In this document: positions 1 through 39,895 of the stretch, piece by piece
Layout of the letters: each line of letters starts with the position of its first letter
Position numbering within the stretch: position 1 is the stretch's first letter
Source: a virus
Taxonomy: Duplodnaviria > Heunggongvirae > Uroviricota > Caudoviricetes
Virus record (IMG/VR): IMGVR_UViG_2519899564_000019
Strand: one strand, 5' to 3'
DNA length: 39,895 bases
Position numbers and translations under genes: made by a program
Notes under the pieces: model-generated
Told to the model about the DNA's origin: nothing
Seen by the model: the letters and a program-made list of their open reading frames with translations, nothing else
Databases searched by the model: none

Positions 1-519
1 TTACGCTTTGGCTTCTTTATGGGTTAAATTGAAATGATGATCCTTGGTTTCATCTCCCTCGAAAATCTCTCTAACCTTTTGATCTGATAAATTATTAAGG
101 CTCAATGCTGCCAGGCGTCGAATACCTGTTAAAGCGATCAACTCTTGATTCTCTTGATTGCAGAATTCCAGCAATTTTTCTACCCCTTTCCTTCTCAAGG
201 TGTAAATAACTAATTCTTGCTCTTCTTGGCTCAAAGTGTCGATGAGTTCGAGCAACTCGCTATTGCCACCGTTCTTTTGAGGGGGCTGGTGTTTTATTTC
301 TGCACTACCTGTAATGATGGAAACAACATGTGCAGGTAAGTCGCTTAAACGGTAGGCAAATGCTCTCCCTCTGATACCAGGTGTAGTTACCGAACGTTTT
401 TCCCATCCTTCATTTTTTGCTCGTTTATGAAGCCCAGCCAGAGATGAAGGAAGACCTCCAACCCCCAACAAGTCACTGGCAAGGATCCATTCTTGGTCAA
501 GGATCATATCAAACTCCAT
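1..519 (-). CDS. c: Mu-type lysogeny repressor
   Basis: 172-aa minus-strand ORF divergent from ner-A-B; its N-terminus (LPSSLAGLHKRAKNEGWEKR) is visibly shared with the transposase N-terminus (LPSSLAGLHKKAKREAWKTR), as in Mu repressor and MuA; stop codon at positions 1-3. Confidence 0.75.
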   Translation of the reverse strand: MEFDMILDQEWILASDLLGVGGLPSSLAGLHKRAKNEGWEKRSVTTPGIRGRAFAYRLSDLPAHVVSIITGSAEIKHQPPQKNGGNSELLELIDTLSQEEQELVIYTLRRKGVEKLLEFCNQENQELIALTGIRRLAALSLNNLSDQKVREIFEGDETKDHHFNLTHKEAKA

Positions 520-736
520 TTGATATTAACTTTTGTTTATATCTTTTATGTGGTTTATTTCAAAAATAACTCAATAAAAAACAAATAGATACAGAGCAAA
601 TTTAAAAATTTGAAATTAACCAGTTGATATTTACTAAGTTAATATCTAACATATCAAACATACACTAGTGAGTAACTCAATAGAGTAGCACACATGAGTA
701 ATAAAGTTTGCCATAGAAAGTACACAGGGGGCCATT
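520..736. promoter_or_regulatory. AT-rich divergent operator / early-promoter region between repressor and ner
   Basis: 217-bp AT-rich non-coding gap between divergent c and ner; contains TTGATAT / ATATCAA inverted motifs around 624-658. Assignment by position and analogy to Mu O1-O3/Pe/Pc; individual sites not resolved. Confidence 0.5.
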
Positions 737-982
737 GTGAGTCTTATTGAAGATTGGTCTTCCGCCGATATAAAGGCAGCCTTAGAAAAACGCGATACCA
801 ATTTGTCACGTTTATCAAGGGAAAATAATTTGCAGCCTAGGACTTTGGGTAATGCTTTGCGAGTTCCCTACCCTAAAGGTGAAAAGATAATTGCTAGGGC
901 TATAGGTGTAGAGCCACAGGTTATTTGGCCTACTAGATATGAACGACGTGCGCGGAGGAAATATGTGGGTTGCAATGACTGA
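737..982 (+). CDS. ner: Ner-like DNA-binding early regulator
   Basis: 81-aa protein with the Ner/Nlp pattern (DW..ADI.AAL.KR...LSRLSR, PKGE.IIA.A, P.VIWP.RY), immediately upstream of the transposase. Confidence 0.8.
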   Translation: MSLIEDWSSADIKAALEKRDTNLSRLSRENNLQPRTLGNALRVPYPKGEKIIARAIGVEPQVIWPTRYERRARRKYVGCND

Positions 983-3047
983 ATTGATTTCATTCAGTGA
1001 CCTACCTAGTTCTTTGGCAGGTCTGCACAAAAAAGCAAAGAGGGAAGCGTGGAAAACGCGGCTAAAACCAGGGGTAAAAGGGAAAGTTTTAGAGTGTGAA
1101 ATAGGAGCTTTGCCTTTAACTGTTCAGCAGGCAGTACGCGAACGCTATGCCCTGCAACTGATGACGCAAAAAGCCGATGAATCACCGGCTCCGGTAGTGA
1201 CAAAGGCCAGGCGCTCACCTGCCGTGGTTGATGCGGTGGAGGCATATCGCGGATCACCACAACTGATGGTCGAACGCCTTAATGCCCTGACTGAAAACCA
1301 GCGCCAGGTGGCTGATGCACGAATCGCGATCGTCAGCGAAGTTCTGAAAGTCGCGCAACAACCTGGTTTCAGCTGTGCGAAGGCTATCCGGTTTATCGTT
1401 GACAACCTGGCACGTTCGCAGCTGGACGAGCGCATTGTGGCAATGGTTGAGACGGCGAACGCCAAAAAGGGAAACAGCCGCGCGTTAAGTGAAATCACGC
1501 TGAAACGCTGGATTGCGGCCTTTAACAAGGCGCAGAACGCCGCTGAACGCCTGCTTTTACTGGCACCGGGTAAGCGCCAGGAAATAAAAGCCGAAGATAT
1601 TAACTGGCTGCCCGAATTTCTGGCGCAGTATCGCCAGTCAAACGGCCGACCAATGACCGAGGCTTACGAGGATTTTGTCGCTGAATGGCAGCACCGGCAC
1701 GCTGATGAGCCTTATATGCTCGATATCATGCCGTCTTATGACACCATTCGCCGCGCAATGAAGAAACTGCCGGAAGTGGTGAAACAAAAAGGCCGGGTGA
1801 CCGGCAGTGAATACCGCCAGCTTGAGGGATTCACGCGCCGCGACTGGTCAAAAATGCCGGTGAATTATGTCTGGATTGGTGACGGTCACGGCATGAAGCT
1901 GAAATGCGCACACCCGGTTCACGGTCGGCCATTTGCACCGGAAGTGACCTTTGTTATCGACGGTGGCACGCGCTTTGTGGTGGGCTGGAGCCTTGACCTG
2001 GCTGAAAATGTTTTCGCCGTAGCCGGTGCCATACAGCACGGCATTCGCCATCACGGCAAACCGTTTCTGTATTACTCGGATAACGGCTCCGGGGAAACCG
2101 CCGACATCCTGGATAAGGAGGTTGTGGGGATACTGCCGCGACTGGGGATTAATCACCCGACCGGGATTGCCGGTAATCCGCAGGGACGAGGCATTATCGA
2201 ACGGCTTAACCGCACATTACCGATGCGCATAGCCCGTAAATACCGCACCTATTTCGGGAAAGGTGCAGATCGCGAGACGTTACGCAAAACCAACCGCGAT
2301 TTACGCTCGGCATTTACTGCCCTGCAACAGGGCAAACGGCTGAACGCCCGGCAGCAGTCAGCGATGCGTGATTTACCGTCCTGGTCTGAACTGATTGATG
2401 CCATTCGTGATGGTGTTGAGTGGTACAACAACCGGCCGCACGATGAATTACCGGTGAAGCCGAACGGCAAGCATTACAGCCCGGCGGAGTTCAGAAAAAA
2501 ACGCCTGGCGGAAGAGGACACGGAAATTGAATGGCTGTCCGATGTGGAATTGCGGGACATGTTCCGGCCGATGGTGGAACGCCCTGTAAGACGCTGTGAA
2601 ATACGCTGGCTGAATAATATTTACTACGCGCCCGAGCTGCGTGATGAGCATGGCCGCAAGGTGCTTATCAGCTATGACATTCATGATGCCGAACGAATTA
2701 CCGTACGTCGCCTGGATGGCAGCGTGATTTGCGAGGCGGTATGGGACGGTAATAAACGCGAAGCCTTCCCGGTTAGCGCGGAATACTACAAACAGCAGCA
2801 ACGCCTTAAAGGCATGCGTAAACGCGCAGAGGAAAAAATCCGTGATGCCGAGGATGAGGTTGTCAACGTGCTGGAGCACAAGCCGCAGGAGCCCTGGCTG
2901 GAAAACATCTATCGCCCGGTAGGTAATACGGTGGCCGTTCAGCAACCTGCCGTTGATGATGAGCCTGATGAAGAATACGAGCGCAATTTCCAGCGGGGAT
3001 TGCAGTTGCTCGAAGCGAAATTAAAAGAAAATGACCCGCTGGCCTGA
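963..3047 (+). CDS. A: Mu-type DDE transposase A
   Basis: 702-aa frame; N-terminal DNA-binding domain shared with the repressor; central DDE-like core (VWIGDGHG, YSDNGSGE, NPQGRGIIER). Start chosen at ATG 963 (GGAGG at 953-957); the track ORF starts at 939 and ATG 975 is an alternative. Confidence 0.9.
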   Translation: MWVAMTELISFSDLPSSLAGLHKKAKREAWKTRLKPGVKGKVLECEIGALPLTVQQAVRERYALQLMTQKADESPAPVVTKARRSPAVVDAVEAYRGSPQLMVERLNALTENQRQVADARIAIVSEVLKVAQQPGFSCAKAIRFIVDNLARSQLDERIVAMVETANAKKGNSRALSEITLKRWIAAFNKAQNAAERLLLLAPGKRQEIKAEDINWLPEFLAQYRQSNGRPMTEAYEDFVAEWQHRHADEPYMLDIMPSYDTIRRAMKKLPEVVKQKGRVTGSEYRQLEGFTRRDWSKMPVNYVWIGDGHGMKLKCAHPVHGRPFAPEVTFVIDGGTRFVVGWSLDLAENVFAVAGAIQHGIRHHGKPFLYYSDNGSGETADILDKEVVGILPRLGINHPTGIAGNPQGRGIIERLNRTLPMRIARKYRTYFGKGADRETLRKTNRDLRSAFTALQQGKRLNARQQSAMRDLPSWSELIDAIRDGVEWYNNRPHDELPVKPNGKHYSPAEFRKKRLAEEDTEIEWLSDVELRDMFRPMVERPVRRCEIRWLNNIYYAPELRDEHGRKVLISYDIHDAERITVRRLDGSVICEAVWDGNKREAFPVSAEYYKQQQRLKGMRKRAEEKIRDAEDEVVNVLEHKPQEPWLENIYRPVGNTVAVQQPAVDDEPDEEYERNFQRGLQLLEAKLKENDPLA

Positions 3048-3117
3048 AATAAAAAATAACCCGAGCGGCGACTCAGGTTATTTGATTAAACAAGGTATCA
3101 AATGAGAGGTTAATAAT

Positions 3118-4050
3118 ATGACTGATATTAACGATGTAATCAAGACCATTGATGAACTTATTGATGGCGGCGTACTGACGCAGTATGCCATCGCCAGAGA
3201 GGCGGGAATTTCCGACGGCACATTATCGGCTTTCCGCAAGGGGAAATATAAAGGCGATAACGCCGCTGTGGCTGCTTCCCTGCGTTCCTGGTATGAGAAC
3301 TGGAATAAACAAAGCGCACTGCCGGAACCGCCGCAGTTTGTGGAAACGCAGACAGTTCAGGAGCTGCGCGCACTGTTTCAGGCGGTTCGCCTGATGGGCT
3401 GTATTAACGTCATTGTGGGCGTGCCGGGGGTAGGTAAAACGGCCACCGCCCGTAATTACTGCCAGGAGCAACCAAACACCTGGATGATCACCCTGTCACC
3501 CGCGCACTCCAGCGTCACGGAGTGTCTGCTGGAGCTGGCCGATGCGCTGGGGATTGATTACACCCGCGCGAACAAAGGGGCATTATCCCGCGCCATCCGC
3601 CGTCGCCTGATGGGAACGCGTGGACTGGTGATTGTGGATGAGGCGGATCATCTTGGTATTGACGGTCTGGAGCAACTCCGGGCAATTCAGGACGCCACGG
3701 GGATCGGGATGGTGCTTATTGGTAACCCGCGCGGATTGTTTAAAGGTGGACGCCGCGCCTTTGATGATTTATCGCGCCTGTTCAGCCGTCTTGCCCGTAC
3801 AAAACAACTTCGCAAGGCCAAAAAGGCGGATGTGCTGGCCATTGCCAGGGCATGGGGTATCAGTGGTGAGGCCGAGCTGGCCGTCATGCAGGCTATCGCT
3901 GAAAAGCCGGGAGCGTTACGCGTTCTGACACATACGCTTAACCAGGCGTGGCTCACCGCCAGCGGTGAAGGTGCGGCGCTGACAGAAAAACATATTAATG
4001 CGGCCTTTAAAGAGGTTTATACCAACCCTGAATTACTCTCACAGGTGTGA
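3118..4050 (+). CDS. B: MuB-like transposition ATPase / target DNA activator
   Basis: 310 aa directly after A; Walker A GVPGVGKT and Walker B-like VIVDEADHL. Confidence 0.85.
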   Translation: MTDINDVIKTIDELIDGGVLTQYAIAREAGISDGTLSAFRKGKYKGDNAAVAASLRSWYENWNKQSALPEPPQFVETQTVQELRALFQAVRLMGCINVIVGVPGVGKTATARNYCQEQPNTWMITLSPAHSSVTECLLELADALGIDYTRANKGALSRAIRRRLMGTRGLVIVDEADHLGIDGLEQLRAIQDATGIGMVLIGNPRGLFKGGRRAFDDLSRLFSRLARTKQLRKAKKADVLAIARAWGISGEAELAVMQAIAEKPGALRVLTHTLNQAWLTASGEGAALTEKHINAAFKEVYTNPELLSQV

Positions 4051-4052
4051 TT

Positions 4053-4274
4053 ATGGCGGTATTTTATATTCCTGATATTTACGGACGCTTTTACCTGGTT
4101 AATTTCGATAACGTGAAGGTGATTTCACTGGCCGAAAATAAAGAATGTGGCGATTTACTTTTTGAATTTAATGACCGCACACGAATGGTGATATCTGCCG
4201 GACTTGATCGCGAAGGTGCGACAGAAGTTTACAGCGGAATATGCCGTTCTGTTGGTGCGAAACAAGTCAGCTAA
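4053..4274 (+). CDS. hypothetical early protein (74 aa) at the position occupied by kil in Mu
   Basis: ORF starting right after B stop; no recognisable motif; position only. Confidence 0.35.
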   Translation: MAVFYIPDIYGRFYLVNFDNVKVISLAENKECGDLLFEFNDRTRMVISAGLDREGATEVYSGICRSVGAKQVS

Positions 4275-4286
4275 ATGAGGTGTTAT

Positions 4287-4541
4287 ATGAATATGCAATC
4301 CTGCGGTAACAAAATGAATTTATTCGACTCCCTGAACAGCGCGCGCCGTCTGACCGAACTTGCCGGTGCGGTACTGGAACGCAGTAAGCGCTACCCACAA
4401 CGTTTTGCACTGAAAACCACGCCGCCGGTAGGCAACGTGCAGGGAACCGGTGAAATTGAAATCACCATACAGACCAACGGCCTGCGCCGCCGTGTGAAGG
4501 CCACCCGCATCAGCGGCTGCACGGTTTACTGGGAGGTGTGA
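4287..4541 (+). CDS. hypothetical early protein
   Basis: Track ORF 4275-4541; GAGG at 4278-4281 favours ATG 4287 or 4293 as start. No motif recognised. Confidence 0.4.
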   Translation: MNMQSCGNKMNLFDSLNSARRLTELAGAVLERSKRYPQRFALKTTPPVGNVQGTGEIEITIQTNGLRRRVKATRISGCTVYWEV

Positions 4542-4542
4542 G

Positions 4543-4824
4543 GTGAAAAAAAATCTCATTGCATGGGCGTGGTCGAGTGGTCTTATTGAGTTTGGTTACG
4601 TCCTGCCGGAAGGTGCATTGCCGATAGTTGCCGGAAAGCCTGCCACGGTACGGCATGTGATTGAGGTTATGGCGCGTCATGGACGTGATGAACAGGAGCA
4701 GTTACTGGTTCCGGGGATACCGGAAGCGGTGACGGAGGAAGAAGCCTTTAATGCCATGATTCGGTTCTGCCGTGAGGTCAGACGCCGGGTCAGTTATCCA
4801 AACAGAACGAGGACCAGAGGGTGA
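4543..4824 (+). CDS. hypothetical early protein (93 aa)
   Basis: Tightly packed ORF with GTG start overlapping the upstream stop; no motif recognised. Confidence 0.4.
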   Translation: MKKNLIAWAWSSGLIEFGYVLPEGALPIVAGKPATVRHVIEVMARHGRDEQEQLLVPGIPEAVTEEEAFNAMIRFCREVRRRVSYPNRTRTRG

Positions 4825-5093
4825 GTAAAGTCGTACGCATTATTTTCGAATACAAGGAGCACGTTATCCATAAAAACGCTGATGGAACAGTGCGCATGGG
4901 GGTAAGTCTGGACATACGTTCAACCGGGATAAAGCAGAAAGGTGATGGACCCGCCATGATTTTTGGGGTGGTTATGCTCGCGGAAAGCAGAGACTTTGCT
5001 GAACTTGTGGCAATGAAAGCCAGTGCGCTCATGAAAGATATGAGCATGCGTTCCGGGGTTATTAAAGGTAATGAATTTAATCAGCAGGGGTAA
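4821..5093 (+). CDS. hypothetical early protein, paralogue 1 (MSKVVRIIFEYKEH...)
   Basis: 90-aa ORF whose first ~15 residues closely match the next gene. Confidence 0.45.
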   Translation: MSKVVRIIFEYKEHVIHKNADGTVRMGVSLDIRSTGIKQKGDGPAMIFGVVMLAESRDFAELVAMKASALMKDMSMRSGVIKGNEFNQQG

Positions 5094-5097
5094 TTCC

Positions 5098-5391
5098 ATG
5101 AGCAAAGTACGCGTTATTTTTGAATTTAAGCATGTTTCGCATGACGAAAAACCGGCAGGCAATGACTGTGTTGAAGTGCATGAAAAGATTGGTGTGGATG
5201 TAAAAACAGAACGTGATACGAATAACAGGCCGACGTCACTCTGTGACGTTTATGCAAGTATTCTCCAGTATCACAGCCCTGAAATTATTCAGTTTCTCTC
5301 AGCGGAATTTCAGGCATCTGTACAGGCTTTTGGGGCGGATGCCATCATTAAACGCCACCGCGTGCATAAAGCATCAGGCACACTGCAATAA
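5098..5391 (+). CDS. hypothetical early protein, paralogue 2 (MSKVRVIFEFKHV...)
   Basis: Internal ATG at 5098 of track ORF 5071-5391 gives an N-terminus parallel to the upstream gene. Confidence 0.45.
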   Translation: MSKVRVIFEFKHVSHDEKPAGNDCVEVHEKIGVDVKTERDTNNRPTSLCDVYASILQYHSPEIIQFLSAEFQASVQAFGADAIIKRHRVHKASGTLQ

Positions 5392-5402
5392 GGAAAAACA
5401 AA

Positions 5403-5933
5403 ATGGCAAAACGCGTTACAAAATTAAAGGCCGCAGCAGAGGCGGCACCGCAGACCCGTGAAGAGGTCAGCAGCGATATCCGCACCCTGGGCGATATTCA
5501 GCGAGAGGCGCTGCGCCTGGAAACAGCGATGAATGATGAAGTGGCAGAAATCACCGCCCGTTATACGCCGCAGATTGAAAACCTTAAAAAAGAAATCAAA
5601 GTGCTTTTTAAGGGGATTCAGGACTGGTGCAAAACCAACCGTGATGAGCTGACGAACGGCGGCAAAACCAAAACTGCCAATCTGACCACCGGAACGGTGT
5701 CATGGCGACTGGGGAATCCATCATGCAGCGTCAGTCGTGATGTGGAAGGTGTGATTGAAATGCTGCGCCGTATGGGCCTTGAGCGTTTTATCCGCACGAA
5801 AGAGGAAGTGAACAAGGAAGCGGTCCTGGCGGAGCCGGATGCGGTGAAAGGGATTGCCGGTATTAAGGTGAATAAAGGCGCTGAAAGTTTTTATGTCGAG
5901 CCTTTTGAACAGGACGCCGGACTGAATAAATAA
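5403..5933 (+). CDS. gam: Gam-like host-nuclease inhibitor (DNA end-binding)
   Basis: 176 aa; matches Mu Gam as recalled (TNRDELTNGGKTKTANLTTGTVSWR, RFIRTKEEVNKEA, PFEQ near the C-terminus); expected position in the early region. Confidence 0.8.
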   Translation: MAKRVTKLKAAAEAAPQTREEVSSDIRTLGDIQREALRLETAMNDEVAEITARYTPQIENLKKEIKVLFKGIQDWCKTNRDELTNGGKTKTANLTTGTVSWRLGNPSCSVSRDVEGVIEMLRRMGLERFIRTKEEVNKEAVLAEPDAVKGIAGIKVNKGAESFYVEPFEQDAGLNK

Positions 5934-6030
5934 CACCGCATTAATCAATTAAATATCACTTCGTTTTAATTATGGCGCTCGCGTCAGGGGACTGCCTGCG
6001 CCTGTAAACTGAAAATAAGGAACAGGATAT

Positions 6031-7110
6031 ATGGCATATTTTTATTTCAAATTAGACCGTGTGCAGACAAATAAATATTTCACCAAATATCAACAGACTG
6101 TTTTACCGCTACGCAACAGTATTCTTCGGGCATTACTGAAAAATACAGGCGCTGCCGGATTGCGCTTAAAGCCGTTTGCCATGGACGTAATCAGTGAGTT
6201 TTATTTTTCTGGTGCTCTGCCTGCGGGCTGGCGTAAGCGCGATGATGTGGCTTTTATCGGGGACGGACCGTGCTTTATTGCCAGACCTGATGAGTCATGC
6301 CCTGAAGGTCCGGCGATTGCCGCAATGATTGAAACCGCTGAACGTGAGTTAAGAAAGCGTCCTGATTTCCTTGTCTGGCTCTGTGAAAAGCTGGGGGTAA
6401 TGAGAATCCCCTCCATGTTTAACACGGACTCCTGGTGGACCCCGTCGCTCTCCCGTGATGCCCTGTGCGTGGTGTTTAAAGTAGGCGCTTATGGCAGGGA
6501 AATAAAAGGGTGTATTCCTGAAGAATGCCAGGAAATTAAACATTCTGAATATGTGGCGCTGACGGAGGAATACTTCATGATTGATGCAAAAGTGCTTGAA
6601 GGGGTTAAAAACTGGCTGAGTATTTACGGGCGTCTGACCTGCGGCATTCTGGCTGAAAAAATGAATATGCCGCCATCCTCGATGGTTTATTTTCTGCGTG
6701 ATGCGGTCGATGCCGGGGTGCTGACGGAATGTAACGGTTTTTATGATATTCCGCGTCCCCGCCCGGTGCAGCCGGTTCGTCGCAAATGCAGCCAGGAAGG
6801 TGCGGCTGATGATGTTCAGTGGTGCAGCTTCAGAAAATCCCTGCCGTGGATTGAGGGGCATGATATTCCGTCGATGGCGTGGGAATTTGCTCAGGGCGTA
6901 CTGACCTGCGAAACCGTTTATGTGGTGGCTGAAGTTGATGAGCAGGCCATGAAAGAAGGCGTGCCCCAGTTTGTGATGGCGTATATCGACATTCGCCTGG
7001 GTGTCATTATCTGCGGTTTAAGCGGCTGGAATATCACCGAACATGTTCTGCGTTACCTGATTGTTGACCGGACGGCTGCACCTGCCGGGATATCTGCGGA
7101 GGTGGCGTAA
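6031..7110 (+). CDS. hypothetical protein (359 aa), early-region cargo
   Basis: Long ORF with upstream AAGGAACAGG; no motif I can assign; first gene of a translationally coupled series. Confidence 0.5.
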   Translation: MAYFYFKLDRVQTNKYFTKYQQTVLPLRNSILRALLKNTGAAGLRLKPFAMDVISEFYFSGALPAGWRKRDDVAFIGDGPCFIARPDESCPEGPAIAAMIETAERELRKRPDFLVWLCEKLGVMRIPSMFNTDSWWTPSLSRDALCVVFKVGAYGREIKGCIPEECQEIKHSEYVALTEEYFMIDAKVLEGVKNWLSIYGRLTCGILAEKMNMPPSSMVYFLRDAVDAGVLTECNGFYDIPRPRPVQPVRRKCSQEGAADDVQWCSFRKSLPWIEGHDIPSMAWEFAQGVLTCETVYVVAEVDEQAMKEGVPQFVMAYIDIRLGVIICGLSGWNITEHVLRYLIVDRTAAPAGISAEVA

Positions 7111-7625
7111 TGTTCTTTAAAACATCAAACCCTTCCGCGCTGGCCGCGTGGCAAAAATATCAGCAGGACTGCCAGAAAGTTAAGGATGAGGCAAAACGCC
7201 TTGAGGCCGTGCTGAATGTTGCGTGCCGGTCGGTATTTGTATCCGGTATCAGTGGCTTTTGTTTTAAAGGGCTGCGCTTTATGGATGACAAATATCCTTT
7301 TCATCGCGACTTATGGCGAAAACCGACTGCGTCGAATGGCTGGAGCTGCACACCGCGCACATCACGTATTCCCAAAGCCCTGCGCGTTGCCTCTGACGAA
7401 CTTAACAGTCTGTGGCGTGAATATTCGCCCGTCACGTATGCCAGAACCGATGCACTGTTGTTCTGGCTGGGTATTGACTTCTCAGCAATATTGCATGGTC
7501 CCGTGAAGTGGTTCTGCGTTGACGATGTTATTTACCTTCAGTGCGAAGATGATTCCGCAAAACGGAAAATGACCGAAATTCTGTCTGATGAGTTTTATGC
7601 TGCCGAAAAGCGAGTCGGGGGGTGA
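7110..7625 (+). CDS. hypothetical protein (171 aa), early-region cargo
   Basis: ATG overlaps the upstream stop (TAATG); no motif recognised. Confidence 0.5.
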   Translation: MFFKTSNPSALAAWQKYQQDCQKVKDEAKRLEAVLNVACRSVFVSGISGFCFKGLRFMDDKYPFHRDLWRKPTASNGWSCTPRTSRIPKALRVASDELNSLWREYSPVTYARTDALLFWLGIDFSAILHGPVKWFCVDDVIYLQCEDDSAKRKMTEILSDEFYAAEKRVGG

Positions 7626-7628
7626 TGC

Positions 7629-8180
7629 ATGATGAAATTACAACCCATGGGGAGAAAAGGCCGTGCACCCGCTCATGTTCGCGCATGGACACCTGAAGAA
7701 GATGCGCTGCTGATTGCGCTTTATCCATCCACCCCGGTTAAGGATATTGCTGTCAGGATAAAAAGAAGTTTCTGGGGTGTACATAACCGGATTGTTTTAT
7801 TACGCGGTACTTACCCGGAGTTGCTCAAATGCAAACGCCTCAGATTTAAACCTGATGAAGATAAATTTATCCGAAAAAATGCCAGGACGATGACCGGTAA
7901 GCAAATAGGAGAATATCTGGGGCGAGACCGGGATTCTGTCCACAATCGGGCGCGATATATTGGCGTAAGCATGAAAAAATACGGAGAATTGCTGCCTTTT
8001 ACCCGCATACCTGACGATGATGTTCATCTTATTCGTGAATTACGGGATGCTGAATCACCACGACGTCTTACCTTCCGGGAAATAGGCGAGAAATTTGAAT
8101 TATCCGAGAGTACGGTGAATTTTATTTATCACCATCGCCGGACTGCCGAAGATGTTGTATTACGGGAGTTAATGCCATGA
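7629..8180 (+). CDS. hypothetical protein with three degenerate helix-turn-helix-like repeats (183 aa)
   Basis: Three internal repeats of about 45-50 aa each beginning with an acidic motif (WTPEEDALL / FKPDEDKFI / IPDDDVHLI), two of which end in HNR; resembles Myb/SANT-type tandem DNA-binding repeats by eye only. Confidence 0.45.
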   Translation: MMKLQPMGRKGRAPAHVRAWTPEEDALLIALYPSTPVKDIAVRIKRSFWGVHNRIVLLRGTYPELLKCKRLRFKPDEDKFIRKNARTMTGKQIGEYLGRDRDSVHNRARYIGVSMKKYGELLPFTRIPDDDVHLIRELRDAESPRRLTFREIGEKFELSESTVNFIYHHRRTAEDVVLRELMP

Positions 8181-8488
8181 TAACGACATTATTTGTTGAA
8201 TCAGACGAGCCTCTGGTATGTGTCGCCGGAATGTCGGTTTGTGGCGGAACGCTGACCGGTGTTTATTTCGGGGATTTGCGCGGTTATCCCTGGCATTCAC
8301 TGGATGACGCATTTCCGCCTGATATGGAGGCTGTCGTGCTGATTGTTCAGTATGGTGACCAACAGGAACTGCGCATCGGCCATATGGGGTATGAAGGCTT
8401 TTTTATTGATGAAGAAACCGGAGCCTGCCTTGAAGATGAGGACGGACAGGTGACGCACTGGTGCCATATTTCAGCTTTACCGGAATGA
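8177..8488 (+). CDS. hypothetical, strongly acidic small protein (103 aa)
   Basis: ATGA start/stop overlap with upstream gene; about 19 Asp+Glu versus 3 Arg/Lys. Confidence 0.45.
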   Translation: MITTLFVESDEPLVCVAGMSVCGGTLTGVYFGDLRGYPWHSLDDAFPPDMEAVVLIVQYGDQQELRIGHMGYEGFFIDEETGACLEDEDGQVTHWCHISALPE

Positions 8489-8853
8489 CGGGAGGTGAAT
8501 GCGTGAGAAGTTATATTGATAATGAAAAACTGAAGACAATCAGCGACTGTCTTAGCTTGCTGGCAAAAATAAAAGAAACCATTGAAGAGATTAAATTTCA
8601 GCTTGAATACGAACCCTGTGGCGATGATACATGGCGTAACTCTGCCAGAAAAGCACTAGCTGTCTTTCAGAAACAACGCCGGACTGTTGAATACCGCCTT
8701 GCTGTATTGCGCCAGGAGGAAAAGGAAAGAAATATAAGACGTCATGAACTCGTTAATGATTTTCTTGTTCGTGAATTAAAGGAGCGTGTGCCGGAGTCGG
8801 TATTTTTTGAGTGTGAGGCTGTTGCCCGTAGCAAAGCACTGGAAACTGATTAA
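8485..8853 (+). CDS. hypothetical early protein
   Basis: Track ORF 8461-8853; ATG 8485 overlaps the upstream TGA (ATGA), or GTG 8503 follows GGAGG at 8491-8495. Charged, helical-looking sequence. Confidence 0.4.
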   Translation: MTGGECVRSYIDNEKLKTISDCLSLLAKIKETIEEIKFQLEYEPCGDDTWRNSARKALAVFQKQRRTVEYRLAVLRQEEKERNIRRHELVNDFLVRELKERVPESVFFECEAVARSKALETD

Positions 8854-8865
8854 ACAGGCAGGTGA

Positions 8866-9201
8866 ATGATGAGTATTGAATTAAGATCGTCTTATGAATA
8901 TCGTAAAATTCTCATCGCCGGAGGCATGAAACCGGAAGATGCAGAAAAAATCGTTTCTTTTATGGATAAAGAATGTGACAAACGGGATATGCCAGAAATT
9001 ATTATGGATGACATGATTCTGCATTCAGCCGTAGCGTTAAGCCCGTTATGGATTGTGCATTCTCTTGCTGAAATTGCCAAAGGCACCGATAAACAGGCAG
9101 CTGTTGCTGCCCTTCAGACGCTTAATGAAATGCGTATATCTCCACGCCCGACATTAATACATATGATTCTGTCCAGCATGGAGGATAAAGCAAATGAATA
9201 G
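8866..9201 (+). CDS. hypothetical early protein (111 aa)
   Basis: ORF in the coupled series; no motif recognised. Confidence 0.4.
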   Translation: MMSIELRSSYEYRKILIAGGMKPEDAEKIVSFMDKECDKRDMPEIIMDDMILHSAVALSPLWIVHSLAEIAKGTDKQAAVAALQTLNEMRISPRPTLIHMILSSMEDKANE

Positions 9202-9391
9202 TCTACCCGCTGGATGGGCGCGGCCACTAATGGCCAGGAAGCATCATTTTTTTAAAACAGGCGAAAATATCAGTATATGTGGACGGTGGTTATATCTGGC
9301 TCATAATCGCGAGCCGGATACATTTGAAAGCCCTGATGACTGTGCCGAATGCCGCAGAAGAGTGAATAAGGAGAAAGATAATGGACAATAG
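9194..9391 (+). CDS. hypothetical small protein (65 aa)
   Basis: Overlaps upstream stop; contains C-x20-C-x2-C; too few cysteines to call a zinc ribbon. Confidence 0.3.
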   Translation: MNSLPAGWARPLMARKHHFFKTGENISICGRWLYLAHNREPDTFESPDDCAECRRRVNKEKDNGQ

Positions 9392-9677
9392 TTCTCTGTT
9401 GTTCTGGTGCTTATATATCACATCCTTTTTCGGCGCATTTGTTATTACCCGGTGGTTATGTCGAAAAATCATCTGCTTTTTTGATAAAAGACATCCGGTT
9501 GAACGGGCGGCTGATGCGCTCATTCAGCAGGCCATTGTGTTATATAGCGGTGAATTTTTCTGCCGGATAACAACCAGAGATGGCTGGCACATAATGATTA
9601 TTCCACCAACACACCATGCCCGGTGGGATGAGGCAGAAAAGGCTTTCCATGTCCGTAAAAAGGTAAATACGGTATGA
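9381..9677 (+). CDS. hypothetical small membrane protein (98 aa)
   Basis: N-terminal hydrophobic segment LLFWCLYITSFFGAFVITRWL. Confidence 0.4.
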   Translation: MDNSSLLFWCLYITSFFGAFVITRWLCRKIICFFDKRHPVERAADALIQQAIVLYSGEFFCRITTRDGWHIMIIPPTHHARWDEAEKAFHVRKKVNTV

Positions 9678-10183
9678 GAGGAAAACTGATATCCGCCATT
9701 CATGTGGCAAAGCGCGAGCTTGCCCTGGATGATGAGACTTATACATCCGCGCTGCTGGCAGCCACCGGCAAAACCAGCTGCCGGGATATGTCACCGGATG
9801 AGTTATCCCGCGTGCTGGATGTTTTCAAAAAACGCGGTTTTAAAGTGCGTCAGAACCCGGTTAACCGGGCCTTAAAACCGGGTACGGTGACCGCCAGAAT
9901 TCGCGCCATCTGGAAGGTGATGCACCGGCAGGGCTTTATCACCGATGGTGCGGAAACCGCCCTTAACCGCTGGGTGAAATCGCAGACGGCCGCGCAGAAC
10001 GGCGGCGAAGGTGTGGCAAACTGGCAGTGGCTGGAGCAACACCCCGCCCTGGCCTCAGATGTGCTGGAGCGTCTCAAGCGATGGCACCGCCGCAAAATGC
10101 TGGCCGCGATGGGAATGCCCGAACGCACGCTGATGGGGTATGACGCCGTTTGCAGGCAGTATGAAAAATCACTTCCCCGTTAA
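9674..10183 (+). CDS. gemA: GemA-like protein (Mu gp16 family), last gene of the early operon
   Basis: 169 aa; N-terminus LISAIHVAKRELALDDETY and position just before the Mor/C-like gene fit the Mu gp16 family as recalled. Confidence 0.65.
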   Translation: MRGKLISAIHVAKRELALDDETYTSALLAATGKTSCRDMSPDELSRVLDVFKKRGFKVRQNPVNRALKPGTVTARIRAIWKVMHRQGFITDGAETALNRWVKSQTAAQNGGEGVANWQWLEQHPALASDVLERLKRWHRRKMLAAMGMPERTLMGYDAVCRQYEKSLPR

Positions 10184-10188
10184 CTCCA

Positions 10189-10218
10189 AATCCCGCCACA
10201 ACGCGGGATTTTTATTTT
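10189..10218 (+). terminator. Rho-independent terminator after the early operon
   Basis: Perfect 8-bp stem AATCCCGC / GCGGGATT with a 6-nt loop, followed by TTTATTTT, 6 bp after the gemA-like stop. Confidence 0.7.
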
Positions 10219-10252
10219 AAACTTACCGGGAACGCGAGAACCGGAGGCTGAT

Positions 10253-10678
10253 ATGGCAGAAACTCAGATGAGCATGTTTGGTGGTGACAGTGAGCAACTG
10301 CACGCCCTTATCGACCGCCTTGATGACATCCCTGATGATGTTCTCAAAAAGAACTGGCCGCGGACCCTGTCAGAACTGGTTGAAGTCACCGGCGCAGAAC
10401 TTCAGCGTCAGGGGATTGAGCCGGTACTGGCCGGTAAACTGGCACGCAAGGTGGCTGCGGCTCAGGCAGCCTATATGGGCGGACGGGGTTATTACCTGCC
10501 GGTCGGGGAATCTCTCTTTGCCGAGCTGCGAAACAATGAGATATTTTCGCGCTGGGACCGGGGCGAGAAAATTGAATCCCTTCGCCGCCATTACCGGATG
10601 TCAGAAACCCAGATTTATAACGTCATACGCGAACAGCGCCGTCTGCATCTGGCAAGAACGCAACCGCCACTTTTCTGA
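10253..10678 (+). CDS. Mor/C-family transcriptional activator (middle/late gene activator)
   Basis: 141 aa; C-terminal HTH-like region (RRHYRMSETQIYNVIREQRR) typical of the Mor/C family; only one such homologue in the window, so Mor versus C cannot be decided. Confidence 0.7.
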   Translation: MAETQMSMFGGDSEQLHALIDRLDDIPDDVLKKNWPRTLSELVEVTGAELQRQGIEPVLAGKLARKVAAAQAAYMGGRGYYLPVGESLFAELRNNEIFSRWDRGEKIESLRRHYRMSETQIYNVIREQRRLHLARTQPPLF

Positions 10679-10749
10679 TATTCCGCAAAGCCTGCCGCCT
10701 CTCCTTCACCGTTACGCTGACTCAGAGAACATCATGAGACAGCGTAACA

Positions 10750-11250
10750 ATGCCAAAACTCCCCGCACCACTGCGTAAAAAGCTGATTGCCCTTGTTCTG
10801 GCCGGTGCCGGGACGTTCACGATTGCCACGCATTACACCGGTTACTGGGAAGGGAAAGAAAACTCCACGTATATCGATCCCACCGGTACACCCACCATCT
10901 GTTACGGCCATACCGGCCCGGATGTGAAACCGGGTATGACCCTGACAGATGAAGAATGCCTGGAACTACTGGAAAAGGACATGAAATGGGCCTTTGCGGC
11001 CATTGATCGGCGTGTTCAGGTGCCGCTTACCCGTGGTCAGACGGTGGCGCTGGCTTCGTGGATCTTCTGGGCCGGTGAAACGAACTTTCGCAACTCCACG
11101 CTTCTGCGCCTGATCAATGCCGGGCAGATGCCCGCGTCCTGTAAGCAGTATATCCGCTGGATTTATTCAAAGGGGGTGAAACTCCCCGGCCTTGAGGCCC
11201 GCCGTTCGGCGGATGAATGGTTATGTCGCTACGACTTGCCGAAAGTCTGA
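10750..11250 (+). CDS. lys: SAR-type endolysin (lysozyme)
   Basis: 166 aa; N-terminal weakly hydrophobic Gly/Ala-rich segment (LIALVLAGAGTFTIA) followed by a lysozyme-like domain; Mu lys position. Confidence 0.8.
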   Translation: MPKLPAPLRKKLIALVLAGAGTFTIATHYTGYWEGKENSTYIDPTGTPTICYGHTGPDVKPGMTLTDEECLELLEKDMKWAFAAIDRRVQVPLTRGQTVALASWIFWAGETNFRNSTLLRLINAGQMPASCKQYIRWIYSKGVKLPGLEARRSADEWLCRYDLPKV

Positions 11251-11323
11251 ACCGCTTCTGGCGACCGCTCATGATAGCGCTGCTGTGTGCGGTACTGCTG
11301 TTACGGGGTGTCCTGTGGCTGCG

Positions 11324-11713
11324 GTGAATAATGCCTTACCGGCCCTGATTGCCGGGGCGTGCATGGCGGCGCTGGGGATTATCGCTGTACTGGTTGCCGC
11401 TATATGGGGAATGCACCAGAAGACGCAGCGCCTTGAAGACAATAATCAGGTGCTTGTGCGTGAGCGGGATGAGGCGCGTCAGGTGCTGGCAAATCAGCAG
11501 CACACCCTGCAACTCATTTCACAAATCAGTGAGGCGGCCACGAATGAAAAACAACAGAACATTCAGCACAGCGAGGGGCAGCAGAGCGTTGTCCGCCGGT
11601 CGCTGGCGGCAGTGCCTGCGGCCTCTGCCCCTGTTCCTGATGATGTGGCTGATCGGGTGCGCCGGGCCGTCTGTGAAATACGTGCCTGTGAAGCCGGTGC
11701 CGATCCCCGCTGA
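11324..11713 (+). CDS. i-spanin (inner-membrane spanin subunit)
   Basis: N-terminal TM (ALPALIAGACMAALGIIAVLVAAIWG) then charged, coiled-coil-like periplasmic part; GTG 11324 chosen, start uncertain (track ORF begins 11192, overlapping lys). Confidence 0.5.
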   Translation: MNNALPALIAGACMAALGIIAVLVAAIWGMHQKTQRLEDNNQVLVRERDEARQVLANQQHTLQLISQISEAATNEKQQNIQHSEGQQSVVRRSLAAVPAASAPVPDDVADRVRRAVCEIRACEAGADPR

Positions 11714-11915
11714 ATTGCTGGCTGACTGCCTGGTCCCTCCTGCGCCGGAGCCGTTCACGTTTGGGGCATCGGTCACTTACAACCTGCAACTGCTGGCGGT
11801 GATCAAGAACTGCAACGTGGACAAGGCCAGTATTCGTCGTCTGGAGGCGCGGCGACAACATGAATTTACTGATATGGCCGGAACGCCTGCTGTTCCGGCA
11901 GGAAAGACGAAGTAA
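11544..11915 (+). CDS. o-spanin (outer-membrane lipoprotein), embedded in the +1 frame of the i-spanin gene
   Basis: Internal ATG 11544 gives a signal peptide with lipobox LIGC (MKNNRTF...LFLMMWLIGCAGP); embedded/overlapping spanin architecture. Confidence 0.6.
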   Translation: MKNNRTFSTARGSRALSAGRWRQCLRPLPLFLMMWLIGCAGPSVKYVPVKPVPIPAELLADCLVPPAPEPFTFGASVTYNLQLLAVIKNCNVDKASIRRLEARRQHEFTDMAGTPAVPAGKTK

Positions 11916-11925
11916 GGAAAAAGGT

Positions 11926-12153
11926 ATGGATGATTCAGATCGTGCTCAGGCTGTGATGGAGCGGGGATCAGAACGCGCCCTTTGTAACCGGCTGACACGT
12001 AAGCGCCGGGCAATGGATGCTCCGGGCAGACGTGTCTGCGCGGACTGTGGCGGAGAGATCCCCGCCGCACGTCTTGTTGCTGTGCCGGATGCCATCCGTT
12101 GTGTGAACTGCCAGAACATCATGGAGGCCCGTCATGTGGGTCAGCATCGTTAA
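11926..12153 (+). CDS. TraR/DksA-type C4 zinc-finger protein
   Basis: ATG 11926 after AAGGAAAAAGG; CADCGGEIP...CVNC four-cysteine motif near the C-terminus. Confidence 0.6.
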   Translation: MDDSDRAQAVMERGSERALCNRLTRKRRAMDAPGRRVCADCGGEIPAARLVAVPDAIRCVNCQNIMEARHVGQHR

Positions 12154-12727
12154 AGATTATGTTGTGCCGATCCTTTCGGCGACGGCAACCGCTGGCGGGA
12201 TATTCATGGCGCTGATGCGCAAAACGTTTGTCCCCCGCGAGGCCTTTGAAAAACTCTCCGACCGCGTTGAGAAGGTGGAAACCCGCCTGTCGTCACTGCC
12301 GACAGAAGCTGAGGTCAACCGTCTGAATGTGGAAATCGTGACCCTGCGGGGTGAACTGAAAACCACGAACGCCACGCTCCGCTCTGTCTCCTATCAGAAC
12401 GAACTGCTGCTGGAGCAGGCGGTAAGGAAAAAACGAATGAGTGATTTCATTACTGAAGATCAGCGTCTGGTCATTCTGCGGTCGCTGGCAGATTACAACG
12501 GTGAACTGGGTGAATCCGTGCTCCAGGACTGTCTGGATGATTACGGCCACCGCGTGTCCCGCGACACCGTTCACACCCACATTGCCTGGCTTGCCGAGCA
12601 GGGACTGGTGCGCAAACGCGTTCTGATTAACGGTTATTTCATCGCGGAACTGACCGGCCGGGGGCAGGATGTGGCGGAAGGCCGCGCCAGCGTTCCGGGT
12701 GTGAAGAAACCACGCGCAAGGGGGTAA
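12134..12727 (+). CDS. hypothetical protein (197 aa): N-terminal TM plus coiled coil, C-terminal globular part
   Basis: Single open frame; internal in-frame ATG at 12438 (MSDFITEDQR...) could start a separate product. Confidence 0.45.
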   Translation: MWVSIVKDYVVPILSATATAGGIFMALMRKTFVPREAFEKLSDRVEKVETRLSSLPTEAEVNRLNVEIVTLRGELKTTNATLRSVSYQNELLLEQAVRKKRMSDFITEDQRLVILRSLADYNGELGESVLQDCLDDYGHRVSRDTVHTHIAWLAEQGLVRKRVLINGYFIAELTGRGQDVAEGRASVPGVKKPRARG

Positions 12728-12729
12728 CG

Positions 12730-13311
12730 ATGGACAAGCCGACGCGTGGACGCGTGCGCAAGGTGGATTTGCTCCCCGACAGCATCCGTAAGCCACTGCT
12801 GGAAATGCTGCGTGAAAAACGTCTGACGCAGGTCCAGATACGCGAGGAAATCAACCGTCTGATCCGTGAGGCGGGCCTGCCGGAAGAGCAGCAGCTTTCA
12901 CCGGCGGCCATCAGCCGGGAAGCCTCCCGTAATGAGCTGATTGCCCGTAACCTGCGTGATTTACGCGAGCAGACAAAAGCCATGATGGCCGAACTGGGGG
13001 ACAAGCCAACCGGTGAAACCACTGCATTGATCCTGGAGATGTCCCGCGCCCTGATGTACCGCCGTCTGCGTGCCGCGACCGAATCCCTGAACAGTGACAG
13101 CGACGTGGATATGCGTCTTATTAAGGACATCCTCCTGTCAGCACAGCGTGCGGAAAGTGCCGCCGAGCGCAGCATTAAGCGTGAAAAAGAAATCCGGGCC
13201 GCATTTGCTGAAGAGATGGCAAACGCCGTCACCGACGAGCTGCGCGGCGTGGACGGGATGAGTGAACAGCTTGAGTCCCGTATTAAGGGGATTCTGTTGG
13301 GTAAAGTCTGA
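12730..13311 (+). CDS. Mu gp27-like DNA-binding protein (probable terminase small subunit)
   Basis: 193 aa; N-terminus KVDLLPDSIRKPLLEMLRE pattern and position immediately before the large terminase. Confidence 0.6.
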   Translation: MDKPTRGRVRKVDLLPDSIRKPLLEMLREKRLTQVQIREEINRLIREAGLPEEQQLSPAAISREASRNELIARNLRDLREQTKAMMAELGDKPTGETTALILEMSRALMYRRLRAATESLNSDSDVDMRLIKDILLSAQRAESAAERSIKREKEIRAAFAEEMANAVTDELRGVDGMSEQLESRIKGILLGKV

Positions 13312-14975
13312 TGAATAACGCCGAAGAACTCTCCCCCTTACTGACGAATACCGTCTCCACCCGCAAAATTGATCTGGCCGGTGAAAAAGCCCTGCTGGGC
13401 GTGGATGTGCCGGACAGCCTTGATTTGCCCGGTGATATGCCGGTATTTCTGGATTATCAGGCCCGCTGGTTTGAGGATGAAAGCGAGGTCTGCATCGCGG
13501 AAAAATCCCGCCGCACCGGGCTTACCTGGGCGGAAGCCGGGCGTAACGTCATTACCGCCGCAAAGCCTAAGCGGCGTGGTGGCCGCAATGTGTTTTATGT
13601 GGGGTCAAAGCAGGAGATGGCGCTGGAATATATTTCTGCCTGCGCACTGTTCTCCCGTGCCTTTAACCAGCTGGCAGATGCTGATGTGTATGAGCAGACC
13701 TTCTGGGATCGGGATAAAAAAGAAGAAATTCTGACCTACATGATCCGCTTTCCGAACAGTGGATTCAAAATTCAGGCACTGTCTTCCCGTCCGTCAAACC
13801 TGCGCGGCCTTCAGGGGGATGTGGTGATTGATGAAGCCGCGTTCCACGAGTCACTGGATGAGCTTCTCAAGGCGGCAATGGCGCTCACCATGTGGGGCGC
13901 GCGCGTGCGTATTATCTCCACGCATAACGGCGTCGATAATCTGTTTAATCAGTACATTCAGGAAGCCCGCGAGGGGCGCAAGGATTACAGCGTCCACCGC
14001 ATTACCCTGGATGATGCCATTGCGGACGGGCTGTACCGTCGTATCTGTTATGTCACCGGCCGCGAATGGTCACCGGAAAGCGAGCAGAAGTGGCGTGATG
14101 ATCTCTACAAAAACGCCCCGACCCGTGAGGATGCCGACGAGGAATACGGCTGTATCCCGAAAAAATCCGGCGGTGCCTATATTCCTCACGCGCTTATTGA
14201 AATGGCGATGCTCCGCGACATCCCGATTCTGACGTTTGAAGCCCCGGACGACTTCATCAGCCGTGCCGCATGGCTGCGTGAATCGGAGGTTTTAACCTGG
14301 TGTGAAGAACATTTAAAACCGCTTTTAGAGGCGTTAAATCCCCGTTCCCGCTTCAGCTTCGGGGAAGACTTTGCCCGCACCGGTGACCTCTCCTGCTTTG
14401 TGCTGCTGGAAATCACTGAATCCCTGGCAAAACGCGAGGTGTTTCGCGTGGAGCTGCGCAACCTGCCGTATGCCCAGCAGGAGCAGGTGATGATGTACAT
14501 CCTGACCCGCGTTCCGGCGCTGGTCGGTGCGGCGTTCGACGCCACCGGTAACGGCGGCTATCTGGCCGAAGCCGCGCTGCTGGCCTTTGGCCCGGACATC
14601 ATCGACTGCGTGATGTTATCGCCGAAGTGGTACGGCGAGTGGATGCCAAAACTGAAGGCCGAGTTTGAGGATCAGAATATCCTCGTCGCCCGCCATCAGA
14701 CCACGCTTGATGATTTGCGCCATGTGAAGGTGGTGAACGGTATCCCGCAAATTGACAAGGGGCGTACGAAGGACCAGAACGCAACGGCTGTGAACGCCCG
14801 CCGCCATGGCGATTTTGCCGTGGCGCTCTGTATGGCAAACCGGGCGTCATACATGGAGGGCTTCATCCTGGATGAATCAGCCTGTCAGGCGCTGCCGGAG
14901 CGGTCGCGGGCCATGGAGGGCGGTTATCGTGATGACGATGAGGCATATCATGAATTTGATCGGGGGTGCTGGTAG
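13311..14975 (+). CDS. terminase large subunit (Mu gp28-like)
   Basis: 554 aa in the expected position; acidic nuclease-like motifs (VVIDEAAF); stop/start overlap with neighbours. Confidence 0.8.
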   Translation: MNNAEELSPLLTNTVSTRKIDLAGEKALLGVDVPDSLDLPGDMPVFLDYQARWFEDESEVCIAEKSRRTGLTWAEAGRNVITAAKPKRRGGRNVFYVGSKQEMALEYISACALFSRAFNQLADADVYEQTFWDRDKKEEILTYMIRFPNSGFKIQALSSRPSNLRGLQGDVVIDEAAFHESLDELLKAAMALTMWGARVRIISTHNGVDNLFNQYIQEAREGRKDYSVHRITLDDAIADGLYRRICYVTGREWSPESEQKWRDDLYKNAPTREDADEEYGCIPKKSGGAYIPHALIEMAMLRDIPILTFEAPDDFISRAAWLRESEVLTWCEEHLKPLLEALNPRSRFSFGEDFARTGDLSCFVLLEITESLAKREVFRVELRNLPYAQQEQVMMYILTRVPALVGAAFDATGNGGYLAEAALLAFGPDIIDCVMLSPKWYGEWMPKLKAEFEDQNILVARHQTTLDDLRHVKVVNGIPQIDKGRTKDQNATAVNARRHGDFAVALCMANRASYMEGFILDESACQALPERSRAMEGGYRDDDEAYHEFDRGCW

Positions 14976-16564
14976 TGGGACGTATAATTGATCTTGACGG
15001 AAAACCTTTCTCCTTTGACCCGGAGATGCAGAGCGCCGCGCTGGATATTCCGCAGATTGCCAGCCGTTATATTGAACATCCGGCCTCGGGTATCACCCCG
15101 AACCGGGCGGCACAGTGCCTTCGCGGGGCTGAACGTGGCGATCTGATTGCCCAGTCCGATCTGGCCGCTGACATTGAAGAAAAGGATACCCACCTTTTTG
15201 CAGAGCTGGGCAAGCGACGCCTTGCCATTCAGGGGGTGCCCTGGAGTATTGAGCCGCCACCGAACGCCAGCGCGAATGAGAAAAAGGACGCGGAAATGCT
15301 CGACGAATATCTGCATTCCGCCGACTGGTTTGATGCCATGCTGTTTGATGCCACCGATGCCATCCTGAAAGGCTATTCCTGCATGGAGATTGAGCACGGG
15401 ATGCTCGGTAAAATGCACATCATCCGCGCCATCCGCTGGCGTGACAGCGGGCATTTCTGCCTTAACCCGGATGATTTGAGCGAACTGCGGCTGCGTGACG
15501 GCAGCCATGCCGGGGTGGCGTTTCAGCCCTTTGGCTGGATAGTGCATCAGTCACGTTCACGCACCGGTTACGGCGGCGCAACGGGGCTTGTCAGGACGCT
15601 TATCTGGCCGTTCATTTTCAAAAACTATTCCGTGCGCGATCTGGCTGAATTTCTGGAGGTGTACGGCCTGCCGATGAAGGTCGGTAAATACCCGTCCGGG
15701 GCAACGCCGGAGCAGAAAAGCGCCCTGATGCGGGCGGTGATGGATATCGGGCGACGTACAGGCGGGATCATCCCGGCCGGGATGTCGCTGGAGTTTCAGG
15801 CGGCAGCGAACGGTCAGGCCGATCCGTTTGAAACCATGATTTCGTGGGGGGAGCGTTCCATCTCCAAAGCTATCCTCGGCGGCACGCTGACCACGGAAGC
15901 CGGAGACAAGGGCGCACGTTCGCTGGGTGAAGTGCATAACGAGGTGCGCCGGGAAATCAGGGATTCTGATTTACGTCAGCTGGCCGCCACGCTGAACCGC
16001 GATCTGGTGTATCCGCTGTATGCCCTGAACACCGCCCACGCCATTGATATCCGTCGCCTGCCGCGTATCTGTTTCCAGACAAAAGAGCCGGGGGATATCA
16101 CCAAAATCACCAGTGCGGTGATGCAGCTCAGTACGGGGATGGATATTCCTGATCCCTGGGTACGGGAGCAGACCGGTATTCCACAGCCTGCCCCCGGTGA
16201 AGCCATCTTCCGTGTCCGTCAGAGTGGCAATGAACCTGCTCAGACAGACAAAGAGATGCCACCGGAAAAACAGGAAAAGACAGAGCAGACAGCGCTGGCT
16301 GCCAGACTGCCGGAAGCGAAGAGCAGCCCCCGAGATGAACTGGACGACATGGGGGATGCGGTGCCTGCCCGCCGGTTACAGGAGGCCATCGACCCGGTAC
16401 TGGAGCCGGTCATTGAAGCCATCAGAACGCGGGGGCTGGCGGAGGCACTGGCAGACCTGCCTGCCCTTTACCGTGAAATGGATGATTCCCGCCTGATGAC
16501 GCTGCTCAGTGATGCCATGTTTGCTGCGGAAATGAAGGGGATGCTGGATGGCACAGGGGATTGA
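14966..16564 (+). CDS. portal protein (Mu gp29-like)
   Basis: 532 aa directly after the terminase (GTG start overlapping the terminase stop); acidic C-terminal tail. Confidence 0.8.
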   Translation: MLVVGRIIDLDGKPFSFDPEMQSAALDIPQIASRYIEHPASGITPNRAAQCLRGAERGDLIAQSDLAADIEEKDTHLFAELGKRRLAIQGVPWSIEPPPNASANEKKDAEMLDEYLHSADWFDAMLFDATDAILKGYSCMEIEHGMLGKMHIIRAIRWRDSGHFCLNPDDLSELRLRDGSHAGVAFQPFGWIVHQSRSRTGYGGATGLVRTLIWPFIFKNYSVRDLAEFLEVYGLPMKVGKYPSGATPEQKSALMRAVMDIGRRTGGIIPAGMSLEFQAAANGQADPFETMISWGERSISKAILGGTLTTEAGDKGARSLGEVHNEVRREIRDSDLRQLAATLNRDLVYPLYALNTAHAIDIRRLPRICFQTKEPGDITKITSAVMQLSTGMDIPDPWVREQTGIPQPAPGEAIFRVRQSGNEPAQTDKEMPPEKQEKTEQTALAARLPEAKSSPRDELDDMGDAVPARRLQEAIDPVLEPVIEAIRTRGLAEALADLPALYREMDDSRLMTLLSDAMFAAEMKGMLDGTGD

Positions 16565-17879
16565 TTTAGGTTATGCCGCCACCCTTCCCTCAAAAGAGGC
16601 GGTGGCATACTTCCGCGCCAAAGGGGCGCATATCAGCTGGAACTGGTTCGAAACAAACGCAGATGTTCATGCCCGTTCATTCACGGCGGCAAAAGTGGCA
16701 CGCCTGGACGTACTGACCACACTACAGGCGGAAGTGCAGCGTGCTGTTGATGAGGGGATTTCACAGAAAGCATTTATCCGCACACTGACACCCCGCCTGC
16801 AAAAGCTGGGATGGTGGGGAAAGCAGATTGTGGTGGACAGCGCCGGTAACGCAGAAGAAGTGCAACTGGGCAGTCCCCGCCGTCTGGCGCTGATTTACAA
16901 CGTGAACACCCGCGTGGCTTACAATGCCGGGCGTTACACGCAGATGATGAACAACACGGACACGCATCCGTTCTGGCAGTATGTGGCGGTGATGGACAGC
17001 CGCACCCGCCCGGCGCATTCCGCCCTTAACGGGCTGGTATTCCGCTATGACGATCCGTTCTGGAATACACACTACCCACCCAATGGCTGGAACTGCCGCT
17101 GCCGTGTCCGGCCATTGTCTCAGACCCGTCTGGATGCAATGGGGTTATCCGTTTCATCCGGTCAGGATCATCTTTCCACCCGCAATGTTGAGGCTGGCGT
17201 GGATAAGCAGACCGGAGAAGTCAGAGAAATGCCGGTGACCACATATTCAGATGGCACCAGAACCATGACACCGGATGTGGGCTGGTCATATAACCCCGGT
17301 TCGGCGGCGTTCGGCACAGACCAGGCGCTGCTCCGCAAGTTGATCGAGGTGAAAAGCCCGGCGTTACGGGAAATGGTGGTTCAGGAGATGAACAACAGCC
17401 CGGAGCGGCAGCTGGCGTTCCGCATCTGGGCAAAAAACATCATGAAAACCCGGCGAGGCGGTAACGATATCCGCACGCTGGGCTTTATGACCGAAAGTAT
17501 TGCGCAGGCGGTGGAAAGCCGGACGGGAACGCCACCGGCCCGCCTGCTGGCGATGAGCGGTAAAAATGTGCTCCATGCGGACAGCATGAAACATCAGAAT
17601 GACGGCATTGCCCTGACGCCGGAGGATTTCGGGCGATTACCGGCAATGCTGGCAAAGCCAAAAGCGGTACTGTGGGATAAACGCCACAACAATCTGATGT
17701 ATATCGTGGAAAGTAAGGATGGCAGTGTGCAGATTGCCGTTAATGCGCCGTACAGCCTGAAGCGTCAGCCGGATAAACTGGATGTGATTGTGAATGCTTA
17801 CCGGGTTATCAATATGGATAAGCTGAAATCGGATATCCGGGGCGGAATGCTTGAGGTACTGGAAGGAGATATTGATTAA
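16548..17879 (+). CDS. F: F-like head morphogenesis protein (Mu gp30 family)
   Basis: 443 aa following the portal; contains NGWNCRCR. Confidence 0.75.
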   Translation: MAQGIDLGYAATLPSKEAVAYFRAKGAHISWNWFETNADVHARSFTAAKVARLDVLTTLQAEVQRAVDEGISQKAFIRTLTPRLQKLGWWGKQIVVDSAGNAEEVQLGSPRRLALIYNVNTRVAYNAGRYTQMMNNTDTHPFWQYVAVMDSRTRPAHSALNGLVFRYDDPFWNTHYPPNGWNCRCRVRPLSQTRLDAMGLSVSSGQDHLSTRNVEAGVDKQTGEVREMPVTTYSDGTRTMTPDVGWSYNPGSAAFGTDQALLRKLIEVKSPALREMVVQEMNNSPERQLAFRIWAKNIMKTRRGGNDIRTLGFMTESIAQAVESRTGTPPARLLAMSGKNVLHADSMKHQNDGIALTPEDFGRLPAMLAKPKAVLWDKRHNNLMYIVESKDGSVQIAVNAPYSLKRQPDKLDVIVNAYRVINMDKLKSDIRGGMLEVLEGDID

Positions 17880-18000
17880 CGGTCAGTGGCGGGGGTCGAA
17901 CCCGCATACATGATCCACCCGGAGGCAGGCACCGACTTTACCAGTTAAGCGTACACTGACCGCCTGCTTATTTTATATTCATATTTTATACGGAGGCAAT

Positions 18001-18474
18001 ATGTCATCCATTGATGCCGCCGTCGTTGTTGACGTTACGCGTCTCCAGCGGGTCTTTGCCCGGCTTCAGTTTGTGGGTGGCGGAAAAGACCTGGCCCGCA
18101 GTGTGGCGTCCAGCCTTCTGTCATCGTCAGAAATGGCGTTTGAACAGGAAAAAGAGCCGGACGGCGAACGCTGGCATGACTGGTCAGATCCTTACCGCAA
18201 GTGGCGTACCCGTAAGGGATACATGCCCGGCAAAATCCTGACGCTGAACGGCGATCTGGCCCGACGCCTGACCACGGATTATGGCGACACCTGGGCGCTG
18301 ATTGGATCAAATGAGCCTTATGCGGCCATTCATCAGTGGGGTGGCCTGCCAGGTATGCCGCCTGGACCGGCGGCCATTGGTGCACGTCCGTATATGGGCT
18401 TTGATCAGGTGGCAGAGCAGGAGATCATGGACGAAATCAGAAAACGCTTTAAAAAGGCCACAGAAACGCCTTAA
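18001..18474 (+). CDS. G: G-like virion morphogenesis protein (Mu gp31 family)
   Basis: 157 aa between F and the protease/scaffold gene. Confidence 0.7.
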   Translation: MSSIDAAVVVDVTRLQRVFARLQFVGGGKDLARSVASSLLSSSEMAFEQEKEPDGERWHDWSDPYRKWRTRKGYMPGKILTLNGDLARRLTTDYGDTWALIGSNEPYAAIHQWGGLPGMPPGPAAIGARPYMGFDQVAEQEIMDEIRKRFKKATETP

Positions 18475-18650
18475 TTGTTTAAGGTATGCAAATGCATTAC
18501 CTTACCCCCTTCAGGCGCGTGTCGTGATTTTCTAACCTGTATTTAACGGGCTTTAAAATCTGCGTGAAGCGCCTTTGTATTTTTCCCCTGGAAGCACTTC
18601 CTGAAATCCCGCAAAACCCGCCCTGAAAATTCCCGGCCTATGCTGCCGGA
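18475..18650. promoter_or_regulatory. G-I intergenic region: probable late promoter for the head operon; candidate centre-of-genome gyrase site
   Basis: 176-bp non-coding gap at about the midpoint of the prophage; near-palindrome GGTATGCAAATGCATTACC at its 5' side. Function inferred from Mu, where PI and the strong gyrase site lie between G and I. Confidence 0.4.
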
Positions 18651-19775
18651 ATGAAGACGAAAAACACGCCCAAACTTGCTTATGCCATTCTGAATGCCAT
18701 CAGCCTGTCCGCAGACGGGGACGGTGACTGGTGTCAGATCATGCCAGCCGGTCGGGTAAAGGCCCGTGACGGTCGCCCGGAAAAACCGGCCGAGGGCTGG
18801 CTGATCAACCATGCAGCCGTTGAGCGCATGGTCTCCCGTGTTGTGGCGCTCAATCAGCCGGTGAAAATTGACTACAACCACCAGACCCTGATTGAGGGAC
18901 ATCCGGCACCGGCTGCCGGTTTTGTGATGGCCTCACCGGAGAATTTTCGCTTCAGTGAAGAGCGAGGTTTCGAGGTGCGCCCGAAGTGGAACCCTCCGGC
19001 CCTTGAACATCTGCGTAATAACGAATTCCCCTGGTTTTCACCGGTGATTGGCTATGACGAGAGCACCGGCGAACCTGTCGAACTTCGGATGCTGGCTATT
19101 ACCGGTGACCCCGGTCTGACCGGCATGAATCCTGTCGCCGCACTGTCGGCGGATGACCTTTATAACGCCTTAAACCCTCCTTTAAAGGATACCTCCATGA
19201 ATGAGCAATTACGCCAGTTGCTGACGGCGCTCGGTCTGACCGTGGCTGACGGTGACGAATTTACGCCGGAGCTGGGCACGGCAGCGCTGTCTGCCCTCAC
19301 CGGGATCAAAACCCGTGCGGATGCACACGACAACCTGAAAACACAGGTCGCCAGTCTGTCGGCAGAGCTGGAAACTGCAAAAGGCACACCGGCTGGCGGC
19401 AGTATTGACCTGACGAAATACGTGCCCGTTGAAACGTATAACGCCCTGCGTACCGAATACGTTGCGCTGTCGGCGCAGCACGGCAGCACCACGCTGGAGC
19501 AGTTGCTGGACAAGGCCGAGTCCGAAGGACGCATCTTCAAAAGTGAACGCGGCTATCTGGAACAACTGGGCGGGCAGATTGGCGTGGCGGCACTTTCTGC
19601 ACAGCTTGACGCCCGCCAGCCGGTTGCGGCCCTGACCGGCCTTCAGACCGACACCGTGACCGTGCCGGATAAAAAGACTGCCACCGCTGTGCTGTCGGCT
19701 GAAGATATCGCGGCCGCCAAACTGCTGGGTAAAACCGAAGCCGAGTTCCTGAAAATGAAAGAGGAAATGCAATAA
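18651..19775 (+). CDS. I: head maturation protease / scaffold (Mu I-Z family)
   Basis: 374 aa upstream of the major capsid gene; Ala/Leu-rich, coiled-coil-like C-terminal half as in Mu I/Z. Confidence 0.75.
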   Translation: MKTKNTPKLAYAILNAISLSADGDGDWCQIMPAGRVKARDGRPEKPAEGWLINHAAVERMVSRVVALNQPVKIDYNHQTLIEGHPAPAAGFVMASPENFRFSEERGFEVRPKWNPPALEHLRNNEFPWFSPVIGYDESTGEPVELRMLAITGDPGLTGMNPVAALSADDLYNALNPPLKDTSMNEQLRQLLTALGLTVADGDEFTPELGTAALSALTGIKTRADAHDNLKTQVASLSAELETAKGTPAGGSIDLTKYVPVETYNALRTEYVALSAQHGSTTLEQLLDKAESEGRIFKSERGYLEQLGGQIGVAALSAQLDARQPVAALTGLQTDTVTVPDKKTATAVLSAEDIAAAKLLGKTEAEFLKMKEEMQ

Positions 19776-20722
19776 TGCCTACCCCGATTACACCGGCGAT
19801 GATCACCGCCCTGATGACGGGCTACCGTTCTGATTTTCAGGCCGGGATGTCCATGGCCCCGTCGCAGTATAAAAAAATTGCGATGACCGTGCCCTCCACA
19901 TCGAAATCCAACACCTACGGCTGGCTGGGGCAGTTCCCGCAGTTCCGTGAGTGGATCGGCTCCCGCGTCATCGAGAAGATGAAAGCCTATGGCTATGCCA
20001 TCGTGAACAAAACTTTTGAAGGCACTGTCGCCATTAGCCGCGATGACTTCGAAGACGACAACCTCGGTATTTATTCCCCGTTGTTCCAGGAGATGGGGCG
20101 CGCTGCGGCGGTACAACCGGATGAGCTGGTCTTTGCTGCCCTGCGTGACGGGATCAGTGCGGCCTGCTATGACGGTCAGAACTTCTTTGATACCGAACAT
20201 CCGGTTTACCCTAAAGTGGATGGCTCCGGGGATGCGCAGATGGTCAGCAATATGTTTGTGGCAAAAACCGGCTCTGTCGGCGCACAGGCTGATTACAGCG
20301 GTCCGGCCTGGTATCTGCTTGACTGCTCCCGCGCGGTAAAACCGCTGATTTATCAGGATCGCCGTAAGGCTGAACTGGTTGCCCAGACCAAAGTCGATGA
20401 AGGTCGCGCATTCACCGATAATGAATTTGTGTTTGGTGCATCCGCCCGTCGCAATGTGGGCTACGGCTTCTGGCAGATGGCCTACATGATGCAGTCACCG
20501 CTGACGCTGGATGCACTGTGGCACGGCTGGTCAGCCATGCGCGAATTTACCGCTGACGGTGGCCGCAAACTCGGCATCAAACCCACCCATATTGTTGTCC
20601 CCACCTCGCTGGAAAAACAGGCGGTGCAGCTGCTGGAGCGTGAACTGTTCGCAGACGGAAACGCAACCGTCTCTAACGAGATGAAGGGCAAGCTGGAGCT
20701 GGTTGTCGCGGATTATCTGTAA
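19775..20722 (+). CDS. T: major capsid protein (Mu T family)
   Basis: 315 aa after the protease/scaffold gene; followed by a GC-rich hairpin. Confidence 0.8.
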   Translation: MPTPITPAMITALMTGYRSDFQAGMSMAPSQYKKIAMTVPSTSKSNTYGWLGQFPQFREWIGSRVIEKMKAYGYAIVNKTFEGTVAISRDDFEDDNLGIYSPLFQEMGRAAAVQPDELVFAALRDGISAACYDGQNFFDTEHPVYPKVDGSGDAQMVSNMFVAKTGSVGAQADYSGPAWYLLDCSRAVKPLIYQDRRKAELVAQTKVDEGRAFTDNEFVFGASARRNVGYGFWQMAYMMQSPLTLDALWHGWSAMREFTADGGRKLGIKPTHIVVPTSLEKQAVQLLERELFADGNATVSNEMKGKLELVVADYL

Positions 20723-20729
20723 ACGGTGA

Positions 20730-20748
20730 GCCGGGCTTACGGCCCGGC
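20730..20748 (+). other. GC-rich hairpin just downstream of the major capsid gene
   Basis: GCCGGGC-TTACG-GCCCGGC (7-bp perfect stem) 8 bp after the stop; no U-tract. Confidence 0.4.
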
Positions 20749-20765
20749 CCCTGCGGAGGGCAAAT

Positions 20766-21143
20766 ATGAATGAACATCACACTGTGGCAGCAACAGATGA
20801 TTCAGGTCTTCAGGTCAGTGGTGACAATTCTGTCACGGTGCTGGCAGAAGTGCGTTGCAGTCGTTCGGCGTTTCGTCGTGCGGGGTTCCTGTTCACGCGT
20901 GGACGTCAGCAGGTTGAGGTCACCCCGGAGCAGCTTGCCCGACTGGAGGCGGAGCCATGCCTCACTGTGCGAATACTACAGACGTCTGCTGATGATGCGG
21001 GGAGCGTGGCGGGTGTGGTTCATGCAGTGGCCTGTACAGATTTAGCCGAAGCCGAAGCCGAAGCCGAAGCCGAAGCCGGACAGGATGCTCCCCGGAAAAA
21101 GACCGGTAACAAAGCGAAACAGGCGAAAAAGGCCCGCGCATGA
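20766..21143 (+). CDS. hypothetical head-region protein with (Ala-Glu)n linker and Lys-rich C-terminus
   Basis: 125 aa after GGAGGG; contains AEAEAEAEAEAG encoded by the GCCGAA tandem repeat and a basic tail RKKTGNKAKQAKKARA. Confidence 0.5.
   Translation: MNEHHTVAATDDSGLQVSGDNSVTVLAEVRCSRSAFRRAGFLFTRGRQQVEVTPEQLARLEAEPCLTVRILQTSADDAGSVAGVVHAVACTDLAEAEAEAEAEAGQDAPRKKTGNKAKQAKKARA
21045..21080 (+). repeat. Tandem hexanucleotide repeat (GCCGAA)x5 plus one GCCGGA unit, in-frame within the CDS
   Basis: Read directly from the sequence at 21045-21080. Confidence 0.9.
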
Positions 21144-21559
21144 ATTACGCCACTGAAACCGATATGCGGGCGCGTTACCGCGAGGATTTGCTCAGGCCGT
21201 TACTGGCTGTGCCCCGTTCGGATGAGCCGGACACGCGCAAGCTGAACCGGGCGCTGACAGATGCGTCAGCCCTTATCGACAGCTATCTGTCCGCCCGTTA
21301 CACGTTGCCGCTGGAGGTTATTCCGGCCGTTCTTGTTCAGCACTGTTGCGCGATTGCCTTTTATTACCTGTGCGATCAGCGAGCCTCCGATCAGGTGCGT
21401 GACCGTTACCGTGAAGCGCTGGCCTGGCTGAAAGATGTCATGAACGGCAATGTGCCGGTCGGTGTGGATACGAACGGTGCGGCCCCTGAATCCGGGGATT
21501 TACCACTGGTTCAGTCTGATGCAGCGGTATTCGGGCGCAACCAGAAGGGCTTCATATGA
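21140..21559 (+). CDS. head-tail joining region protein (Mu gp36-like)
   Basis: 139 aa; assigned by position in the head-tail junction module; ATGA overlap with upstream gene. Confidence 0.55.
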   Translation: MNYATETDMRARYREDLLRPLLAVPRSDEPDTRKLNRALTDASALIDSYLSARYTLPLEVIPAVLVQHCCAIAFYYLCDQRASDQVRDRYREALAWLKDVMNGNVPVGVDTNGAAPESGDLPLVQSDAAVFGRNQKGFI

Positions 21560-22116
21560 TTACGGAAACCGAACAGGCATACATCGCCCGTATCCGTGAG
21601 TATTTCGGGAATGAACTTGTGTCTGTTGACACGCATCCCGGCGACTGGAGCGACGGCGTACTGCGCAGCATGCTGATTAACGCCCCGGCGATCTACGTTG
21701 CCTGGCTGGGTGCCGGTGAAGGCCGTACCCGTGGTCGCCTGGTCAGTCACTGGGTGTTCTACGTCATCGGCGACATGCTCAACGGGCGTGAGGCCAGCCG
21801 TCCCGGACTGTATCAGATTGTGGCCCGGCTGATTGCCGTGCTTAACGGCTTCAGAACAGAAAAAACCTCACCGCTTTACTTTGAAAAGGCTGTCAACGGT
21901 TACACCGAAACCCAGGCGAACAGTGGTGCGGTGATGTATGCGCTTTATTTCTCCTGCGAGGAAATGATCGCACCACTGACCGATATCAGCTCGCTGGATG
22001 ATTTCCTGCGTCATTACGAAACCTTTGTGGAGCCGCCCGGTACGCCGCCGTTTGAGGCACATATTGATTTGCCGGGGAACACGACAACGGCGGTCGAACC
22101 GCCGGAGGAACTGTAA
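21556..22116 (+). CDS. head-tail joining region protein (Mu gp37-like)
   Basis: 186 aa; assigned by position; overlaps neighbours by 4 bp. Confidence 0.55.
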   Translation: MITETEQAYIARIREYFGNELVSVDTHPGDWSDGVLRSMLINAPAIYVAWLGAGEGRTRGRLVSHWVFYVIGDMLNGREASRPGLYQIVARLIAVLNGFRTEKTSPLYFEKAVNGYTETQANSGAVMYALYFSCEEMIAPLTDISSLDDFLRHYETFVEPPGTPPFEAHIDLPGNTTTAVEPPEEL

Positions 22117-22362
22117 ATGAAAACCATCTTTATCAAACCCGCGCCGGGACGCCTGATTCGTGATCCCGACACAATGCGCCCGCTGGCACAGGAGGGGGAG
22201 GAAAAGCCCTTTACGCCGTTCTGGTGTCGGCGTCTTGATGACGGCGATGTCATTCAGGCTGAAAAAGCCGCTGAAGAGGCTCCGGCTGTATCTGCGGATG
22301 CAACGACTGCGACAGAAAAACCGGTCGCCCAACCGGCATCCGATAAGGAGAAACCGCAATGA
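22117..22362 (+). CDS. small conserved tail-region protein (Mu gp38-like)
   Basis: 81 aa immediately upstream of the sheath gene. Confidence 0.5.
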   Translation: MKTIFIKPAPGRLIRDPDTMRPLAQEGEEKPFTPFWCRRLDDGDVIQAEKAAEEAPAVSADATTATEKPVAQPASDKEKPQ

Positions 22363-23861
22363 TTAATTTTGACGGGATCGGTAATGACCGCCGTATACCG
22401 CTGATTGAGGTTGAGTTTAATAACTCCATGGCTGTCACCGGCACTCCGGCACAGCGTCAGTGTGTGCTGCTGTTTGGTCAGGCGAGAATGAAAGAGAATG
22501 CCGTGGACGGTGCCGGTGTTCTGGATGTTCCGGTCAGGATCACCCGTGCGTCTCAGGCAACAGAACTCTGGGGGCGCGGCTCCATGATTGCCCTGATGGT
22601 GGCGGAATTTATCGCCATCAATCCTGATGCTGAACTGTATGCCATTGCTCAGGGGAACGGCACCGGACAGGCAACGGCTGCGGCCATGAATCTGACCGGA
22701 ACGGTCACCCGTGACGGGATTGTTTATGCCTGCGTGGGGGGGCGGCGTTATACACTCCCGGCACCAAAAGGTAAGAAAGGCAAAGAACTGACCGACGAGC
22801 TGGCCGCGCTGATCAATGCCGATCCTGACGCGCCCTTCACGGCCTCCTCTGGTGCAGGAAGTGGTGATAATGGCGCAGGTCTGAAAGGGTCTCTGGGGAT
22901 CACCGCCCGCTTTACCGGTGAATGCTCCGTTCATGATGTGCGCCTGAACTATTACGACGGGGAAGCAACCCCGGAAGGAATACAGGTCGCTATAGCCTAT
23001 CCGAAACAAAAAGCGGCTAACCCGGATATCACCCGAAGCGTGGCGGGTATGGGCGATCGCCAGTACAACTATGTCGTCATGCCCTATAAGGATGATGCAA
23101 ACCTGAAAATCATCAGTGATGAGCTTCTGAAACGCTGGGGACCGGCCAAAATGTCTGACGGCGTGCTGTGGCTGGCACATACCGGCACGTTTGGTGAGGT
23201 GCAGGCATTCGGGGCAAAACGCAATGATTTTCTGGCGACCTGCACATCCATTCCCAAAGCCCCTGAACCGGATTACCTCTGGGCAGCGGCGGTCTGTGCC
23301 ACCTGTGCACCCTCTCTGGGAGCAGATCCTGCGCGTCCGCTTCAGACGCTGGCGCTTCCGTCACGCATGGCCCCGGCTCCGGCCGATCGTCTGACGCGTG
23401 AAGAGCGTAACAGTCTGCTGTGGGGAGGGATTGCCACGGTCAGTGTGGCTGCCGGTGATGTGGTTCAGATCGAACGTCAGGTGACCATGTATCGCCAGAA
23501 CGTGTACGGCGAAAGTGATCCCAGCTATCTGGATGTGGAAACCATCTACACCCTCTCCTGGCTGCGTTATTCCCTGCGTACTTTTATCACACAACGTTTT
23601 CCGCGCCATAAACTGGCTGATGACGGGACGCCCGTTCGTGCCGGTCAGAATATCGTGACGCCGGAGATCATGAAGCTTCAGTTAATTTCGCTGGGTGAAG
23701 AGTGGGTGGAACTCGGGCTGGTCGAAAATCTGGACACCTTTAAAAAGAATCTGCTTGTGGAGCGTAATGCGTCAGATCGAAACCGTCTTGACGTGTTATG
23801 CACGCCGGATCTGGTTAACCAGTTCCGCTTCCTGGCAGCACAGATCCGTTTCATTTTGTGA
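22359..23861 (+). CDS. L: contractile tail sheath protein
   Basis: 500 aa followed by a tube-sized gene, chaperone and tape measure. Confidence 0.8.
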   Translation: MINFDGIGNDRRIPLIEVEFNNSMAVTGTPAQRQCVLLFGQARMKENAVDGAGVLDVPVRITRASQATELWGRGSMIALMVAEFIAINPDAELYAIAQGNGTGQATAAAMNLTGTVTRDGIVYACVGGRRYTLPAPKGKKGKELTDELAALINADPDAPFTASSGAGSGDNGAGLKGSLGITARFTGECSVHDVRLNYYDGEATPEGIQVAIAYPKQKAANPDITRSVAGMGDRQYNYVVMPYKDDANLKIISDELLKRWGPAKMSDGVLWLAHTGTFGEVQAFGAKRNDFLATCTSIPKAPEPDYLWAAAVCATCAPSLGADPARPLQTLALPSRMAPAPADRLTREERNSLLWGGIATVSVAAGDVVQIERQVTMYRQNVYGESDPSYLDVETIYTLSWLRYSLRTFITQRFPRHKLADDGTPVRAGQNIVTPEIMKLQLISLGEEWVELGLVENLDTFKKNLLVERNASDRNRLDVLCTPDLVNQFRFLAAQIRFIL

Positions 23862-23869
23862 GGTAAGGC

Positions 23870-24235
23870 ATGAGCGGAAAACAGTATCAGGGTACGGCCA
23901 CTATCCGTGTGAACGGTCAGGAATACGAGACGCTTGAGGGGGCTACATTTTCTCCGTCTGGTTTTGAACGTGAAGTGGTGAAAGGCGCGAAAGTCTATGG
24001 TTACCGCCAGAAACCACGTGAAGCGACGCTGGACTGCAAATTTCCGGCAGGCGGAGAAGGTTCACCAGCCGCCGATGAAATCAACAACTGGACTGCGGTC
24101 ACTATCGAGTTTGTGGCGGATACCGGCGAAGTCCACATGATGACGAAGGCCTGGAGCAGTGAACCGGCCTCGCTTGACGGTGGCGGGGAGATCTCCGTGA
24201 AGTTCGCCAGCGCCTCCAGTACCCGTGTTCAGTGA
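23870..24235 (+). CDS. M: tail tube protein
   Basis: 121 aa directly after the sheath gene. Confidence 0.75.
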   Translation: MSGKQYQGTATIRVNGQEYETLEGATFSPSGFEREVVKGAKVYGYRQKPREATLDCKFPAGGEGSPAADEINNWTAVTIEFVADTGEVHMMTKAWSSEPASLDGGGEISVKFASASSTRVQ

Positions 24236-24726
24236 TCAGGAAAAATAAAATGACCACACGTAAGAAAAAAACGGCAGTTTCCGAGGCAGCCGTGATGGAG
24301 GCAATCCGGGAAGCACTTGAGGGGGCTGATCCACGCACTGCCGGGCTGACAGAGCAACTGGCAAAGGGATATGTGGATCTGCTTGATGGTCTGCCGTTTG
24401 GTGAGACCCGTGAATATCGTGTCACGTTCCGGGAACTGACAGCGAAAGACAGTATTGACGCAGAAGCAGAAGCCGAGCGCGTGGTGGAGACAAACAATGG
24501 CCCGATGCTGATAGCGTCTCCGTCGTTACGCGGTGTTGCACTGCTGCGCCGTCAGATTGCCGCAGTGGGAGACATTGAAGGTCCGTTGTCACCCCGTCAG
24601 ATTGGACAGTTAAGCGAGCGCGATCTCTCCCGCCTGATGGCAGCGGTCAGCCTGCTGGATACCGCGCTTGCCGGAAAGCTGGCAGCTGACCGGGGGCGAT
24701 CAGGCGCAGTGTCGGGATCAGATTGA
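24232..24726 (+). CDS. tail assembly chaperone (possible frameshift extension to 24850)
   Basis: 164 aa between tube and tape measure; an overlapping +1-frame ORF (24668-24850) ends 2 bp before the tape measure start. Confidence 0.55.
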   Translation: MIRKNKMTTRKKKTAVSEAAVMEAIREALEGADPRTAGLTEQLAKGYVDLLDGLPFGETREYRVTFRELTAKDSIDAEAEAERVVETNNGPMLIASPSLRGVALLRRQIAAVGDIEGPLSPRQIGQLSERDLSRLMAAVSLLDTALAGKLAADRGRSGAVSGSD

Positions 24727-24852
24727 AGAAGCGGCAATTATCCTGGGGATGGTGACAAAAAGCGGTCCGGAATGGGCGCTTAACCTCCCCCTGTCGCAAC
24801 TTTACCGGCACTGCCGACAGACAGAAAAAATCATCAGAACGAAGCAGTAAGT

Positions 24853-26928
24853 ATGGCCCGAAATCTCAGAGCATCTCTGATAGTTGATTTGCTCGGCAAT
24901 ATCTCAGCCAAATCCCGCCAGTGGTCACAGGAGCTGGGGGCATTCTCACGCTCCGGCCAGGCGGGGCTGGGTGGCCTGGGAAATGCTGCCCGCCGTGCCG
25001 GGCAGGAAACAGATGTACTCGGAAGCAGGATGCAGCGCACGCTGGCCGGGGTGCGGGGCAGTATCCGCCATGTCACTTCTGATTTTGACCGTCTTCAGGG
25101 CAGTATTACCGGCACCATCGGGCGGATCAGCAATCTTTACGGAATGCTGGCCGGTGGTGCTGCTGTATATGGCTTTAACCGGGGATTTATTCGCCCGGCA
25201 GCGGAGATGGAAACCTATATGATTCGCCTGAACTCCCTTTACAAAGGGGATCGGGCGAAAACTGATGATGTCCGCAGGTGGGCAATACAGAATGCGAAGG
25301 AAACCACCTGGGGGCTGGCTGGCGTCATGCAGGAATATACGTCCAGTCTGGGCTTTGGTATGAGTGACAGGGAGGCCCGAAATTTTGTCACCATGCTTCA
25401 GGATCAGGGTGCCGTGGGCGGCTGGTCACTGTCCGATGCACAGGGGGCATCCCTGCAACTGAAACAGATGTATGCAAGAGGCAGTATTCAGGCGGCGGAT
25501 GCAAATATTCTTGCCACCTACGGCATTAATGCCTACCGCGTGCTGGCTGATCGTCTGGGTGTGGACCAGAAAGTGGTCAGAAAACTTGGTGAAAAAGGGC
25601 TGCTTGGGCCGGACAGTATTCGCCTGTTATTTCAGACGCTGGCGGAACAGGCCAGGGGAGCACAAAAGGACGCAATGAATTCCTGGAGTGGCCTGACGGC
25701 CATGATGGGTGACGTCTGGGACCAGTTTGCCCGGGATGTGATGGACAGTGGGCCATTTGAAAAACTGAAGGGTAATCTCAGGGGATTTCTTTCATGGGTT
25801 GACAGTGCCAAATCTGATGGCAGTTACCATTCCCTGGCGGAAAGCACGGCATCAGCCATGAACCAGGGCTTTGAGTATGCCCGTGATGCAGTGACAGGGT
25901 TTTATCAGGCGATCAGAAAGGTACGCGACACGCTTCAGGCTCTGCGGGATGCGGGCTATGGTGATGCGCTGGATCGCATTGGTCAGGGGGCACAGACCGC
26001 CGCGAAATACCTGCTGTACATGTATCTCGCCATCCGTGCCCTGAAAATGGCGCGGGCTGTCGGAACGGGGATTATACGTCCGGGTGCTGCATTGCTGGGA
26101 TACGGATTATCAGCGGCGGCCTTCCTGACCTCACCTTTCCGGCGCTCTCCTCCGGCCGGAACACCACCAGGCACATCTCAGGGACGAGGGCAACGTTTTA
26201 TAAACTTTCTTACCGGGGTAAATCCGGCAGCCGTTCAGCCAGTACTTGTAACAAACTGGCCCACAGGAGGACTGTCCGGCACCGGCGCGACCGATACATC
26301 CTCAGGCGGACGTCAGGGGCGGGGCCGCAGGAAACGCGGACCGGGGCGCGGAAGACCGGTCACGCCTCCCCTGCCACCGTCCCCAGTGCCACCGTCTCCC
26401 TCTTCTGGTGGGGCAGGGTTCTGGGGGCGCATGATGGGGCGCGCCGGTGGGTTACTTTCGTCTGTCGGTAGCCGCATGGGGCTGGGGCGTTTCTCCGGCT
26501 TTTTCCGCAGTGCCGGTGGACTGGCCGGCCGGCTGGGTGGAGGTGCCCTGTGGGCTGGCGCGATGGCAGCCCCGGTTCTGCTGGATGGCAGCGCCAGTGC
26601 CACAGACAAGGGAGAAGCGGTCGGCTCTCTTGCAGGCAGTATTGCCGGTGGTGCGCTGGGGGCGGCAGCCGGACCTGTGGGGATTGCCATTGGTTCTACG
26701 GTGGGCAGCTATCTCGGTAACTATCTGGGGGGATGGCTGACTGAAGCCTGGCAGAAATTACGGGGCAGTGATGATGAAAGCAGTGGACAGGCGGTACAAA
26801 AAGCCTCTGCCCGTGTGGAGCTGGTTGCCCCGGAAGGGTGGCAGGCTCGCAGTATTGATATTGATGACACGTCCGGTCACGGACTGGATGTGAATGTCTG
26901 GAACGGAGGGAATTATGGCCTCTGGTGA
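24853..26928 (+). CDS. tail tape measure protein
   Basis: 691 aa; long helical N-terminal part and a Gly/Pro/Arg-rich low-complexity region (about 26150-26700). Confidence 0.8.
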   Translation: MARNLRASLIVDLLGNISAKSRQWSQELGAFSRSGQAGLGGLGNAARRAGQETDVLGSRMQRTLAGVRGSIRHVTSDFDRLQGSITGTIGRISNLYGMLAGGAAVYGFNRGFIRPAAEMETYMIRLNSLYKGDRAKTDDVRRWAIQNAKETTWGLAGVMQEYTSSLGFGMSDREARNFVTMLQDQGAVGGWSLSDAQGASLQLKQMYARGSIQAADANILATYGINAYRVLADRLGVDQKVVRKLGEKGLLGPDSIRLLFQTLAEQARGAQKDAMNSWSGLTAMMGDVWDQFARDVMDSGPFEKLKGNLRGFLSWVDSAKSDGSYHSLAESTASAMNQGFEYARDAVTGFYQAIRKVRDTLQALRDAGYGDALDRIGQGAQTAAKYLLYMYLAIRALKMARAVGTGIIRPGAALLGYGLSAAAFLTSPFRRSPPAGTPPGTSQGRGQRFINFLTGVNPAAVQPVLVTNWPTGGLSGTGATDTSSGGRQGRGRRKRGPGRGRPVTPPLPPSPVPPSPSSGGAGFWGRMMGRAGGLLSSVGSRMGLGRFSGFFRSAGGLAGRLGGGALWAGAMAAPVLLDGSASATDKGEAVGSLAGSIAGGALGAAAGPVGIAIGSTVGSYLGNYLGGWLTEAWQKLRGSDDESSGQAVQKASARVELVAPEGWQARSIDIDDTSGHGLDVNVWNGGNYGLW

Positions 26929-28264
26929 CGGTCGTGGTGCGTTCCGTGGTGTGCCGTTCCTCGTCTGGCGTGAGCAGCGCGAACGTGGCGGGCGAAACAT
27001 TGTCCGTCGGGAATATCCGTTACGGGAAACCGGTGGTGCAGACGATCTGGGACCTAAACTGGCTGAATTTACGTTCAGTGTACTTGTGATGGGGGATGAT
27101 GTTCAGACACAGCGAAATCGTCTGCGTGATGCCCTTCGTGCTCCCGGTGCCGGGGAGCTGCTTCACCCGGATTACGGCACGTTAAATGTGCTGATAAACA
27201 GCTTTGAAAGTCGTTATAACGCTGCTGAACAGGGCGTGGTTGAGTTCACCATTAATGTCACGCCGGTAAGTGATGATACCGCACCTGCTGTCACACAGGA
27301 CACGGCCGCCATTCTGGAGCAGAAGAGTACCACCGCGCTCGGGAAGGTTTTTGAAACCCTGGAAGCGGGCTGGACGGTGATTTCTGACGGAATGCACGAT
27401 GTCCAGGCAATGACCGAAACCATCAGCGATAAGGTGTCCGCCCTGGAAAATGCCGTTTCCGGCATGGGGATTGTACAGGATATCAGTGCCTTTACTGCCA
27501 CGTTCACGGCGCTGAAAGGGAATGCCACGGCATTACTGACAGCACCTTCCCGCATGGCCTCATCTTTTGCGGGGCTTTTCAGTGCCCTGATCACCCTGCC
27601 ATCGCTGCCGTCACTGTCTTCAGGAGGCCTGAATACCCGGCCCGGTGGCAGTATCGGCCGGACGACATCCGCCGTCTCTCAGGGAATGCCGCAACTGTAC
27701 AGGACATTATCTTCCCTGCGTTACGTGCTGGATGAGCAGGATAATCCGCAGACTCTCATCGGTCTGACACCGGCAGCACAAAAGAATATTCGTCTGATAC
27801 GGGCGGTAATGCAGAGTGCTGCCGTGGTGGCCCAGGCACAGACCGTGGGAAAACTGCTGGATCAGGTTCTCAGTCAGGAAACCCTGCCGGACAGTGACGC
27901 AGCCCACCGTACCTGGCCTGTCTGGCTGGAAAGTTCAGTTGATCTTCAGCGCATTAACCGTGACTTAAGCGAAGCGCTCGAACGGCAGGTGATGACACTG
28001 TCCGGGCAGGGGTATACCGCCACGGCGCTGACGCTTCGTGATGCCAGACTGGCACTGACAGAGGATCTGAATACACGGGGAGTTCAGCTACCCGGTGCAA
28101 CAGTAGTGACTGTACGTACCACCGAGCCTGCACTGGTGACCCTGTACCGTGCCACCGGGAACAGTACCGGCTGGCAACGTTTTGTGCGCCGTAACGGTAT
28201 TGTTGATCCGCTGTTCATTCCCGGAGGCCATTCAGTGGAGGTGATTAGTGAGCAGCAGGGTTGA
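26915..28264 (+). CDS. N: Mu N-like protein (DNA circularisation / tail protein)
   Basis: Position after the tape measure; ATG 26915 preceded by GGAGGG (track ORF begins 26894). Confidence 0.65.
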   Translation: MASGDGRGAFRGVPFLVWREQRERGGRNIVRREYPLRETGGADDLGPKLAEFTFSVLVMGDDVQTQRNRLRDALRAPGAGELLHPDYGTLNVLINSFESRYNAAEQGVVEFTINVTPVSDDTAPAVTQDTAAILEQKSTTALGKVFETLEAGWTVISDGMHDVQAMTETISDKVSALENAVSGMGIVQDISAFTATFTALKGNATALLTAPSRMASSFAGLFSALITLPSLPSLSSGGLNTRPGGSIGRTTSAVSQGMPQLYRTLSSLRYVLDEQDNPQTLIGLTPAAQKNIRLIRAVMQSAAVVAQAQTVGKLLDQVLSQETLPDSDAAHRTWPVWLESSVDLQRINRDLSEALERQVMTLSGQGYTATALTLRDARLALTEDLNTRGVQLPGATVVTVRTTEPALVTLYRATGNSTGWQRFVRRNGIVDPLFIPGGHSVEVISEQQG

Positions 28265-29372
28265 ACTGTATCTGGGCGGTGAGATTTTTTCCGGCTGGCT
28301 GACGGTGAGTGTTCGTCGCTCTCTTGAACATCTGGCGGGCTCCTTTGAACTGGGGGTAATGATGCCCGGTGTACGCCTTCCGTCATCCGTCCGTGCCGGT
28401 CAGTCTCTGGAATTGCGCATTGACGGTCAGCCTGTGATCACTGGCTGGCTGGATCAGGTCCGGCAGCGCATCAGCGCCACGCGTTTTCAGATCACGCTCA
28501 GCGGACGGGATAAAACCGGTGACCTGGTGGACTGTTCAGCCATTCATCCGGGCAGCCAGTGGAGGAACCGCACGCTGGAGCACATTGCTTCAGATTTGTG
28601 TGCTCCGTTCGGGGTCACGGTGCGCTGGCAGGTAAATGATGCAACGGCAGCCCGGCCCTTTTCCACCTTCACACTGGAAAACTCAGAAACCGTGGCAGAT
28701 GCGCTGACACGGGCCGCGAGACACAGAGGCGTCCTGGTAACCAGTAATGCCGCCGGTGAACTGGTTTTCACTCAGGCCGGCAGTCAGCGTGGCGACACGC
28801 TGACGCTGGGCGAAAATCTGCTGGATTTGGATCACAACGTGGATCACCGTCTGCGCCACAGTGAATACCGTGTACGGGGGCACGGGCGTGGTGGTGGTCA
28901 TGCCGGGGATGCACTGACAGCCGGAACGCTGGCCGCACCCGTTGGTACGGTGACAGACAGTGCCATCCACCGTTACAGACCGAAAATTGTGCTGGCGGAT
29001 CATGCTGTTGATGCAGACGGTGCACGCCAGAGGGCTGTCCGGGAAATGCGCCGGGCGGTTGCCCGCTCTGTGCGCCTGACAGCCACCGTGCGGCACTGGT
29101 TTCGGGAGAACGGCCAGTTGTGGGATATCAACCTGCTGACGGCTGTCACGGCTCCCCGCACCGGAGTGGAAGAGCGTGATCTTCTTGTCTGTCAGGTGGA
29201 GTTTTCGCTGGATGCAAATCACGGCGAAACCACCCGTCTGATTCTGGCACCCCGTGACGGCTTTATTGTTCCGGCAGAGCCGGGAAACAGCGGAAGCGGA
29301 AATGCGGGTGACGTGGACGCCTTCGTGCGGGCACAGATGAAAAAACAGGGGATTAAATTCAATGATGAATGA
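28248..29372 (+). CDS. P: baseplate hub protein (Mu P / gp44-like)
   Basis: 374 aa in conserved baseplate position. Confidence 0.65.
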   Translation: MSSRVELYLGGEIFSGWLTVSVRRSLEHLAGSFELGVMMPGVRLPSSVRAGQSLELRIDGQPVITGWLDQVRQRISATRFQITLSGRDKTGDLVDCSAIHPGSQWRNRTLEHIASDLCAPFGVTVRWQVNDATAARPFSTFTLENSETVADALTRAARHRGVLVTSNAAGELVFTQAGSQRGDTLTLGENLLDLDHNVDHRLRHSEYRVRGHGRGGGHAGDALTAGTLAAPVGTVTDSAIHRYRPKIVLADHAVDADGARQRAVREMRRAVARSVRLTATVRHWFRENGQLWDINLLTAVTAPRTGVEERDLLVCQVEFSLDANHGETTRLILAPRDGFIVPAEPGNSGSGNAGDVDAFVRAQMKKQGIKFNDE

Positions 29373-29976
29373 CGAAGTCATCAGCCGCCTTCTGGCCCCC
29401 GTAATGCGGGGTGTTCGTCTGCTGTTCGGGCGTGGTGTACTGACCGGCACAACGGACACGCTGAAAATCCAGAATGTGCAAATCACCGGTATGGATGGTG
29501 AAACCTTTGATGACGTTGAACGCCCCCAGCAGTACGGGCAAATCAGCGTCCCCCTGCCTGGTGCGGAAGTTTTTCTGGCCTGTGCTGGCGGACAACGGGA
29601 TCAGGCCGTGGTGCTTGTGGTGGAAGACCGCCGCAGTCGCCCGACCGGACTTACCGCCGGAGATACCGGCGTGTATCACCATGAGGGGCACCGTATACGT
29701 CTGACAAAGAACGGCCGGATCATTGTGACCTGTAAGACGCTGGAGATTTACGCCGATGAAGGTGTTCAGGTGGATACACCGGAGGCTCACTTTACCGGTA
29801 ATGTCACAGTGGATAAGAACCTGCATGTCAAAGGCAATGTGTCCATTGACGGCACCGGAAGATCACAGGGGACGTTCACGATGTCCGAAGCGGTTATTGC
29901 CGGGATCACCTATTCAGGTCATGTGCATCACGATAACGGTGAAGGCAGCAAAACGGGAGGACCAGAGAATGGCTGA
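29362..29976 (+). CDS. baseplate spike / assembly protein V-like (Mu gp45-like)
   Basis: 204 aa with a beta-rich C-terminal part (GNVTVDKNLHVKGNVSIDG); position. Confidence 0.65.
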   Translation: MMNDEVISRLLAPVMRGVRLLFGRGVLTGTTDTLKIQNVQITGMDGETFDDVERPQQYGQISVPLPGAEVFLACAGGQRDQAVVLVVEDRRSRPTGLTAGDTGVYHHEGHRIRLTKNGRIIVTCKTLEIYADEGVQVDTPEAHFTGNVTVDKNLHVKGNVSIDGTGRSQGTFTMSEAVIAGITYSGHVHHDNGEGSKTGGPENG

Positions 29977-30406
29977 TATTGCTGTCGTCTGGGATCAGGG
30001 TTGCGGTTCCCTGCAACTGAACGGCGCAGATCTTCTGACGGATAACAGCCTGCTGACTGCGGTCATTATTTCACTGTTTACGGACAGGCGGGCGCTGGAT
30101 TCCGATGAAATCCCTGACGGCACCCGTGACCGTCGGGGATGGTGGGGAGACAGTTTCCGGGAGCGCCCCGTTGGCTCCCGTCTCTGGCTGTTAAGCCGTG
30201 AAAAGACGCTGTCCTCCGTGGTCAGCCGTGCACAGGCCTATGCTGATGAAGCGCTGGCGTGGCTGCATAAAAGCGGTGCTGCCACATCCGTGGTATGTCA
30301 TGCCATGCGTGTGGGGCATGCTCGCCTTTCGCTTTCCGTGAAAATCACCCTGCCGGACGGAAGCAGACATCCGATGATTTTTTATGCTGATATGAAGGGG
30401 GAATGA
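29969..30406 (+). CDS. baseplate wedge protein (Mu gp46-like)
   Basis: Internal ATG 29969 of track ORF 29756-30406 overlaps the upstream stop; begins MADIAVVWDQG. Confidence 0.6.
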   Translation: MADIAVVWDQGCGSLQLNGADLLTDNSLLTAVIISLFTDRRALDSDEIPDGTRDRRGWWGDSFRERPVGSRLWLLSREKTLSSVVSRAQAYADEALAWLHKSGAATSVVCHAMRVGHARLSLSVKITLPDGSRHPMIFYADMKGE

Positions 30407-31488
30407 TGCCTTATCAGCCCTTACCACTGGCGCAACTGATCACACAGACACAACAGGATATCAGCCAGCGCCTGCCCGGTTCGCAGCCGGGCGTGAATGA
30501 AACCACCCTGAATGCCATTGCGTATGCACTCGCGGGTCTGTCAGCACAGGAGCATGAACATCTGGCCTGGATCTCCCGGCAGATAATTCCGACAGAAGCT
30601 GATGAAGCCGAACTCCTGAAACACTGCGCATTCTGGGGTGTCATCCGTAAACCGGCTTCCCGCGCTGACGGACCGGTACAACTGATGCTGACCACGGATG
30701 CAGGGATCACGGAAGGCGTACTCCTTCAGCGAAGCGATGGTGTTGTGTACCGCATCACCGGCTCTGCGACCGGAAAAGCCGGAACACTGAATGTTAATGT
30801 GGAGGCGGAAAGTGCGGGGCGCGCTGGAAATACCCCGACCGGAACCCGCCTGTCCTTTATCACGCCACAGGCGGGCATCAACCAGACAGCCACGGTCACC
30901 GGCACGGGACTCACCGGTGGTGCGGATGTGGAAACGGTGCCGGAGTTGCTGTCCAGGCTGGTATTCCGGGTACAGAACCCGCCATCAGGGGGAACACAGT
31001 ATGATTTTGAACGCTGGGCACGGGAAGTACCGGGCGTGACGCGGGCATGGTGTAAGCCTGAATGGCCTGAGGCGGGTAGTGTTGGTGTGACTTTTGTTCA
31101 GGATAATAACCCTGACATTTTCCCCGGAGAAGGTGATGTGAAGCGGGTGGCGGATTATATCCGCAGTCATGATGATCCGGCGACGGGCCAGCCCGTTGGT
31201 CAGCCACTTGGGCCGACAATCAGCGTGTTTAAGCTGACCAATAAGCCGGTGGCGTTTGAGATCAGGATTGTACCCAAAACGCCGGAAAATCAGGCTGCCG
31301 TAAAACAGGCATTAACGGACCTGCTTTATAACGAATCGCGGCCGGGTGGACTTGTATTGCCTTCATCATTCTGGCGGGCTGTTGCAGGGGTGAAAGGACT
31401 GGAGGATTTTGAAGTTCGCAGCCCGCTGAAGTCCGTGATGGCCGGAGATACAGAGTTGCTGACCGTGGGGGAAATCACATGGCTGTAA
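30403..31488 (+). CDS. baseplate J-like protein (Mu gp47-like)
   Basis: 361 aa; baseplate J-like size and position. Confidence 0.7.
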   Translation: MMPYQPLPLAQLITQTQQDISQRLPGSQPGVNETTLNAIAYALAGLSAQEHEHLAWISRQIIPTEADEAELLKHCAFWGVIRKPASRADGPVQLMLTTDAGITEGVLLQRSDGVVYRITGSATGKAGTLNVNVEAESAGRAGNTPTGTRLSFITPQAGINQTATVTGTGLTGGADVETVPELLSRLVFRVQNPPSGGTQYDFERWAREVPGVTRAWCKPEWPEAGSVGVTFVQDNNPDIFPGEGDVKRVADYIRSHDDPATGQPVGQPLGPTISVFKLTNKPVAFEIRIVPKTPENQAAVKQALTDLLYNESRPGGLVLPSSFWRAVAGVKGLEDFEVRSPLKSVMAGDTELLTVGEITWL

Positions 31489-32039
31489 CCCTGACCCCGC
31501 ATCAGCGTGCCCTGTTGCAGTTGCTGCCTGACGGGCTGGCATGGGATAAGCGGCCGTCATCCGTTCTTGCGGCTTTGTGCCTGGGCCTCAGTCATTCCAC
31601 GGAGCGTGTTTCCTGGACCGGTAACCAGATGCTGGCAGAACGTTTTCCTGATTCATCCCGTCTGCTGCTGGAAGACTGGGAGCGTTATCTGGGGTTACCG
31701 GAATGTGATATGACCGGCGCAACCATTCAGGAGCGTCAGCGTTATGCCGGGAATAAATACCGGATGAAACCCTCTCTTAACCGTGAATTTTATATCCGGT
31801 TTGCGGCAGAGTTTGGTTATGAAATAGATATTCAGCCATCACCGGATTCACAGTGGGTCAGTATTGTCACGATTAACAGTGAAACCGGCTACCGGAATAT
31901 GAATGTGCTGGATGATATTCTCACCCCGCTGCGTATTTATGAGGGTGGTGCGCTGGAATGTATTCTGAACCGTTATAAGCCTGCATGGCAGACGTTTATT
32001 TACGTGTATGCAAACAGCCATGAAGAGGAGACTATTTAA
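31479..32039 (+). CDS. tail protein (Mu gp48-like)
   Basis: 186 aa immediately upstream of the tail fibre gene. Confidence 0.6.
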   Translation: MAVTLTPHQRALLQLLPDGLAWDKRPSSVLAALCLGLSHSTERVSWTGNQMLAERFPDSSRLLLEDWERYLGLPECDMTGATIQERQRYAGNKYRMKPSLNREFYIRFAAEFGYEIDIQPSPDSQWVSIVTINSETGYRNMNVLDDILTPLRIYEGGALECILNRYKPAWQTFIYVYANSHEEETI

Positions 32040-32950
32040 TGTTTCATGTTGATAATAATTCCGGCGTGGCGAATATGCCTGCGCTGGCACCGGCGCAGAG
32101 TAATACCACCACCTGGTTTACCGAAGGTGACGGACAAAAAGGTATCAGCTGGATTGGTCAGGACTGGCTGAATATTCTCCAGGCCGAACTGCTGAATATT
32201 CTGGCTGAAGCCAGTATTCAGCCGGATAAGGCGCAGTTAAACCAGCTTACGCTGTCCATTAAAGCCATTATCGCTGCGAATGCCTTTTCCCGGAAAAACA
32301 ACCTGAAAGAAATTGCTGATGCCGGTGCGGAAGCCCAGCGTCTTGCCCGTGGTTATCTTGGTCTTGGGGCGCTTGCCACAAAAAACAGTCTTGGTCCCGG
32401 TGACGTTAATGCTCTGGCGAAGGATCAGAACCTTGCCGACCTGGAGAATGCGGGAACCGCCCGTAATAATCTGGATGTTTACAGCAAAAGCGAAGGTGAT
32501 AACCGTTACCTGCGCAGGGAGCAGAACGGCGCAGACATTCCGGATAAAGGCGCTTTTATCGATAACGTCGGTTTACGGGAAACGGTAAATAAGGCTGCTG
32601 ATGCCCTGCCATCGGGTGGAACCGCCGTGGCAGCAAACAGACTCGCCACCCCAAGAAATATTAATGGCGTTCCTTTTGACGGAACGCAGGATATCAACAT
32701 CACGTCAGGAATGACGCAGTCAACCGCAGATGGCCGGTATGTACAGAATGTTCAGCTTGGAGCACAGAGCTATCATTCACCCGGAGGCAATGAAATATCA
32801 TGGAATTACAGCGCACCTTCCGGTTGTATGCTTTCCGGTATTAACGTGCAGGAAACCGGCTCCCGGTCTGCGGACAATATCGGTGGGGTCTATTATCGCC
32901 CGGTTCAGATTTATATTAATAATGCCTGGAGAACGGTAAGTTCAGTGTAA
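32039..32950 (+). CDS. S: tail fibre protein S: constant part 32039-32568 joined to variable cassette Sv 32569-32950 in the present orientation
   Basis: 303 aa; the C-terminal third downstream of gixL is paralogous to the inverted cassette on the minus strand (DGTQDINITSGM shared). Confidence 0.8.
   Translation: MFHVDNNSGVANMPALAPAQSNTTTWFTEGDGQKGISWIGQDWLNILQAELLNILAEASIQPDKAQLNQLTLSIKAIIAANAFSRKNNLKEIADAGAEAQRLARGYLGLGALATKNSLGPGDVNALAKDQNLADLENAGTARNNLDVYSKSEGDNRYLRREQNGADIPDKGAFIDNVGLRETVNKAADALPSGGTAVAANRLATPRNINGVPFDGTQDINITSGMTQSTADGRYVQNVQLGAQSYHSPGGNEISWNYSAPSGCMLSGINVQETGSRSADNIGGVYYRPVQIYINNAWRTVSSV
32556..32581. repeat. gixL: 26-bp Gin/Hin-type recombination site inside S
   Basis: TTATCGATAACG-TC-GGTTTACGGGAA; its reverse complement matches gixR at the inner half-site and centre (TCCCGTAAACC GA), and both flanks of homology end here. 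Confidence 0.7.
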
Positions 32951-32960
32951 ACCACAGAAA

Positions 32961-32979
32961 AGGGTGCTGAATGCACCCT
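32961..32979. terminator. Hairpin between convergent Sv and tail fibre assembly genes
   Basis: AGGGTGC-TGAAT-GCACCCT (7-bp perfect stem) in the 34-bp gap between convergent genes. Confidence 0.5.
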
Positions 32980-32984
32980 CTGAA

Positions 32985-33506
32985 TTATTCCGGTTTTTCC
33001 GGCCAGGGAATCGCCTGGTAATGCCCCTCACTGGCAATATCATTAAAGTGCATTTCTTTAAGCTGTCGGATATACGCCATCCAGCGCGTCAGCTGTAATT
33101 TATTTTCATCGCTAATCATGTCCAGTTTTAATTCTGTTTTCCAGTCATCCACGGTTTCGTTGGCTTCCTGGAGCAGCGATGAGCGACGCTTTTCAGCAAC
33201 CGTCTTCCAGTTTACCGGCACCTTTGATATCAGGCCATCAGAAAACTGCCAGTTACCGTCAATATTCACACCTTCCGGCAGTTCGTCCACTTCAACAACA
33301 GTAAAACCTGCCGGATATAAAGCAGAGACATCTTCAGCAACAGAGCAGATAATACCCGTTACAGGCGAAATACAGAGTTTGTATTTCTTTGTGAAAAGCG
33401 GGATAGATTCATAAAAATCCCTTCCGTCCTCACTCTGGAAATACTGAACATCCTCACCATAGGGTTTGTCTTTCGGGTAATATCGTTTGACATTAATCAG
33501 TTGCAT
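32985..33506 (-). CDS. tail fibre assembly protein (U'-type chaperone)
   Basis: Minus-strand ORF 32985-33557; start placed at the internal Met (MQLINVKRYYP...) at 33506. Tfa-like pattern with conserved C-terminus (WQA..PWPEKPE). Confidence 0.7.
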   Translation of the reverse strand: MQLINVKRYYPKDKPYGEDVQYFQSEDGRDFYESIPLFTKKYKLCISPVTGIICSVAEDVSALYPAGFTVVEVDELPEGVNIDGNWQFSDGLISKVPVNWKTVAEKRRSSLLQEANETVDDWKTELKLDMISDENKLQLTRWMAYIRQLKEMHFNDIASEGHYQAIPWPEKPE

Positions 33507-33627
33507 AAACATCACCATGTAAATCAATGATAAAAACAGGAATAATACTATCGCCATATACAGGCAATGCTTGTCTGAAATAACGCATATTTCAGATGCT
33601 GGCTGCTGTGTGCTATGCCCCCGTTAA

Positions 33628-33994
33628 TTAAATACTTGCAGCGGATACCCAATGCCCATTAATACAATATTGTATCTGTCTGTAATAAACACGGTCATCA
33701 CCACCACGCATTTCCCAGTCTCCGTCAGTCTTAAAACCGGTAATCACATTTCCTGATGACAGGGAGTAATTATATTCCAGTCCGCCGCTTAATGCCTGCG
33801 CTCCCAGTCTTACCCCTGTAACATAACGCTGATTGGCCGTTGATTCCGGCATTCCTGACGTAATGTTTATATCCTGCGTGCCGTCAAAGGCGACACCATT
33901 GATTCTGCGGGCATTTGCCAGCCTGCTTGCTGCAACAGCCGTACCGTTTGATGGCAGGGCATTCGCGGCCCTGTTTACCGTATCCCGTAAACCG
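33628..33994 (-). other. S'v: promoterless alternative tail fibre C-terminal cassette (expressed only after inversion)
   Basis: Minus-strand frame is open from gixR (33994) to stop at 33628 and translates to GLRDTVNRAANALPSNGTAVAASRLANARRINGVAFDGTQDINITSGMPESTANQRY..., paralogous to the Sv portion of S. Confidence 0.7.
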
Positions 33995-34007
33995 AGGTTT
34001 CAGGGAT
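33982..34007. repeat. gixR: 26-bp Gin/Hin-type recombination site upstream of gin
   Basis: ATCCCGTAAACC-GA-GGTTTCAGGGAT, an imperfect palindrome resembling the gix/hix family as recalled. Confidence 0.7.
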
Positions 34008-34061
34008 GCCGTATATCTGCTTTAAAAGGCTTTTCCACCTCTTTTTAAGGAAGGTAAATAC

Positions 34062-34622
34062 ATGCTGATTGGCTATATACGCGTATCAACAAATGACCAG
34101 AACACCGGTTTACAAAGAAATGCGCTGGAATGTGCAGGATGTGAGCAGATTTTTGAAGACAAAATGAGTGGTAAAACGACACAGCGGCCGGGACTGAAGC
34201 GGGCACTGAAGAAACTAAAACCCGGTGACACGCTGATGGTCTGGAAACTGGACAGGCTGGGGCGCAGTATGCGCCACCTTGTTGCGCTGACAGATGAATT
34301 ACAGCAACAGGGGATAAATTTTCGTAGTCTTACTGACAACATTGATACGTCAACCCCCATGGGGCGCTTCTTTTTTCACATAATGGGTGCGCTGGCAGAA
34401 ATGGAGCGTGAATTAATTGTCGAACGGACACGGGCTGGTCTTGCAGCAGCCCGTGAAAGGGGACGAACCGGCGGCAGACCCCGCCGTCTCACGCAGGAAC
34501 AATACGAGCAGGTCGGGCGTTTACTGGCCGGGGGTGTCAGTCGAAGACAGGTGGCACTTATTTTTGATATCGGTCTTTCAACCCTTTATCGTTATTATCC
34601 TGCGAGCGTTTCGGAAAAATAA
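34062..34622 (+). CDS. gin: Gin/Hin/Pin-family serine DNA invertase
   Basis: 186 aa; N-terminal catalytic motif GYIRVSTNDQ, resolvase-like core and C-terminal HTH; adjacent to the invertible segment. Confidence 0.9.
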   Translation: MLIGYIRVSTNDQNTGLQRNALECAGCEQIFEDKMSGKTTQRPGLKRALKKLKPGDTLMVWKLDRLGRSMRHLVALTDELQQQGINFRSLTDNIDTSTPMGRFFFHIMGALAEMERELIVERTRAGLAAARERGRTGGRPRRLTQEQYEQVGRLLAGGVSRRQVALIFDIGLSTLYRYYPASVSEK

Positions 34623-34721
34623 GACGCTCTCTTTGTTGGGCCTTTACTGAATTAACGCAAAATGGCGTTTATCGGTCTGTGGATATGATAATTCAGTTTA
34701 TTCAGGAACAGGCTGATTATT

Positions 34722-36770
34722 ATGACGTCCAAATGGGTTCAACTATCATCAATGCCCGGAAACTTTACTGTTAAAGTTTCCGGTGGTACAGCGGCATTTC
34801 TTGAGGCTCCCTTTCCTCCGGCCGAAACAAAAGGAGGAATGACATTTGCTGACTGTCTCATCAGTTTTAATACACAGGATTGCCTGTGGGTAAGGCCAGT
34901 ATCCGGTGATCCGAACGTGGAAATTACCGGAGCGGGTATTGGTGCTGTCATTCCGTTAAGTGCTGATGTTGCCGGTACTACTGAACCGTCAGACTGGGAT
35001 AATGCAGAAACACATACCCGTCCGGCAGGAAATGAAACGGCTTCCAGCTCCCCTTCCTGGTATTACGTGATTGTTATAGCCGGCCAGTCCAATGCTTCAT
35101 CTTATGGTGAAGGGTTGCCCCTTCCGGATTCTTATGATCGTCCTGATCCACGTATTATGCAGCTGGCACGCAGGAATACACAAACCCCCGGAGGTATTCC
35201 CTGCAAATACAATGAAATCATTCCAGCAGATCACTGCCTTCATGATGTTCAGAATATGAGTCTGCTGAACCATCCAAAAGCAGACCTGAAAAAAGGGCAG
35301 TATGGTTGTGTGGGGCAGGGACTTCATATTGCGAAAAAAGTATTACCGGTGATTCCTGCTGATGCCGGGATTTTACTGGTTCCCTGTGCCCGTGGCGGCT
35401 CTGCTTTTACAACCGGCGCAGTTGGCTCATTCGATCCGGCAAGTGGTGCAGCCGAGGCGTCACTACGCTGGGGAGTGGATACCCCACTGTATCAGGATCT
35501 TGTCAGTCGAACTAAAGCGGCACTTGAGGCGAATCCAAAGAATGTGCTGTTATCTGTCGTATGGATTCAGGGGGAAGGAGACCTTAAAGCGACCCCGGCC
35601 CAGCATGGTGCCCAGTTTACTGCGATGGTGAAAAAATTCCGTGCGGATCTTGGTGCTTTCTCCGGTCAGTGTATTGGTGGTTCATCAGACAGTGTGCCGT
35701 GGTTATGTGGTGACACAACCTATGACTGGAAAGAGAAGAACCCGGCGGCATATGAAACCATTTATAGCGGATATAAAAACCGGGCTTCCGAGAACATTCA
35801 CTTTGTTCCACTGATGCACGATGAGTTCGGTAATAAAACCGCGACCAACCTGCCGGAGCACGACCCGGATATCGCTTCTGCCGGGTATTATGGTGCGGAA
35901 TCACGGGGAGATGGCAACTGGACAACAGCATCCAGGGCAACCCATTTTAGCTCCTGGGCGCGCCGTTTTCTGGTCTCAGATCGTTTTGCATCAGCAATTC
36001 TTAAATATGCAGGTCTGACCTCTGCATTTATTGCCGGTGTGGCCCCTGATGGTGAAGCCCTGCCTCAGCCCGCGCCGGGTGGGAAACCGGAAGCGCCGAC
36101 AGGTAGTCAGCCAGGAGGCAGTGAGTCCCCCCATCCGACATCCCCGTCACTCCGTACGCTGCTTTCACTTAAAGCATCAGCAGGAGAAGCCCCGGCTCAG
36201 GGCTGGAAAATTACAGATGGTACAATCCAGCTGACGGACGAAGGTAAAGCGTTGACCGTATCCAAACAAAGCGGAAAAACCTGGACGCTTACCCATGGAA
36301 CTGATGCAGCCGGTGAACTTCTGAAGCATGGTGGTCAGTTGACCTGTAAATTCCGTCTGTCAGGTGAAGTAAAAGAAGGCCAGTTTGCTCTGGGTATTTA
36401 CCTCCACACCGATACGGTCCCGGAAGGTGTAACCATGAGTGGTACAGGCACACCGTTCCTGATGGCGTATTATCTCCAGACAACAGGCGGCCAGTTAAAT
36501 CTGATGCACCATAAAACAGGGGGGAATACGAAACTGGGATCATTTGGAGCCTACAATAACCAGTGGCATACACTTGTCCTGAAGTTTACGGCGGGAAGTG
36601 CCCAGGTAACGCCTGTGCTGGATGGCACTCCGGGCCAGGCATTCCAGATGGTGAAAGATGCACTTTCCCCTGCCAAAGATACGCTGACACTGACAGATGT
36701 CACCAAAGGGGCAACTTATGGCGTGTCTTTTGAGAGCGTTGTCCTTGAGGTTAATACCCCTGCGGCATAA
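34722..36770 (+). CDS. cargo protein (682 aa) with a GQSN-type esterase motif; possible carbohydrate O-acetylesterase of the kind carried by prophages
   Basis: Motif IVIAGQSNASSYGEG resembles the catalytic block of SGNH/sialate-O-acetylesterase-like hydrolases; Gly/Thr-rich beta-looking C-terminal part; no signal peptide; inserted between gin and com where Mu has none. Family assignment from motif only. Confidence 0.5.
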   Translation: MTSKWVQLSSMPGNFTVKVSGGTAAFLEAPFPPAETKGGMTFADCLISFNTQDCLWVRPVSGDPNVEITGAGIGAVIPLSADVAGTTEPSDWDNAETHTRPAGNETASSSPSWYYVIVIAGQSNASSYGEGLPLPDSYDRPDPRIMQLARRNTQTPGGIPCKYNEIIPADHCLHDVQNMSLLNHPKADLKKGQYGCVGQGLHIAKKVLPVIPADAGILLVPCARGGSAFTTGAVGSFDPASGAAEASLRWGVDTPLYQDLVSRTKAALEANPKNVLLSVVWIQGEGDLKATPAQHGAQFTAMVKKFRADLGAFSGQCIGGSSDSVPWLCGDTTYDWKEKNPAAYETIYSGYKNRASENIHFVPLMHDEFGNKTATNLPEHDPDIASAGYYGAESRGDGNWTTASRATHFSSWARRFLVSDRFASAILKYAGLTSAFIAGVAPDGEALPQPAPGGKPEAPTGSQPGGSESPHPTSPSLRTLLSLKASAGEAPAQGWKITDGTIQLTDEGKALTVSKQSGKTWTLTHGTDAAGELLKHGGQLTCKFRLSGEVKEGQFALGIYLHTDTVPEGVTMSGTGTPFLMAYYLQTTGGQLNLMHHKTGGNTKLGSFGAYNNQWHTLVLKFTAGSAQVTPVLDGTPGQAFQMVKDALSPAKDTLTLTDVTKGATYGVSFESVVLEVNTPAA

Positions 36771-36827
36771 TCGTGACGGCCGGGAATTTATCCGGCTGTA
36801 ACATCAGTTAATAAGAGTGAGGCTTAT

Positions 36828-37007
36828 ATGACATATATAAACGTCTGCCTGCTGTATTTCTGCACGGTGGTTTGTTGTCTGTTGCTTGTCAGCGGTGGTT
36901 ATAAAATTATTCGCAATTATTTTCGAAATAAAATTGATGCAGCTGCCGAGGAAAAGATAAAAAGCGGTGCTGTAATGCCGCAGCCGAAAGACTCCGGTCA
37001 GATTTAA
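36828..37007 (+). CDS. possible small membrane protein (59 aa), not in the ORF track
   Basis: ATG 36828 preceded by TAAGAGTGAGG; N-terminal hydrophobic Cys-rich segment VCLLYFCTVVCCLLLV, then a charged tail. Confidence 0.3.
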   Translation: MTYINVCLLYFCTVVCCLLLVSGGYKIIRNYFRNKIDAAAEEKIKSGAVMPQPKDSGQI

Positions 37008-37042
37008 TTTTTTGTGAACCAGAAAAGGAAAGGAGAATATTC

Positions 37043-37288
37043 ATGCCAGAGATTAAAGGCACGGTTACTGAAGAGCTTGTCAAACAGGCACTTTATTCTG
37101 AAGAAGTGAACCGCGTGCTGAAGGCGCAGGTTCGCAAGGATTTTGAGGCACAAATCGACGCATATGTTGATGAAGTGCTGGCCCGAATGGTTGGTCGTTC
37201 TCCGGCTGAAAACAGCACGGAAAATGAGCCTCAACCCGTAGAGCAACCAGAGCCGGTTCAACCCGGAACTGACGGTACTATGATGTAA
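37043..37288 (+). CDS. hypothetical small protein (81 aa) with acidic Pro/Glu-rich C-terminus
   Basis: ATG after AAAGGAAAGGAG; followed by an 8-bp-stem hairpin at 37298-37317. Confidence 0.4.
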   Translation: MPEIKGTVTEELVKQALYSEEVNRVLKAQVRKDFEAQIDAYVDEVLARMVGRSPAENSTENEPQPVEQPEPVQPGTDGTMM

Positions 37289-37297
37289 CAATACCGA

Positions 37298-37317
37298 CCG
37301 GCAGGTTTCCCTGCCGG
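37298..37317. terminator. Hairpin after the 81-aa gene (possible terminator)
   Basis: CCGGCAGG-TTTC-CCTGCCGG perfect 8-bp stem; the downstream tract is only partly T-rich. Confidence 0.4.
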
Positions 37318-37639
37318 GTGAATTTGTTAATGCACGTTTTGTGTATTTTCCCTCCGGGGAGAACAGGCAGGACATATCAGCATCCTGAAACAGGAAGCAT
37401 TTTTTGGTTTGTATGTCTTGCCATTTTGAGATCGAGAACGGCGATAGATGAGCTGTAAGGGAGTCTTACAGGCAGGGCAAACAGGCTCTTTATCCATGAT
37501 AAAGATCTCCTTTTTATGCATCTCTGCTTTACAGGAGACCGGGGAATATCATAGGATACGCCACGAGCTCGAAGTAAAGCATTGATGCAAAATTGTCTAA
37601 ATCGGCCCAGAATAGTTCGCGCTATCTGGGTCGCCCTTT

Positions 37640-37906
37640 ATGTATGTAGTATCCCATTGATTTGAAACATACTACATATACGCGCGATCCTACCGACACT
37701 GTATAAAAAGTCAATAAAATGATCATTTTATGATCGTTTTCACACGCTAACTCTTCGTTTTTCTTGAGTAAATAATCACCTCCCTGAATCATTGTTGATG
37801 ACTTTTCAATCTATTTGTTGTATCAATTAAACAAATCGAATCGATCGTTTTTGTCGATCGATTGCATGAGAAAGGCATCAACAACAAAGCAGGAGGTTAT
37901 GCGGCC
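37640..37906. promoter_or_regulatory. AT-rich com-mom upstream regulatory region with clustered GATC sites
   Basis: GATC at 37686, 37721, 37732, 37843 and 37856 (two closely spaced pairs, the last two inside CGATCG palindromes); perfect 10-bp inverted repeat TATGTAGTAT / ATACTACATA at 37642-37678; AGGAGG at 37891-37896 before com. Confidence 0.5.
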
Positions 37907-38107
37907 ATGTATCGAAACATACGGTGCCGACACTGCAATAAGCTACTGGCACGGGCCAGTTTCAGTTATCTGGAAGTAAAATGTCCGCGCTGTAAAACCC
38001 TCAATCAAATCACATCTCCGAGCGCCACAGAGCACCCCACATACACAAGGAAATCCTGTCGTGGGGAACAGAAAGCAAGTCACATCCCGTATCATCAGCA
38101 CGCCTGA
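37907..38107 (+). CDS. com: Com-like zinc-finger translational activator of mom
   Basis: ATG 37907 after [16 protein letters not shown]...CPRCK zinc-finger pattern parallel to Mu Com; 3' end overlaps the mom start. Confidence 0.75.
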
Positions 38108-38798
38108 ACTTATTCGCTATAACGACAATATCGTTGGTTATGGCTCCCGTGAGTTGCGGGTTGAGACAATAAGTTGCTGGCTGGCCAGACTGGTCATCGT
38201 CAATAAACATTACAGCCACCGTTTCGTAAATAACTCCTACCTTCATCTGGGTATATTTTCAGAACGGGAACTTGTTGGCGTAATGCAATGGGGTTACGCC
38301 CTTAACCCAAACAGTGGTGCACGCGTCGTAACGGGTACGCAGAACCGAGAATATATGGAGCTTAACCGGCTATGGATGCATGACTGTATGCCGAGAAACT
38401 CCGAATCAAGGGCAATCAGTTACGCGCTCAAGCTAATCAGGCAGCTTTATCCGCAGGTACAGTGGGTTCAGTCGTTTGCAGATGAGCGTTGTGGCTGTCT
38501 TGGTGTCGTGTATCAGGCAAGCAATTTTGATTATGTAGGCAGCCATGAATCAACATTCTATGAACTTGATGGCGAGTGGTATCACGAGATTTGCAGGAGT
38601 GCCATTAAACGAGGCGGACAACGAGGTGAACATCTGAGGGCTAATATCGACAGAGCCAGTGTGCATAAGTTCCGACAGTTTCGTTACATCCGGTTTCTGA
38701 ACAAGAGGGCCAGAAAACGCCTCAACACAAAGCTATTCAAAGTCCAGCCTTACCCAAAACCACAAACAGTTAAAACTGGTTTGAAAGAGAGTGAATGA
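38061..38798 (+). CDS. mom: Mom DNA-modification protein (adenine modification, anti-restriction)
   Basis: 245 aa; close match to Mu Mom as recalled ([71 protein letters not shown]); overlaps com. Confidence 0.9.
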
Positions 38799-38834
38799 GC
38801 GCTTAAAAACTCATTCTAAAACTCAAAAGAAAAG

Positions 38835-38907
38835 CGCCGATTTAGTATCAAATAAGTTGCGTATCGGCGTTTTTCAGCGGTATCAAATGAAATGCAAATC
38901 GGTATCA
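38835..38907. repeat. Prophage right end: three direct GTATCAAA-containing repeats (candidate transposase binding sites) and terminal CA
   Basis: GTATCAAA at 38845-38852, 38880-38887 and 38902-38909 (exact end uncertain to about 20 bp); hairpin CGCCGAT...ATCGGCG followed by TTTTT at 38835-38875. Confidence 0.55.
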
Positions 38908-39895
38908 AAAAAATCGCCGCGCTATAATAGAGATCACTAATTTCAAAAGCACCAGGCGATACATAAGTTTGGTAAATGGTGTAACCATTTTGCTTAATCG
39001 TTATCTGGGCATTGCTTTTGGCGATACCACGCACCACAGGCGCAAACCCTTTCAGGCTGTCTGGCAGCATGTTGTCATCTGACGCCAGCTGCACACCACG
39101 AAAGCTGACACTATCGAAAAAATCGCCTGCAGTATAATCATCACCTACGGTCAGTTCGCCTTTTAGTGGAATAACCGCCCGCTGCAAATAGCTGCTGAGA
39201 TTCTTCCATTCTGCGGTTTGGCCACTACTGCGACTCCATGTTGAATTGTTGCGCAATCTCCATGGGCCTAAATTAACGCCACTGTTTAAATTCAGAAAAT
39301 AGCTGTCGCCAGAATCACTGTCTGCGCTGCTATGAATACTGTTAGCCCCGCTAAACGAATATCCCAGTAATAGCGCGTTGATCCCTTCATCCCAACGTTC
39401 AGGGGGGACATAACCACGGGCATTACTTTTGATGGCGATTTGCGGTACTGAAATTTCCAGACGGAGTTTATTCACATTAAACGTTACGCTGGCATCCGGA
39501 ATAATCTCCGCCAATGGCACACACGCTTGTTTGTCCAGTTGTTTAAAAGCCGGAAACGCATCAGTATTAACACCCATTGCATCCAGGCTTTCAGTCGTCA
39601 AACAGGCGGCAATCCCCTTCTCTGGCGTTATCTCAACAAAATTGACGTTGCGCGTATCTACAATTGTCTGATTCAGAACAATATCGACACGATAAACCCC
39701 TGGCGTTATTTTTTGTCCTTTTTCGAAACGAGACAAATCGGCCACCATTGAGGGATCATCTTTGAAAAAAGCAGGATCGAACCAGGTTTCAGCTTGTGCA
39801 TTGAACGCTGCCGACACAAACACCACCAGCCCACCAATAAACGATGGCACTCCACCAGAGCTTAACAGGCTGTGTTGTCGATGAGTTCTATACAT
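38908..39895 (-). pseudogene. Fimbrial usher (FimD/PapC family) N-terminal fragment, truncated by the prophage insertion
   Basis: Minus-strand ORF begins at the window edge with a signal peptide and an usher N-terminus (ARGYVPPERWDEGINA, FRGVQLASDDNMLPDS, ITIKQNGYTIYQTYVSPGAFEISDLY); after ...YSAA the frame runs about 32 codons into prophage sequence to a stop at 38816; ushers are normally about 800-900 aa. Confidence 0.75.

Follow-up and report, generated by a model that had tools for sequence, protein, structure and literature searches.

Phage Mu has a function called arm (amplified replication of Mu), which is located at some point in the interval from gam to gem. The locus described here lies in the corresponding part of a viral genome segment of 39,895 nucleotides (IMG/VR record IMGVR_UViG_2519899564_000019; the window), and much of it can be read against Mu: in both, gp11 lies on the downstream side of gam, which is followed by a spacer of ~97-98 nt, and gp11 and gp12, of 176 and 176 aa in Mu and 177 and 171 aa here, are joined by a TAATG overlap. 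In Mu, gp11 and gp12 (Mup11/Mup12, formerly E10-E13) belong to the semi-essential early region; the window has an additional DUF5420-like gene ahead of gp11, and where Mu has gp13-gp15 it carries a different set of small genes (C, D, E, F, G and H). Literature searches turned up no work on what Mu gp11, Mu gp12, DUF5420 or the hairpin described below does.

A still closer relative is Sp18, which is carried by E. coli O157:H7 Sakai and has been described as a Mu-like prophage that is apparently intact (PMC2669165). The block of genes considered here is near-identical in Sp18 and its relatives in Shiga-toxin-producing E. coli; across 5.3 kb around the block, O157:H7 prophages are 99.9% identical to the window with the same gene order, and they differ from it at three positions, of which one is the stop-to-Tyr site at 6573 and the remaining two are further substitutions. 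The window is itself an Sp18-type Mu-like prophage, a kind that 233 of 5426 complete genomes of E. coli contain, and one of the matching protein clusters is named 'Mu prophage protein', from the O157:H7 proteome (a UniRef entry with ECO57 suffix). We put at roughly 60% the probability that the block comprises ordinary early accessory genes, belonging to a Mu-like prophage that is frequent among pathogenic E. coli, in which the gp11 and gp12 orthologs form a conserved core pair and the genes A1, C and D are exchangeable modules.

The early operon and its gene junctions

The flanking genes are gam, GemA, Mor/C, MuA and MuB. A preliminary description of this DNA had placed four co-oriented, tightly abutting open reading frames between gam and gemA in a Mu-family early operon, an arrangement that is borne out: frames of 359 aa (6031-7110), 171 aa (7110-7625), 183 aa (7629-8180) and 103 aa (8177-8488) are all present on the + strand, and the TAATG junction (7108-7112) and the ATGA junction (8177-8180) are confirmed in the sequence. 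The letters of a further ATGA are found at 8485 as described, but the next gene starts in RefSeq at an in-frame GTG at 8503, preceded by a GGGAGG Shine-Dalgarno sequence.

The count of four genes has to be revised. The 359-aa frame consists of two genes of 180 and 177 aa merged by the replacement of a stop codon (6571-6573, + strand), TAA in relatives, with TAC (Tyr); base 6573 is C in the window and A in every related copy, for example in the 99.9%-identical E. coli O157 prophage. A1 thereby continues in frame into the gp11 ortholog, with just the two residues Tyr-Phe between them. RefSeq annotates the relatives as two separate genes of 180 and 177 aa, and because A1 and the gp11 ortholog are separate elsewhere, the block holds five genes, not four. 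The fused 359-aa sequence returned zero relatives as a query, which was treated as an artefact; each half has many. Nor are the genes larger than usual, as had been proposed: their sizes are ordinary, Mu gp11 and gp12 being 176 aa each. Judged by comparison of sequences, all five are genuine genes, with diverged homologs for each and median dN/dS values against the window copy of 0.11-0.38 across the genes; purifying selection acts on all five, with gene D at 0.11 and A1 under the weakest constraint (median 0.38).

The overlapping and abutting codons, earlier taken as the mark of a co-translated cassette, are real but not special to these frames, as junctions are tight throughout the early operon: from B (3118) to gemA (10183) every one lies between -11 and +14 nt, except for the 97 nt after gam. 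Promoter-like and terminator-like sites show no excess over shuffled sequence, and no + strand promoter-like site falls within 5900-8500. The strongest + strand terminator-like site, a hairpin with a T-run right after gemA (10188-10211), is likely the end of the early operon that holds the block. From gene order and the Mu paradigm, we infer that the block would be transcribed early after induction, on a long transcript running from the early promoter to the post-gemA hairpin, and the abutting stop and start codons would permit translational coupling or re-initiation, as elsewhere in the operon. Very tentatively, the five proteins might be dispensable accessory factors in DNA transactions, where they would affect how efficiently the phage replicates or transposes, or the expression of host or phage genes. 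Of the five, at least gp11 and C are predicted to bind nucleic acid, and gp11 and gp12 would probably work together.

A second hairpin (5974-6002, + strand) occupies the 97-nt spacer between gam and A1. It is strongly conserved, lies just upstream of the block and marks its 5' boundary; checks of this region against Rfam, and for repeats and tandem structures, were negative.

Gene families of the block

The four proteins of the preliminary description had been called unrecognisable. Two of the five products are instead clear orthologs of Mu gp11 and gp12, C is related to Mu gp9 (E8) with Myb/HTH repeats, and A1 is a DUF5420 relative. Homology to characterised Mu early proteins, which would have spoken against a novel cassette, is found only by half, since the Mu homologs are named yet not functionally characterised.

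The gp11 ortholog (6577-7110, + strand, 177 aa) begins with a winged-helix-like domain, which a variable linker connects to Gp11_C at the C-terminus. It is 68% identical to Mu gp11 over 177 aa, and Gp11_C (PF25754) scores 137.5 bits against a cut-off of 27 at residues 272-349 of the fused frame. The AF2 model, from a 32-sequence alignment, is poor; its N-terminus resembles a winged helix, an assignment made tentative by the pLDDT of 53.7. A gp11 profile search of genome contigs returned a single locus, in Citrobacter braakii. The adjoining gp12 ortholog (7110-7625, + strand, 171 aa; PHROG 2314) is 53% identical to Mu gp12 over 168 aa (E 2e-64), and a Salmonella protein 50% identical to it has a precomputed match to PF26885 (Phage_Mu_Gp12). 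Clustered at 50%, the gp12 family has 61 representatives, each of them a stand-alone protein of ~165-190 aa.

Gene A1 (6031-6573, + strand) encodes a DUF5420-related accessory early protein, 180 aa long in all other copies, its stop codon being lost here. The DUF5420 profile (PF17457, cut-off 26 bits) does not match the window's A1 even at E up to 10, and the relationship emerges through intermediates: A1 aligns with a protein that passes the cut-off (BLASTP 31% over 190 aa, E 5e-21; hhalign probability 100%), and in Salmonella prophages a homolog of A1 stands in tandem with a true DUF5420 gene, the two scoring 15 and 43.9 bits, respectively. SfMu ORF11, 40% identical to A1, occupies the same place between gam and gp11, and DUF5420 relatives of A1 occur in Yersinia Mu-like phages as well as in SfMu. 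Comparison of A1 with gp12 was not significant by BLASTP and reached 2% probability by hhalign with local sequences alone; after diverse gp12 representatives were added, hhalign gave 83.5% (E 8e-6). On these profile alignments, A1 and other DUF5420-type genes are probably distant paralogs of gp12.

Gene C (7629-8180, + strand, 183 aa) encodes three tandem Myb/HTH-like modules and is predicted to bind DNA. It matches PHROG 323, 'transcriptional regulator, D5-like' (E 2e-58), and its repeats 2-3 are 31% identical to Mu gp9 (E 1e-9), which has one N-terminal repeat fewer and lies upstream of gam, whereas C lies downstream of gp12; upstream of gam, the window shows no gp9 homolog. Within C, repeat 1 is homologous to repeat 2 (hhalign 90.5%), and repeat 3 matches HTH_11, AsnC and sigma70_r4, all below the Pfam cut-offs (the best HTH score of C is HTH_11, 21.5 against 25). 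A Salmonella ortholog 43% identical to C passes Myb_DNA-binding (27.4 against 24.4) and Myb_DNA-bind_6. Matches by tblastn include phage genes labelled 'DNA binding protein' and regions labelled HNH endonuclease or DNA methylase, and the gene occurs in two allele classes.

Gene D (8177-8488, + strand; PHROG 6925, E 5e-52) encodes a small accessory protein of 103 aa whose C-terminal half is weakly DUF551-like: residues 39-96 align with positions 2-61 of the 68-position DUF551 profile (PF04448) at 13 bits and E 0.2, below the cut-off of 22. A D-like Salmonella protein has no DUF551 match, and D shows no similarity to Mu gp14 or to SfMu gp14/gp15. Its start overlaps the preceding gene by ATGA wherever it follows C (27 of 27 cases) and equally when it directly follows gp12 (5 of 5).

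Block composition and candidate functions

Do these genes act as a unit? Among 65 related loci anchored on gp11, all five occur together in 14, and 34 different gene orders are seen; gp12 is present in 45 loci, A1 in 34, C in 30 and D in 19. Presence varies independently from gene to gene, and the idea of a unit gives way to a picture of genes essentially scattered across related prophages. The gp11-gp12 TAATG overlap, found in 61 of 62 loci, Mu among them, is the only nearly invariant junction of the block. The gene families are already known and the interest of the block is low; as a conserved core with a near-constant overlap, gp11 and gp12 are reasonable targets for the genetics of unmapped Mu early functions.

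Foremost among the other explanations, and in our judgement unlikely, is that the block is an anti-defence or host-takeover cassette, which inhibits immunity or redirects host machinery; A1, C, D or the gp12/DUF5420 superfamily might then be the likeliest actors, perhaps as a co-translated complex. Its position in the early operon directly after gam, an annotated host-nuclease inhibitor, is consistent with this idea, as is the module-like, patchy presence of its genes among related prophages. A1 has the weakest constraint, several very divergent alleles (24-40% identity) and a confidently predicted fold without a solved relative; its structural neighbours in BFVD (TM up to 0.73) are all phage proteins that lack a name or a characterisation. 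Genes of the gp12 family also occur in the early/immunity region of a non-Mu temperate phage. However, the genes do not travel as a set of four, the junction coupling is generic to the operon, and two members look DNA-binding, unlike typical small inhibitors. The general and defence profile searches made brought up no similarity to characterised anti-defence proteins. PADLOC defence profiles gave nothing significant, with two weak matches only, HEase to C (E 0.021) and PDC-S72 to the neighbouring gene F (8866-9198; E 0.035); NCBIfam yielded nothing useful, and PDB sequence searches with all five proteins gave no significant match. Should one of the proteins turn out to inhibit immunity or to enhance replication, the finding would have some practical reach, given how widely this prophage occurs in Shiga-toxin-producing E. 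coli.

Somewhat more doubtful is a joint reading of the gp12/DUF5420 superfamily, represented by two copies flanking gp11, and the hairpin at 5974-6002 as a control element. On this reading the superfamily, whose fold has no solved structure, might act early and on its own as an effector that serves Mu-like and lambdoid-type temperate phages in host takeover or counter-defence; the hairpin might act in cis, as RNA or as DNA, and govern expression or exchange of the accessory half of the Mu early operon.

The constancy of the gp11-gp12 overlap invites a further proposal, which we consider improbable: that the two form a regulator-effector or toxin-antitoxin-like pair, in which the upstream winged-helix protein controls or neutralises the downstream one. 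Such a pairing would account for the invariant overlap, and the winged-helix resemblance of the gp11 N-terminus, the similar sizes of the two proteins and the purifying selection on both are in keeping with it. Against it, the pair has no promoter of its own and is embedded in a ~9-kb operon, and profile searches, including NCBIfam and PADLOC, produced no toxin or antitoxin match. Moreover, gp12 is absent from ~20 of the 65 gp11 loci, and gp12-family genes are found without gp11 on distant Mu-like contigs and, downstream of a cI-like repressor, on a lambdoid-type contig, so that a strict gp11-gp12 partnership is not universal.

The 359-residue reading frame

For a block of ordinary accessory genes, which we favour, the 359-aa frame is the sole unusual feature, and it is a private point change in a prophage that has been sequenced hundreds of times. 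In a collection of 15 billion proteins, the fused protein comes from one contig only (EJF03660.1, E. coli O26:H11 CVM9952), against at least 1000 contigs for each of the separate A1 and gp11 forms, and none of 220 matching complete-genome records contains an exact match to the 61 nt around 6573. As far as sequence comparison goes, the frame is a fusion private to one strain, produced by a single stop-to-Tyr substitution. That it is instead a selected bifunctional protein, a 'Rosetta-stone' hint of an A1-gp11 interaction, is very improbable: the joining is in frame with a two-residue linker and 41 of 43 loci share an A1-to-gp11 spacing of +3 nt, but the fusion is known from that single draft-genome contig, where a base-call error is also possible, and the gp11 ortholog has its own GGAGGA Shine-Dalgarno sequence and ATG despite the fusion. 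With both of these intact, gp11 is probably still made alone.

Five genes in catalogued families

The preliminary description of the early-region block between gam and gemA (6031-8488, + strand) took it for four unrecognisable genes. ORF calling confirmed four + strand ORFs at the claimed coordinates, of 359 aa (6031-7110), 171 aa (7110-7625), 183 aa (7629-8180) and 103 aa (8177-8488), but the count of genes did not hold: the block comprises five, because the 359-aa ORF is two genes joined by a lost stop. A purine-rich Shine-Dalgarno motif lies 6-9 nt 5' of every ORF start, and all block genes are under purifying selection (median dN/dS 0.11-0.38 against diverged alleles), so these are real genes.

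How did two genes become one? Window base 6573 is C where the closest relative has A, turning TAA into TAC, and RefSeq annotates the relative with two separate genes, one of 180 aa and then one of 177 aa, the latter with its ATG at the equivalent of window position 6577 and a Shine-Dalgarno sequence, GGAGGA, 5' of that start. Since the two frames coincide, loss of the stop joins them in frame through a Tyr-Phe linker, and the two halves match distinct PHROGs (2260 for residues 1-180, 1949 for residues 183-358). The fused protein is encoded by a single contig, each separate protein by at least 1000; none of the 220 matching complete-genome records has an exact match over 61 nt at the fusion site, no other locus among the ~85 examined carries the fusion, and the exact 359-aa protein is recorded once (EJF03660.1, E. 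coli O26:H11 str. CVM9952). The fusion is either a private mutation or an erroneous base call, and the ribosome-binding site and start codon of the second gene remain intact in the window despite it. An antisense ORF of 170 aa (6349-6861, - strand) overlaps both fused genes, is absent from the RefSeq annotation of copies of the region and is probably spurious.

Nor are the proteins unrecognisable, as all five belong to catalogued families (Mu gp11, Mu gp12, DUF5420 relatives, PHROG 323 and PHROG 6925). Sequence searches found no solved-structure relative for any of them. Judged by sequence, the second and third genes are the orthologs of Mu gp11 and gp12. The former (A2, 6577-7110) is 68% identical to Mu gp11 over its full length and carries the Pfam Gp11_C domain (137.5 bits); in a 32-sequence alignment, ~60 conserved residues make up an N-terminal domain, which a variable linker joins to the C-terminal domain. 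The latter (B, 7110-7625) has 53% identity to Mu gp12, and a Salmonella protein 50% identical to B carries Pfam PF26885, 'Phage_Mu_Gp12'. The fourth, HTH-like gene (C, 7629-8180) matches PHROG 323, 'transcriptional regulator, D5-like'; its first and second modules are homologous to each other, and its second and third align with Mu gp9/E8. All HTH matches of the window's C are sub-threshold, whereas the Salmonella ortholog scores above the Myb_DNA-binding threshold. A tblastn search with C also recovers phage genes carrying the annotation DNA-binding protein, as well as regions labelled as genes for an HNH endonuclease or DNA methylase. The small fifth protein (D, 8177-8488) is a member of PHROG 6925 with a weak, sub-threshold resemblance to DUF551.

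The first gene (A1, 6031-6573) is 40% identical to SfMu ORF11, one of the proteins for which the SfMu authors give no homologue in either Mu or D108 (PMC4406740). Its identity to a true DUF5420 protein is 31% (E 5e-21), but A1 itself falls below the Pfam DUF5420 threshold. By eye, A1 and gp12 share features from end to end, among them a C-terminal E-I-x-x-S/D-E-F/Y motif; neither BLASTP nor an initial comparison of profiles gave a significant match between them. An exhaustive HMMER search returned 61 gp12 relatives, all stand-alone and of ~165-190 aa, and we added its 50%-cluster representatives to the gp12 profile. Against this enlarged profile A1 aligned over 149 collinear columns (hhalign probability 83.5%, E 8e-6), making the two probable distant paralogs, in which case the block would read: gp12-like, gp11, gp12, HTH protein, small protein. 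Four Salmonella Mu-like prophages (L085-L088, 6001-7136) have an A1-like gene and then a true DUF5420 gene as tandem paralogs 5' of gp11; in L085 and L086, DUF3164 replaces gam and a Myb/HTH protein replaces gp12.

Mosaic distribution, junctions and a conserved hairpin

Do the five genes travel as a set? We collected 80 viral contigs and one species-representative genome with a gp11 relative, together with Mu, SfMu and four Salmonella loci, and clustered the ORFs between gam and gemA. In the 65 loci with the whole interval, all gp11-anchored and phylogenetically non-independent (many are E. coli strains), so that counts convey variety and not frequencies, gp12 is present in 45, A1 in 34, C in 30 and D in 19. 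All five occur together in only 14/65, in a sample with 34 different gene orders, and the idea of a set moving as a unit fails. D sometimes directly follows gp12 without C, C follows gp11 without gp12 in L085, and A1 alleles fall into classes of 93-100%, about 24% and 28-40% identity. Only the TAATG overlap between gp11 and gp12 is nearly invariant, being kept in 61 of 62 loci, Mu included. Genes resembling gp12 also occur without gp11, in distant Mu-like contigs (MuB ~33% identical) and in a non-Mu temperate phage, 3' of a cI-type repressor. One such gene (L147, 5989-6519; likewise L148-L151), ~30% identical to B, lies 3' of a repressor with HTH_3 and Peptidase_S24 domains and opposite a CII/replication operon, with no gp11 nearby.

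The proposed coupling of the cassette stands in part. The junctions TAATG (7108-7112) and ATGA (8177-8180) are in the sequence, as is the ATGA at 8485, but the RefSeq annotation of a 99.9%-identical prophage places the next gene's start at an in-frame GTG (8503), preceded by a GGGAGG Shine-Dalgarno. The overlapping and abutting codons are real; tight junctions, however, run from MuB to GemA, all at -11 to +14 nt apart from 97 nt of spacer after gam and 69 nt after gemA. Across loci the spacings are +3 for A1-gp11 and gp12-C, -4 for C-D and gp12-D, and -8 for D-g13, and a tight junction is kept whichever module comes next. Any translational coupling would be an operon-wide property, and the block is not special in this respect.

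Promoter-like and terminator-like matches in 3000-10800 show no excess over shuffled sequence, and 5900-8500 contains none of the promoter-like sites on the + strand. Among terminator-like sites on that strand, the best (10188-10211, a 9-bp stem and T-run) is directly 3' of gemA, followed by a single Mor-family activator (10253-10678, + strand) with 39% identity to Mu C versus 27% to Mu Mor. There thus seems to be no separate Mor/C pair, and the early operon seems to end after gemA.

The spacer between gam and A1 (5934-6030) contains a 29-nt hairpin (5974-6002, + strand; GGCGCTCGCGTCAGGGGACTGCCTGCGCC), GGCGC-TC-GCGTC-AGGG-GACTGC-CT-GCGCC, with an AT-rich run 5' and the next Shine-Dalgarno and ATG 3'. 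Single-copy in the window, it recurs at this module boundary in every Mu-like locus where it was sought, always ~20-30 nt 5' of the start codon that follows, with variable modules on both sides: in Mu (about position 6368), in SfMu, in Salmonella prophages with DUF3164 replacing gam, and in distant Mu-like contigs with proteins of only 30-45% identity (MuB 31-35%). Pairing holds in 96% of cells; one pair shows a compensatory change from C-G to U-A, and there are several G-U wobbles. The hairpin matched no Rfam family, and the spacer is not unusually stable (z = -0.49). Its possible roles include RNA processing or stabilisation, protein binding, and linking modules by recombination at their boundary.

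Prophage type and possible roles

The window is a transposable prophage of the Mu-like kind (gene order: repressor, ner, MuA, MuB, small early genes, Gam, block, GemA, Mor/C-type activator, lysozyme). Over 5.3 kb around the block it shares 99.9% identity with prophages in O157:H7 and further Shiga-toxin-producing strains of E. coli, and this stretch is found in 233/5426 complete E. coli genomes; the prophage is of the Sp18 type, described as Mu-like in O157 Sakai (PMC2669165). The block is real and already known in kind: its families are catalogued, and its prophage type, present in hundreds of genomes, has been described. The new points are minor, namely the private fusion, a probable relationship between gp12 and DUF5420, and the figures for mosaicism.

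Beyond the established identities, arrangement, conservation and mosaic distribution of the genes, the literature yielded no gene-level functional assignment. By the Mu paradigm and gene order, the block would be expressed early on one long transcript with coupled translation. Tentatively, gp11 and C may bind nucleic acid, gp11 and gp12 may act together, and the genes may be dispensable helpers modulating DNA transactions or gene expression; an anti-defence role, for which the analysis turned up no positive sign, is less likely and would concern the variable members and the gp12/DUF5420 superfamily.

Two ~93-kb 'Stx-converting phage' records (LC727881.1 and LC727895.1) contain the window's Mu-like prophage, annotated as 'region of the inserted Bacteriophage Mu-like phage', an arrangement consistent with transposition of Mu-type phages into resident prophages. 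G+C is 0.445-0.497 in the early accessory region (4001-10000) against mostly 0.55-0.63 in the late region (10001-31000), and low again at the right end (0.44-0.51, 33-39 kb). A small early protein (4275-4541, + strand), whose C-terminal part shows similarity to Mu Kil (33% over 39 aa, E 2e-4), is possibly this prophage's Kil equivalent.

Follow-up and report, generated by a model that had tools for sequence, protein, structure and literature searches.

A conserved hyper-acidic protein from the early region of a Mu-like Escherichia coli prophage as a divergent member of the DUF551 superfamily

The small, strongly acidic protein encoded in the early region of the analyzed Mu-like prophage (the whole 39,895-nt stretch of DNA is further referred to as the window) is the product of a real gene, which is under strong purifying selection, and its residues 39–103 form a divergent DUF551 (PF04448) domain. 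Sequence comparison assigns this phage protein, annotated as "hypothetical", to the DUF551 superfamily, with a two-module architecture. Concerning its role, the most likely reading, to which we give a probability of about one half, is that of an accessory, cytoplasmic protein acting as a stoichiometric binder of a basic surface of a host (or phage) protein.

Genomic context, alleles and distribution of the gene

The window comprises a complete Mu-like prophage of the Sp18 type of E. coli. The order of its genes was established with Pfam matches and BLAST comparison with phage Mu, and the Mu-type genes found include c, ner, A, B, gam, Gp11_C, gp12, GemA, Mor/C, lysozyme, and Mom. The gene of the acidic protein is localized in the early accessory ("semi-essential") region, after gam/gp11/gp12 and before gemA, on the same strand as these genes. 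The features of this locus are collected in Table 1.

Table 1. Features of the locus encoding the acidic protein (positions refer to the window).
Feature	Position	Strand	Evidence and remarks
SANT/Myb-like helix-turn-helix (HTH) protein, basic (pI 10, net charge +12)	7629..8180	+	Weak Pfam HTH/Myb matches; phrog_323 "transcriptional regulator"
Shine-Dalgarno-like GGGAG	8163..8167	+	9 nt upstream of the ATG; read from the sequence
Coding sequence of the 103-aa acidic protein	8177..8488	+	ORF listing, composition, phrog_6925, PGAP, dN/dS
N-terminal module, residues 1–38 (MITTLFVES...GGxLxGVYFGD)	8177..8290	+	Common to P0059/P0071; weak phrog_3876 matches
Divergent DUF551 (PF04448) domain, residues 39–103, ending VTHW...LPE	8291..8485	+	Profile, BLASTP, Foldseek
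Allele-specific premature stop, TGA for TTA of longer alleles	8486..8488	+	Nucleotide comparison with L010 and L002
116-aa gene, phrog_6158	8503..8853	+	phrog_6158 match; PGAP start in E2855

The ORF listing confirmed the predicted 103-codon reading frame, with its ATG start and TGA stop. Its product is identical with WP_000633442.1, which bears the PGAP name hypothetical protein in strain E2855, and it belongs to phrog_6925 (4.7e-52). The exact protein sequence was found on at least 1000 public contigs. The dN/dS ratio reached 0.08 in comparison with the Salmonella allele and 0.12 with another E. coli allele (overall 0.06–0.12), and the differences between alleles are concentrated in third codon positions.

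At ATGA (8177–8180) the start of the gene overlaps the stop of the upstream one, whose product is named by PGAP a SANT/Myb-like DNA-binding domain-containing protein. The original prediction placed the gene last in a coupled cassette; this description holds only in part, as the tightly packed genes of the same strand run on as far as gemA. The predicted early status has purely syntenic support, namely the localization of the gene in a Mu-type early operon, with gam on one side and gemA on the other, which suggests that the gene is probably an early one. No convincing internal promoter or terminator was found from gam to the hairpin at 10188–10211. The acidic protein resembles the products of the Mu semi-essential early genes (gp11–gp15/E10–E15, gemA) in the same operon and position, as well as in being small, tightly packed and non-essential, although none of the genes of the equivalent Mu interval (gp13, gp14, and Mu_54) is homologous to it. 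It is worth mentioning that a host-modifying function has been described for one gene of the Mu early region, i.e., Mup07, known as gnarl2 (bioRxiv 10.1101/2023.04.06.535777).

In the 109/110-aa alleles, the stop codon and the GTG with which the next gene starts share nucleotides (GTGA overlap). The allele present in the window has lost the last six residues through a TTA to TGA change, and 14 nt now separate its stop from the GTG at 8503. The 103-aa premature-stop form, which does not possess the acidic C-terminal tail of its relatives, is the commonest allele, which might mean that a part of the protein is less constrained; the residues lost lie beyond the DUF551 motif.

Among 5426 complete E. 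coli genomes, the gene was identified in 144 (160 places), whereas gp12 and gemA, which flank it, were present in 232 (274 places). It is thus dispensable, as it is carried by approximately 60% of the related E. coli prophage copies. In the prophages of O157 Sakai (Sp18) and DLI.5a, a single ORF encoding a hydrophobic 61-aa protein stands in place of the interval 8177–8853, i.e., the acidic-protein gene together with the 116-aa gene. Homologs occupy the same slot in Mu-like prophages of Serratia, Salmonella and a further host (loci L006, L007, and L008); phage Mu has none. A tblastn search against 50,697 phage records gave only two matches, both to Stx-phage records with an inserted Mu-like phage, and a scan of contigs of species-representative genomes indicated one genome, that of Citrobacter braakii. 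A HMMER search against 1.84 billion representatives added only the Serratia-type and two more distant homologs; two other proteins retrieved in it (P0022 and P0023) were rejected as spurious eukaryotic repeat proteins (fn3 "DEDGPVTH" repeats). Across genera, the position of the gene, as well as the architecture and the charge of its product, are retained down to about 35% identity.

Two-module architecture and predicted structure

The full 103-aa protein gave no Pfam match at E ≤ 0.1 and no NCBIfam or PADLOC match, and within PHROGs it matched only phrog_6925. When the C-terminal domain was isolated, the PF04448 model scored it at 14.6 bits (E 0.063), below the gathering threshold of 22 bits; the homolog P0021 reached 15.9 bits, and YfdS, an accepted member of DUF551, itself scores 22.2 bits. 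Several comparisons support the assignment. YfdS matched phrog_6925 at 7e-13, over the region of residues 39–103. The alignment of the acidic-protein family with Pfam-annotated DUF551 proteins (hhalign) yielded a probability of 98.2% and an E-value of 2.8e-14 over 89 columns, the match beginning at residue 11 of the acidic protein. In a BLASTP search, residues 38–103 were similar to a 121-aa protein (3e-8, 33% identity) that scores 30.4 bits with PF04448.

The joint alignment shows full or almost full conservation of residues W39, P47, V53, G60, G68, T81-G82, T93-H94-W95, and P102-E103. The acidic protein thereby displays the DUF551 hallmark, i.e., a C-terminal domain of about 65 residues that ends with (V/I)THW...P.PE and follows W..(D/E)..P with a hydrophobic strand.

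The closest architecture is that of P0059 and P0071, 114-aa proteins of lambdoid prophages, in which the same N-terminal module precedes a DUF551 domain. The stand-alone P0059-type proteins share with the acidic protein this module, a size of about 110 aa and a pI of about 4.05, and both they and YfdS of CPS-53 have the homologous C-terminal domain of approximately 65 residues with the same end motif, (V/I)THW..(I/M)P..PE. Like the acidic protein, these DUF551 (IPR007539) proteins are encoded in the early accessory part of temperate phage genomes. It should be stressed, however, that the identity with P0059 and YfdS amounts to 22–33%, that the acidic protein remains under the curated cutoff of Pfam and that its domain is more acidic than canonical DUF551. 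Moreover, it is encoded by a transposable Mu-like phage, whereas the P0059-type proteins belong to lambdoid ones, and its N-terminal module is of beta type, while the N-terminus of YfdS is a coiled coil. Independent mobility of the N-terminal module, considered on the basis of P0014 and P0030, was rejected, as both are sporadic fusions to downstream genes that arose by deletion, e.g., to the Salmonella PF04447 gene.

Searches of PDB sequences with the protein and two profiles gave chance matches only, i.e., gp84 of 9zd7 (E 0.5), HisH, and MHC; the relation to gp84 was rejected, since this match was gone when the profiles were used. No solved DUF551 structure was found in the PDB-based searches.

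An AlphaFold model built from the joint alignment was of moderate confidence, with a mean pLDDT of 75.3 (53–71 for residues 1–38 and about 85 for the DUF551 domain); a model from a shallow alignment (pLDDT 52.5) was discarded. The model predicts a small domain of all-beta fold that bears acidic loops. In the Foldseek comparison with BFVD, about 33 of the 50 best matches bore a DUF551 annotation (E 3e-3 to 0.15, probability about 1.0, TM up to 0.8 by target length), where models on both sides are predicted ones and the matches may be biased by the presence of DUF551 proteins in the input alignment.

Charge and its conservation

The original prediction counted about 19 Asp/Glu residues against three basic ones. 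The first number is exact (9 Asp and 10 Glu), while the protein has two Arg and no Lys. The strong acidity and the presence of acidic runs were borne out: the pI is 4.05, the net charge is −17.2, and the run FIDEETGACLEDEDGQ spans residues 76–91. With −0.167 charge per residue, the protein is the most negative one in the window, the next most acidic small ORF having −0.105.

All full-length homologs are acidic as well (pI 4.05–4.5, net charge −11 to −18), even at 27–38% identity, and at ten positions Asp or Glu occurs in at least 70% of the family members; the conserved acidic positions include E8, D33, D44, E51, E80, E86, E88, and D89. The acidity is thus not a matter of chance, and since the charge is kept under purifying selection, the protein is probably functional. 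By one-dimensional placement, the acidic residues are concentrated in the predicted loops 41–51, 61–64, 78–80, and 86–89. The DUF551 domain itself carries a net charge of −14 over 65 residues, and in the subfamily the charge of this domain is −0.21 per residue, against −0.05 to −0.09 in canonical DUF551. Hyper-acidity is therefore a trait kept in the subfamily and not a general one of DUF551.

Possible roles of the acidic protein

The binder mechanism that we favor is suggested by composition, domain architecture and context. The protein would be made early after induction or infection, its conserved carboxylate-rich loops would dock on a basic surface, probably one that binds nucleic acids or handles nucleotides, and the bound host (or phage) protein would be modulated or blocked, anti-restriction being one option among several. 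Stoichiometric action is the most likely one, because no catalytic signature is present and because DUF551 is otherwise appended to coiled coils, HTH proteins and dNTP pyrophosphohydrolases. Examples of such architectures are YfdS (coiled coil plus DUF551) and the protein of the L005 locus, in which PF04448 is fused to PF04447, a dATP/dGTP pyrophosphohydrolase domain. DUF551 is also known from HTH proteins, MazZ-type enzymes and the C-terminal domain of Ea22_V2 of Stx phages, and the C-terminal domains of Ea22 proteins have been called acidic and proposed to bind a host protein (PMC10834534). Similarly to the acidic protein, Ea22 of lambda and Stx phages is an early, non-essential accessory protein of temperate coliphages; however, it has a pro-lysogenic phenotype, it is larger and forms a tetrameric coiled coil with an Ead/Ea22 signature, which the acidic protein does not have, and the C-terminal domain of lambda Ea22 (PDB 8DSX) has a mixed alpha-beta fold and not that of DUF551. 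In the searched literature on DUF551, PF04448 and anti-defence functions of the Mu early region, no functional study of the acidic protein or of its domain was found.

The original prediction saw in the protein a candidate for DNA mimicry or anti-restriction, as known from inhibitors of the Ocr and ArdA types. Like the acidic protein, Ocr (T7 gp0.3) and ArdA are small, early-expressed, encoded by mobile elements and have a pI of about 4. Membership in these families was nevertheless refuted, because the protein has no Pfam, NCBIfam, PADLOC or PDB match and, as a divergent DUF551 protein, differs from them in predicted fold. Ocr has an all-helical fold and its dimer takes the shape of bent DNA, while ArdA forms an elongated dimer with three alpha/beta domains. 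The structure prediction proposed as a check of the original idea did deliver a fold, a small all-beta one, which is unlike both; neither Ocr and ArdA nor any other solved DNA mimic was among the structural matches of the model. Known DNA mimics have mutually unrelated folds, so an all-beta fold is not disqualifying for mimicry as such, in which the acidic surface would imitate the DNA backbone and, early in infection, fill the groove in which DNA is bound by type I/III restriction enzymes, by BREX or by some other DNA-binding protein of defence. The extreme and conserved acidity, with a pI comparable to that quoted for Ocr and ArdA, and the localization of the gene in an early operon, at a variable accessory site of the prophage, are in line with this reading, yet we regard it as doubtful. 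Elsewhere, DUF551 is attached as a module to enzymes and to proteins with coiled coils, and its acidity there is mild. Moreover, the Ocr dimer mimics about 24 bp, and beside it a 103-aa monomer with a barrel of about 65 aa is small. The prophage already encodes Mom, the classical anti-restriction function of Mu, and the literature search revealed no experimental link between the acidic protein and DNA mimicry. Beyond the charge, nothing ties the protein to DNA mimicry or anti-restriction. An equally speculative extension is that the hyper-acidic stand-alone DUF551 proteins, a subfamily composed of the Mu-like family and the lambdoid P0059-type, are a new class of charge-mimic inhibitors, which would act early in infection on a DNA-binding defence or nucleoid protein of the host.

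Another possible, albeit rather unlikely, role is that of an accessory subunit or of a targeting/regulatory module in deoxynucleotide metabolism or replication, with a replication- or dNTP-related host protein, which DUF551 would bind and which the stand-alone acidic form would modulate during Mu-type replicative transposition. Besides the PF04447 fusion mentioned above, this is suggested by the Salmonella homolog, directly downstream of which lies an overlapping PF04447 gene, and by CPS-53, where yfdS overlaps yfdR, encoding an HD-domain 5'-deoxynucleotidase. Overexpression of the yfdQRST cluster inhibits the initiation of replication and YfdR binds DnaA, but that work did not demonstrate a direct role for YfdS (PMC4776307). 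The association with nucleotide metabolism amounts to these three contexts, and no PF04447 or HD-domain gene adjoins the acidic-protein gene in the window prophage or in the Serratia and L007 contexts; the downstream genes of the window showed no relatedness to the Salmonella PF04447 protein. As for the coupled SANT/Myb-like protein, the ATGA overlap, the opposite charges (+12 vs −17) and the occurrence of the pair in both E. coli and Salmonella could point to an antagonist or partner of this protein, e.g., an anti-activator titrating it. We consider this improbable, as in Serratia (L006) and L007 the homolog directly follows gp12 or gp11, with no SANT/Myb gene, and strain JE86-ST05 has an intact acidic-protein gene together with a frameshifted SANT/Myb gene; conversely, Sakai Sp18 and DLI.5a retain the SANT/Myb gene, the acidic-protein gene being swapped for the unrelated 61-aa ORF. 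The SANT/Myb-like neighbor is hence a part of the context and no obligate partner. The least credible view is that of a decaying or functionless ORF, a prophage cargo of incidental acidity. The absence of the gene from approximately 40% of the related prophage copies, the premature stop in the commonest allele and the sporadic fusions P0014 and P0030 might be quoted in its favor, but it is disfavored by the low dN/dS between E. coli and Salmonella alleles, and also by the conservation across genera described above and by the nonsense change costing just six terminal residues past the DUF551 motif.

The placement of the acidic protein in DUF551 is a modest gain in annotation, concerning a very common protein of EHEC prophages that is labeled as hypothetical everywhere. 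As a small, hyper-acidic, stand-alone and naturally dispensable member of DUF551 in a genetically tractable E. coli prophage, it offers a handy route to the binding target of this domain. Should the partner of the acidic protein be a replication or dNTP enzyme, the finding would be relevant to the control of Mu-type replication, and should it be a defence or nucleoid protein, to phage counter-defence. If the charge-mimic idea were true, it would provide the first function for DUF551, a domain widespread in tailed phages, and Mu-like phages would have, beside Mom and Gam, a further anti-defence gene, an early one.

Gene reality and family assignment

The open reading frame proposed in the original prediction was found exactly where it had been placed (8177–8488, + strand, ATG to TGA, 103 codons), and it is a genuine gene. 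A GGGAG sequence lies 9 nt upstream of its ATG, which shares the ATGA tetranucleotide (8177–8180) with the TGA of the preceding gene. Comparison with a Salmonella allele (77% amino acid identity) gave a dN/dS of 0.08; the two differ at 79 nucleotides, of which 51 are third codon positions. For another E. coli allele the dN/dS value was 0.12. The exact sequence occurs in at least 1000 public contigs, unnamed on every one; PGAP lists it as WP_000633442.1, 'hypothetical protein'. Concerning its composition, the predicted 19 acidic residues were confirmed (9 Asp, 10 Glu), as was the acidic run FIDEETGACLEDEDGQ (residues 76–91), and the three Arg/Lys were corrected to two Arg and no Lys. The resulting pI is 4.05 and the net charge about −17, and the charge density (−0.167 per residue) is the most negative among the ORFs of the window, the next small acidic ORF (37043–37288) having −0.105. 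The latter (81 aa, pI 4.4) matches DUF826 and overlaps an opposite-strand ORF of 123 aa.

The whole protein had no matches in Pfam, NCBIfam or PADLOC, and within PHROGs it matched phrog_6925, a family without assigned function. The C-terminal motif VTHW...LPE, which we took to be a pointer to DUF551 (PF04448), was then put to tests. The isolated C-terminal domain and a distant homolog (P0021) scored 14.6 and 15.9 bits with the PF04448 model, both below the cutoff of 22 bits, which the accepted member YfdS itself exceeds just slightly (22.2 bits). YfdS matches phrog_6925 in the corresponding region (7e-13), and a profile-profile comparison of the target family with Pfam-annotated DUF551 proteins gave 98.2% probability (E 2.8e-14, 89 columns). 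In BLASTP, residues 38–103 matched a 121-aa protein of gut-metagenome viral contigs (3e-8, 33% identity), which scores 30.4 bits on PF04448. The AlphaFold2 model (joint alignment) is all-beta, with mean pLDDT 75 and about 85 at residues 41–100, and its Foldseek neighbours among viral models were almost exclusively 'DUF551 domain-containing proteins'. Residues 39–103 are thus a divergent DUF551 domain, preceded by a separate N-terminal module (residues 1–38), and the protein is a new, divergent member of this known but uncharacterised family. The same module also stands ahead of DUF551 in 114-aa proteins of lambdoid prophages (P0059 type), which have architecture and charge in common with the target. 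Its junctions with other C-termini (P0014, P0030) were rejected as true modularity, being sporadic deletions into downstream genes.

Prophage organization and the early-region slot

The window holds an entire Mu-like prophage of the enterohaemorrhagic E. coli Sp18 lineage, and its right end was placed at about 38.8 kb, since a host fimbrial usher gene begins about 20 nt past the end of mom.

Selected features of the prophage and its right flank
Feature	Position	Strand	Remarks
Repressor c	1–519	−	Prophage gene
ner, transposase A and B			Prophage genes
Gam	5403–5933
Gp11_C protein	6031–7110	+	359 aa
gp12 homolog	7110–7625
DUF551 protein (target)	8177–8488	+	103 aa
GemA	9674–10183
Terminator-like hairpin	10188–10211		Strong; 9-bp stem, then T-run; directly 3' of gemA
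Mor/C-family activator	10253–10678	+
Lysozyme	10750–11250
Gin-like invertase	34062–34622		Near right end
682-aa protein	34722–36770	+	Sialate O-acetylesterase-type SASA domain, DUF6645
123-aa ORF	37004–37375	−
DUF826 ORF	37043–37288	+	81 aa
Mom	38061–38798		Near right end
Fimbrial usher	38816–39895	−	PapC_N and Usher domains; runs off window

The target gene lies between gp12 and gemA, in the counterpart of the 'semi-essential early' genes of Mu, where Mu carries gp13, gp14 and Mu_54; no homolog was found among the Mu early proteins. The designation 'early' holds for this position in a Mu-type early region, and early expression would follow from synteny only. Homologs occupy the same place, right after gp11/gp12 and 5' of GemA, in Mu-like prophages of Serratia, Salmonella and one unassigned host. 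Apart from E. coli and Shigella, the family has a restricted range: it occurs in Salmonella, Citrobacter and Serratia and in a few metagenomic sequences, and only 1 of about 185,000 species-representative genomes contained it. Among 5426 complete E. coli genomes, gp12 is present in 232 (274 places), gemA in 231 (270 places) and the target in 144 (160 places). In O157:H7 Sakai Sp18 and DLI.5a, the counterpart of 8177–8853 (target and next gene) is swapped for one unrelated ORF of 61 aa, ECs_5772, which encodes a very hydrophobic product (MIRRLVFFAIIVPVWGVGFIF...) and was located at 4268–4453 of both the Sp18 locus (L009) and L013. By this replacement, the slot behaves as an exchangeable accessory cassette; the product of the incoming ORF was described as a small membrane protein.

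Decay or turnover was observed in the early regions of other E. coli copies: in S1-CAM-01-A (L011, 4794–5774), ISKpn26 (IS5-like) has displaced the genes that separate the target from gemA, and in JE86-ST05 (L012, 3720–4270) the SANT/Myb gene carries a frameshift and the region has gained a DUF2513 gene on the reverse strand.

The gene had been described as the last in a coupled cassette, which holds only in part: the packed gene row runs on to gemA, with no convincing promoter or terminator found inside it. In alleles of 109/110 aa, the target stop and the GTG with which the next gene begins overlap (GTGA). In the window allele, a TTA to TGA change at 8486–8488 removes six residues (LREVNA) and the overlap, leaving 14 nt before the GTG at 8503. 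The shortened allele is the commonest (at least 1000 contigs vs 159 for one longer allele).

Several other features of the prophage are worth mentioning. The 359-aa ORF unites two genes, which E2855 and Sakai keep apart as ORFs of 180 and 177 aa (the latter homologous to Mu gp11); a single TAA to TAC change erased the stop of the first gene (motif GAATACTTCATG, around 6570). The sole Mor/C-family gene of the region is located downstream of the post-gemA hairpin, and its product shows 39% identity to Mu C vs 27% to Mor; a second one was not observed in the stretch from gemA to the lysis genes, Mu having a Mor-then-C cascade. The 682-aa protein encoded between the Gin-like invertase and Mom looks like a moron.

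Acidity and possible function

Every full-length two-module member of the subfamily, including those only 27–38% identical, is acidic (pI 4.05–4.5, net charge −11 to −18), and at ten positions at least 70% of the members have an acidic residue. The domain of the target carries −0.21 charge per residue vs −0.05 to −0.09 in canonical DUF551, which indicates that hyper-acidity was derived and selected in this subfamily and is therefore probably important for what the protein does. In the AlphaFold2 model, the acidic residues fall mostly in predicted loops (41–51, 61–64, 78–80 and 86–89).

The DUF551 domain forms the C-terminal part of an Ea22_V2 variant of Stx phages and is present also in YfdS, HTH proteins and MazZ-type dNTP pyrophosphohydrolases; the acidic C-terminal domains of Ea22 proteins have been proposed to bind a host protein, yfdS mutants are sensitive to H2O2, and overexpression of the yfdQRST cluster inhibits replication initiation (PMC10834534 / PMC4776307). 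Like the target, Ea22 and YfdS are acidic early accessory proteins of temperate coliphages. The documented host-modifying role of the Mu early-region gene Mup07 (gnarl2; bioRxiv 10.1101/2023.04.06.535777) makes a host-directed function plausible for this region; our literature search found no screen that included the target protein.

The identity and genomic context of the target are near-certain, and its mechanism we infer. As DUF551 is a small non-catalytic beta domain found on varied partners, it would most simply be a protein-binding module, and its stand-alone, hyper-acidic form, encoded in an early accessory slot, would in the simplest case act stoichiometrically by binding the basic surface of some host or phage protein, a reading to which we assign a probability of about 0.5. 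A tie to dNTP metabolism or replication proteins is possible, if rather unlikely: among the compared loci, DUF551 is fused to PF04447 (dATP/dGTP pyrophosphohydrolase) in a lambdoid prophage (L005, 7583–8584), the Salmonella homolog of the target overlaps a PF04447 gene with its 3' end (L008, 5326–6396), and yfdS overlaps yfdR, an HD-domain 5'-deoxynucleotidase gene, in CPS-53 (L004, 6985–7874), but such a neighbour is missing in the window itself.

It is quite unlikely that the target is a DNA-mimic anti-restriction protein, as initially suggested by analogy with Ocr and ArdA. Membership of either family was ruled out by both sequence and fold, and the analogy with them fails; charge and context are the sole arguments for a mimic, the protein has no homology or fold likeness to any known one, and the same phage already carries Mom. 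That the target antagonizes the basic SANT/Myb protein of the coupled neighbouring gene is very improbable, as the gene pairing is not obligate, and a functionless remnant is hardly credible given the dN/dS result. That hyper-acidic stand-alone DUF551 proteins constitute a new class of charge-mimic inhibitors is also quite unlikely. A well-behaved 'hypothetical' gene has gained a family assignment, and its function is testable.

Follow-up and report, generated by a model that had tools for sequence, protein, structure and literature searches.

A Gin-type switch in a Mu-like E. coli prophage probably runs two alternative tail-fibre tips on a single tail fibre assembly chaperone. In the window, by which we mean the whole 39,895-nucleotide stretch analyzed here, inversion of a segment of about 1.43 kb swaps the tail-fibre tip, and we consider it on balance probable that one Tfa, expressed separately from the opposite strand, is shared by both tips of this Sp18-like prophage. 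The shared-Tfa part of this reading draws on comparative data and on published Sakai arrays. In the textbook cases of Mu, P1 and e14, every alternative tip of an invertible fibre segment comes with a chaperone of its own, and work on engineered fibres also takes fibre and chaperone to be matched. Among the natural modules surveyed here in which a fibre is linked to an invertase, a large share carry two or three tips per chaperone gene, with Tfa systematically uncoupled from the fibre gene that precedes it. The window itself is otherwise ordinary, a member of a long-known prophage family, the Sp18-like prophages having been known since 2001. Its switch region comprises the following features.

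32039-32567, plus strand: Sc, the constant N-terminal part (176 codons) of the fibre gene S, joined to the tip that faces it at the time
32556-32581, plus strand: gixL crossover site, TTATCGATAACG TC GGTTTACGGGAA, inside the S reading frame
32568-32950, plus strand: Sv, the variable tip currently fused to Sc, with no co-oriented chaperone gene
32959-32981, minus strand: hairpin in the gap where Sv and Tfa end facing each other, folding at -16 kcal/mol (z -3.2)
32985-33506, minus strand: Tfa, the sole gene for a predicted tail fibre assembly chaperone, 173 aa, downstream of S'v (Pfam Caudo_TAP, E 2.4e-18)
33507-33627, minus strand: AT-rich spacer of 121 nt that separates the start of Tfa from the stop of S'v, with its own Shine-Dalgarno GGTGA and a palindrome at 33574-33596
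33628-33995, minus strand: S'v, silent alternative tip cassette without a start of its own, fused in frame to Sc by inversion
33982-34007, plus strand: gixR crossover site, ATCCCGTAAACC GA GGTTTCAGGGAT
34008-34061, no strand assigned: gixR-gin spacer, 54 nt, nearly identical in Sp18
34062-34622, plus strand: gin-like serine DNA invertase gene, 186 aa (Resolvase, E 1.4e-51, and HTH_7)

The coordinates of the gix sites, their GA centre and the 1.43-kb interval between these inverted copies had been proposed in an earlier note on this DNA, and all were borne out. Aligned as inverted copies, gixL and gixR are identical at 18/26 positions and at the central dinucleotide (TC/GA), and gixL matches Mu gixL at 22/26 positions in an alignment judged by eye. 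Within the 39.9 kb, the 13-nt core TCGGTTTACGGGA has exactly two occurrences, one per strand, and still only two when one mismatch is allowed, against a chance expectation of 0.02; two matches were reached in 0/100 shuffles. Because Sv and S'v are homologous, the inverted repeat extends beyond the sites to 179 nt at 75% (32564-32742 and 33821-33999).

The invertase is organized like a small serine recombinase: it starts with MLIGYIRVSTNDQ, has a resolvase domain at the N-terminus (PF00239, E 1.4e-51), the catalytic Ser around residue 9-10 and an HTH at the C-terminus (PF02796, E 1.7e-14), and is 75% identical to Mu Gin. The 5' end of its coding DNA closely resembles those of Mu gin and e14 pin, a strong conservation that coding constraint accounts for as well as a Fis enhancer would. 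We infer that the gin promoter must lie in or next to the interval 34008-34061, which is also one of the candidate sites for a leftward S'v-Tfa promoter; a consensus promoter search within it found none.

Inversion of the segment between the two gix sites occurs in nature. The 8.7-kb loci of the sister E. coli strains OkiPb01712 and OkiPb01678 are identical bar one exact inversion, whose breakpoints correspond to window positions 32568-32581 and 33982-33995, within the core. Among complete E. coli genomes with locus coverage of at least 80%, the window orientation was found in 183 and the inverted orientation in 26. Both states are present in natural genomes, and the suggestion that this is a Gin-type phase-variable host-range switch is supported. 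Inverted in silico at the central dinucleotide, the segment joins Sc to S'v in frame, giving a 302-aa fibre with the chaperone gene behind it, as had been foreseen. The core dinucleotide is TT/AA at both Sp18 sites versus TC/GA at both sites here, a joint change.

In the present orientation S (32039-32950, plus strand) encodes 303 aa ending in Sv and matches PHROG 1833 (tail fibre) over its full length at E 3e-166. It combines a Mu S-type constant part with a tip domain: Sc aligns with Mu S residues 1-191 (5yvq_A, E 1e-48), and S as a whole matches 5yvq_A across residues 1-198 (E 3e-43) and 228-302. The last ~75 aa of Sv match the Mu S tip at 434-503, a 75-aa stretch of S'v aligns with the Mu S tip at 57%, and Sv and S'v are 55% identical to each other over 126/121 aa. 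Judged by substitution rates across seven alleles (dN/dS 0.07-0.11, with dS >1 in some pairs), Sv is a functional tip under strong purifying selection. A 74-aa ORF at 33628-33852 was considered as a free-standing tip protein and rejected, its ATG being the Met of a conserved ITSGM motif and lacking a spaced Shine-Dalgarno. The short fibre of phiTE (PDB 9cuy) was discarded as a guide, as the structure does not show its tip and offers nothing on a chaperone.

The segment thus holds two homologous fibre tips, Sv and S'v, and a single Caudo_TAP gene. By its profile matches, the product of 32985-33506 belongs to the Caudo_TAP tail fibre assembly proteins, with a predicted chaperone role: it scores 67 bits against PF02413 (gathering cut-off 22.1) and matches PHROG 136 at E 3e-57 and Mu U, a Tfa whose structure was determined together with that of its fibre (5yvq_B), at E 1e-15. 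Its dN/dS is 0.11-0.19. ORF inspection agreed with the earlier description of S ending in Sv with no plus-strand Tfa behind it; neither a chaperone ORF nor a Tfa remnant lies on the plus strand after Sv. The ORF list, Pfam and the relatives' loci revealed no second Caudo_TAP gene in the segment, so the count of one chaperone stands. The stops of Sv and Tfa lie only 35 nt apart, and the gap is occupied by the well-formed hairpin, which is followed on the minus strand by a U-run and therefore resembles a terminator for the Tfa transcript.

The Tfa ORF stays open up to 33557. An upstream ATG at that position would give Tfa a hydrophobic 17-aa extension, but it reads ATA in L011 and L016, and we therefore regard the extension as not coding. 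A structured RNA in the spacer was likewise rejected: the 9-bp palindrome at 33574-33596 has no compensatory changes in L011 and L016, and an Rfam search of the spacer gave no match at E up to 1.

A near relative is prophage Sp18 in the Sakai strain of E. coli O157:H7 (ECs_4989 to ECs_4992), which belongs to the same family and shares the gene order of baseplate genes, S (303 aa), convergent Tfa, silent tip, invertase and a DUF6645 gene. Sv differs at 2/126 residues, Sc and gin are near-identical, and Tfa has about three non-synonymous changes in 173 codons (~98% amino acid identity). Sp18 differs in carrying another S'v cassette, a 79-nt spacer of unrelated sequence and the TT/AA core. Its invertible host-specificity region has been described as distinct from that of Mu and scored 'atypical' (Asadulghani 2009).

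The Mu G segment is homologous to the window's in its invertase, gix sites, Sc, tips (Mu S) and Tfa (Mu U), and in both elements the gin gene follows immediately to the right of the segment, with no change of strand between them. In contrast to the 1.43 kb and one Tfa here, Mu has a 3-kb segment arranged as Sv-U / U'-S'v with a chaperone gene per orientation, and its chaperone genes start 2 nt past the fibre gene whereas the window spacer is 121 nt; the window tips also lack ~200 aa of the middle of Mu Sv. The window therefore departs from the symmetric Mu type both in lacking a chaperone per orientation and in lacking tight fibre-chaperone coupling. The P segment of e14 with PinE (E. coli K-12), 1.8 kb in size, resembles the window in having a short fibre after a YmfQ (Mu gp48-like) gene and the Pin gene right of the segment, and differs in having two Tfa genes (tfaP and tfaE, the latter overlapping stfE by 1 nt) and a pix core of AA. 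The earlier statement that Mu has two chaperone genes is thus correct, and e14 is alike. FDAARGOS_1059 also has two Tfa genes, and a Mu-like inversion that Milman 2023 confirmed with long reads (CP066032), considered as a family member, proved to be of the true two-Tfa Mu type.

P1 has a chaperone gene for each orientation. As in the window, a serine invertase exchanges fibre C-termini in the P1 C segment (Cin) and in carotovoricin Er (Ein) (PMC13195805). An EPEC P2-like prophage has an invertible fibre end with three inverted repeats (Goldberg 2014, PMC4272514). The P2-like IMG/VR loci L114-L117, L159 and L169 follow the same design logic as the window, combining two or three tips homologous to one another with a single Tfa of 157 aa behind a 95-nt spacer and a Gin-like invertase 73-77% identical to the window's, but differ in their gpJ/gpI/gpH backbone, an unrelated tip fold and another Tfa subfamily.

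Two tips with one Tfa were found in every gin-linked IMG/VR relative, across several combinations of tip and Tfa alleles. A scan of genome contigs with Sc returned only 4 loci, among them a Citrobacter braakii relative with three sites and one Tfa. About half of the sampled invertase-linked fibre modules have the one-Tfa layout, including P2-like modules with three homologous tips in which Tfa is convergent in two of three states. As far as these genomes tell, the one-chaperone layout is common and not a private defect, and the implication that the asymmetry is unusual did not hold up. In the phage genome collection, matches were confined to two Stx-phage records that carry an inserted Mu-like element; it contained no isolated Sp18-like phage and nothing matching the P2-like module of L117.

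One-Tfa modules also differ from two-Tfa modules in how Tfa is coupled to the fibre gene. AT-rich spacers of 43-121 nt precede Tfa in 25/30 one-Tfa modules, all with a good Shine-Dalgarno, versus -26 to +14 nt at 26/26 fibre-Tfa junctions of two-Tfa modules (Mann-Whitney p 5e-7 at the locus level; Fisher p 0.006 at the type level). Tfa allele A occurs with Sv and two different linked tips, and allele B, 64% identical to it, occurs with near-identical Sv and S'v. The Tfa alleles therefore track neither tip, and Tfa specificity within the family looks loose.

Published expression data bear on how Tfa is transcribed. In 70-mer arrays of Sakai between 4.6 and 5.5 h, ECs4990 (Tfa) rose by 2.13 and ECs4991 (S'v) by 2.12 log2, rises that may include cross-hybridisation with other prophages' fibre genes, while ECs4989 (S) changed by +0.3, ECs4986 went down and ECs4993 was flat (Bergholz 2007, PMC2241611). 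The source was an Sp18 lysogen in stationary phase and not in lytic growth, with an S'v cassette and spacer that differ from the window's; the Sakai reference genome has Tfa convergent to S, and the array culture may mix orientations. By these arrays, S'v and Tfa of Sp18 are induced together and apart from S. In the window, sigma-70-like matches in and around the 121-nt spacer reach only 8-9/12, which is chance level. A late-activator promoter before Tfa was rejected, the box ATYCCGCAAARCCYGCC, derived upstream of lys and I, being unmatched in the segment.

In the switch itself, gixL, inside S, recombines with gixR at the matching central dinucleotide, presumably by the action of the Gin-type invertase, which flips the 1.43 kb and fuses Sc to either Sv or S'v. 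In the mechanism we propose, the single Tfa would most likely serve whichever tip is expressed, which it could do because it is not tied to the upstream fibre gene. It would be uncoupled by its own ribosome-binding site behind the 121-nt spacer, and the S'v-Tfa unit would be transcribed from a promoter separate from the late operon carrying S. When co-oriented with S, Tfa would be made by late-operon read-through; when convergent, it would be made from its own promoter.

Sharing of the same Tfa, expressed from the opposite strand, is the likeliest case and one that the earlier note had left out. That note implied instead that the Sv form might be defective, chaperone-independent or served in trans. 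Purifying selection on Sv, the Tfa genes adjoining Sv-like tips elsewhere, the spacer that uncouples Tfa and the transcription of Sp18 Tfa with the silent S'v, independently of S, all speak against this implication.

The strongest of the alternatives, which we hold to be unlikely, is that Sv folds and trimerises without Tfa, leaving the chaperone to S'v alone and making the requirement truly asymmetric. It would fit the lack of a co-oriented Tfa after Sv in any Sv-type locus among the relatives, the hairpin that closes the S transcript region, and the dN/dS values that mark Sv as clearly functional. Fibres that fold without Tfa by other solutions do exist, for example via intramolecular chaperone domains, but Sv shares the tip fold family of Mu S and S'v and has no extra C-terminal domain. 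All of the ~65 loci in which Sv-like tip matches cover the C-terminus and have flanking sequence adjoin a Tfa gene, and in non-invertible phages with Sv-like tips (50-70% identity) Tfa always comes next, on the same strand, overlapping or at most 6 nt downstream. The Tfa-linked tip in Citrobacter is the Sv-like one, and therefore one tip type fills both the 'orphan' and the 'linked' positions. Tfa independence of Sv is also at odds with locked, Sv-only derivatives in which a single deletion, common to all of them, has removed S'v and gin but left an intact Tfa convergent to S. This retention could stem from recent recombination and not from selection; the shared deletion junction is 97% identical, and dS within Tfa is 0.41.

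We consider it improbable that the Sv state is OFF, producing fibre-less or misfolded particles, or that it relies on the Tfa of other resident prophages. Lambdoid prophages with Tfa genes are numerous in STEC hosts, and the loose Tfa specificity within the family would make such help conceivable. Against either version, the low dN/dS of Sv with saturated dS argues for a protein in use, and assembled genomes show the Sv orientation more often than the other. The layout recurs in unrelated phage backbones, and a defect is therefore unlikely; we would also not expect the late genes of other prophages to be on during Mu-type lytic growth.

A role in the lysogen, in which the S'v-Tfa unit mainly acts there, for instance in surface-receptor masking as reported for e14 StfE2, and does not chaperone Sv, is similarly doubtful. 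It would account for the induction of ECs4991 and ECs4990 at stationary-phase entry of an uninduced lysogen, in a cluster holding RpoS-type stress genes (PMC2241611), and would be in keeping with the block of T2 adsorption by inverted e14 fibre fragments (PMC12529663). It would likewise agree with the treatment of Mu gp50 (Tfa) as a virion fibre component and, going by the title of North and Davidson 2021 as cited there, with tail-fibre assembly proteins that bind host surfaces (PMC11915804). However, S'v lacks a proper start: position 33852 does offer an ATG, but this is the ITSGM Met and has no spaced Shine-Dalgarno. The fourfold change, moreover, comes from a single array study. In a dual-use form of this idea, which strikes us as a long shot, silent tip and Tfa would be a lysogen unit induced in stationary phase and useful to the host cell, for instance through receptor masking, and the invertase would toggle the tip-chaperone product that the lysogen displays, in addition to its part in the virion.

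A recent private deletion of the second chaperone gene from a Mu-type G segment is barely credible, for despite the two Tfa genes of Mu, FDAARGOS_1059 and e14, Sp18, Citrobacter and every IMG/VR relative, whatever its tip and Tfa alleles, share the one-Tfa layout. The gap between the stops is short and filled by the hairpin, and the plus strand holds no remnant of such a gene.

If one Tfa does serve several tips, it would be the tip-fold family that determines Tfa specificity, and host-range cassettes could be swapped without swapping the chaperone along with them. Sp18-like prophages of STEC would then offer a compact natural test system. Elsewhere, the window contains homologues of the Mu-like genes C, lys, I, T, K, com and mom.

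The window, a Mu-like E. coli prophage, has homologues of Mu C, lys, I, T, K, gin, com and mom, and a 2.7-kb query (32000-34700) finds 100% identical sequence in several complete E. coli genomes, one of them O157:H7. Baseplate genes (Baseplate_J, Mu Gp48-like) precede the fibre module, in which a constant part (Sc) of fibre gene S is fused to the tip Sv, and an alternative tip, S'v, lies silent beside a tail fibre assembly chaperone gene (Tfa).

Features of the fibre module (window coordinates)
32039-32950, plus strand: fibre gene S, 303 aa
32959-32981: hairpin between S and the Tfa gene
32985-33506, minus strand: Tfa gene, Pfam Caudo_TAP (E 2.4e-18), homologue of Mu U (5yvq_B)
Between the Tfa gene and the S'v cassette: 121-nt spacer
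33628-33995, minus strand: S'v fibre tip cassette, without a start
34062-34622: invertase gene, Resolvase and HTH_7 domains

S aligns with Mu S (5yvq_A) in two blocks, residues 1-198 and the final 75 residues of S, indicating that the fibre is Mu S minus about 200 residues from the middle of Mu Sv. Sv and S'v are 55% identical over their full length, and because of this homology the inverted repeat reaches 179 nt.

The crossover sites, gixL (TTATCGATAACG TC GGTTTACGGGAA) and gixR (reverse complement ATCCCTGAAACC TC GGTTTACGGGAT), share an exact 13-nt core absent elsewhere in the window, against a chance expectation of 0.02 matches. Flipping the segment in silico at the central dinucleotide fuses Sc in frame to S'v, giving a 302-aa fibre, and puts the Tfa gene downstream of it. 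The inversion postulated in the earlier note does occur: the 8.7-kb loci of two Okinawa bovine isolates differ by exactly the gix inversion alone, with breakpoints within the shared core, and among complete E. coli genomes matched at 80% coverage or more, 183 have the window orientation (Sv on Sc, without a co-oriented chaperone) and 26 the inverted one (S'v), a skew that may reflect clonal sampling or a real bias. The switch is thus functional in nature.

The same gene order is found in Sakai Sp18: a 303-aa fibre, a convergent chaperone gene, a fibre fragment, a DNA invertase and a DUF6645 gene. The Sp18 Tfa is about 98% identical to that of the window, and gixR, the gixR-gin spacer and gin show little difference, whereas the S'v cassette and its spacer differ. 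Both Sp18 sites (locus L089, 3643-3668 and 5018-5043) have TT/AA as the central dinucleotide where both window sites have TC/GA; the change is paired, and the cores still match each other. The window module is a variant of the Gin-type invertible fibre module with a single chaperone, and it belongs to the Sp18 family, which had been described before. Asadulghani et al. rated the host specificity of Sp18 as atypical and observed packaging of its DNA (PMC2669165); we found no discussion in the literature of the number of chaperone genes.

That the invertible segment holds two tips and one chaperone gene, as first described, is correct, and a search of the segment and its relatives revealed no second chaperone gene. 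All gin-linked relatives in IMG/VR pair two tips with one Tfa, and the tip and Tfa alleles are combined in several ways. In Citrobacter braakii ATCC 51113 (L082, 6812-9230) there is one 229-aa Tfa, co-oriented with the Sv-like tip, an extra 366-bp third cassette and three gix-like sites; the system is probably multi-state.

Gix-like sites of the C. braakii locus
6812-6837, plus strand
8839-8864, minus strand
9205-9230, minus strand

We surveyed 80 loci encoding relatives of the window invertase; among those outside the Sp18 group with enough upstream sequence, the invertible segment carries one Tfa in 13 loci and two in 11. P2-like phages that combine two or three homologous tips with a lone Tfa of 157 aa belong to the first set. 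Mu and e14 have two Tfa genes, as does the Mu-type prophage that Milman 2023 confirmed with long reads. The asymmetry is real, but it is a common and conserved architecture in relatives and in other modules, a design rather than an accident. Two P2-like IMG/VR contigs, L114 (about 3270-5380) and L116 (about 3700-5380), have three homologous alternative tips (endings WFAVGY, WFAIGF, RFIAIGY and YWIVLGY) and a 95-nt spacer before the 157-aa Tfa. Four further one-Tfa P2-like modules (L123, L143, L151 and L164, about 4900-5430) lack a spacer; their alternative tip, of 113 aa, is unrelated and overlaps a following 90-aa ORF that may encode a second chaperone not recognised as such.

The earlier note suggested that the Sv form might do without a chaperone, be defective or be served in trans. 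A defective form is unlikely given dN/dS of 0.07-0.11 over seven Sv alleles, some pairs having a dS greater than 1; S'v, at 0.19-0.27, is under looser constraint. Chaperone independence is also unlikely, as Sv-like tips elsewhere always lie beside a Tfa: the gene adjoins in every locus where a match covers the tip C-terminus and sequence continues beyond it, in non-invertible phages the Tfa comes after the tip, overlapping it or at most 6 nt away, and the tip type that is an orphan in the window is the linked one in Citrobacter. Derivatives from which a deletion removed S'v and gin (L012-L015, strain JE86-ST05 and strain M1) have a common deletion junction (298/308 nt identical) and retain an intact Tfa convergent to S. 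Tip and Tfa alleles vary among such locked Sp18-like loci (L012 3025-4800, L090 2126-3870, L013-L015 and H58).

In the model we favour, the single chaperone gene would carry its own expression signals and serve both tips. Tfa allele A occurs with Sv and one or other of two distinct linked tips, and allele B (64% identical) with near-identical Sv and S'v. The N-domain, the fibre-binding part of Tfa (PMC9608196), is the better conserved here (65-77% versus 43-52% for the C-terminal half). Judged from these alleles, Tfa specificity does not forbid one Tfa for both tips.

Because the silent cassette lacks a start codon, the Tfa gene behind it cannot depend on translational coupling. Measured from the stop of the tip to the start of Tfa, all 26 gaps in two-Tfa segments fall between -26 and +14 nt (median 1), versus 43-121 nt in 25 of 30 one-Tfa segments (Mann-Whitney p 5e-7 by locus; Fisher p 0.006 by type). 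The long spacers comprise six unrelated types, all AT-rich and all with a good Shine-Dalgarno sequence. The window spacer holds a perfect 9-bp, AU-rich palindrome (33574-33596, TCTGAAATA N5 TATTTCAGA), with no U-run after it and no compensatory changes keeping it in relatives.

Expression data come from 70-mer oligo arrays on Sakai (Bergholz et al. 2007, PMC2241611); in the Sakai reference genome, Tfa and S are convergent. From 4.6 to 5.5 h, ECs4990 (Tfa) and ECs4991 (silent tip) rose by 2.13 and 2.12 log2, cross-hybridisation being possible, while ECs4989 (S) changed by +0.3, ECs4986 went down and ECs4993 stayed flat (PMC2241611). The joint rise apart from S points to an S'v-Tfa transcript separate from the late operon of S, in a stationary-phase Sp18 lysogen rather than in lytic growth. 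A terminator-like hairpin and U-run follow the Tfa stop on the Tfa strand. Consensus scans for a Tfa promoter stayed at chance level, and Rfam families gave no match. Exact copies of ATYCCGCAAARCCYGCC, likely the binding box of the phage's C-type late activator, are confined to two places, upstream of the homologues of lys and I (10680-10696 and 18606-18622), and the box is absent from the invertible segment.

One shared, separately expressed chaperone gene is the simplest explanation of the asymmetry, well supported and in our judgement somewhat better than an even bet; we infer it in part from array data, possibly cross-hybridising, on a stationary-phase lysogen of Sp18, which has another S'v and spacer. 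Two findings merit specialist attention: the general spacer rule and the independent S'v-Tfa transcript.

Window positions 34722-36770 encode a protein of 682 aa that combines a SASA domain, sialate O-acetylesterase-like, with DUF6645 (PHROG 143, unknown function). Its gene follows gin in all members examined downstream (the window, L001, L002 and Sp18) and comes directly after Tfa in L012 and L090, both locked derivatives, whereas Mu has no gene at this position; the protein could be an esterase that modifies surface sugars or is associated with the virion. On the right the prophage ends at about 38933, inside a fimbrial usher gene, and the listed 359-aa ORF (38816-39895, minus strand) is a chimera of usher and prophage-end sequence.

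Follow-up and report, generated by a model that had tools for sequence, protein, structure and literature searches.

In phage Mu, the invertase gene gin lies almost directly before com and mom, with 94 bp between the end of gin and com. For the DNA studied here, the original prediction described about 3.2 kb of cargo at this junction, namely a 682-aa ORF resembling sialate O-acetylesterases, two small ORFs and an AT-rich stretch. The questions are therefore what this module encodes, whether it is a later acquisition and where its enzyme would act. The window, i.e., the whole stretch of 39,895 nucleotides that was analysed, holds a prophage with genes for MuA, MuB, the Mu portal, gpT and gp45-48 around the esterase gene, and all the described parts of the module were confirmed. 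In the alignment to Mu, gin (74.5% DNA identity) and mom matched and nothing else did; the DNA extra to Mu spans about 34625-37825, roughly 3.2 kb. The features are listed below, with the starts of com and mom taken from the RefSeq gene starts of L002.

34062..34622, + strand: gin-type DNA invertase, left module boundary (Resolvase, E 1.4e-51, plus HTH_7)
34648..34689, + strand: late-promoter-like element (box TGAATTAACGCAAAA at 34648-34662, 21-nt spacer, -10-like TATGAT at 34684-34689)
34722..36770, + strand: predicted NanS-p-type sialate O-acetylesterase, 682 aa (PHROG_143, E 2e-273; SASA and DUF6645; structures 3PT5 and 6YP6)
36828..37007, + strand: DUF1378 small protein, 59 aa, with a hydrophobic N-terminal segment (PF07125, E 9e-24; phrog_494)
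37043..37288, + strand: DUF826 small acidic protein, 81 aa (PF05696, E 3e-15; phrog_311)
37327..37793, - strand: AT-rich, broken copy of an ECs_4996-like ORF, with three small indels relative to Sakai
37839..37863, no strand: GATC cluster, right module boundary, aligned with the Mu gin-com region and homologous to the Dam/OxyR control element of Mu mom
37908-38107, + strand: com (Zn_ribbon_Com, E 3e-12)
38061-38798, + strand: mom (Mom, PF25680, E 8.5e-77)

Previous studies showed that genes for DUF1378 and DUF826 come after nanS-p in Stx phages (PMC10462455). The same order of esterase, DUF1378 and DUF826 was found in the window and in an Stx2a phage, the two small proteins being 53% and 47% identical to their respective Stx2a-phage counterparts, and the esterase would be inherited together with them as in Stx phages. 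The spacer that follows (37289-37861) has a GC content of 0.41 and holds the broken ORF, which in Sakai is intact (ECs_4996, 154 aa, with a C-terminal CxxC...CxxC), is annotated as frameshifted in several genomes and was found only in the Sp18-type prophage lineage. It had no Pfam match. PADLOC recognised none of the esterase, DUF1378, DUF826 and ECs_4996 as part of a defence system, and a reading of the module as a defence island is thus unsupported. No NCBIfam model fitted the esterase or the small ORFs, and an Rfam search of 33800-39000 returned no credible match.

Domains and predicted activity of the 682-aa protein

The predicted protein is divided as follows.

34722..34955, + strand: N-terminal domain, aa 1-78, a small all-beta cupin-like barrel without a Pfam family, in the place of DUF1737
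34956..35057, + strand: linker 1, aa 79-112, disordered, containing ASSSPSW (pLDDT <50 at residues 79-108)
35058..36032, + strand: catalytic SGNH/SASA domain, aa 113-437 (alignment to NanS; Foldseek to 3PT5)
36033..36149, + strand: linker 2, aa 438-476, Pro/Gly-rich, disordered (pLDDT <50 at residues 444-475)
36150..36767, + strand: C-terminal lectin-like beta-sandwich (DUF6645), a divergent allele (match to 6YP6)

AGG lies 9 nt before the start at 34722; with this start the protein retains W5, which is invariant in the N-domain family, and IVIAGQSNASSYGEG lies at residues 117-131. Residues 105-429 matched the E. coli NanS structure 3PT5 (E 3.7e-110), the Foldseek comparison of the catalytic domain gave a TM of 0.87 at 54% identity, and Pfam SASA (PF03629) scored 51.3 bits against a cut-off of 24.8. 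The conserved blocks are GQSN at 121-124 (Ser123), RGGS from 224 (Gly225), QGE at 283-285 and HFSS from 408 (His408). Ser123 and His408 aligned with NanS Ser19 and His301, and the catalytic residues were invariant across 26 family members. The 682-aa protein is, as had been supposed from its motif, a predicted NanS-p-family 9-O-acetyl-sialate esterase, in which Ser123 would act as nucleophile and His408 as base. By inspection, its N-terminus (MTSKWVQLSSMPGNF...) lacks a hydrophobic signal-peptide core, which agrees with the prediction on this point.

The C-terminal domain, originally described as Gly/Thr-rich and beta-looking, proved to correspond to the lectin-like jelly-roll of NanS-p. Residues 478-679 matched this domain of phi24B NanS-p (6YP6, E 9.7e-42; TM 0.89 for the AF2 model), and DUF6645 (PF20350) scored 90.9 bits against a cut-off of 27, compared with 241-248 bits for other alleles. 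Three of the four putative sugar-site aromatics are retained (F555, Y560 and Y584) and the F611 equivalent is absent. The domain of the window appears to be the most divergent among those compared, and its glycan preference may differ. As modelled, the esterase would consist of three independently folded modules joined by disordered linkers. Compared with the chromosomal NanS (YjhS, 3PT5), which is a single domain of about 326 aa homologous to the catalytic domain, the phage-encoded protein adds the N-terminal beta-domain, two long linkers and the lectin-like domain.

Every NanS-p allele tested, all of them lambdoid, showed esterase activity towards Neu5,9Ac2 and mucin and sustained growth (PMC8065619). 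By analogy with the characterised homologues, to which the window esterase is only 50-62% identical, we infer Neu5,9Ac2 as its substrate; the enzyme would remove the 9-O-acetyl group from it, in free or mucin-bound sialic acid, and the lectin-like beta-sandwich would most likely anchor the enzyme on glycans. The original prediction had instead named glycans of the host surface as a possible target, and the documented substrate of the family, 9-O-acetylated sialic acid of mammalian mucin (PMC8065619), speaks against this. In such a case, de-O-acetylation of O-antigen or capsule (sialic-acid O-antigens, O-acetylated K1) could aid adsorption or block superinfection. Such a role has been considered for NanS-p in the review literature (PMC8065619), the host-range genes (the fibre and the invertible segment) adjoin the esterase gene and this allele has a divergent lectin domain. 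However, NanS, with which the catalytic domain shares 54% identity, is known to act on Neu5,9Ac2, and the domain profile search found no tail-spike-like trimerisation or fibre domains in the esterase, so that a bacterial-surface function seems quite improbable. We also know of no evidence of surface sialic acid for O157, O111 and O103, which counts against it as well.

The window esterase shares with lambdoid Stx-phage NanS-p the SASA/SGNH Ser and His blocks, DUF6645, the DUF1378 and DUF826 genes that follow and the lack of a signal peptide. The N-terminus, however, is different. In the lambdoid proteins it is formed by DUF1737, a capsid dock; in phi24B, gp84 (NanS-p) is reported to decorate the capsid, to which this hexon-docking domain anchors it (bioRxiv 10.64898/2026.04.10.717836). 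The window esterase lacks DUF1737 and has an unrelated cupin-like beta-domain instead. The DUF1737 profile (PF08410) had no match at E <= 1 in the window esterase or in the L001 allele, the same profile matched the Stx2a-phage protein at 4e-18, and an hhalign comparison of DUF1737 with the N-domain family gave a probability of 0.1%. Fold searches with the N-domain returned generic cupin or jelly-roll likeness and uncharacterised small phage proteins, with no functional assignment, and a scan of the genome contigs with the Salmonella N-domain protein gave no match. The cupin-like N-domain is a previously undescribed small domain family.

Distribution of the module and exchange of its cassette

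The module is a fixed and stable part of the Sp18-type Mu-like lineage. It was present in 205 of the 229 E. coli genomes carrying the backbone; among 5,426 complete E. coli genomes, N-domain DNA was found in 205 and the cassette allele of the window in 43-47. About 4% of complete E. coli genomes, for the most part of STEC serotypes and including O157, O111 and O103 hosts, carry an Sp18-type Mu-like prophage with the module, and the module keeps its position even in backbones of only 77-83% identity. The proposal that it is a later acquisition (moron) stands in so far as the module is absent from Mu at the same junction, but it is not a recent one-off, being found in essentially the whole Sp18-type lineage. 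Nor does it seem to have the promoter and terminator of its own, independent of phage late control, and the distinct composition expected of a moron: the element upstream resembles the late-type promoters of the phage itself, the scan gave no terminator, and the GC content of the module (0.50) resembles that of the adjoining fibre, gin and mom genes, although it is below that of the structural core (0.57). The opposite possibility, a structural protein conserved here in all Mu-like phages, agrees with the conservation in the Sp18-type lineage but not with the absence from Mu.

Within the lineage, part of the module is exchanged.

35050..37038, + strand: exchangeable cassette, i.e., catalytic and lectin domains and DUF1378 (identity profile against L001)

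Per 100 bp, identity to L001 was >=95% up to 34999, 26-75% over 35100-37038 and 94-100% over 37039-38038. The left breakpoint is in linker 1, where identity to the L001 allele changed from 95-99% to about 70% across 35000-35100. On this profile, with its sharp breakpoints, the N-domain and DUF826 are part of the backbone, and the catalytic domain, lectin domain and DUF1378 swap as a cassette, apparently by recombination. For example, Sp18 of Sakai (O157:H7) has ECs_4993-ECs_4995 at the same position and in the same lineage, with the same DUF826, spacer and com flanks and an N-domain ~97% identical, but it carries another cassette allele, with catalytic and lectin domains ~55% identical, a canonical DUF6645 and an intact ECs_4996. 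These genes are annotated as hypothetical proteins only, and no mention of ECs4993-4995 was found in the searchable literature; a 2026 sRNA paper naming Sp18 had no bearing on the gin-com region. No lambdoid donor of the window cassette allele was found among the 5,426 complete E. coli genomes. Copies of the allele beside a 'site-specific integrase' (H105-H109) were considered as a second context, but H105, which was inspected, is a rearranged Mu-like prophage.

The decay of the neighbouring minus-strand ORF, together with one rearranged, truncated esterase copy in other genomes, could suggest that the gene is an inactive remnant carried along by the prophage. This is highly improbable, as the 682-codon reading frame is intact with its catalytic residues invariant, the gene occurs in 205 complete genomes, the representative allele P0045 is found in 1,937 blocks of the collection and the N-domain is conserved across alleles.

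Late-promoter-like elements and the site of enzyme action

The element upstream of the esterase gene, whose TATGAT lies 33 nt before the ATG, has two sisters in the window.

10676..10718, + strand: sister element upstream of the lysozyme gene (10750), following the Mor/C-family activator gene (10253-10678)
18602..18644, + strand: sister element 49 nt upstream of the head protease/scaffold gene I (18651)

The search was seeded from the sequence upstream of the esterase, and independent support comes only from the -10 hexamer at a fixed distance and from the positions of the two other sites. The composite of box, spacer and hexamer occurred at three sites in the window against 0-0.12 expected, and at none in 100 shuffles. 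The loose 15-mer motif alone was not enriched (17 matches against 15.6 expected); specificity exists only for the composite with the fixed spacing. Scanning for generic sigma-70 promoters and for terminators gave no result above the level of chance. The element is retained in all Mu-like loci, including the divergent L029 and L030, and is conserved upstream of the esterase even where the remaining spacer has diverged. Its recurrence before lysis, head and esterase genes suggests late, activator-dependent expression and gives a candidate late-promoter consensus for Sp18-type phages.

Lambdoid nanS-p, which lies between stx/Q and the holin gene and is under Q/pR' control, is expressed with the late genes and is among the most strongly induced of them (PMC8065619; PMC10462455). 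The window gene, by contrast, lies between gin and com-mom of a transposable Mu-like myovirus, with a Mor/C-type promoter-like element upstream, and its late expression is deduced from that element. What is new relative to the known lambdoid module is thus the N-terminal domain, the fixed location in a Mu-like lineage and the late-promoter-like element.

Based on these results, the module is likely to encode a NanS-p 9-O-acetylesterase of three modules on flexible linkers that is made late, released by lysis and stably kept in the Sp18-type lineage. The cytoplasmic esterase would probably be a product of the late lytic cycle, expressed from a promoter designed like those of the lysis and head operons, and would reach its substrate upon cell lysis; release at lysis is proposed because the esterase has no signal peptide. 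The enzyme would presumably benefit the lysogen population, or the phage in mucus.

Lysogenic conversion, which had also been suggested originally, would require read-through from the constitutive gin and a low, steady level of esterase in lysogens. Only 99 bp separate gin from the esterase gene, and no terminator-like hairpin with a T-run was found there; moreover, NanS-p is usually regarded as adding to the fitness of lysogens (PMC8065619). Nevertheless, without a signal peptide a cytoplasmic enzyme of an intact lysogen would not reach extracellular mucin, and the late-type element, conserved despite the diverged spacer, argues for lytic-cycle expression instead, as does the late induction of lambdoid nanS-p (PMC8065619). 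Such conversion is accordingly regarded as unlikely.

A further alternative is compatible with late synthesis and lysis release and differs only in the site of enzyme action. The cupin-like N-domain could dock the esterase on the Mu-like particle (capsid, baseplate or fibre), which would then bind and de-O-acetylate mucus sialoglycans, by analogy with the role of DUF1737 on the phi24B capsid. A virion accessory enzyme, already mentioned in the original prediction, has become more plausible with that capsid-decoration report. Another small domain stands exactly in the place of DUF1737, before a disordered linker with an SSP motif; the N-domain remains with the phage backbone at ~97% identity when the enzyme part is swapped, and the upstream element is of the late type. 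Moreover, the N-domain, whether fused or separate, comes directly after fibre, fibre-assembly or invertase genes in all the contractile-tail prophages examined, and further N-terminal variants of the esterase were found in other phages. On the other hand, the linkage of N-domain and backbone could be explained by recombination alone, because this is restricted to the homologous part of the gene. The fibre-adjacent position is also a classical moron site (P2 Z/fun), the N-domain is a separate protein in L025, so that covalent tethering is not universal, and in L022-L024 it has a different partner, an ILEI-domain protein. Display on the virion is consequently possible but doubtful. With the same reserve it could be proposed that the N-terminal domains of NanS-p are interchangeable, morphotype-specific virion adaptors, DUF1737 for the hexons of lambdoid podovirus capsids and the cupin-like domain for contractile-tail particles near the fibres; the latter, fused in Mu-like and separate in P2-like phages, may attach an esterase or ILEI-type glycan-binding cargo. 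If this were true, Sp18-type phages would be mucus-active particles, and the swap of a module of roughly 80 residues would retarget one enzyme to different virion architectures. The replacement of DUF1737 by an unrelated, backbone-linked domain also offers a handle on virion display and targeting of NanS-p enzymes in general.

NanS-p esterases allow pathogenic E. coli to use O-acetylated sialic acids of mucin, and the dosage of the prophage genes is thought to be important. The present locus extends the carriers beyond lambdoid Stx and Stx-like phages to a transposable Mu-like prophage. Sp18 is intact and packaged but not mitomycin-inducible, and this carrier type, unlike the carriers of lambdoid NanS-p, is not SOS-inducible (PMC2669165); its esterase copy may therefore be released under other conditions than the lambdoid copies.

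Relatives of the esterase or of its N-domain were also found in Salmonella, where P2-like and other myovirus prophages have them directly after the genes for fibres, fibre assembly or invertases. In the P2-like ones, the N-domain also occurs as a stand-alone protein of 78-80 aa beside esterase or ILEI genes, adjoining a SASA and DUF6645 esterase in L025 and accompanying an ILEI-domain protein plus DUF1353 in L022-L024. The esterase of L018 has 784 aa with an extra C-terminal extension, and that of L021 has a third kind of N-terminus.

The gin to com-mom junction and its carrier prophage

In phage Mu only 94 bp separate gin from com, and the DNA alignable to Mu in the present region is limited to gin (74.5%) and mom (71%). 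The extra DNA between gin and com-mom therefore amounts to about 3.2 kb, as had been noted originally. The genes at this junction are as follows:

34062-34622, + strand, gin, left neighbour of the esterase ORF
34722-36770, + strand, esterase ORF of 682 aa, containing IVIAGQSNASSYGEG
36828-37007, + strand, DUF1378 ORF of 59 aa, downstream of the esterase ORF
37043-37288, + strand, DUF826 ORF of 81 aa, downstream of the DUF1378 ORF

The DUF826 ORF is followed by an AT-rich spacer (GC 0.41) and then by com and mom; the GATC-rich mom control element of Mu aligns to 37839-37863. Outside this junction the window holds a Mu-like prophage, whose genes include MuA, MuB, GemA, one Mor/C-family activator, lysozyme, Mu portal, protease I, major head protein gpT and sheath. 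It is of the type of Sp18 of E. coli O157:H7 Sakai, a prophage reported to be intact and packaged and not mitomycin-inducible (PMC2669165).

The right prophage end (about 38926) lies inside a fimbrial usher gene (38816-39895, - strand) with a PapC-like N-terminus, and the usher is thus disrupted, as its frame continues into the phage end. Other copies are located within sorM (Sakai), within an Ig-like adhesin gene (locus L002) and beside pspG (locus L005), and such varied insertion sites are consistent with transposition. In some strains, such as L005 (NZ_CP027591.1), a break inside the esterase gene splits the Mu-like prophage into two mutually inverted halves, with an integrase fragment and IS elements at their flanks. 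Genome rearrangement therefore also takes place within the esterase gene.

A NanS-p-type esterase with a different N-terminal domain

Based on profile and structure searches, the 682-aa protein is predicted to be a sialate O-acetylesterase of the phage-borne NanS-type (NanS-p) family. The GQSN-motif esterase proposed originally was upheld by the Pfam SASA profile (51.3 bits, cut-off 24.8) and by retention of Ser123 (GQSN) and His408 (HFSS), which align with Ser19 and His301 of NanS. DUF6645 was also matched (E 8e-26), and PHROG_143 covers the protein nearly end to end (E 2e-273). In a search of solved structures, E. coli NanS/YjhS (3PT5) was matched by residues 105-429 with an E of 3.7e-110; for residues 478-679 the match was to the phi24B NanS-p C-terminal domain (6YP6, E 9.7e-42). 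In the AlphaFold model, residues 6-78, 113-437 and 477-678 fold into three modules, which are joined by disordered linkers (79-108 and 444-475). Its catalytic part superposes on 3PT5 with a TM of 0.87 and its C-terminal part on 6YP6 with 0.89, in agreement with the beta-rich C-terminal domain anticipated from the sequence; most of the remaining PDB fold matches are to lectins and to the receptor-binding domains of toxins. Ser123, His408, G225 and Q283-E285 are invariant among 26 family members. The lectin domain is the most divergent among the alleles compared (DUF6645 90.9 bits vs 241-248) and lacks a counterpart of phi24B F611. That the protein is an inactive remnant seems very improbable.

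The lambdoid NanS-p open with DUF1737 (E 4e-18 for a Stx2a-phage protein), whereas Pfam profile searches found no DUF1737 in the window esterase or in the allele of another Mu-like phage, and similarity to the lambdoid proteins begins only at residue 68-106. Residues 1-78 (the N-domain) are a separate domain in place of DUF1737. Searched exhaustively with HMMER, 1.84 billion representatives yielded only five relatives of it, and a profile search added stand-alone Salmonella proteins of 77-80 aa. W5, P33, W56 and R58 do not vary across the alignment, and a six-stranded all-beta barrel was predicted (mean pLDDT 79.8, core 85-92). When the profiles of the N-domain and DUF1737 were aligned with each other, the probability of a match was 0.1%. 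RefSeq/PGAP places the esterase start at Met11 in some genomes (4753 in L002, equal to window 34752), removing the invariant Trp5; a start at the ATG at 34722 agrees with the homologues and is served by a better ribosome-binding site.

This N-terminal difference matters in the light of a 2026 preprint, according to which phi24B NanS-p (gp84) is a capsid decoration protein whose DUF1737 forms a hexamer that docks into the hexons of the capsid, with processing of gp84 at SSP-containing linkers (bioRxiv 10.64898/2026.04.10.717836). Linker 1 of the window esterase carries ASSSPSW. In every contractile-tail prophage examined the N-domain comes directly after genes for fibres, fibre assembly or an invertase. 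The Mu-like prophages and the Salmonella locus L018 have it fused to the esterase. In the P2-like L025 a separate 78-aa N-domain gene precedes a 701-aa SASA+DUF6645 esterase, and the pair sits between fibre assembly and sheath genes; in L022-L024 a separate 79-aa N-domain gene follows a resolvase and is succeeded by an ILEI-domain protein and DUF1353. Still other esterases in the fibre-adjacent slot begin with a short N-terminus or with one of a third kind. As the leading alternative to the mode of action proposed below, and compatible with it, the N-domain may tether the esterase to the Mu-like virion, a tentative and somewhat doubtful reading.

In the Salmonella P2-like L022-L024 (8001-9179) the ILEI domain is PF15711, and DUF1353 is also found downstream of the esterase in L018 (12467-12859). 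The combination of ILEI/DUF1353 with the N-domain suggests a recurrent accessory cassette beside fibre genes. A 752-aa relative, P0139, combines DUF1737, SASA and DUF6645 with a phage tail Collar domain (PF07484), which would make it a fusion of an esterase with a domain of tail-fibre type.

A lineage module with an exchangeable core

Judged from sequence comparisons, the module formed by the esterase, DUF1378 and DUF826 genes is fixed in the lineage and its core is exchangeable. The baseplate backbone was found at 280 places in 229 complete E. coli genomes and the N-domain DNA at 246 places in 205, and two backbones at just 77-83% identity also have the module. For one allele, P0045, the collection lists 1,937 blocks, with identical synteny in the three of three places shown. 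Alleles with the common N-domain are only 47-64% identical to the window esterase; compared with Sakai (ECs_4993-ECs_4995) and the Mu-like locus L001, identity is about 97% over residues 1-119 and about 55% over the remainder. At the DNA level, identity to L001 is 95-99% up to 35000-35100, where it falls to about 70% within linker 1; at 37039, four bases ahead of the start of DUF826, it is 99-100% again. By these breakpoints the cassette spans the catalytic and lectin domains together with DUF1378. The window allele of the cassette occurs in 43-47 E. coli genomes, and the E. coli genome scan detected no copy of it in a lambdoid setting.

The module had been regarded as a later acquisition; its composition is like that of its immediate neighbours and fits an acquisition that is old and established. 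GC is 0.571 in the structural core (GC3 0.62 in head genes), about 0.50 in the fibre, gin, esterase and mom genes alike (GC3 0.37-0.49) and 0.41 in DUF1378 and the spacer. The entire right-end accessory region thus differs from the core.

Proposed late expression and action, and the downstream slots

Between gin and the esterase gene lie 99 bp, in which TGAATTAACGCAAAA is followed after 21 nt by TATGAT. The 15-mer alone was searched, the TAYGMT hexamer lying outside the search pattern; its best other match in the window is at 18602, 49 nt upstream of head gene I, and a further one is at 10676, in the 72-bp gap between the Mor/C-family and lysozyme genes. Both carry a TAYGMT hexamer 22 nt downstream:

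10676-10718, + strand, candidate late promoter upstream of the lysozyme gene
18602-18644, + strand, candidate late promoter upstream of head gene I

In Mu, P_I and P_lys, which are C-dependent promoters, lie at the corresponding positions. The window has exactly three occurrences of the composite pattern, always on the + strand (0-0.12 expected from shuffles), and scans of the window found none upstream of com and no equivalent before the tail genes. The element upstream of the esterase is kept at all Mu-like loci, including L029 and L030, where the spacer has otherwise diverged. We infer that the esterase module would belong to the phage late regulon. No terminator-like hairpin was found in the 99-bp gap; read-through from gin, with expression in lysogens, is considered unlikely. 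A candidate consensus for Mor/C-dependent late promoters of the Sp18 type is TGAWWTNNCGCAAAR, 21-22 nt and TAYGMT.

DUF1378 and DUF826 are the same genes, in the same order, as those after nanS-p in Stx phages, where a holin gene comes next (PMC10462455). The window esterase resembles NanS-p in its catalytic part, C-terminal domain and partner genes, and differs from the described family in lacking the DUF1737 N-terminus and in not being at the lambdoid stx/Q-to-lysis location. Lambdoid NanS-p alleles have esterase activity on Neu5,9Ac2 and mucin glycans, support growth and are strongly induced with the late genes (PMC8065619). The enzyme would work like NanS-p. Probably, it would be made late in the cytoplasm during lytic growth, without a signal peptide, be set free at lysis and cleave 9-O-acetyl groups from sialic acids through a Ser123/His408 SGNH mechanism, with the lectin-like domain serving glycan targeting. 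Action on bacterial surface polysaccharides instead seems improbable. Since the Sp18-type carrier is not SOS-inducible (PMC2669165), release of the esterase would follow spontaneous Mu-type induction and not the DNA-damage response by which the lambdoid copies are driven. Such proteins are annotated in RefSeq as 'sialate O-acetylesterase' or as 'DUF6645 domain-containing protein', so the gene is already known; the searchable literature yielded no account of a Mu-like prophage with nanS-p, nor of this N-domain family, the cassette structure or the promoter element.

Within 37839-37907, the com ribosome-binding site is directly preceded by the GATC cluster, a homologue of the Dam/OxyR control region of mom in Mu, and the C-binding and promoter segment found beyond it in Mu has no counterpart in the window. 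The control of com-mom must therefore be organised otherwise, and the two genes are possibly read through from the esterase operon. An ORF like Sakai ECs_4996 (37327-37793, - strand) has its frame broken by three small indels; the Sakai version is intact (154 aa, with a C-terminal CxxC...CxxC ribbon), and the ORF is annotated as frameshifted in several genomes. It was found in this prophage lineage only and had no family match. The DNA-modification slot after com varies within the lineage. Mom occupies the slot in the window (38061-38798), Sakai and L026; its place is taken by a 350-aa C5 cytosine methyltransferase in L018, where com was not identified, and likewise in L001 (7148-8200), L029/L030 (10792-11844 in L029), L031 (7905-8957) and L032.

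Follow-up and report, generated by a model that had tools for sequence, protein, structure and literature searches.

The right end of an Sp18-type Mu-like prophage in the fimbrial usher gene elfC of Escherichia coli

Sp18-type prophages and the element in the window

The prophages Sp18 of Escherichia coli O157:H7 Sakai, located in sorM, and Phi804-3 of strain FRIK804 share the gene order and the com-mom right arm of the element studied here, and their right-end sequences agree with its own down to the final base. Each of them disrupts a chromosomal gene, at a position peculiar to its strain. According to published work, Sp18 is a Mu-like prophage that seems intact (PMC2669165), and prophages of its type can transpose, with insertion sites that differ from strain to strain (PMC2669165, PMC7430833). 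Like Mu, the Sp18-type element encodes a MuA-type transposase, a MuB-type ATPase and Gam, possesses an invertible segment of the Gin type and carries com/mom near its right end. It further resembles Mu in that it inserts almost at random, has end-binding motifs in several copies and starts with TG on the left. Unlike Mu, it has a right terminus of TA instead of CA and a target duplication of 4 bp instead of 5 bp. The host gene concerned, elfC (ycbS), encodes the usher of the ELF (Ycb) fimbriae, a member of the FimD/PapC family. Ycb fimbriae are typical of the phylogroups A, B1, D and E, and operons of the chaperone-usher type are often disrupted in E. coli (PMC3559732).

The DNA analysed here (the window, 39,895 nucleotides) starts exactly at the stop codon of the phage repressor and ends exactly at the start codon of elfC, so that it was apparently cut on gene boundaries. 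Pfam matches and comparison with relatives assign positions 1..38926 (plus strand) to the body of an Sp18-type Mu-like prophage, of which about 305 bp at the left end lie outside the window. A repressor with a Mu DNA-binding domain is encoded at 1-519 on the minus strand. It is followed on the plus strand by a MuA-type transposase (963-3047, with the domains HTH_Tnp_Mu_1 and Mu-transpos_C found within 939-3047) and a MuB-type ATPase (3118-4050, AAA_22 and Phage-MuB_C). Pfam further identified Gam (5403-5933) and a Gin-type invertase (34062-34622). The right arm carries, on the plus strand, com, the translational activator of mom (37907..38107, Zn_ribbon_Com, E 3e-12, with the start codon set according to annotated homologues), and the DNA modification gene mom (38061..38798, Pfam Mom, E 8.5e-77), which is the last gene of the prophage. 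Compared with Sp18 of Sakai, the element lies in elfC and not in sorM, and its repressor allele and left-end variant are different.

Two features near the invertase gene were observed besides. A 179-nt inverted repeat (32564-32742 and 33821-33999, 75% complementary) brackets about 1.1 kb beside the Gin-type resolvase gene (34062-34622), and the region 32564-33999 looks like a G-segment-like invertible switch of tail fibres. Between the invertase and com/mom, an ORF of 682 aa (34722-36770, plus strand) combines a SASA (sialate O-acetylesterase-type) domain with DUF6645 and may represent an accessory or receptor-modifying gene that has no counterpart in Mu.

Prophages in other E. coli share 99.3-99.8% identity with the region 14000-38926. 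In 213 of 5,426 complete E. coli genomes this region is covered to at least 80%, and some genomes carry up to 8 matching places of this phage family. A megablast search of sequenced phages outside the Sp18 type yielded marginal DNA similarity only, none of it extensive. At the protein level, the transposase shares 77% identity with its counterpart in Yersinia Mu-like phages (vB_YpM_5), 44% with that of Mannheimia phage 3927AP2, 43.5% with that of SuMu and about 30% with that of D3112, and Mu itself was not among the 30 best transposase matches. Judged from these identities, the term Mu-like is to be understood for this element as a statement on architecture and not on close kinship.

Among the loci fetched, prophages that encode a repressor or transposase identical to that of the window have 25 different left flanks, and 9 different right flanks were obtained. 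The element thus occupies many unrelated chromosomal sites and moves by transposition, not by site-specific integration. Closely related Mu-like phages (about 95% identity) are also annotated inside Stx2c- and Stx1a-converting prophages (LC727881.1 and LC727895.1), which shows that the Sp18-type family transposes into other prophages too.

The right junction and the chimeric usher reading frame

Downstream of the mom stop codon, the prophage continues on the plus strand through 38799..38926 and terminates with ...ATCGCCGCGCTATA-3' at position 38926. This terminus was located by means of a 96-nt query spanning the junction, which matched the right ends of relatives at unrelated loci, namely sorM (Sakai, Sp18), dcuC, flgK, comR, another site in elfC, and others. 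An alignment of six genomes was invariant up to window position 38926 (...AAAAAAATCGCCGCGCTATA) and unrelated from 38927 onward, and the right junctions at all nine distinct insertion sites, that of the window included, end in TATA. The 19 bases 38908-38926 (AAAAAATCGCCGCGCTATA) accompany the element to nine unrelated insertion sites; therefore they are part of the mobile element, and the junction between prophage and host is 38926|38927. The preliminary description of this DNA had set the right end of the prophage at about 38,907 with a terminal CA, as in a typical transposon end. The nine right junctions place the true end 19 bp further out and show a terminal TA, whereas the CA in question (38906-38907) lies inside the terminal GGTATCAAAA repeat. 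As the 19 bases bear a loose likeness to the intact gene, we also considered that they might be a divergent stretch of elfC; this was rejected, since they recur beside the prophage at other, unrelated loci.

The CA mentioned above falls in the third of three direct repeats of RGTATCAAAW (38844-38853, 38879-38888 and 38901-38910, plus strand). This motif occurs four times in the window, where 0.32 matches would be expected, and three of these matches are clustered at 38844..38910. Because the left ends of relatives also contain the inverse motif TTTGATAC(C/T), the repeats presumably represent binding sites of the transposase. With TGTA... and ...TATA taken as the ends, the TTTGATACC motif begins at nucleotide 18 from both termini, a symmetry that independently supports the terminus at 38926.

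The junction is crossed by an ORF of 359 aa on the minus strand (38816-39895), with its ATG at 39895 and the stop codon TAG at 38816-38818. The preliminary description had recognized this ORF as the N-terminal part of a fimbrial usher, and the domain searches bear this out. PapC_N (PF13954) matched residues 39-182 with an E-value of 1e-49, and Usher (PF00577) matched residues 201-325 (E 1e-60) over profile positions 2-126 of 549 only. In comparison with solved structures, residues 37-325 of the ORF aligned to residues 2-293 of the 833 of FimD, and structures of the FimD N-terminal domain were matched as well. The Pfam result and the FimD alignment agree that the translocation (Usher) domain is incomplete, which marks the ORF as a gene fragment. 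No Pfam match to PapC_C or other C-terminal usher domains was obtained in the 359-aa ORF, and a tblastn search with intact ElfC found nothing of this protein beyond residue 327 encoded anywhere in the window.

The usher was identified as ElfC by sequence identity together with its operon neighbourhood, which comprises a PapD-type chaperone, a fimbrial subunit and ssuE. By megablast, positions 38926-39895 are 100% identical at the nucleotide level to elfC in many E. coli, including strain E2865, and a match to elfC with at least 80% query coverage was found in 3,985 of 5,426 complete E. coli genomes. In E2865, intact elfC lies between elfD and elfG and encodes 866 aa. Comparison with this uninterrupted allele, which had been proposed at the outset, gave a clear result: the DNA is identical up to the junction, and residues 1-323 of the ORF are identical to intact ElfC, ending with ...AFEISDLY. 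Thereafter the ORF continues with YSAAIFLIPICISFDTAEKRRYATYLILNRRFSFEF (YSAAIFL...FEF), whereas intact ElfC reads STSSSGDLLVEI... at this point. Host DNA (38927..39895, minus strand) accordingly comprises codons 1-323 of the 866 of elfC, as found by nucleotide identity, protein identity, Pfam and PDB matches, and encodes the signal peptide, the PapC_N domain and about the first quarter of the barrel domain, together 37% of the ElfC protein.

The ORF is divided at the junction into exactly 323 host codons (38927-39895) and 36 prophage codons, YSAAIFLIPICISFDTAEKRRYATYLILNRRFSFEF, plus the TAG stop (38816..38926, minus strand), and the divergence from ElfC sets in at the same place. The preliminary description had let the usher extend to about residue 327, followed by some 32 foreign codons. 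While the usher assignment itself holds, its boundary has to be moved to residue 323 and the number of foreign codons raised to 36; the figure of 327 is explained by the local tblastn alignment, which runs on over four extra residues by chance similarity. That the frame continues through prophage-end sequence to a stop at 38816, as had been stated, was corroborated, because the tail-encoding DNA 38816-38926 also forms the prophage right end at eight further insertion sites. Likewise, the statement that a Mu-like prophage truncates the usher with its right end agrees with the 866 aa of intact ElfC and the divergence of the ORF after residue 323.

One could imagine that elfC is naturally short in this lineage and that the prophage merely adjoins it. 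The existence of the 359-aa ORF is the one point in favour of this. Against it stand the 866-aa length of the intact gene with DNA that is fully identical up to the junction, the origin of the last 36 codons from prophage DNA found at unrelated loci, and the coverage of the Usher profile at positions 2-126 of 549 only. The alignment of right ends and the comparison with intact ElfC rule this out, and we give a naturally short allele practically no probability. The 359-aa ORF is therefore the product of a chimeric pseudogene and not a short usher.

Target duplications and the history of the insertion

Eight related prophages in which both junctions could be read were used to determine the target duplication. 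The duplicated bases are TTAG in elfC of FORC_069, TAAA in sorM of Sakai, ATTA in dcuC of FRIK2455, ATCA in flgK of JE86-ST05, ATAG in comR of ERL06-2497, CGAG in hyfF of N8B7-2, TTTT at yahO-yahN of MDP9-27, and TGGA in a ydjJ-like gene of 2014C-3307. Each of the eight is a simple insertion whose flanks are contiguous, and a direct repeat of exactly 4 bp abuts TGTA... and ...TATA. The uninterrupted sites carry a single copy, as seen in elfC (window and E2865) and in flgK and comR of K-12. A target duplication of 5 bp had been expected for the insertion in elfC; the duplication measures 4 bp in each of these eight relatives, which are located at sites other than that of the window. A 5-bp duplication in which the terminal A of TATA or the first T of TGTA is derived from the target was also considered; it fails in most of the eight cases, the fifth base agreeing in only three of them on the left side or four on the right side. 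The left end begins with TG in 24 of the 25 distinct sites and with TA in FORC_069. On the right, the element ends with TA at all 9 distinct sites. In FORC_069, the left terminus reads TATAACC in place of TGTAACC, the sole variant of this kind among the 25 distinct left ends.

The preserved MuA/MuB-type machinery, together with a 4-bp target stagger and a TA-3' right terminus, might represent a natural and so far undescribed variant of the Mu-type transpososome geometry, a reading that we propose tentatively and with somewhat less than even confidence. That the 4-bp duplication and the TA terminus are a lineage difference from Mu is plausible on comparative grounds, since the transposase is far from MuA. 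The literature searched, with the older Sakai literature lying outside this search, contained no stated duplication length or termini for Sp18-type phages.

With the relatives as a guide, the events at elfC can be reconstructed with good confidence. An Sp18-type Mu-like phage very probably transposed into the chromosomal elfC gene after codon 323. On the minus strand, codons 1-323 of elfC now read into the right end of the prophage, gain 36 unrelated codons and stop at 38816. Intact elfC reads ...gacgtggaATAGagatc at the target site. Because the relatives show 4-bp duplications, ATAG is predicted as the duplicated sequence of this insertion, with its right copy at 38927..38930, as derived from all eight relatives and from intact elfC, and its left copy beyond the window.

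Neither the right terminal sequence in inverse orientation, used as a query, nor a search for inverted repeats revealed a left end of the prophage in the window. In relatives whose repressor is identical, the left terminus TGTAACCAGGTAAATCATTTGATACC is reached after a further 305 bp. The left junction is accordingly predicted as ...CGACGACGTGGAATAG|TGTAACCAGG..., or with longer flanks as ...GTGGAATAG|TGTAACCAGG and ...CGCTCGACGACGTGGAATAG|TGTAACCAGGTAAATCATTTGATACC-3' (plus strand of the window). Codons 324-866 of elfC, followed by elfG, would then lie directly beyond the left end with the ATAG duplication, an arrangement that we infer from the relatives.

The right junction of this insertion was absent from the 5,426 complete E. 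coli genomes and from three contig collections (genome_contigs, viral_contigs and metagenome_contigs). The predicted left junction, searched with a flexible gap of 0-10 nt, was likewise absent from these three collections, a result that is uninformative, given that the right junction is missing from them too. When the exact repressor and transposase proteins were looked up, only other insertion sites were retrieved. A second copy of the chimeric ORF was found only in contig 172 of the Logan assembly of SRR497731, an independent short-read assembly that is 100% identical over window positions 28816-39895 and ends inside the prophage. In the other direction, this contig runs more than 6 kb onward through elfD (PapD-type chaperone), an elfA-like subunit gene and ssuEADCB. 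The right junction is therefore chromosomal and reproducible, because this contig has the same junction and continues into collinear chromosome.

This observation bears on the question whether the junction could be a chimeric assembly artefact, or packaged virion DNA with host DNA at its right end. In virions of the Mu type, headful packaging leaves a variable stretch of host DNA at the right end, and the window is devoid of the left end, both of which would fit such an origin. However, the assembly of SRR497731 from raw reads has the identical junction, and the junction lies exactly at the conserved terminus of the family, as real transposition predicts. More than 6 kb of collinear chromosome exceeds the host DNA load of a virion, and heterogeneous virion flanks would not assemble. 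We regard an artefact or virion origin as very improbable.

A rearrangement subsequent to the insertion has to be weighed as well. In this case, an adjacent deletion or inversion, or recombination between Mu-like copies, would have deleted the 3' part of elfC or moved it elsewhere. With up to 8 matching places of the phage family per E. coli genome, substrates for recombination are available, and the left junction of the elfC insertion is unseen. On the other hand, all eight relatives are simple insertions with contiguous flanks, and the right junction bears no sign of rearrangement, the host flank being collinear with the normal elfD-elfA-ssu neighbourhood. A rearranged locus is thus unlikely. 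Very probably, an Sp18-type phage was inserted in elfC by transposition, with the junction at 38926|38927, and elfC is split by an element of about 39 kb. As regards the split in particular, our confidence is equally high, and it comes from strong inference and not from demonstration.

Consequences for the ELF/Ycb fimbriae and comparison with other elfC alleles

The first 323 residues encoded in the window are the same as those of ElfC, and the elfD, elfA and ssuE neighbourhood is conserved, whereas the window contains neither the C-terminal domains of intact ElfC nor the greater part of its barrel. The product would keep only the signal peptide, the N-terminal domain for docking of chaperone-subunit complexes and the first part of the barrel. 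The usher is indispensable for assembly by the chaperone-usher route in the FimD/PapC family. With 323 of its 866 codons left, the usher gene cannot be functional; lacking the C-terminal domains and the larger part of the barrel, its product would be unable to assemble fimbriae. The insertion of about 39 kb would in addition separate elfG, ycbU, ycbV and the genes that follow from the promoter of the operon. With a truncated usher and downstream genes cut off from their promoter, ELF/Ycb fimbriae are most likely not made in this strain. The ycb operon is reportedly cryptic in K-12 under laboratory conditions, and for this reason the phenotypic cost of the loss of elfC may be small.

Both partners, the Mu-like prophage of the Sp18 family and the chromosomal gene, as well as the phenomenon of a gene being knocked out by such a prophage, are already known. 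The elfC allele described here is not contained in the set of complete genomes, yet it is no new kind of thing, but a routine insertional pseudogene. Its value lies mainly in annotation, where the 359-aa ORF should be recorded as a chimeric pseudogene and the boundary between prophage and host as 38926|38927. ELF/Ycb is moreover an adhesin that is counted in screens for virulence genes in STEC and other E. coli. The short duplication and the TA end are of interest to specialists in transposition, and they matter whenever prophage borders are set by TG...CA and 5-bp repeats.

The insertion adds one site to the many at which this still-mobile phage family disrupts chromosomal genes. In FORC_069, elfC is disrupted by the same phage family, and the two halves of the gene are annotated as pseudogene fragments. 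There the element lies at about codon 185 (TTAG), compared with codon 323 here, which identifies the two insertions as independent events. The elfC gene has thus been struck independently at least two times by the Sp18-type family, and also by IS1, which interrupts it instead in DX6, LR883965 and other strains. The insertion of the phage family at about codon 185 of elfC was also observed in FORC_029, FORC_043 and NCCP15648, and FORC_069 belongs to a group of related Korean isolates that share it.
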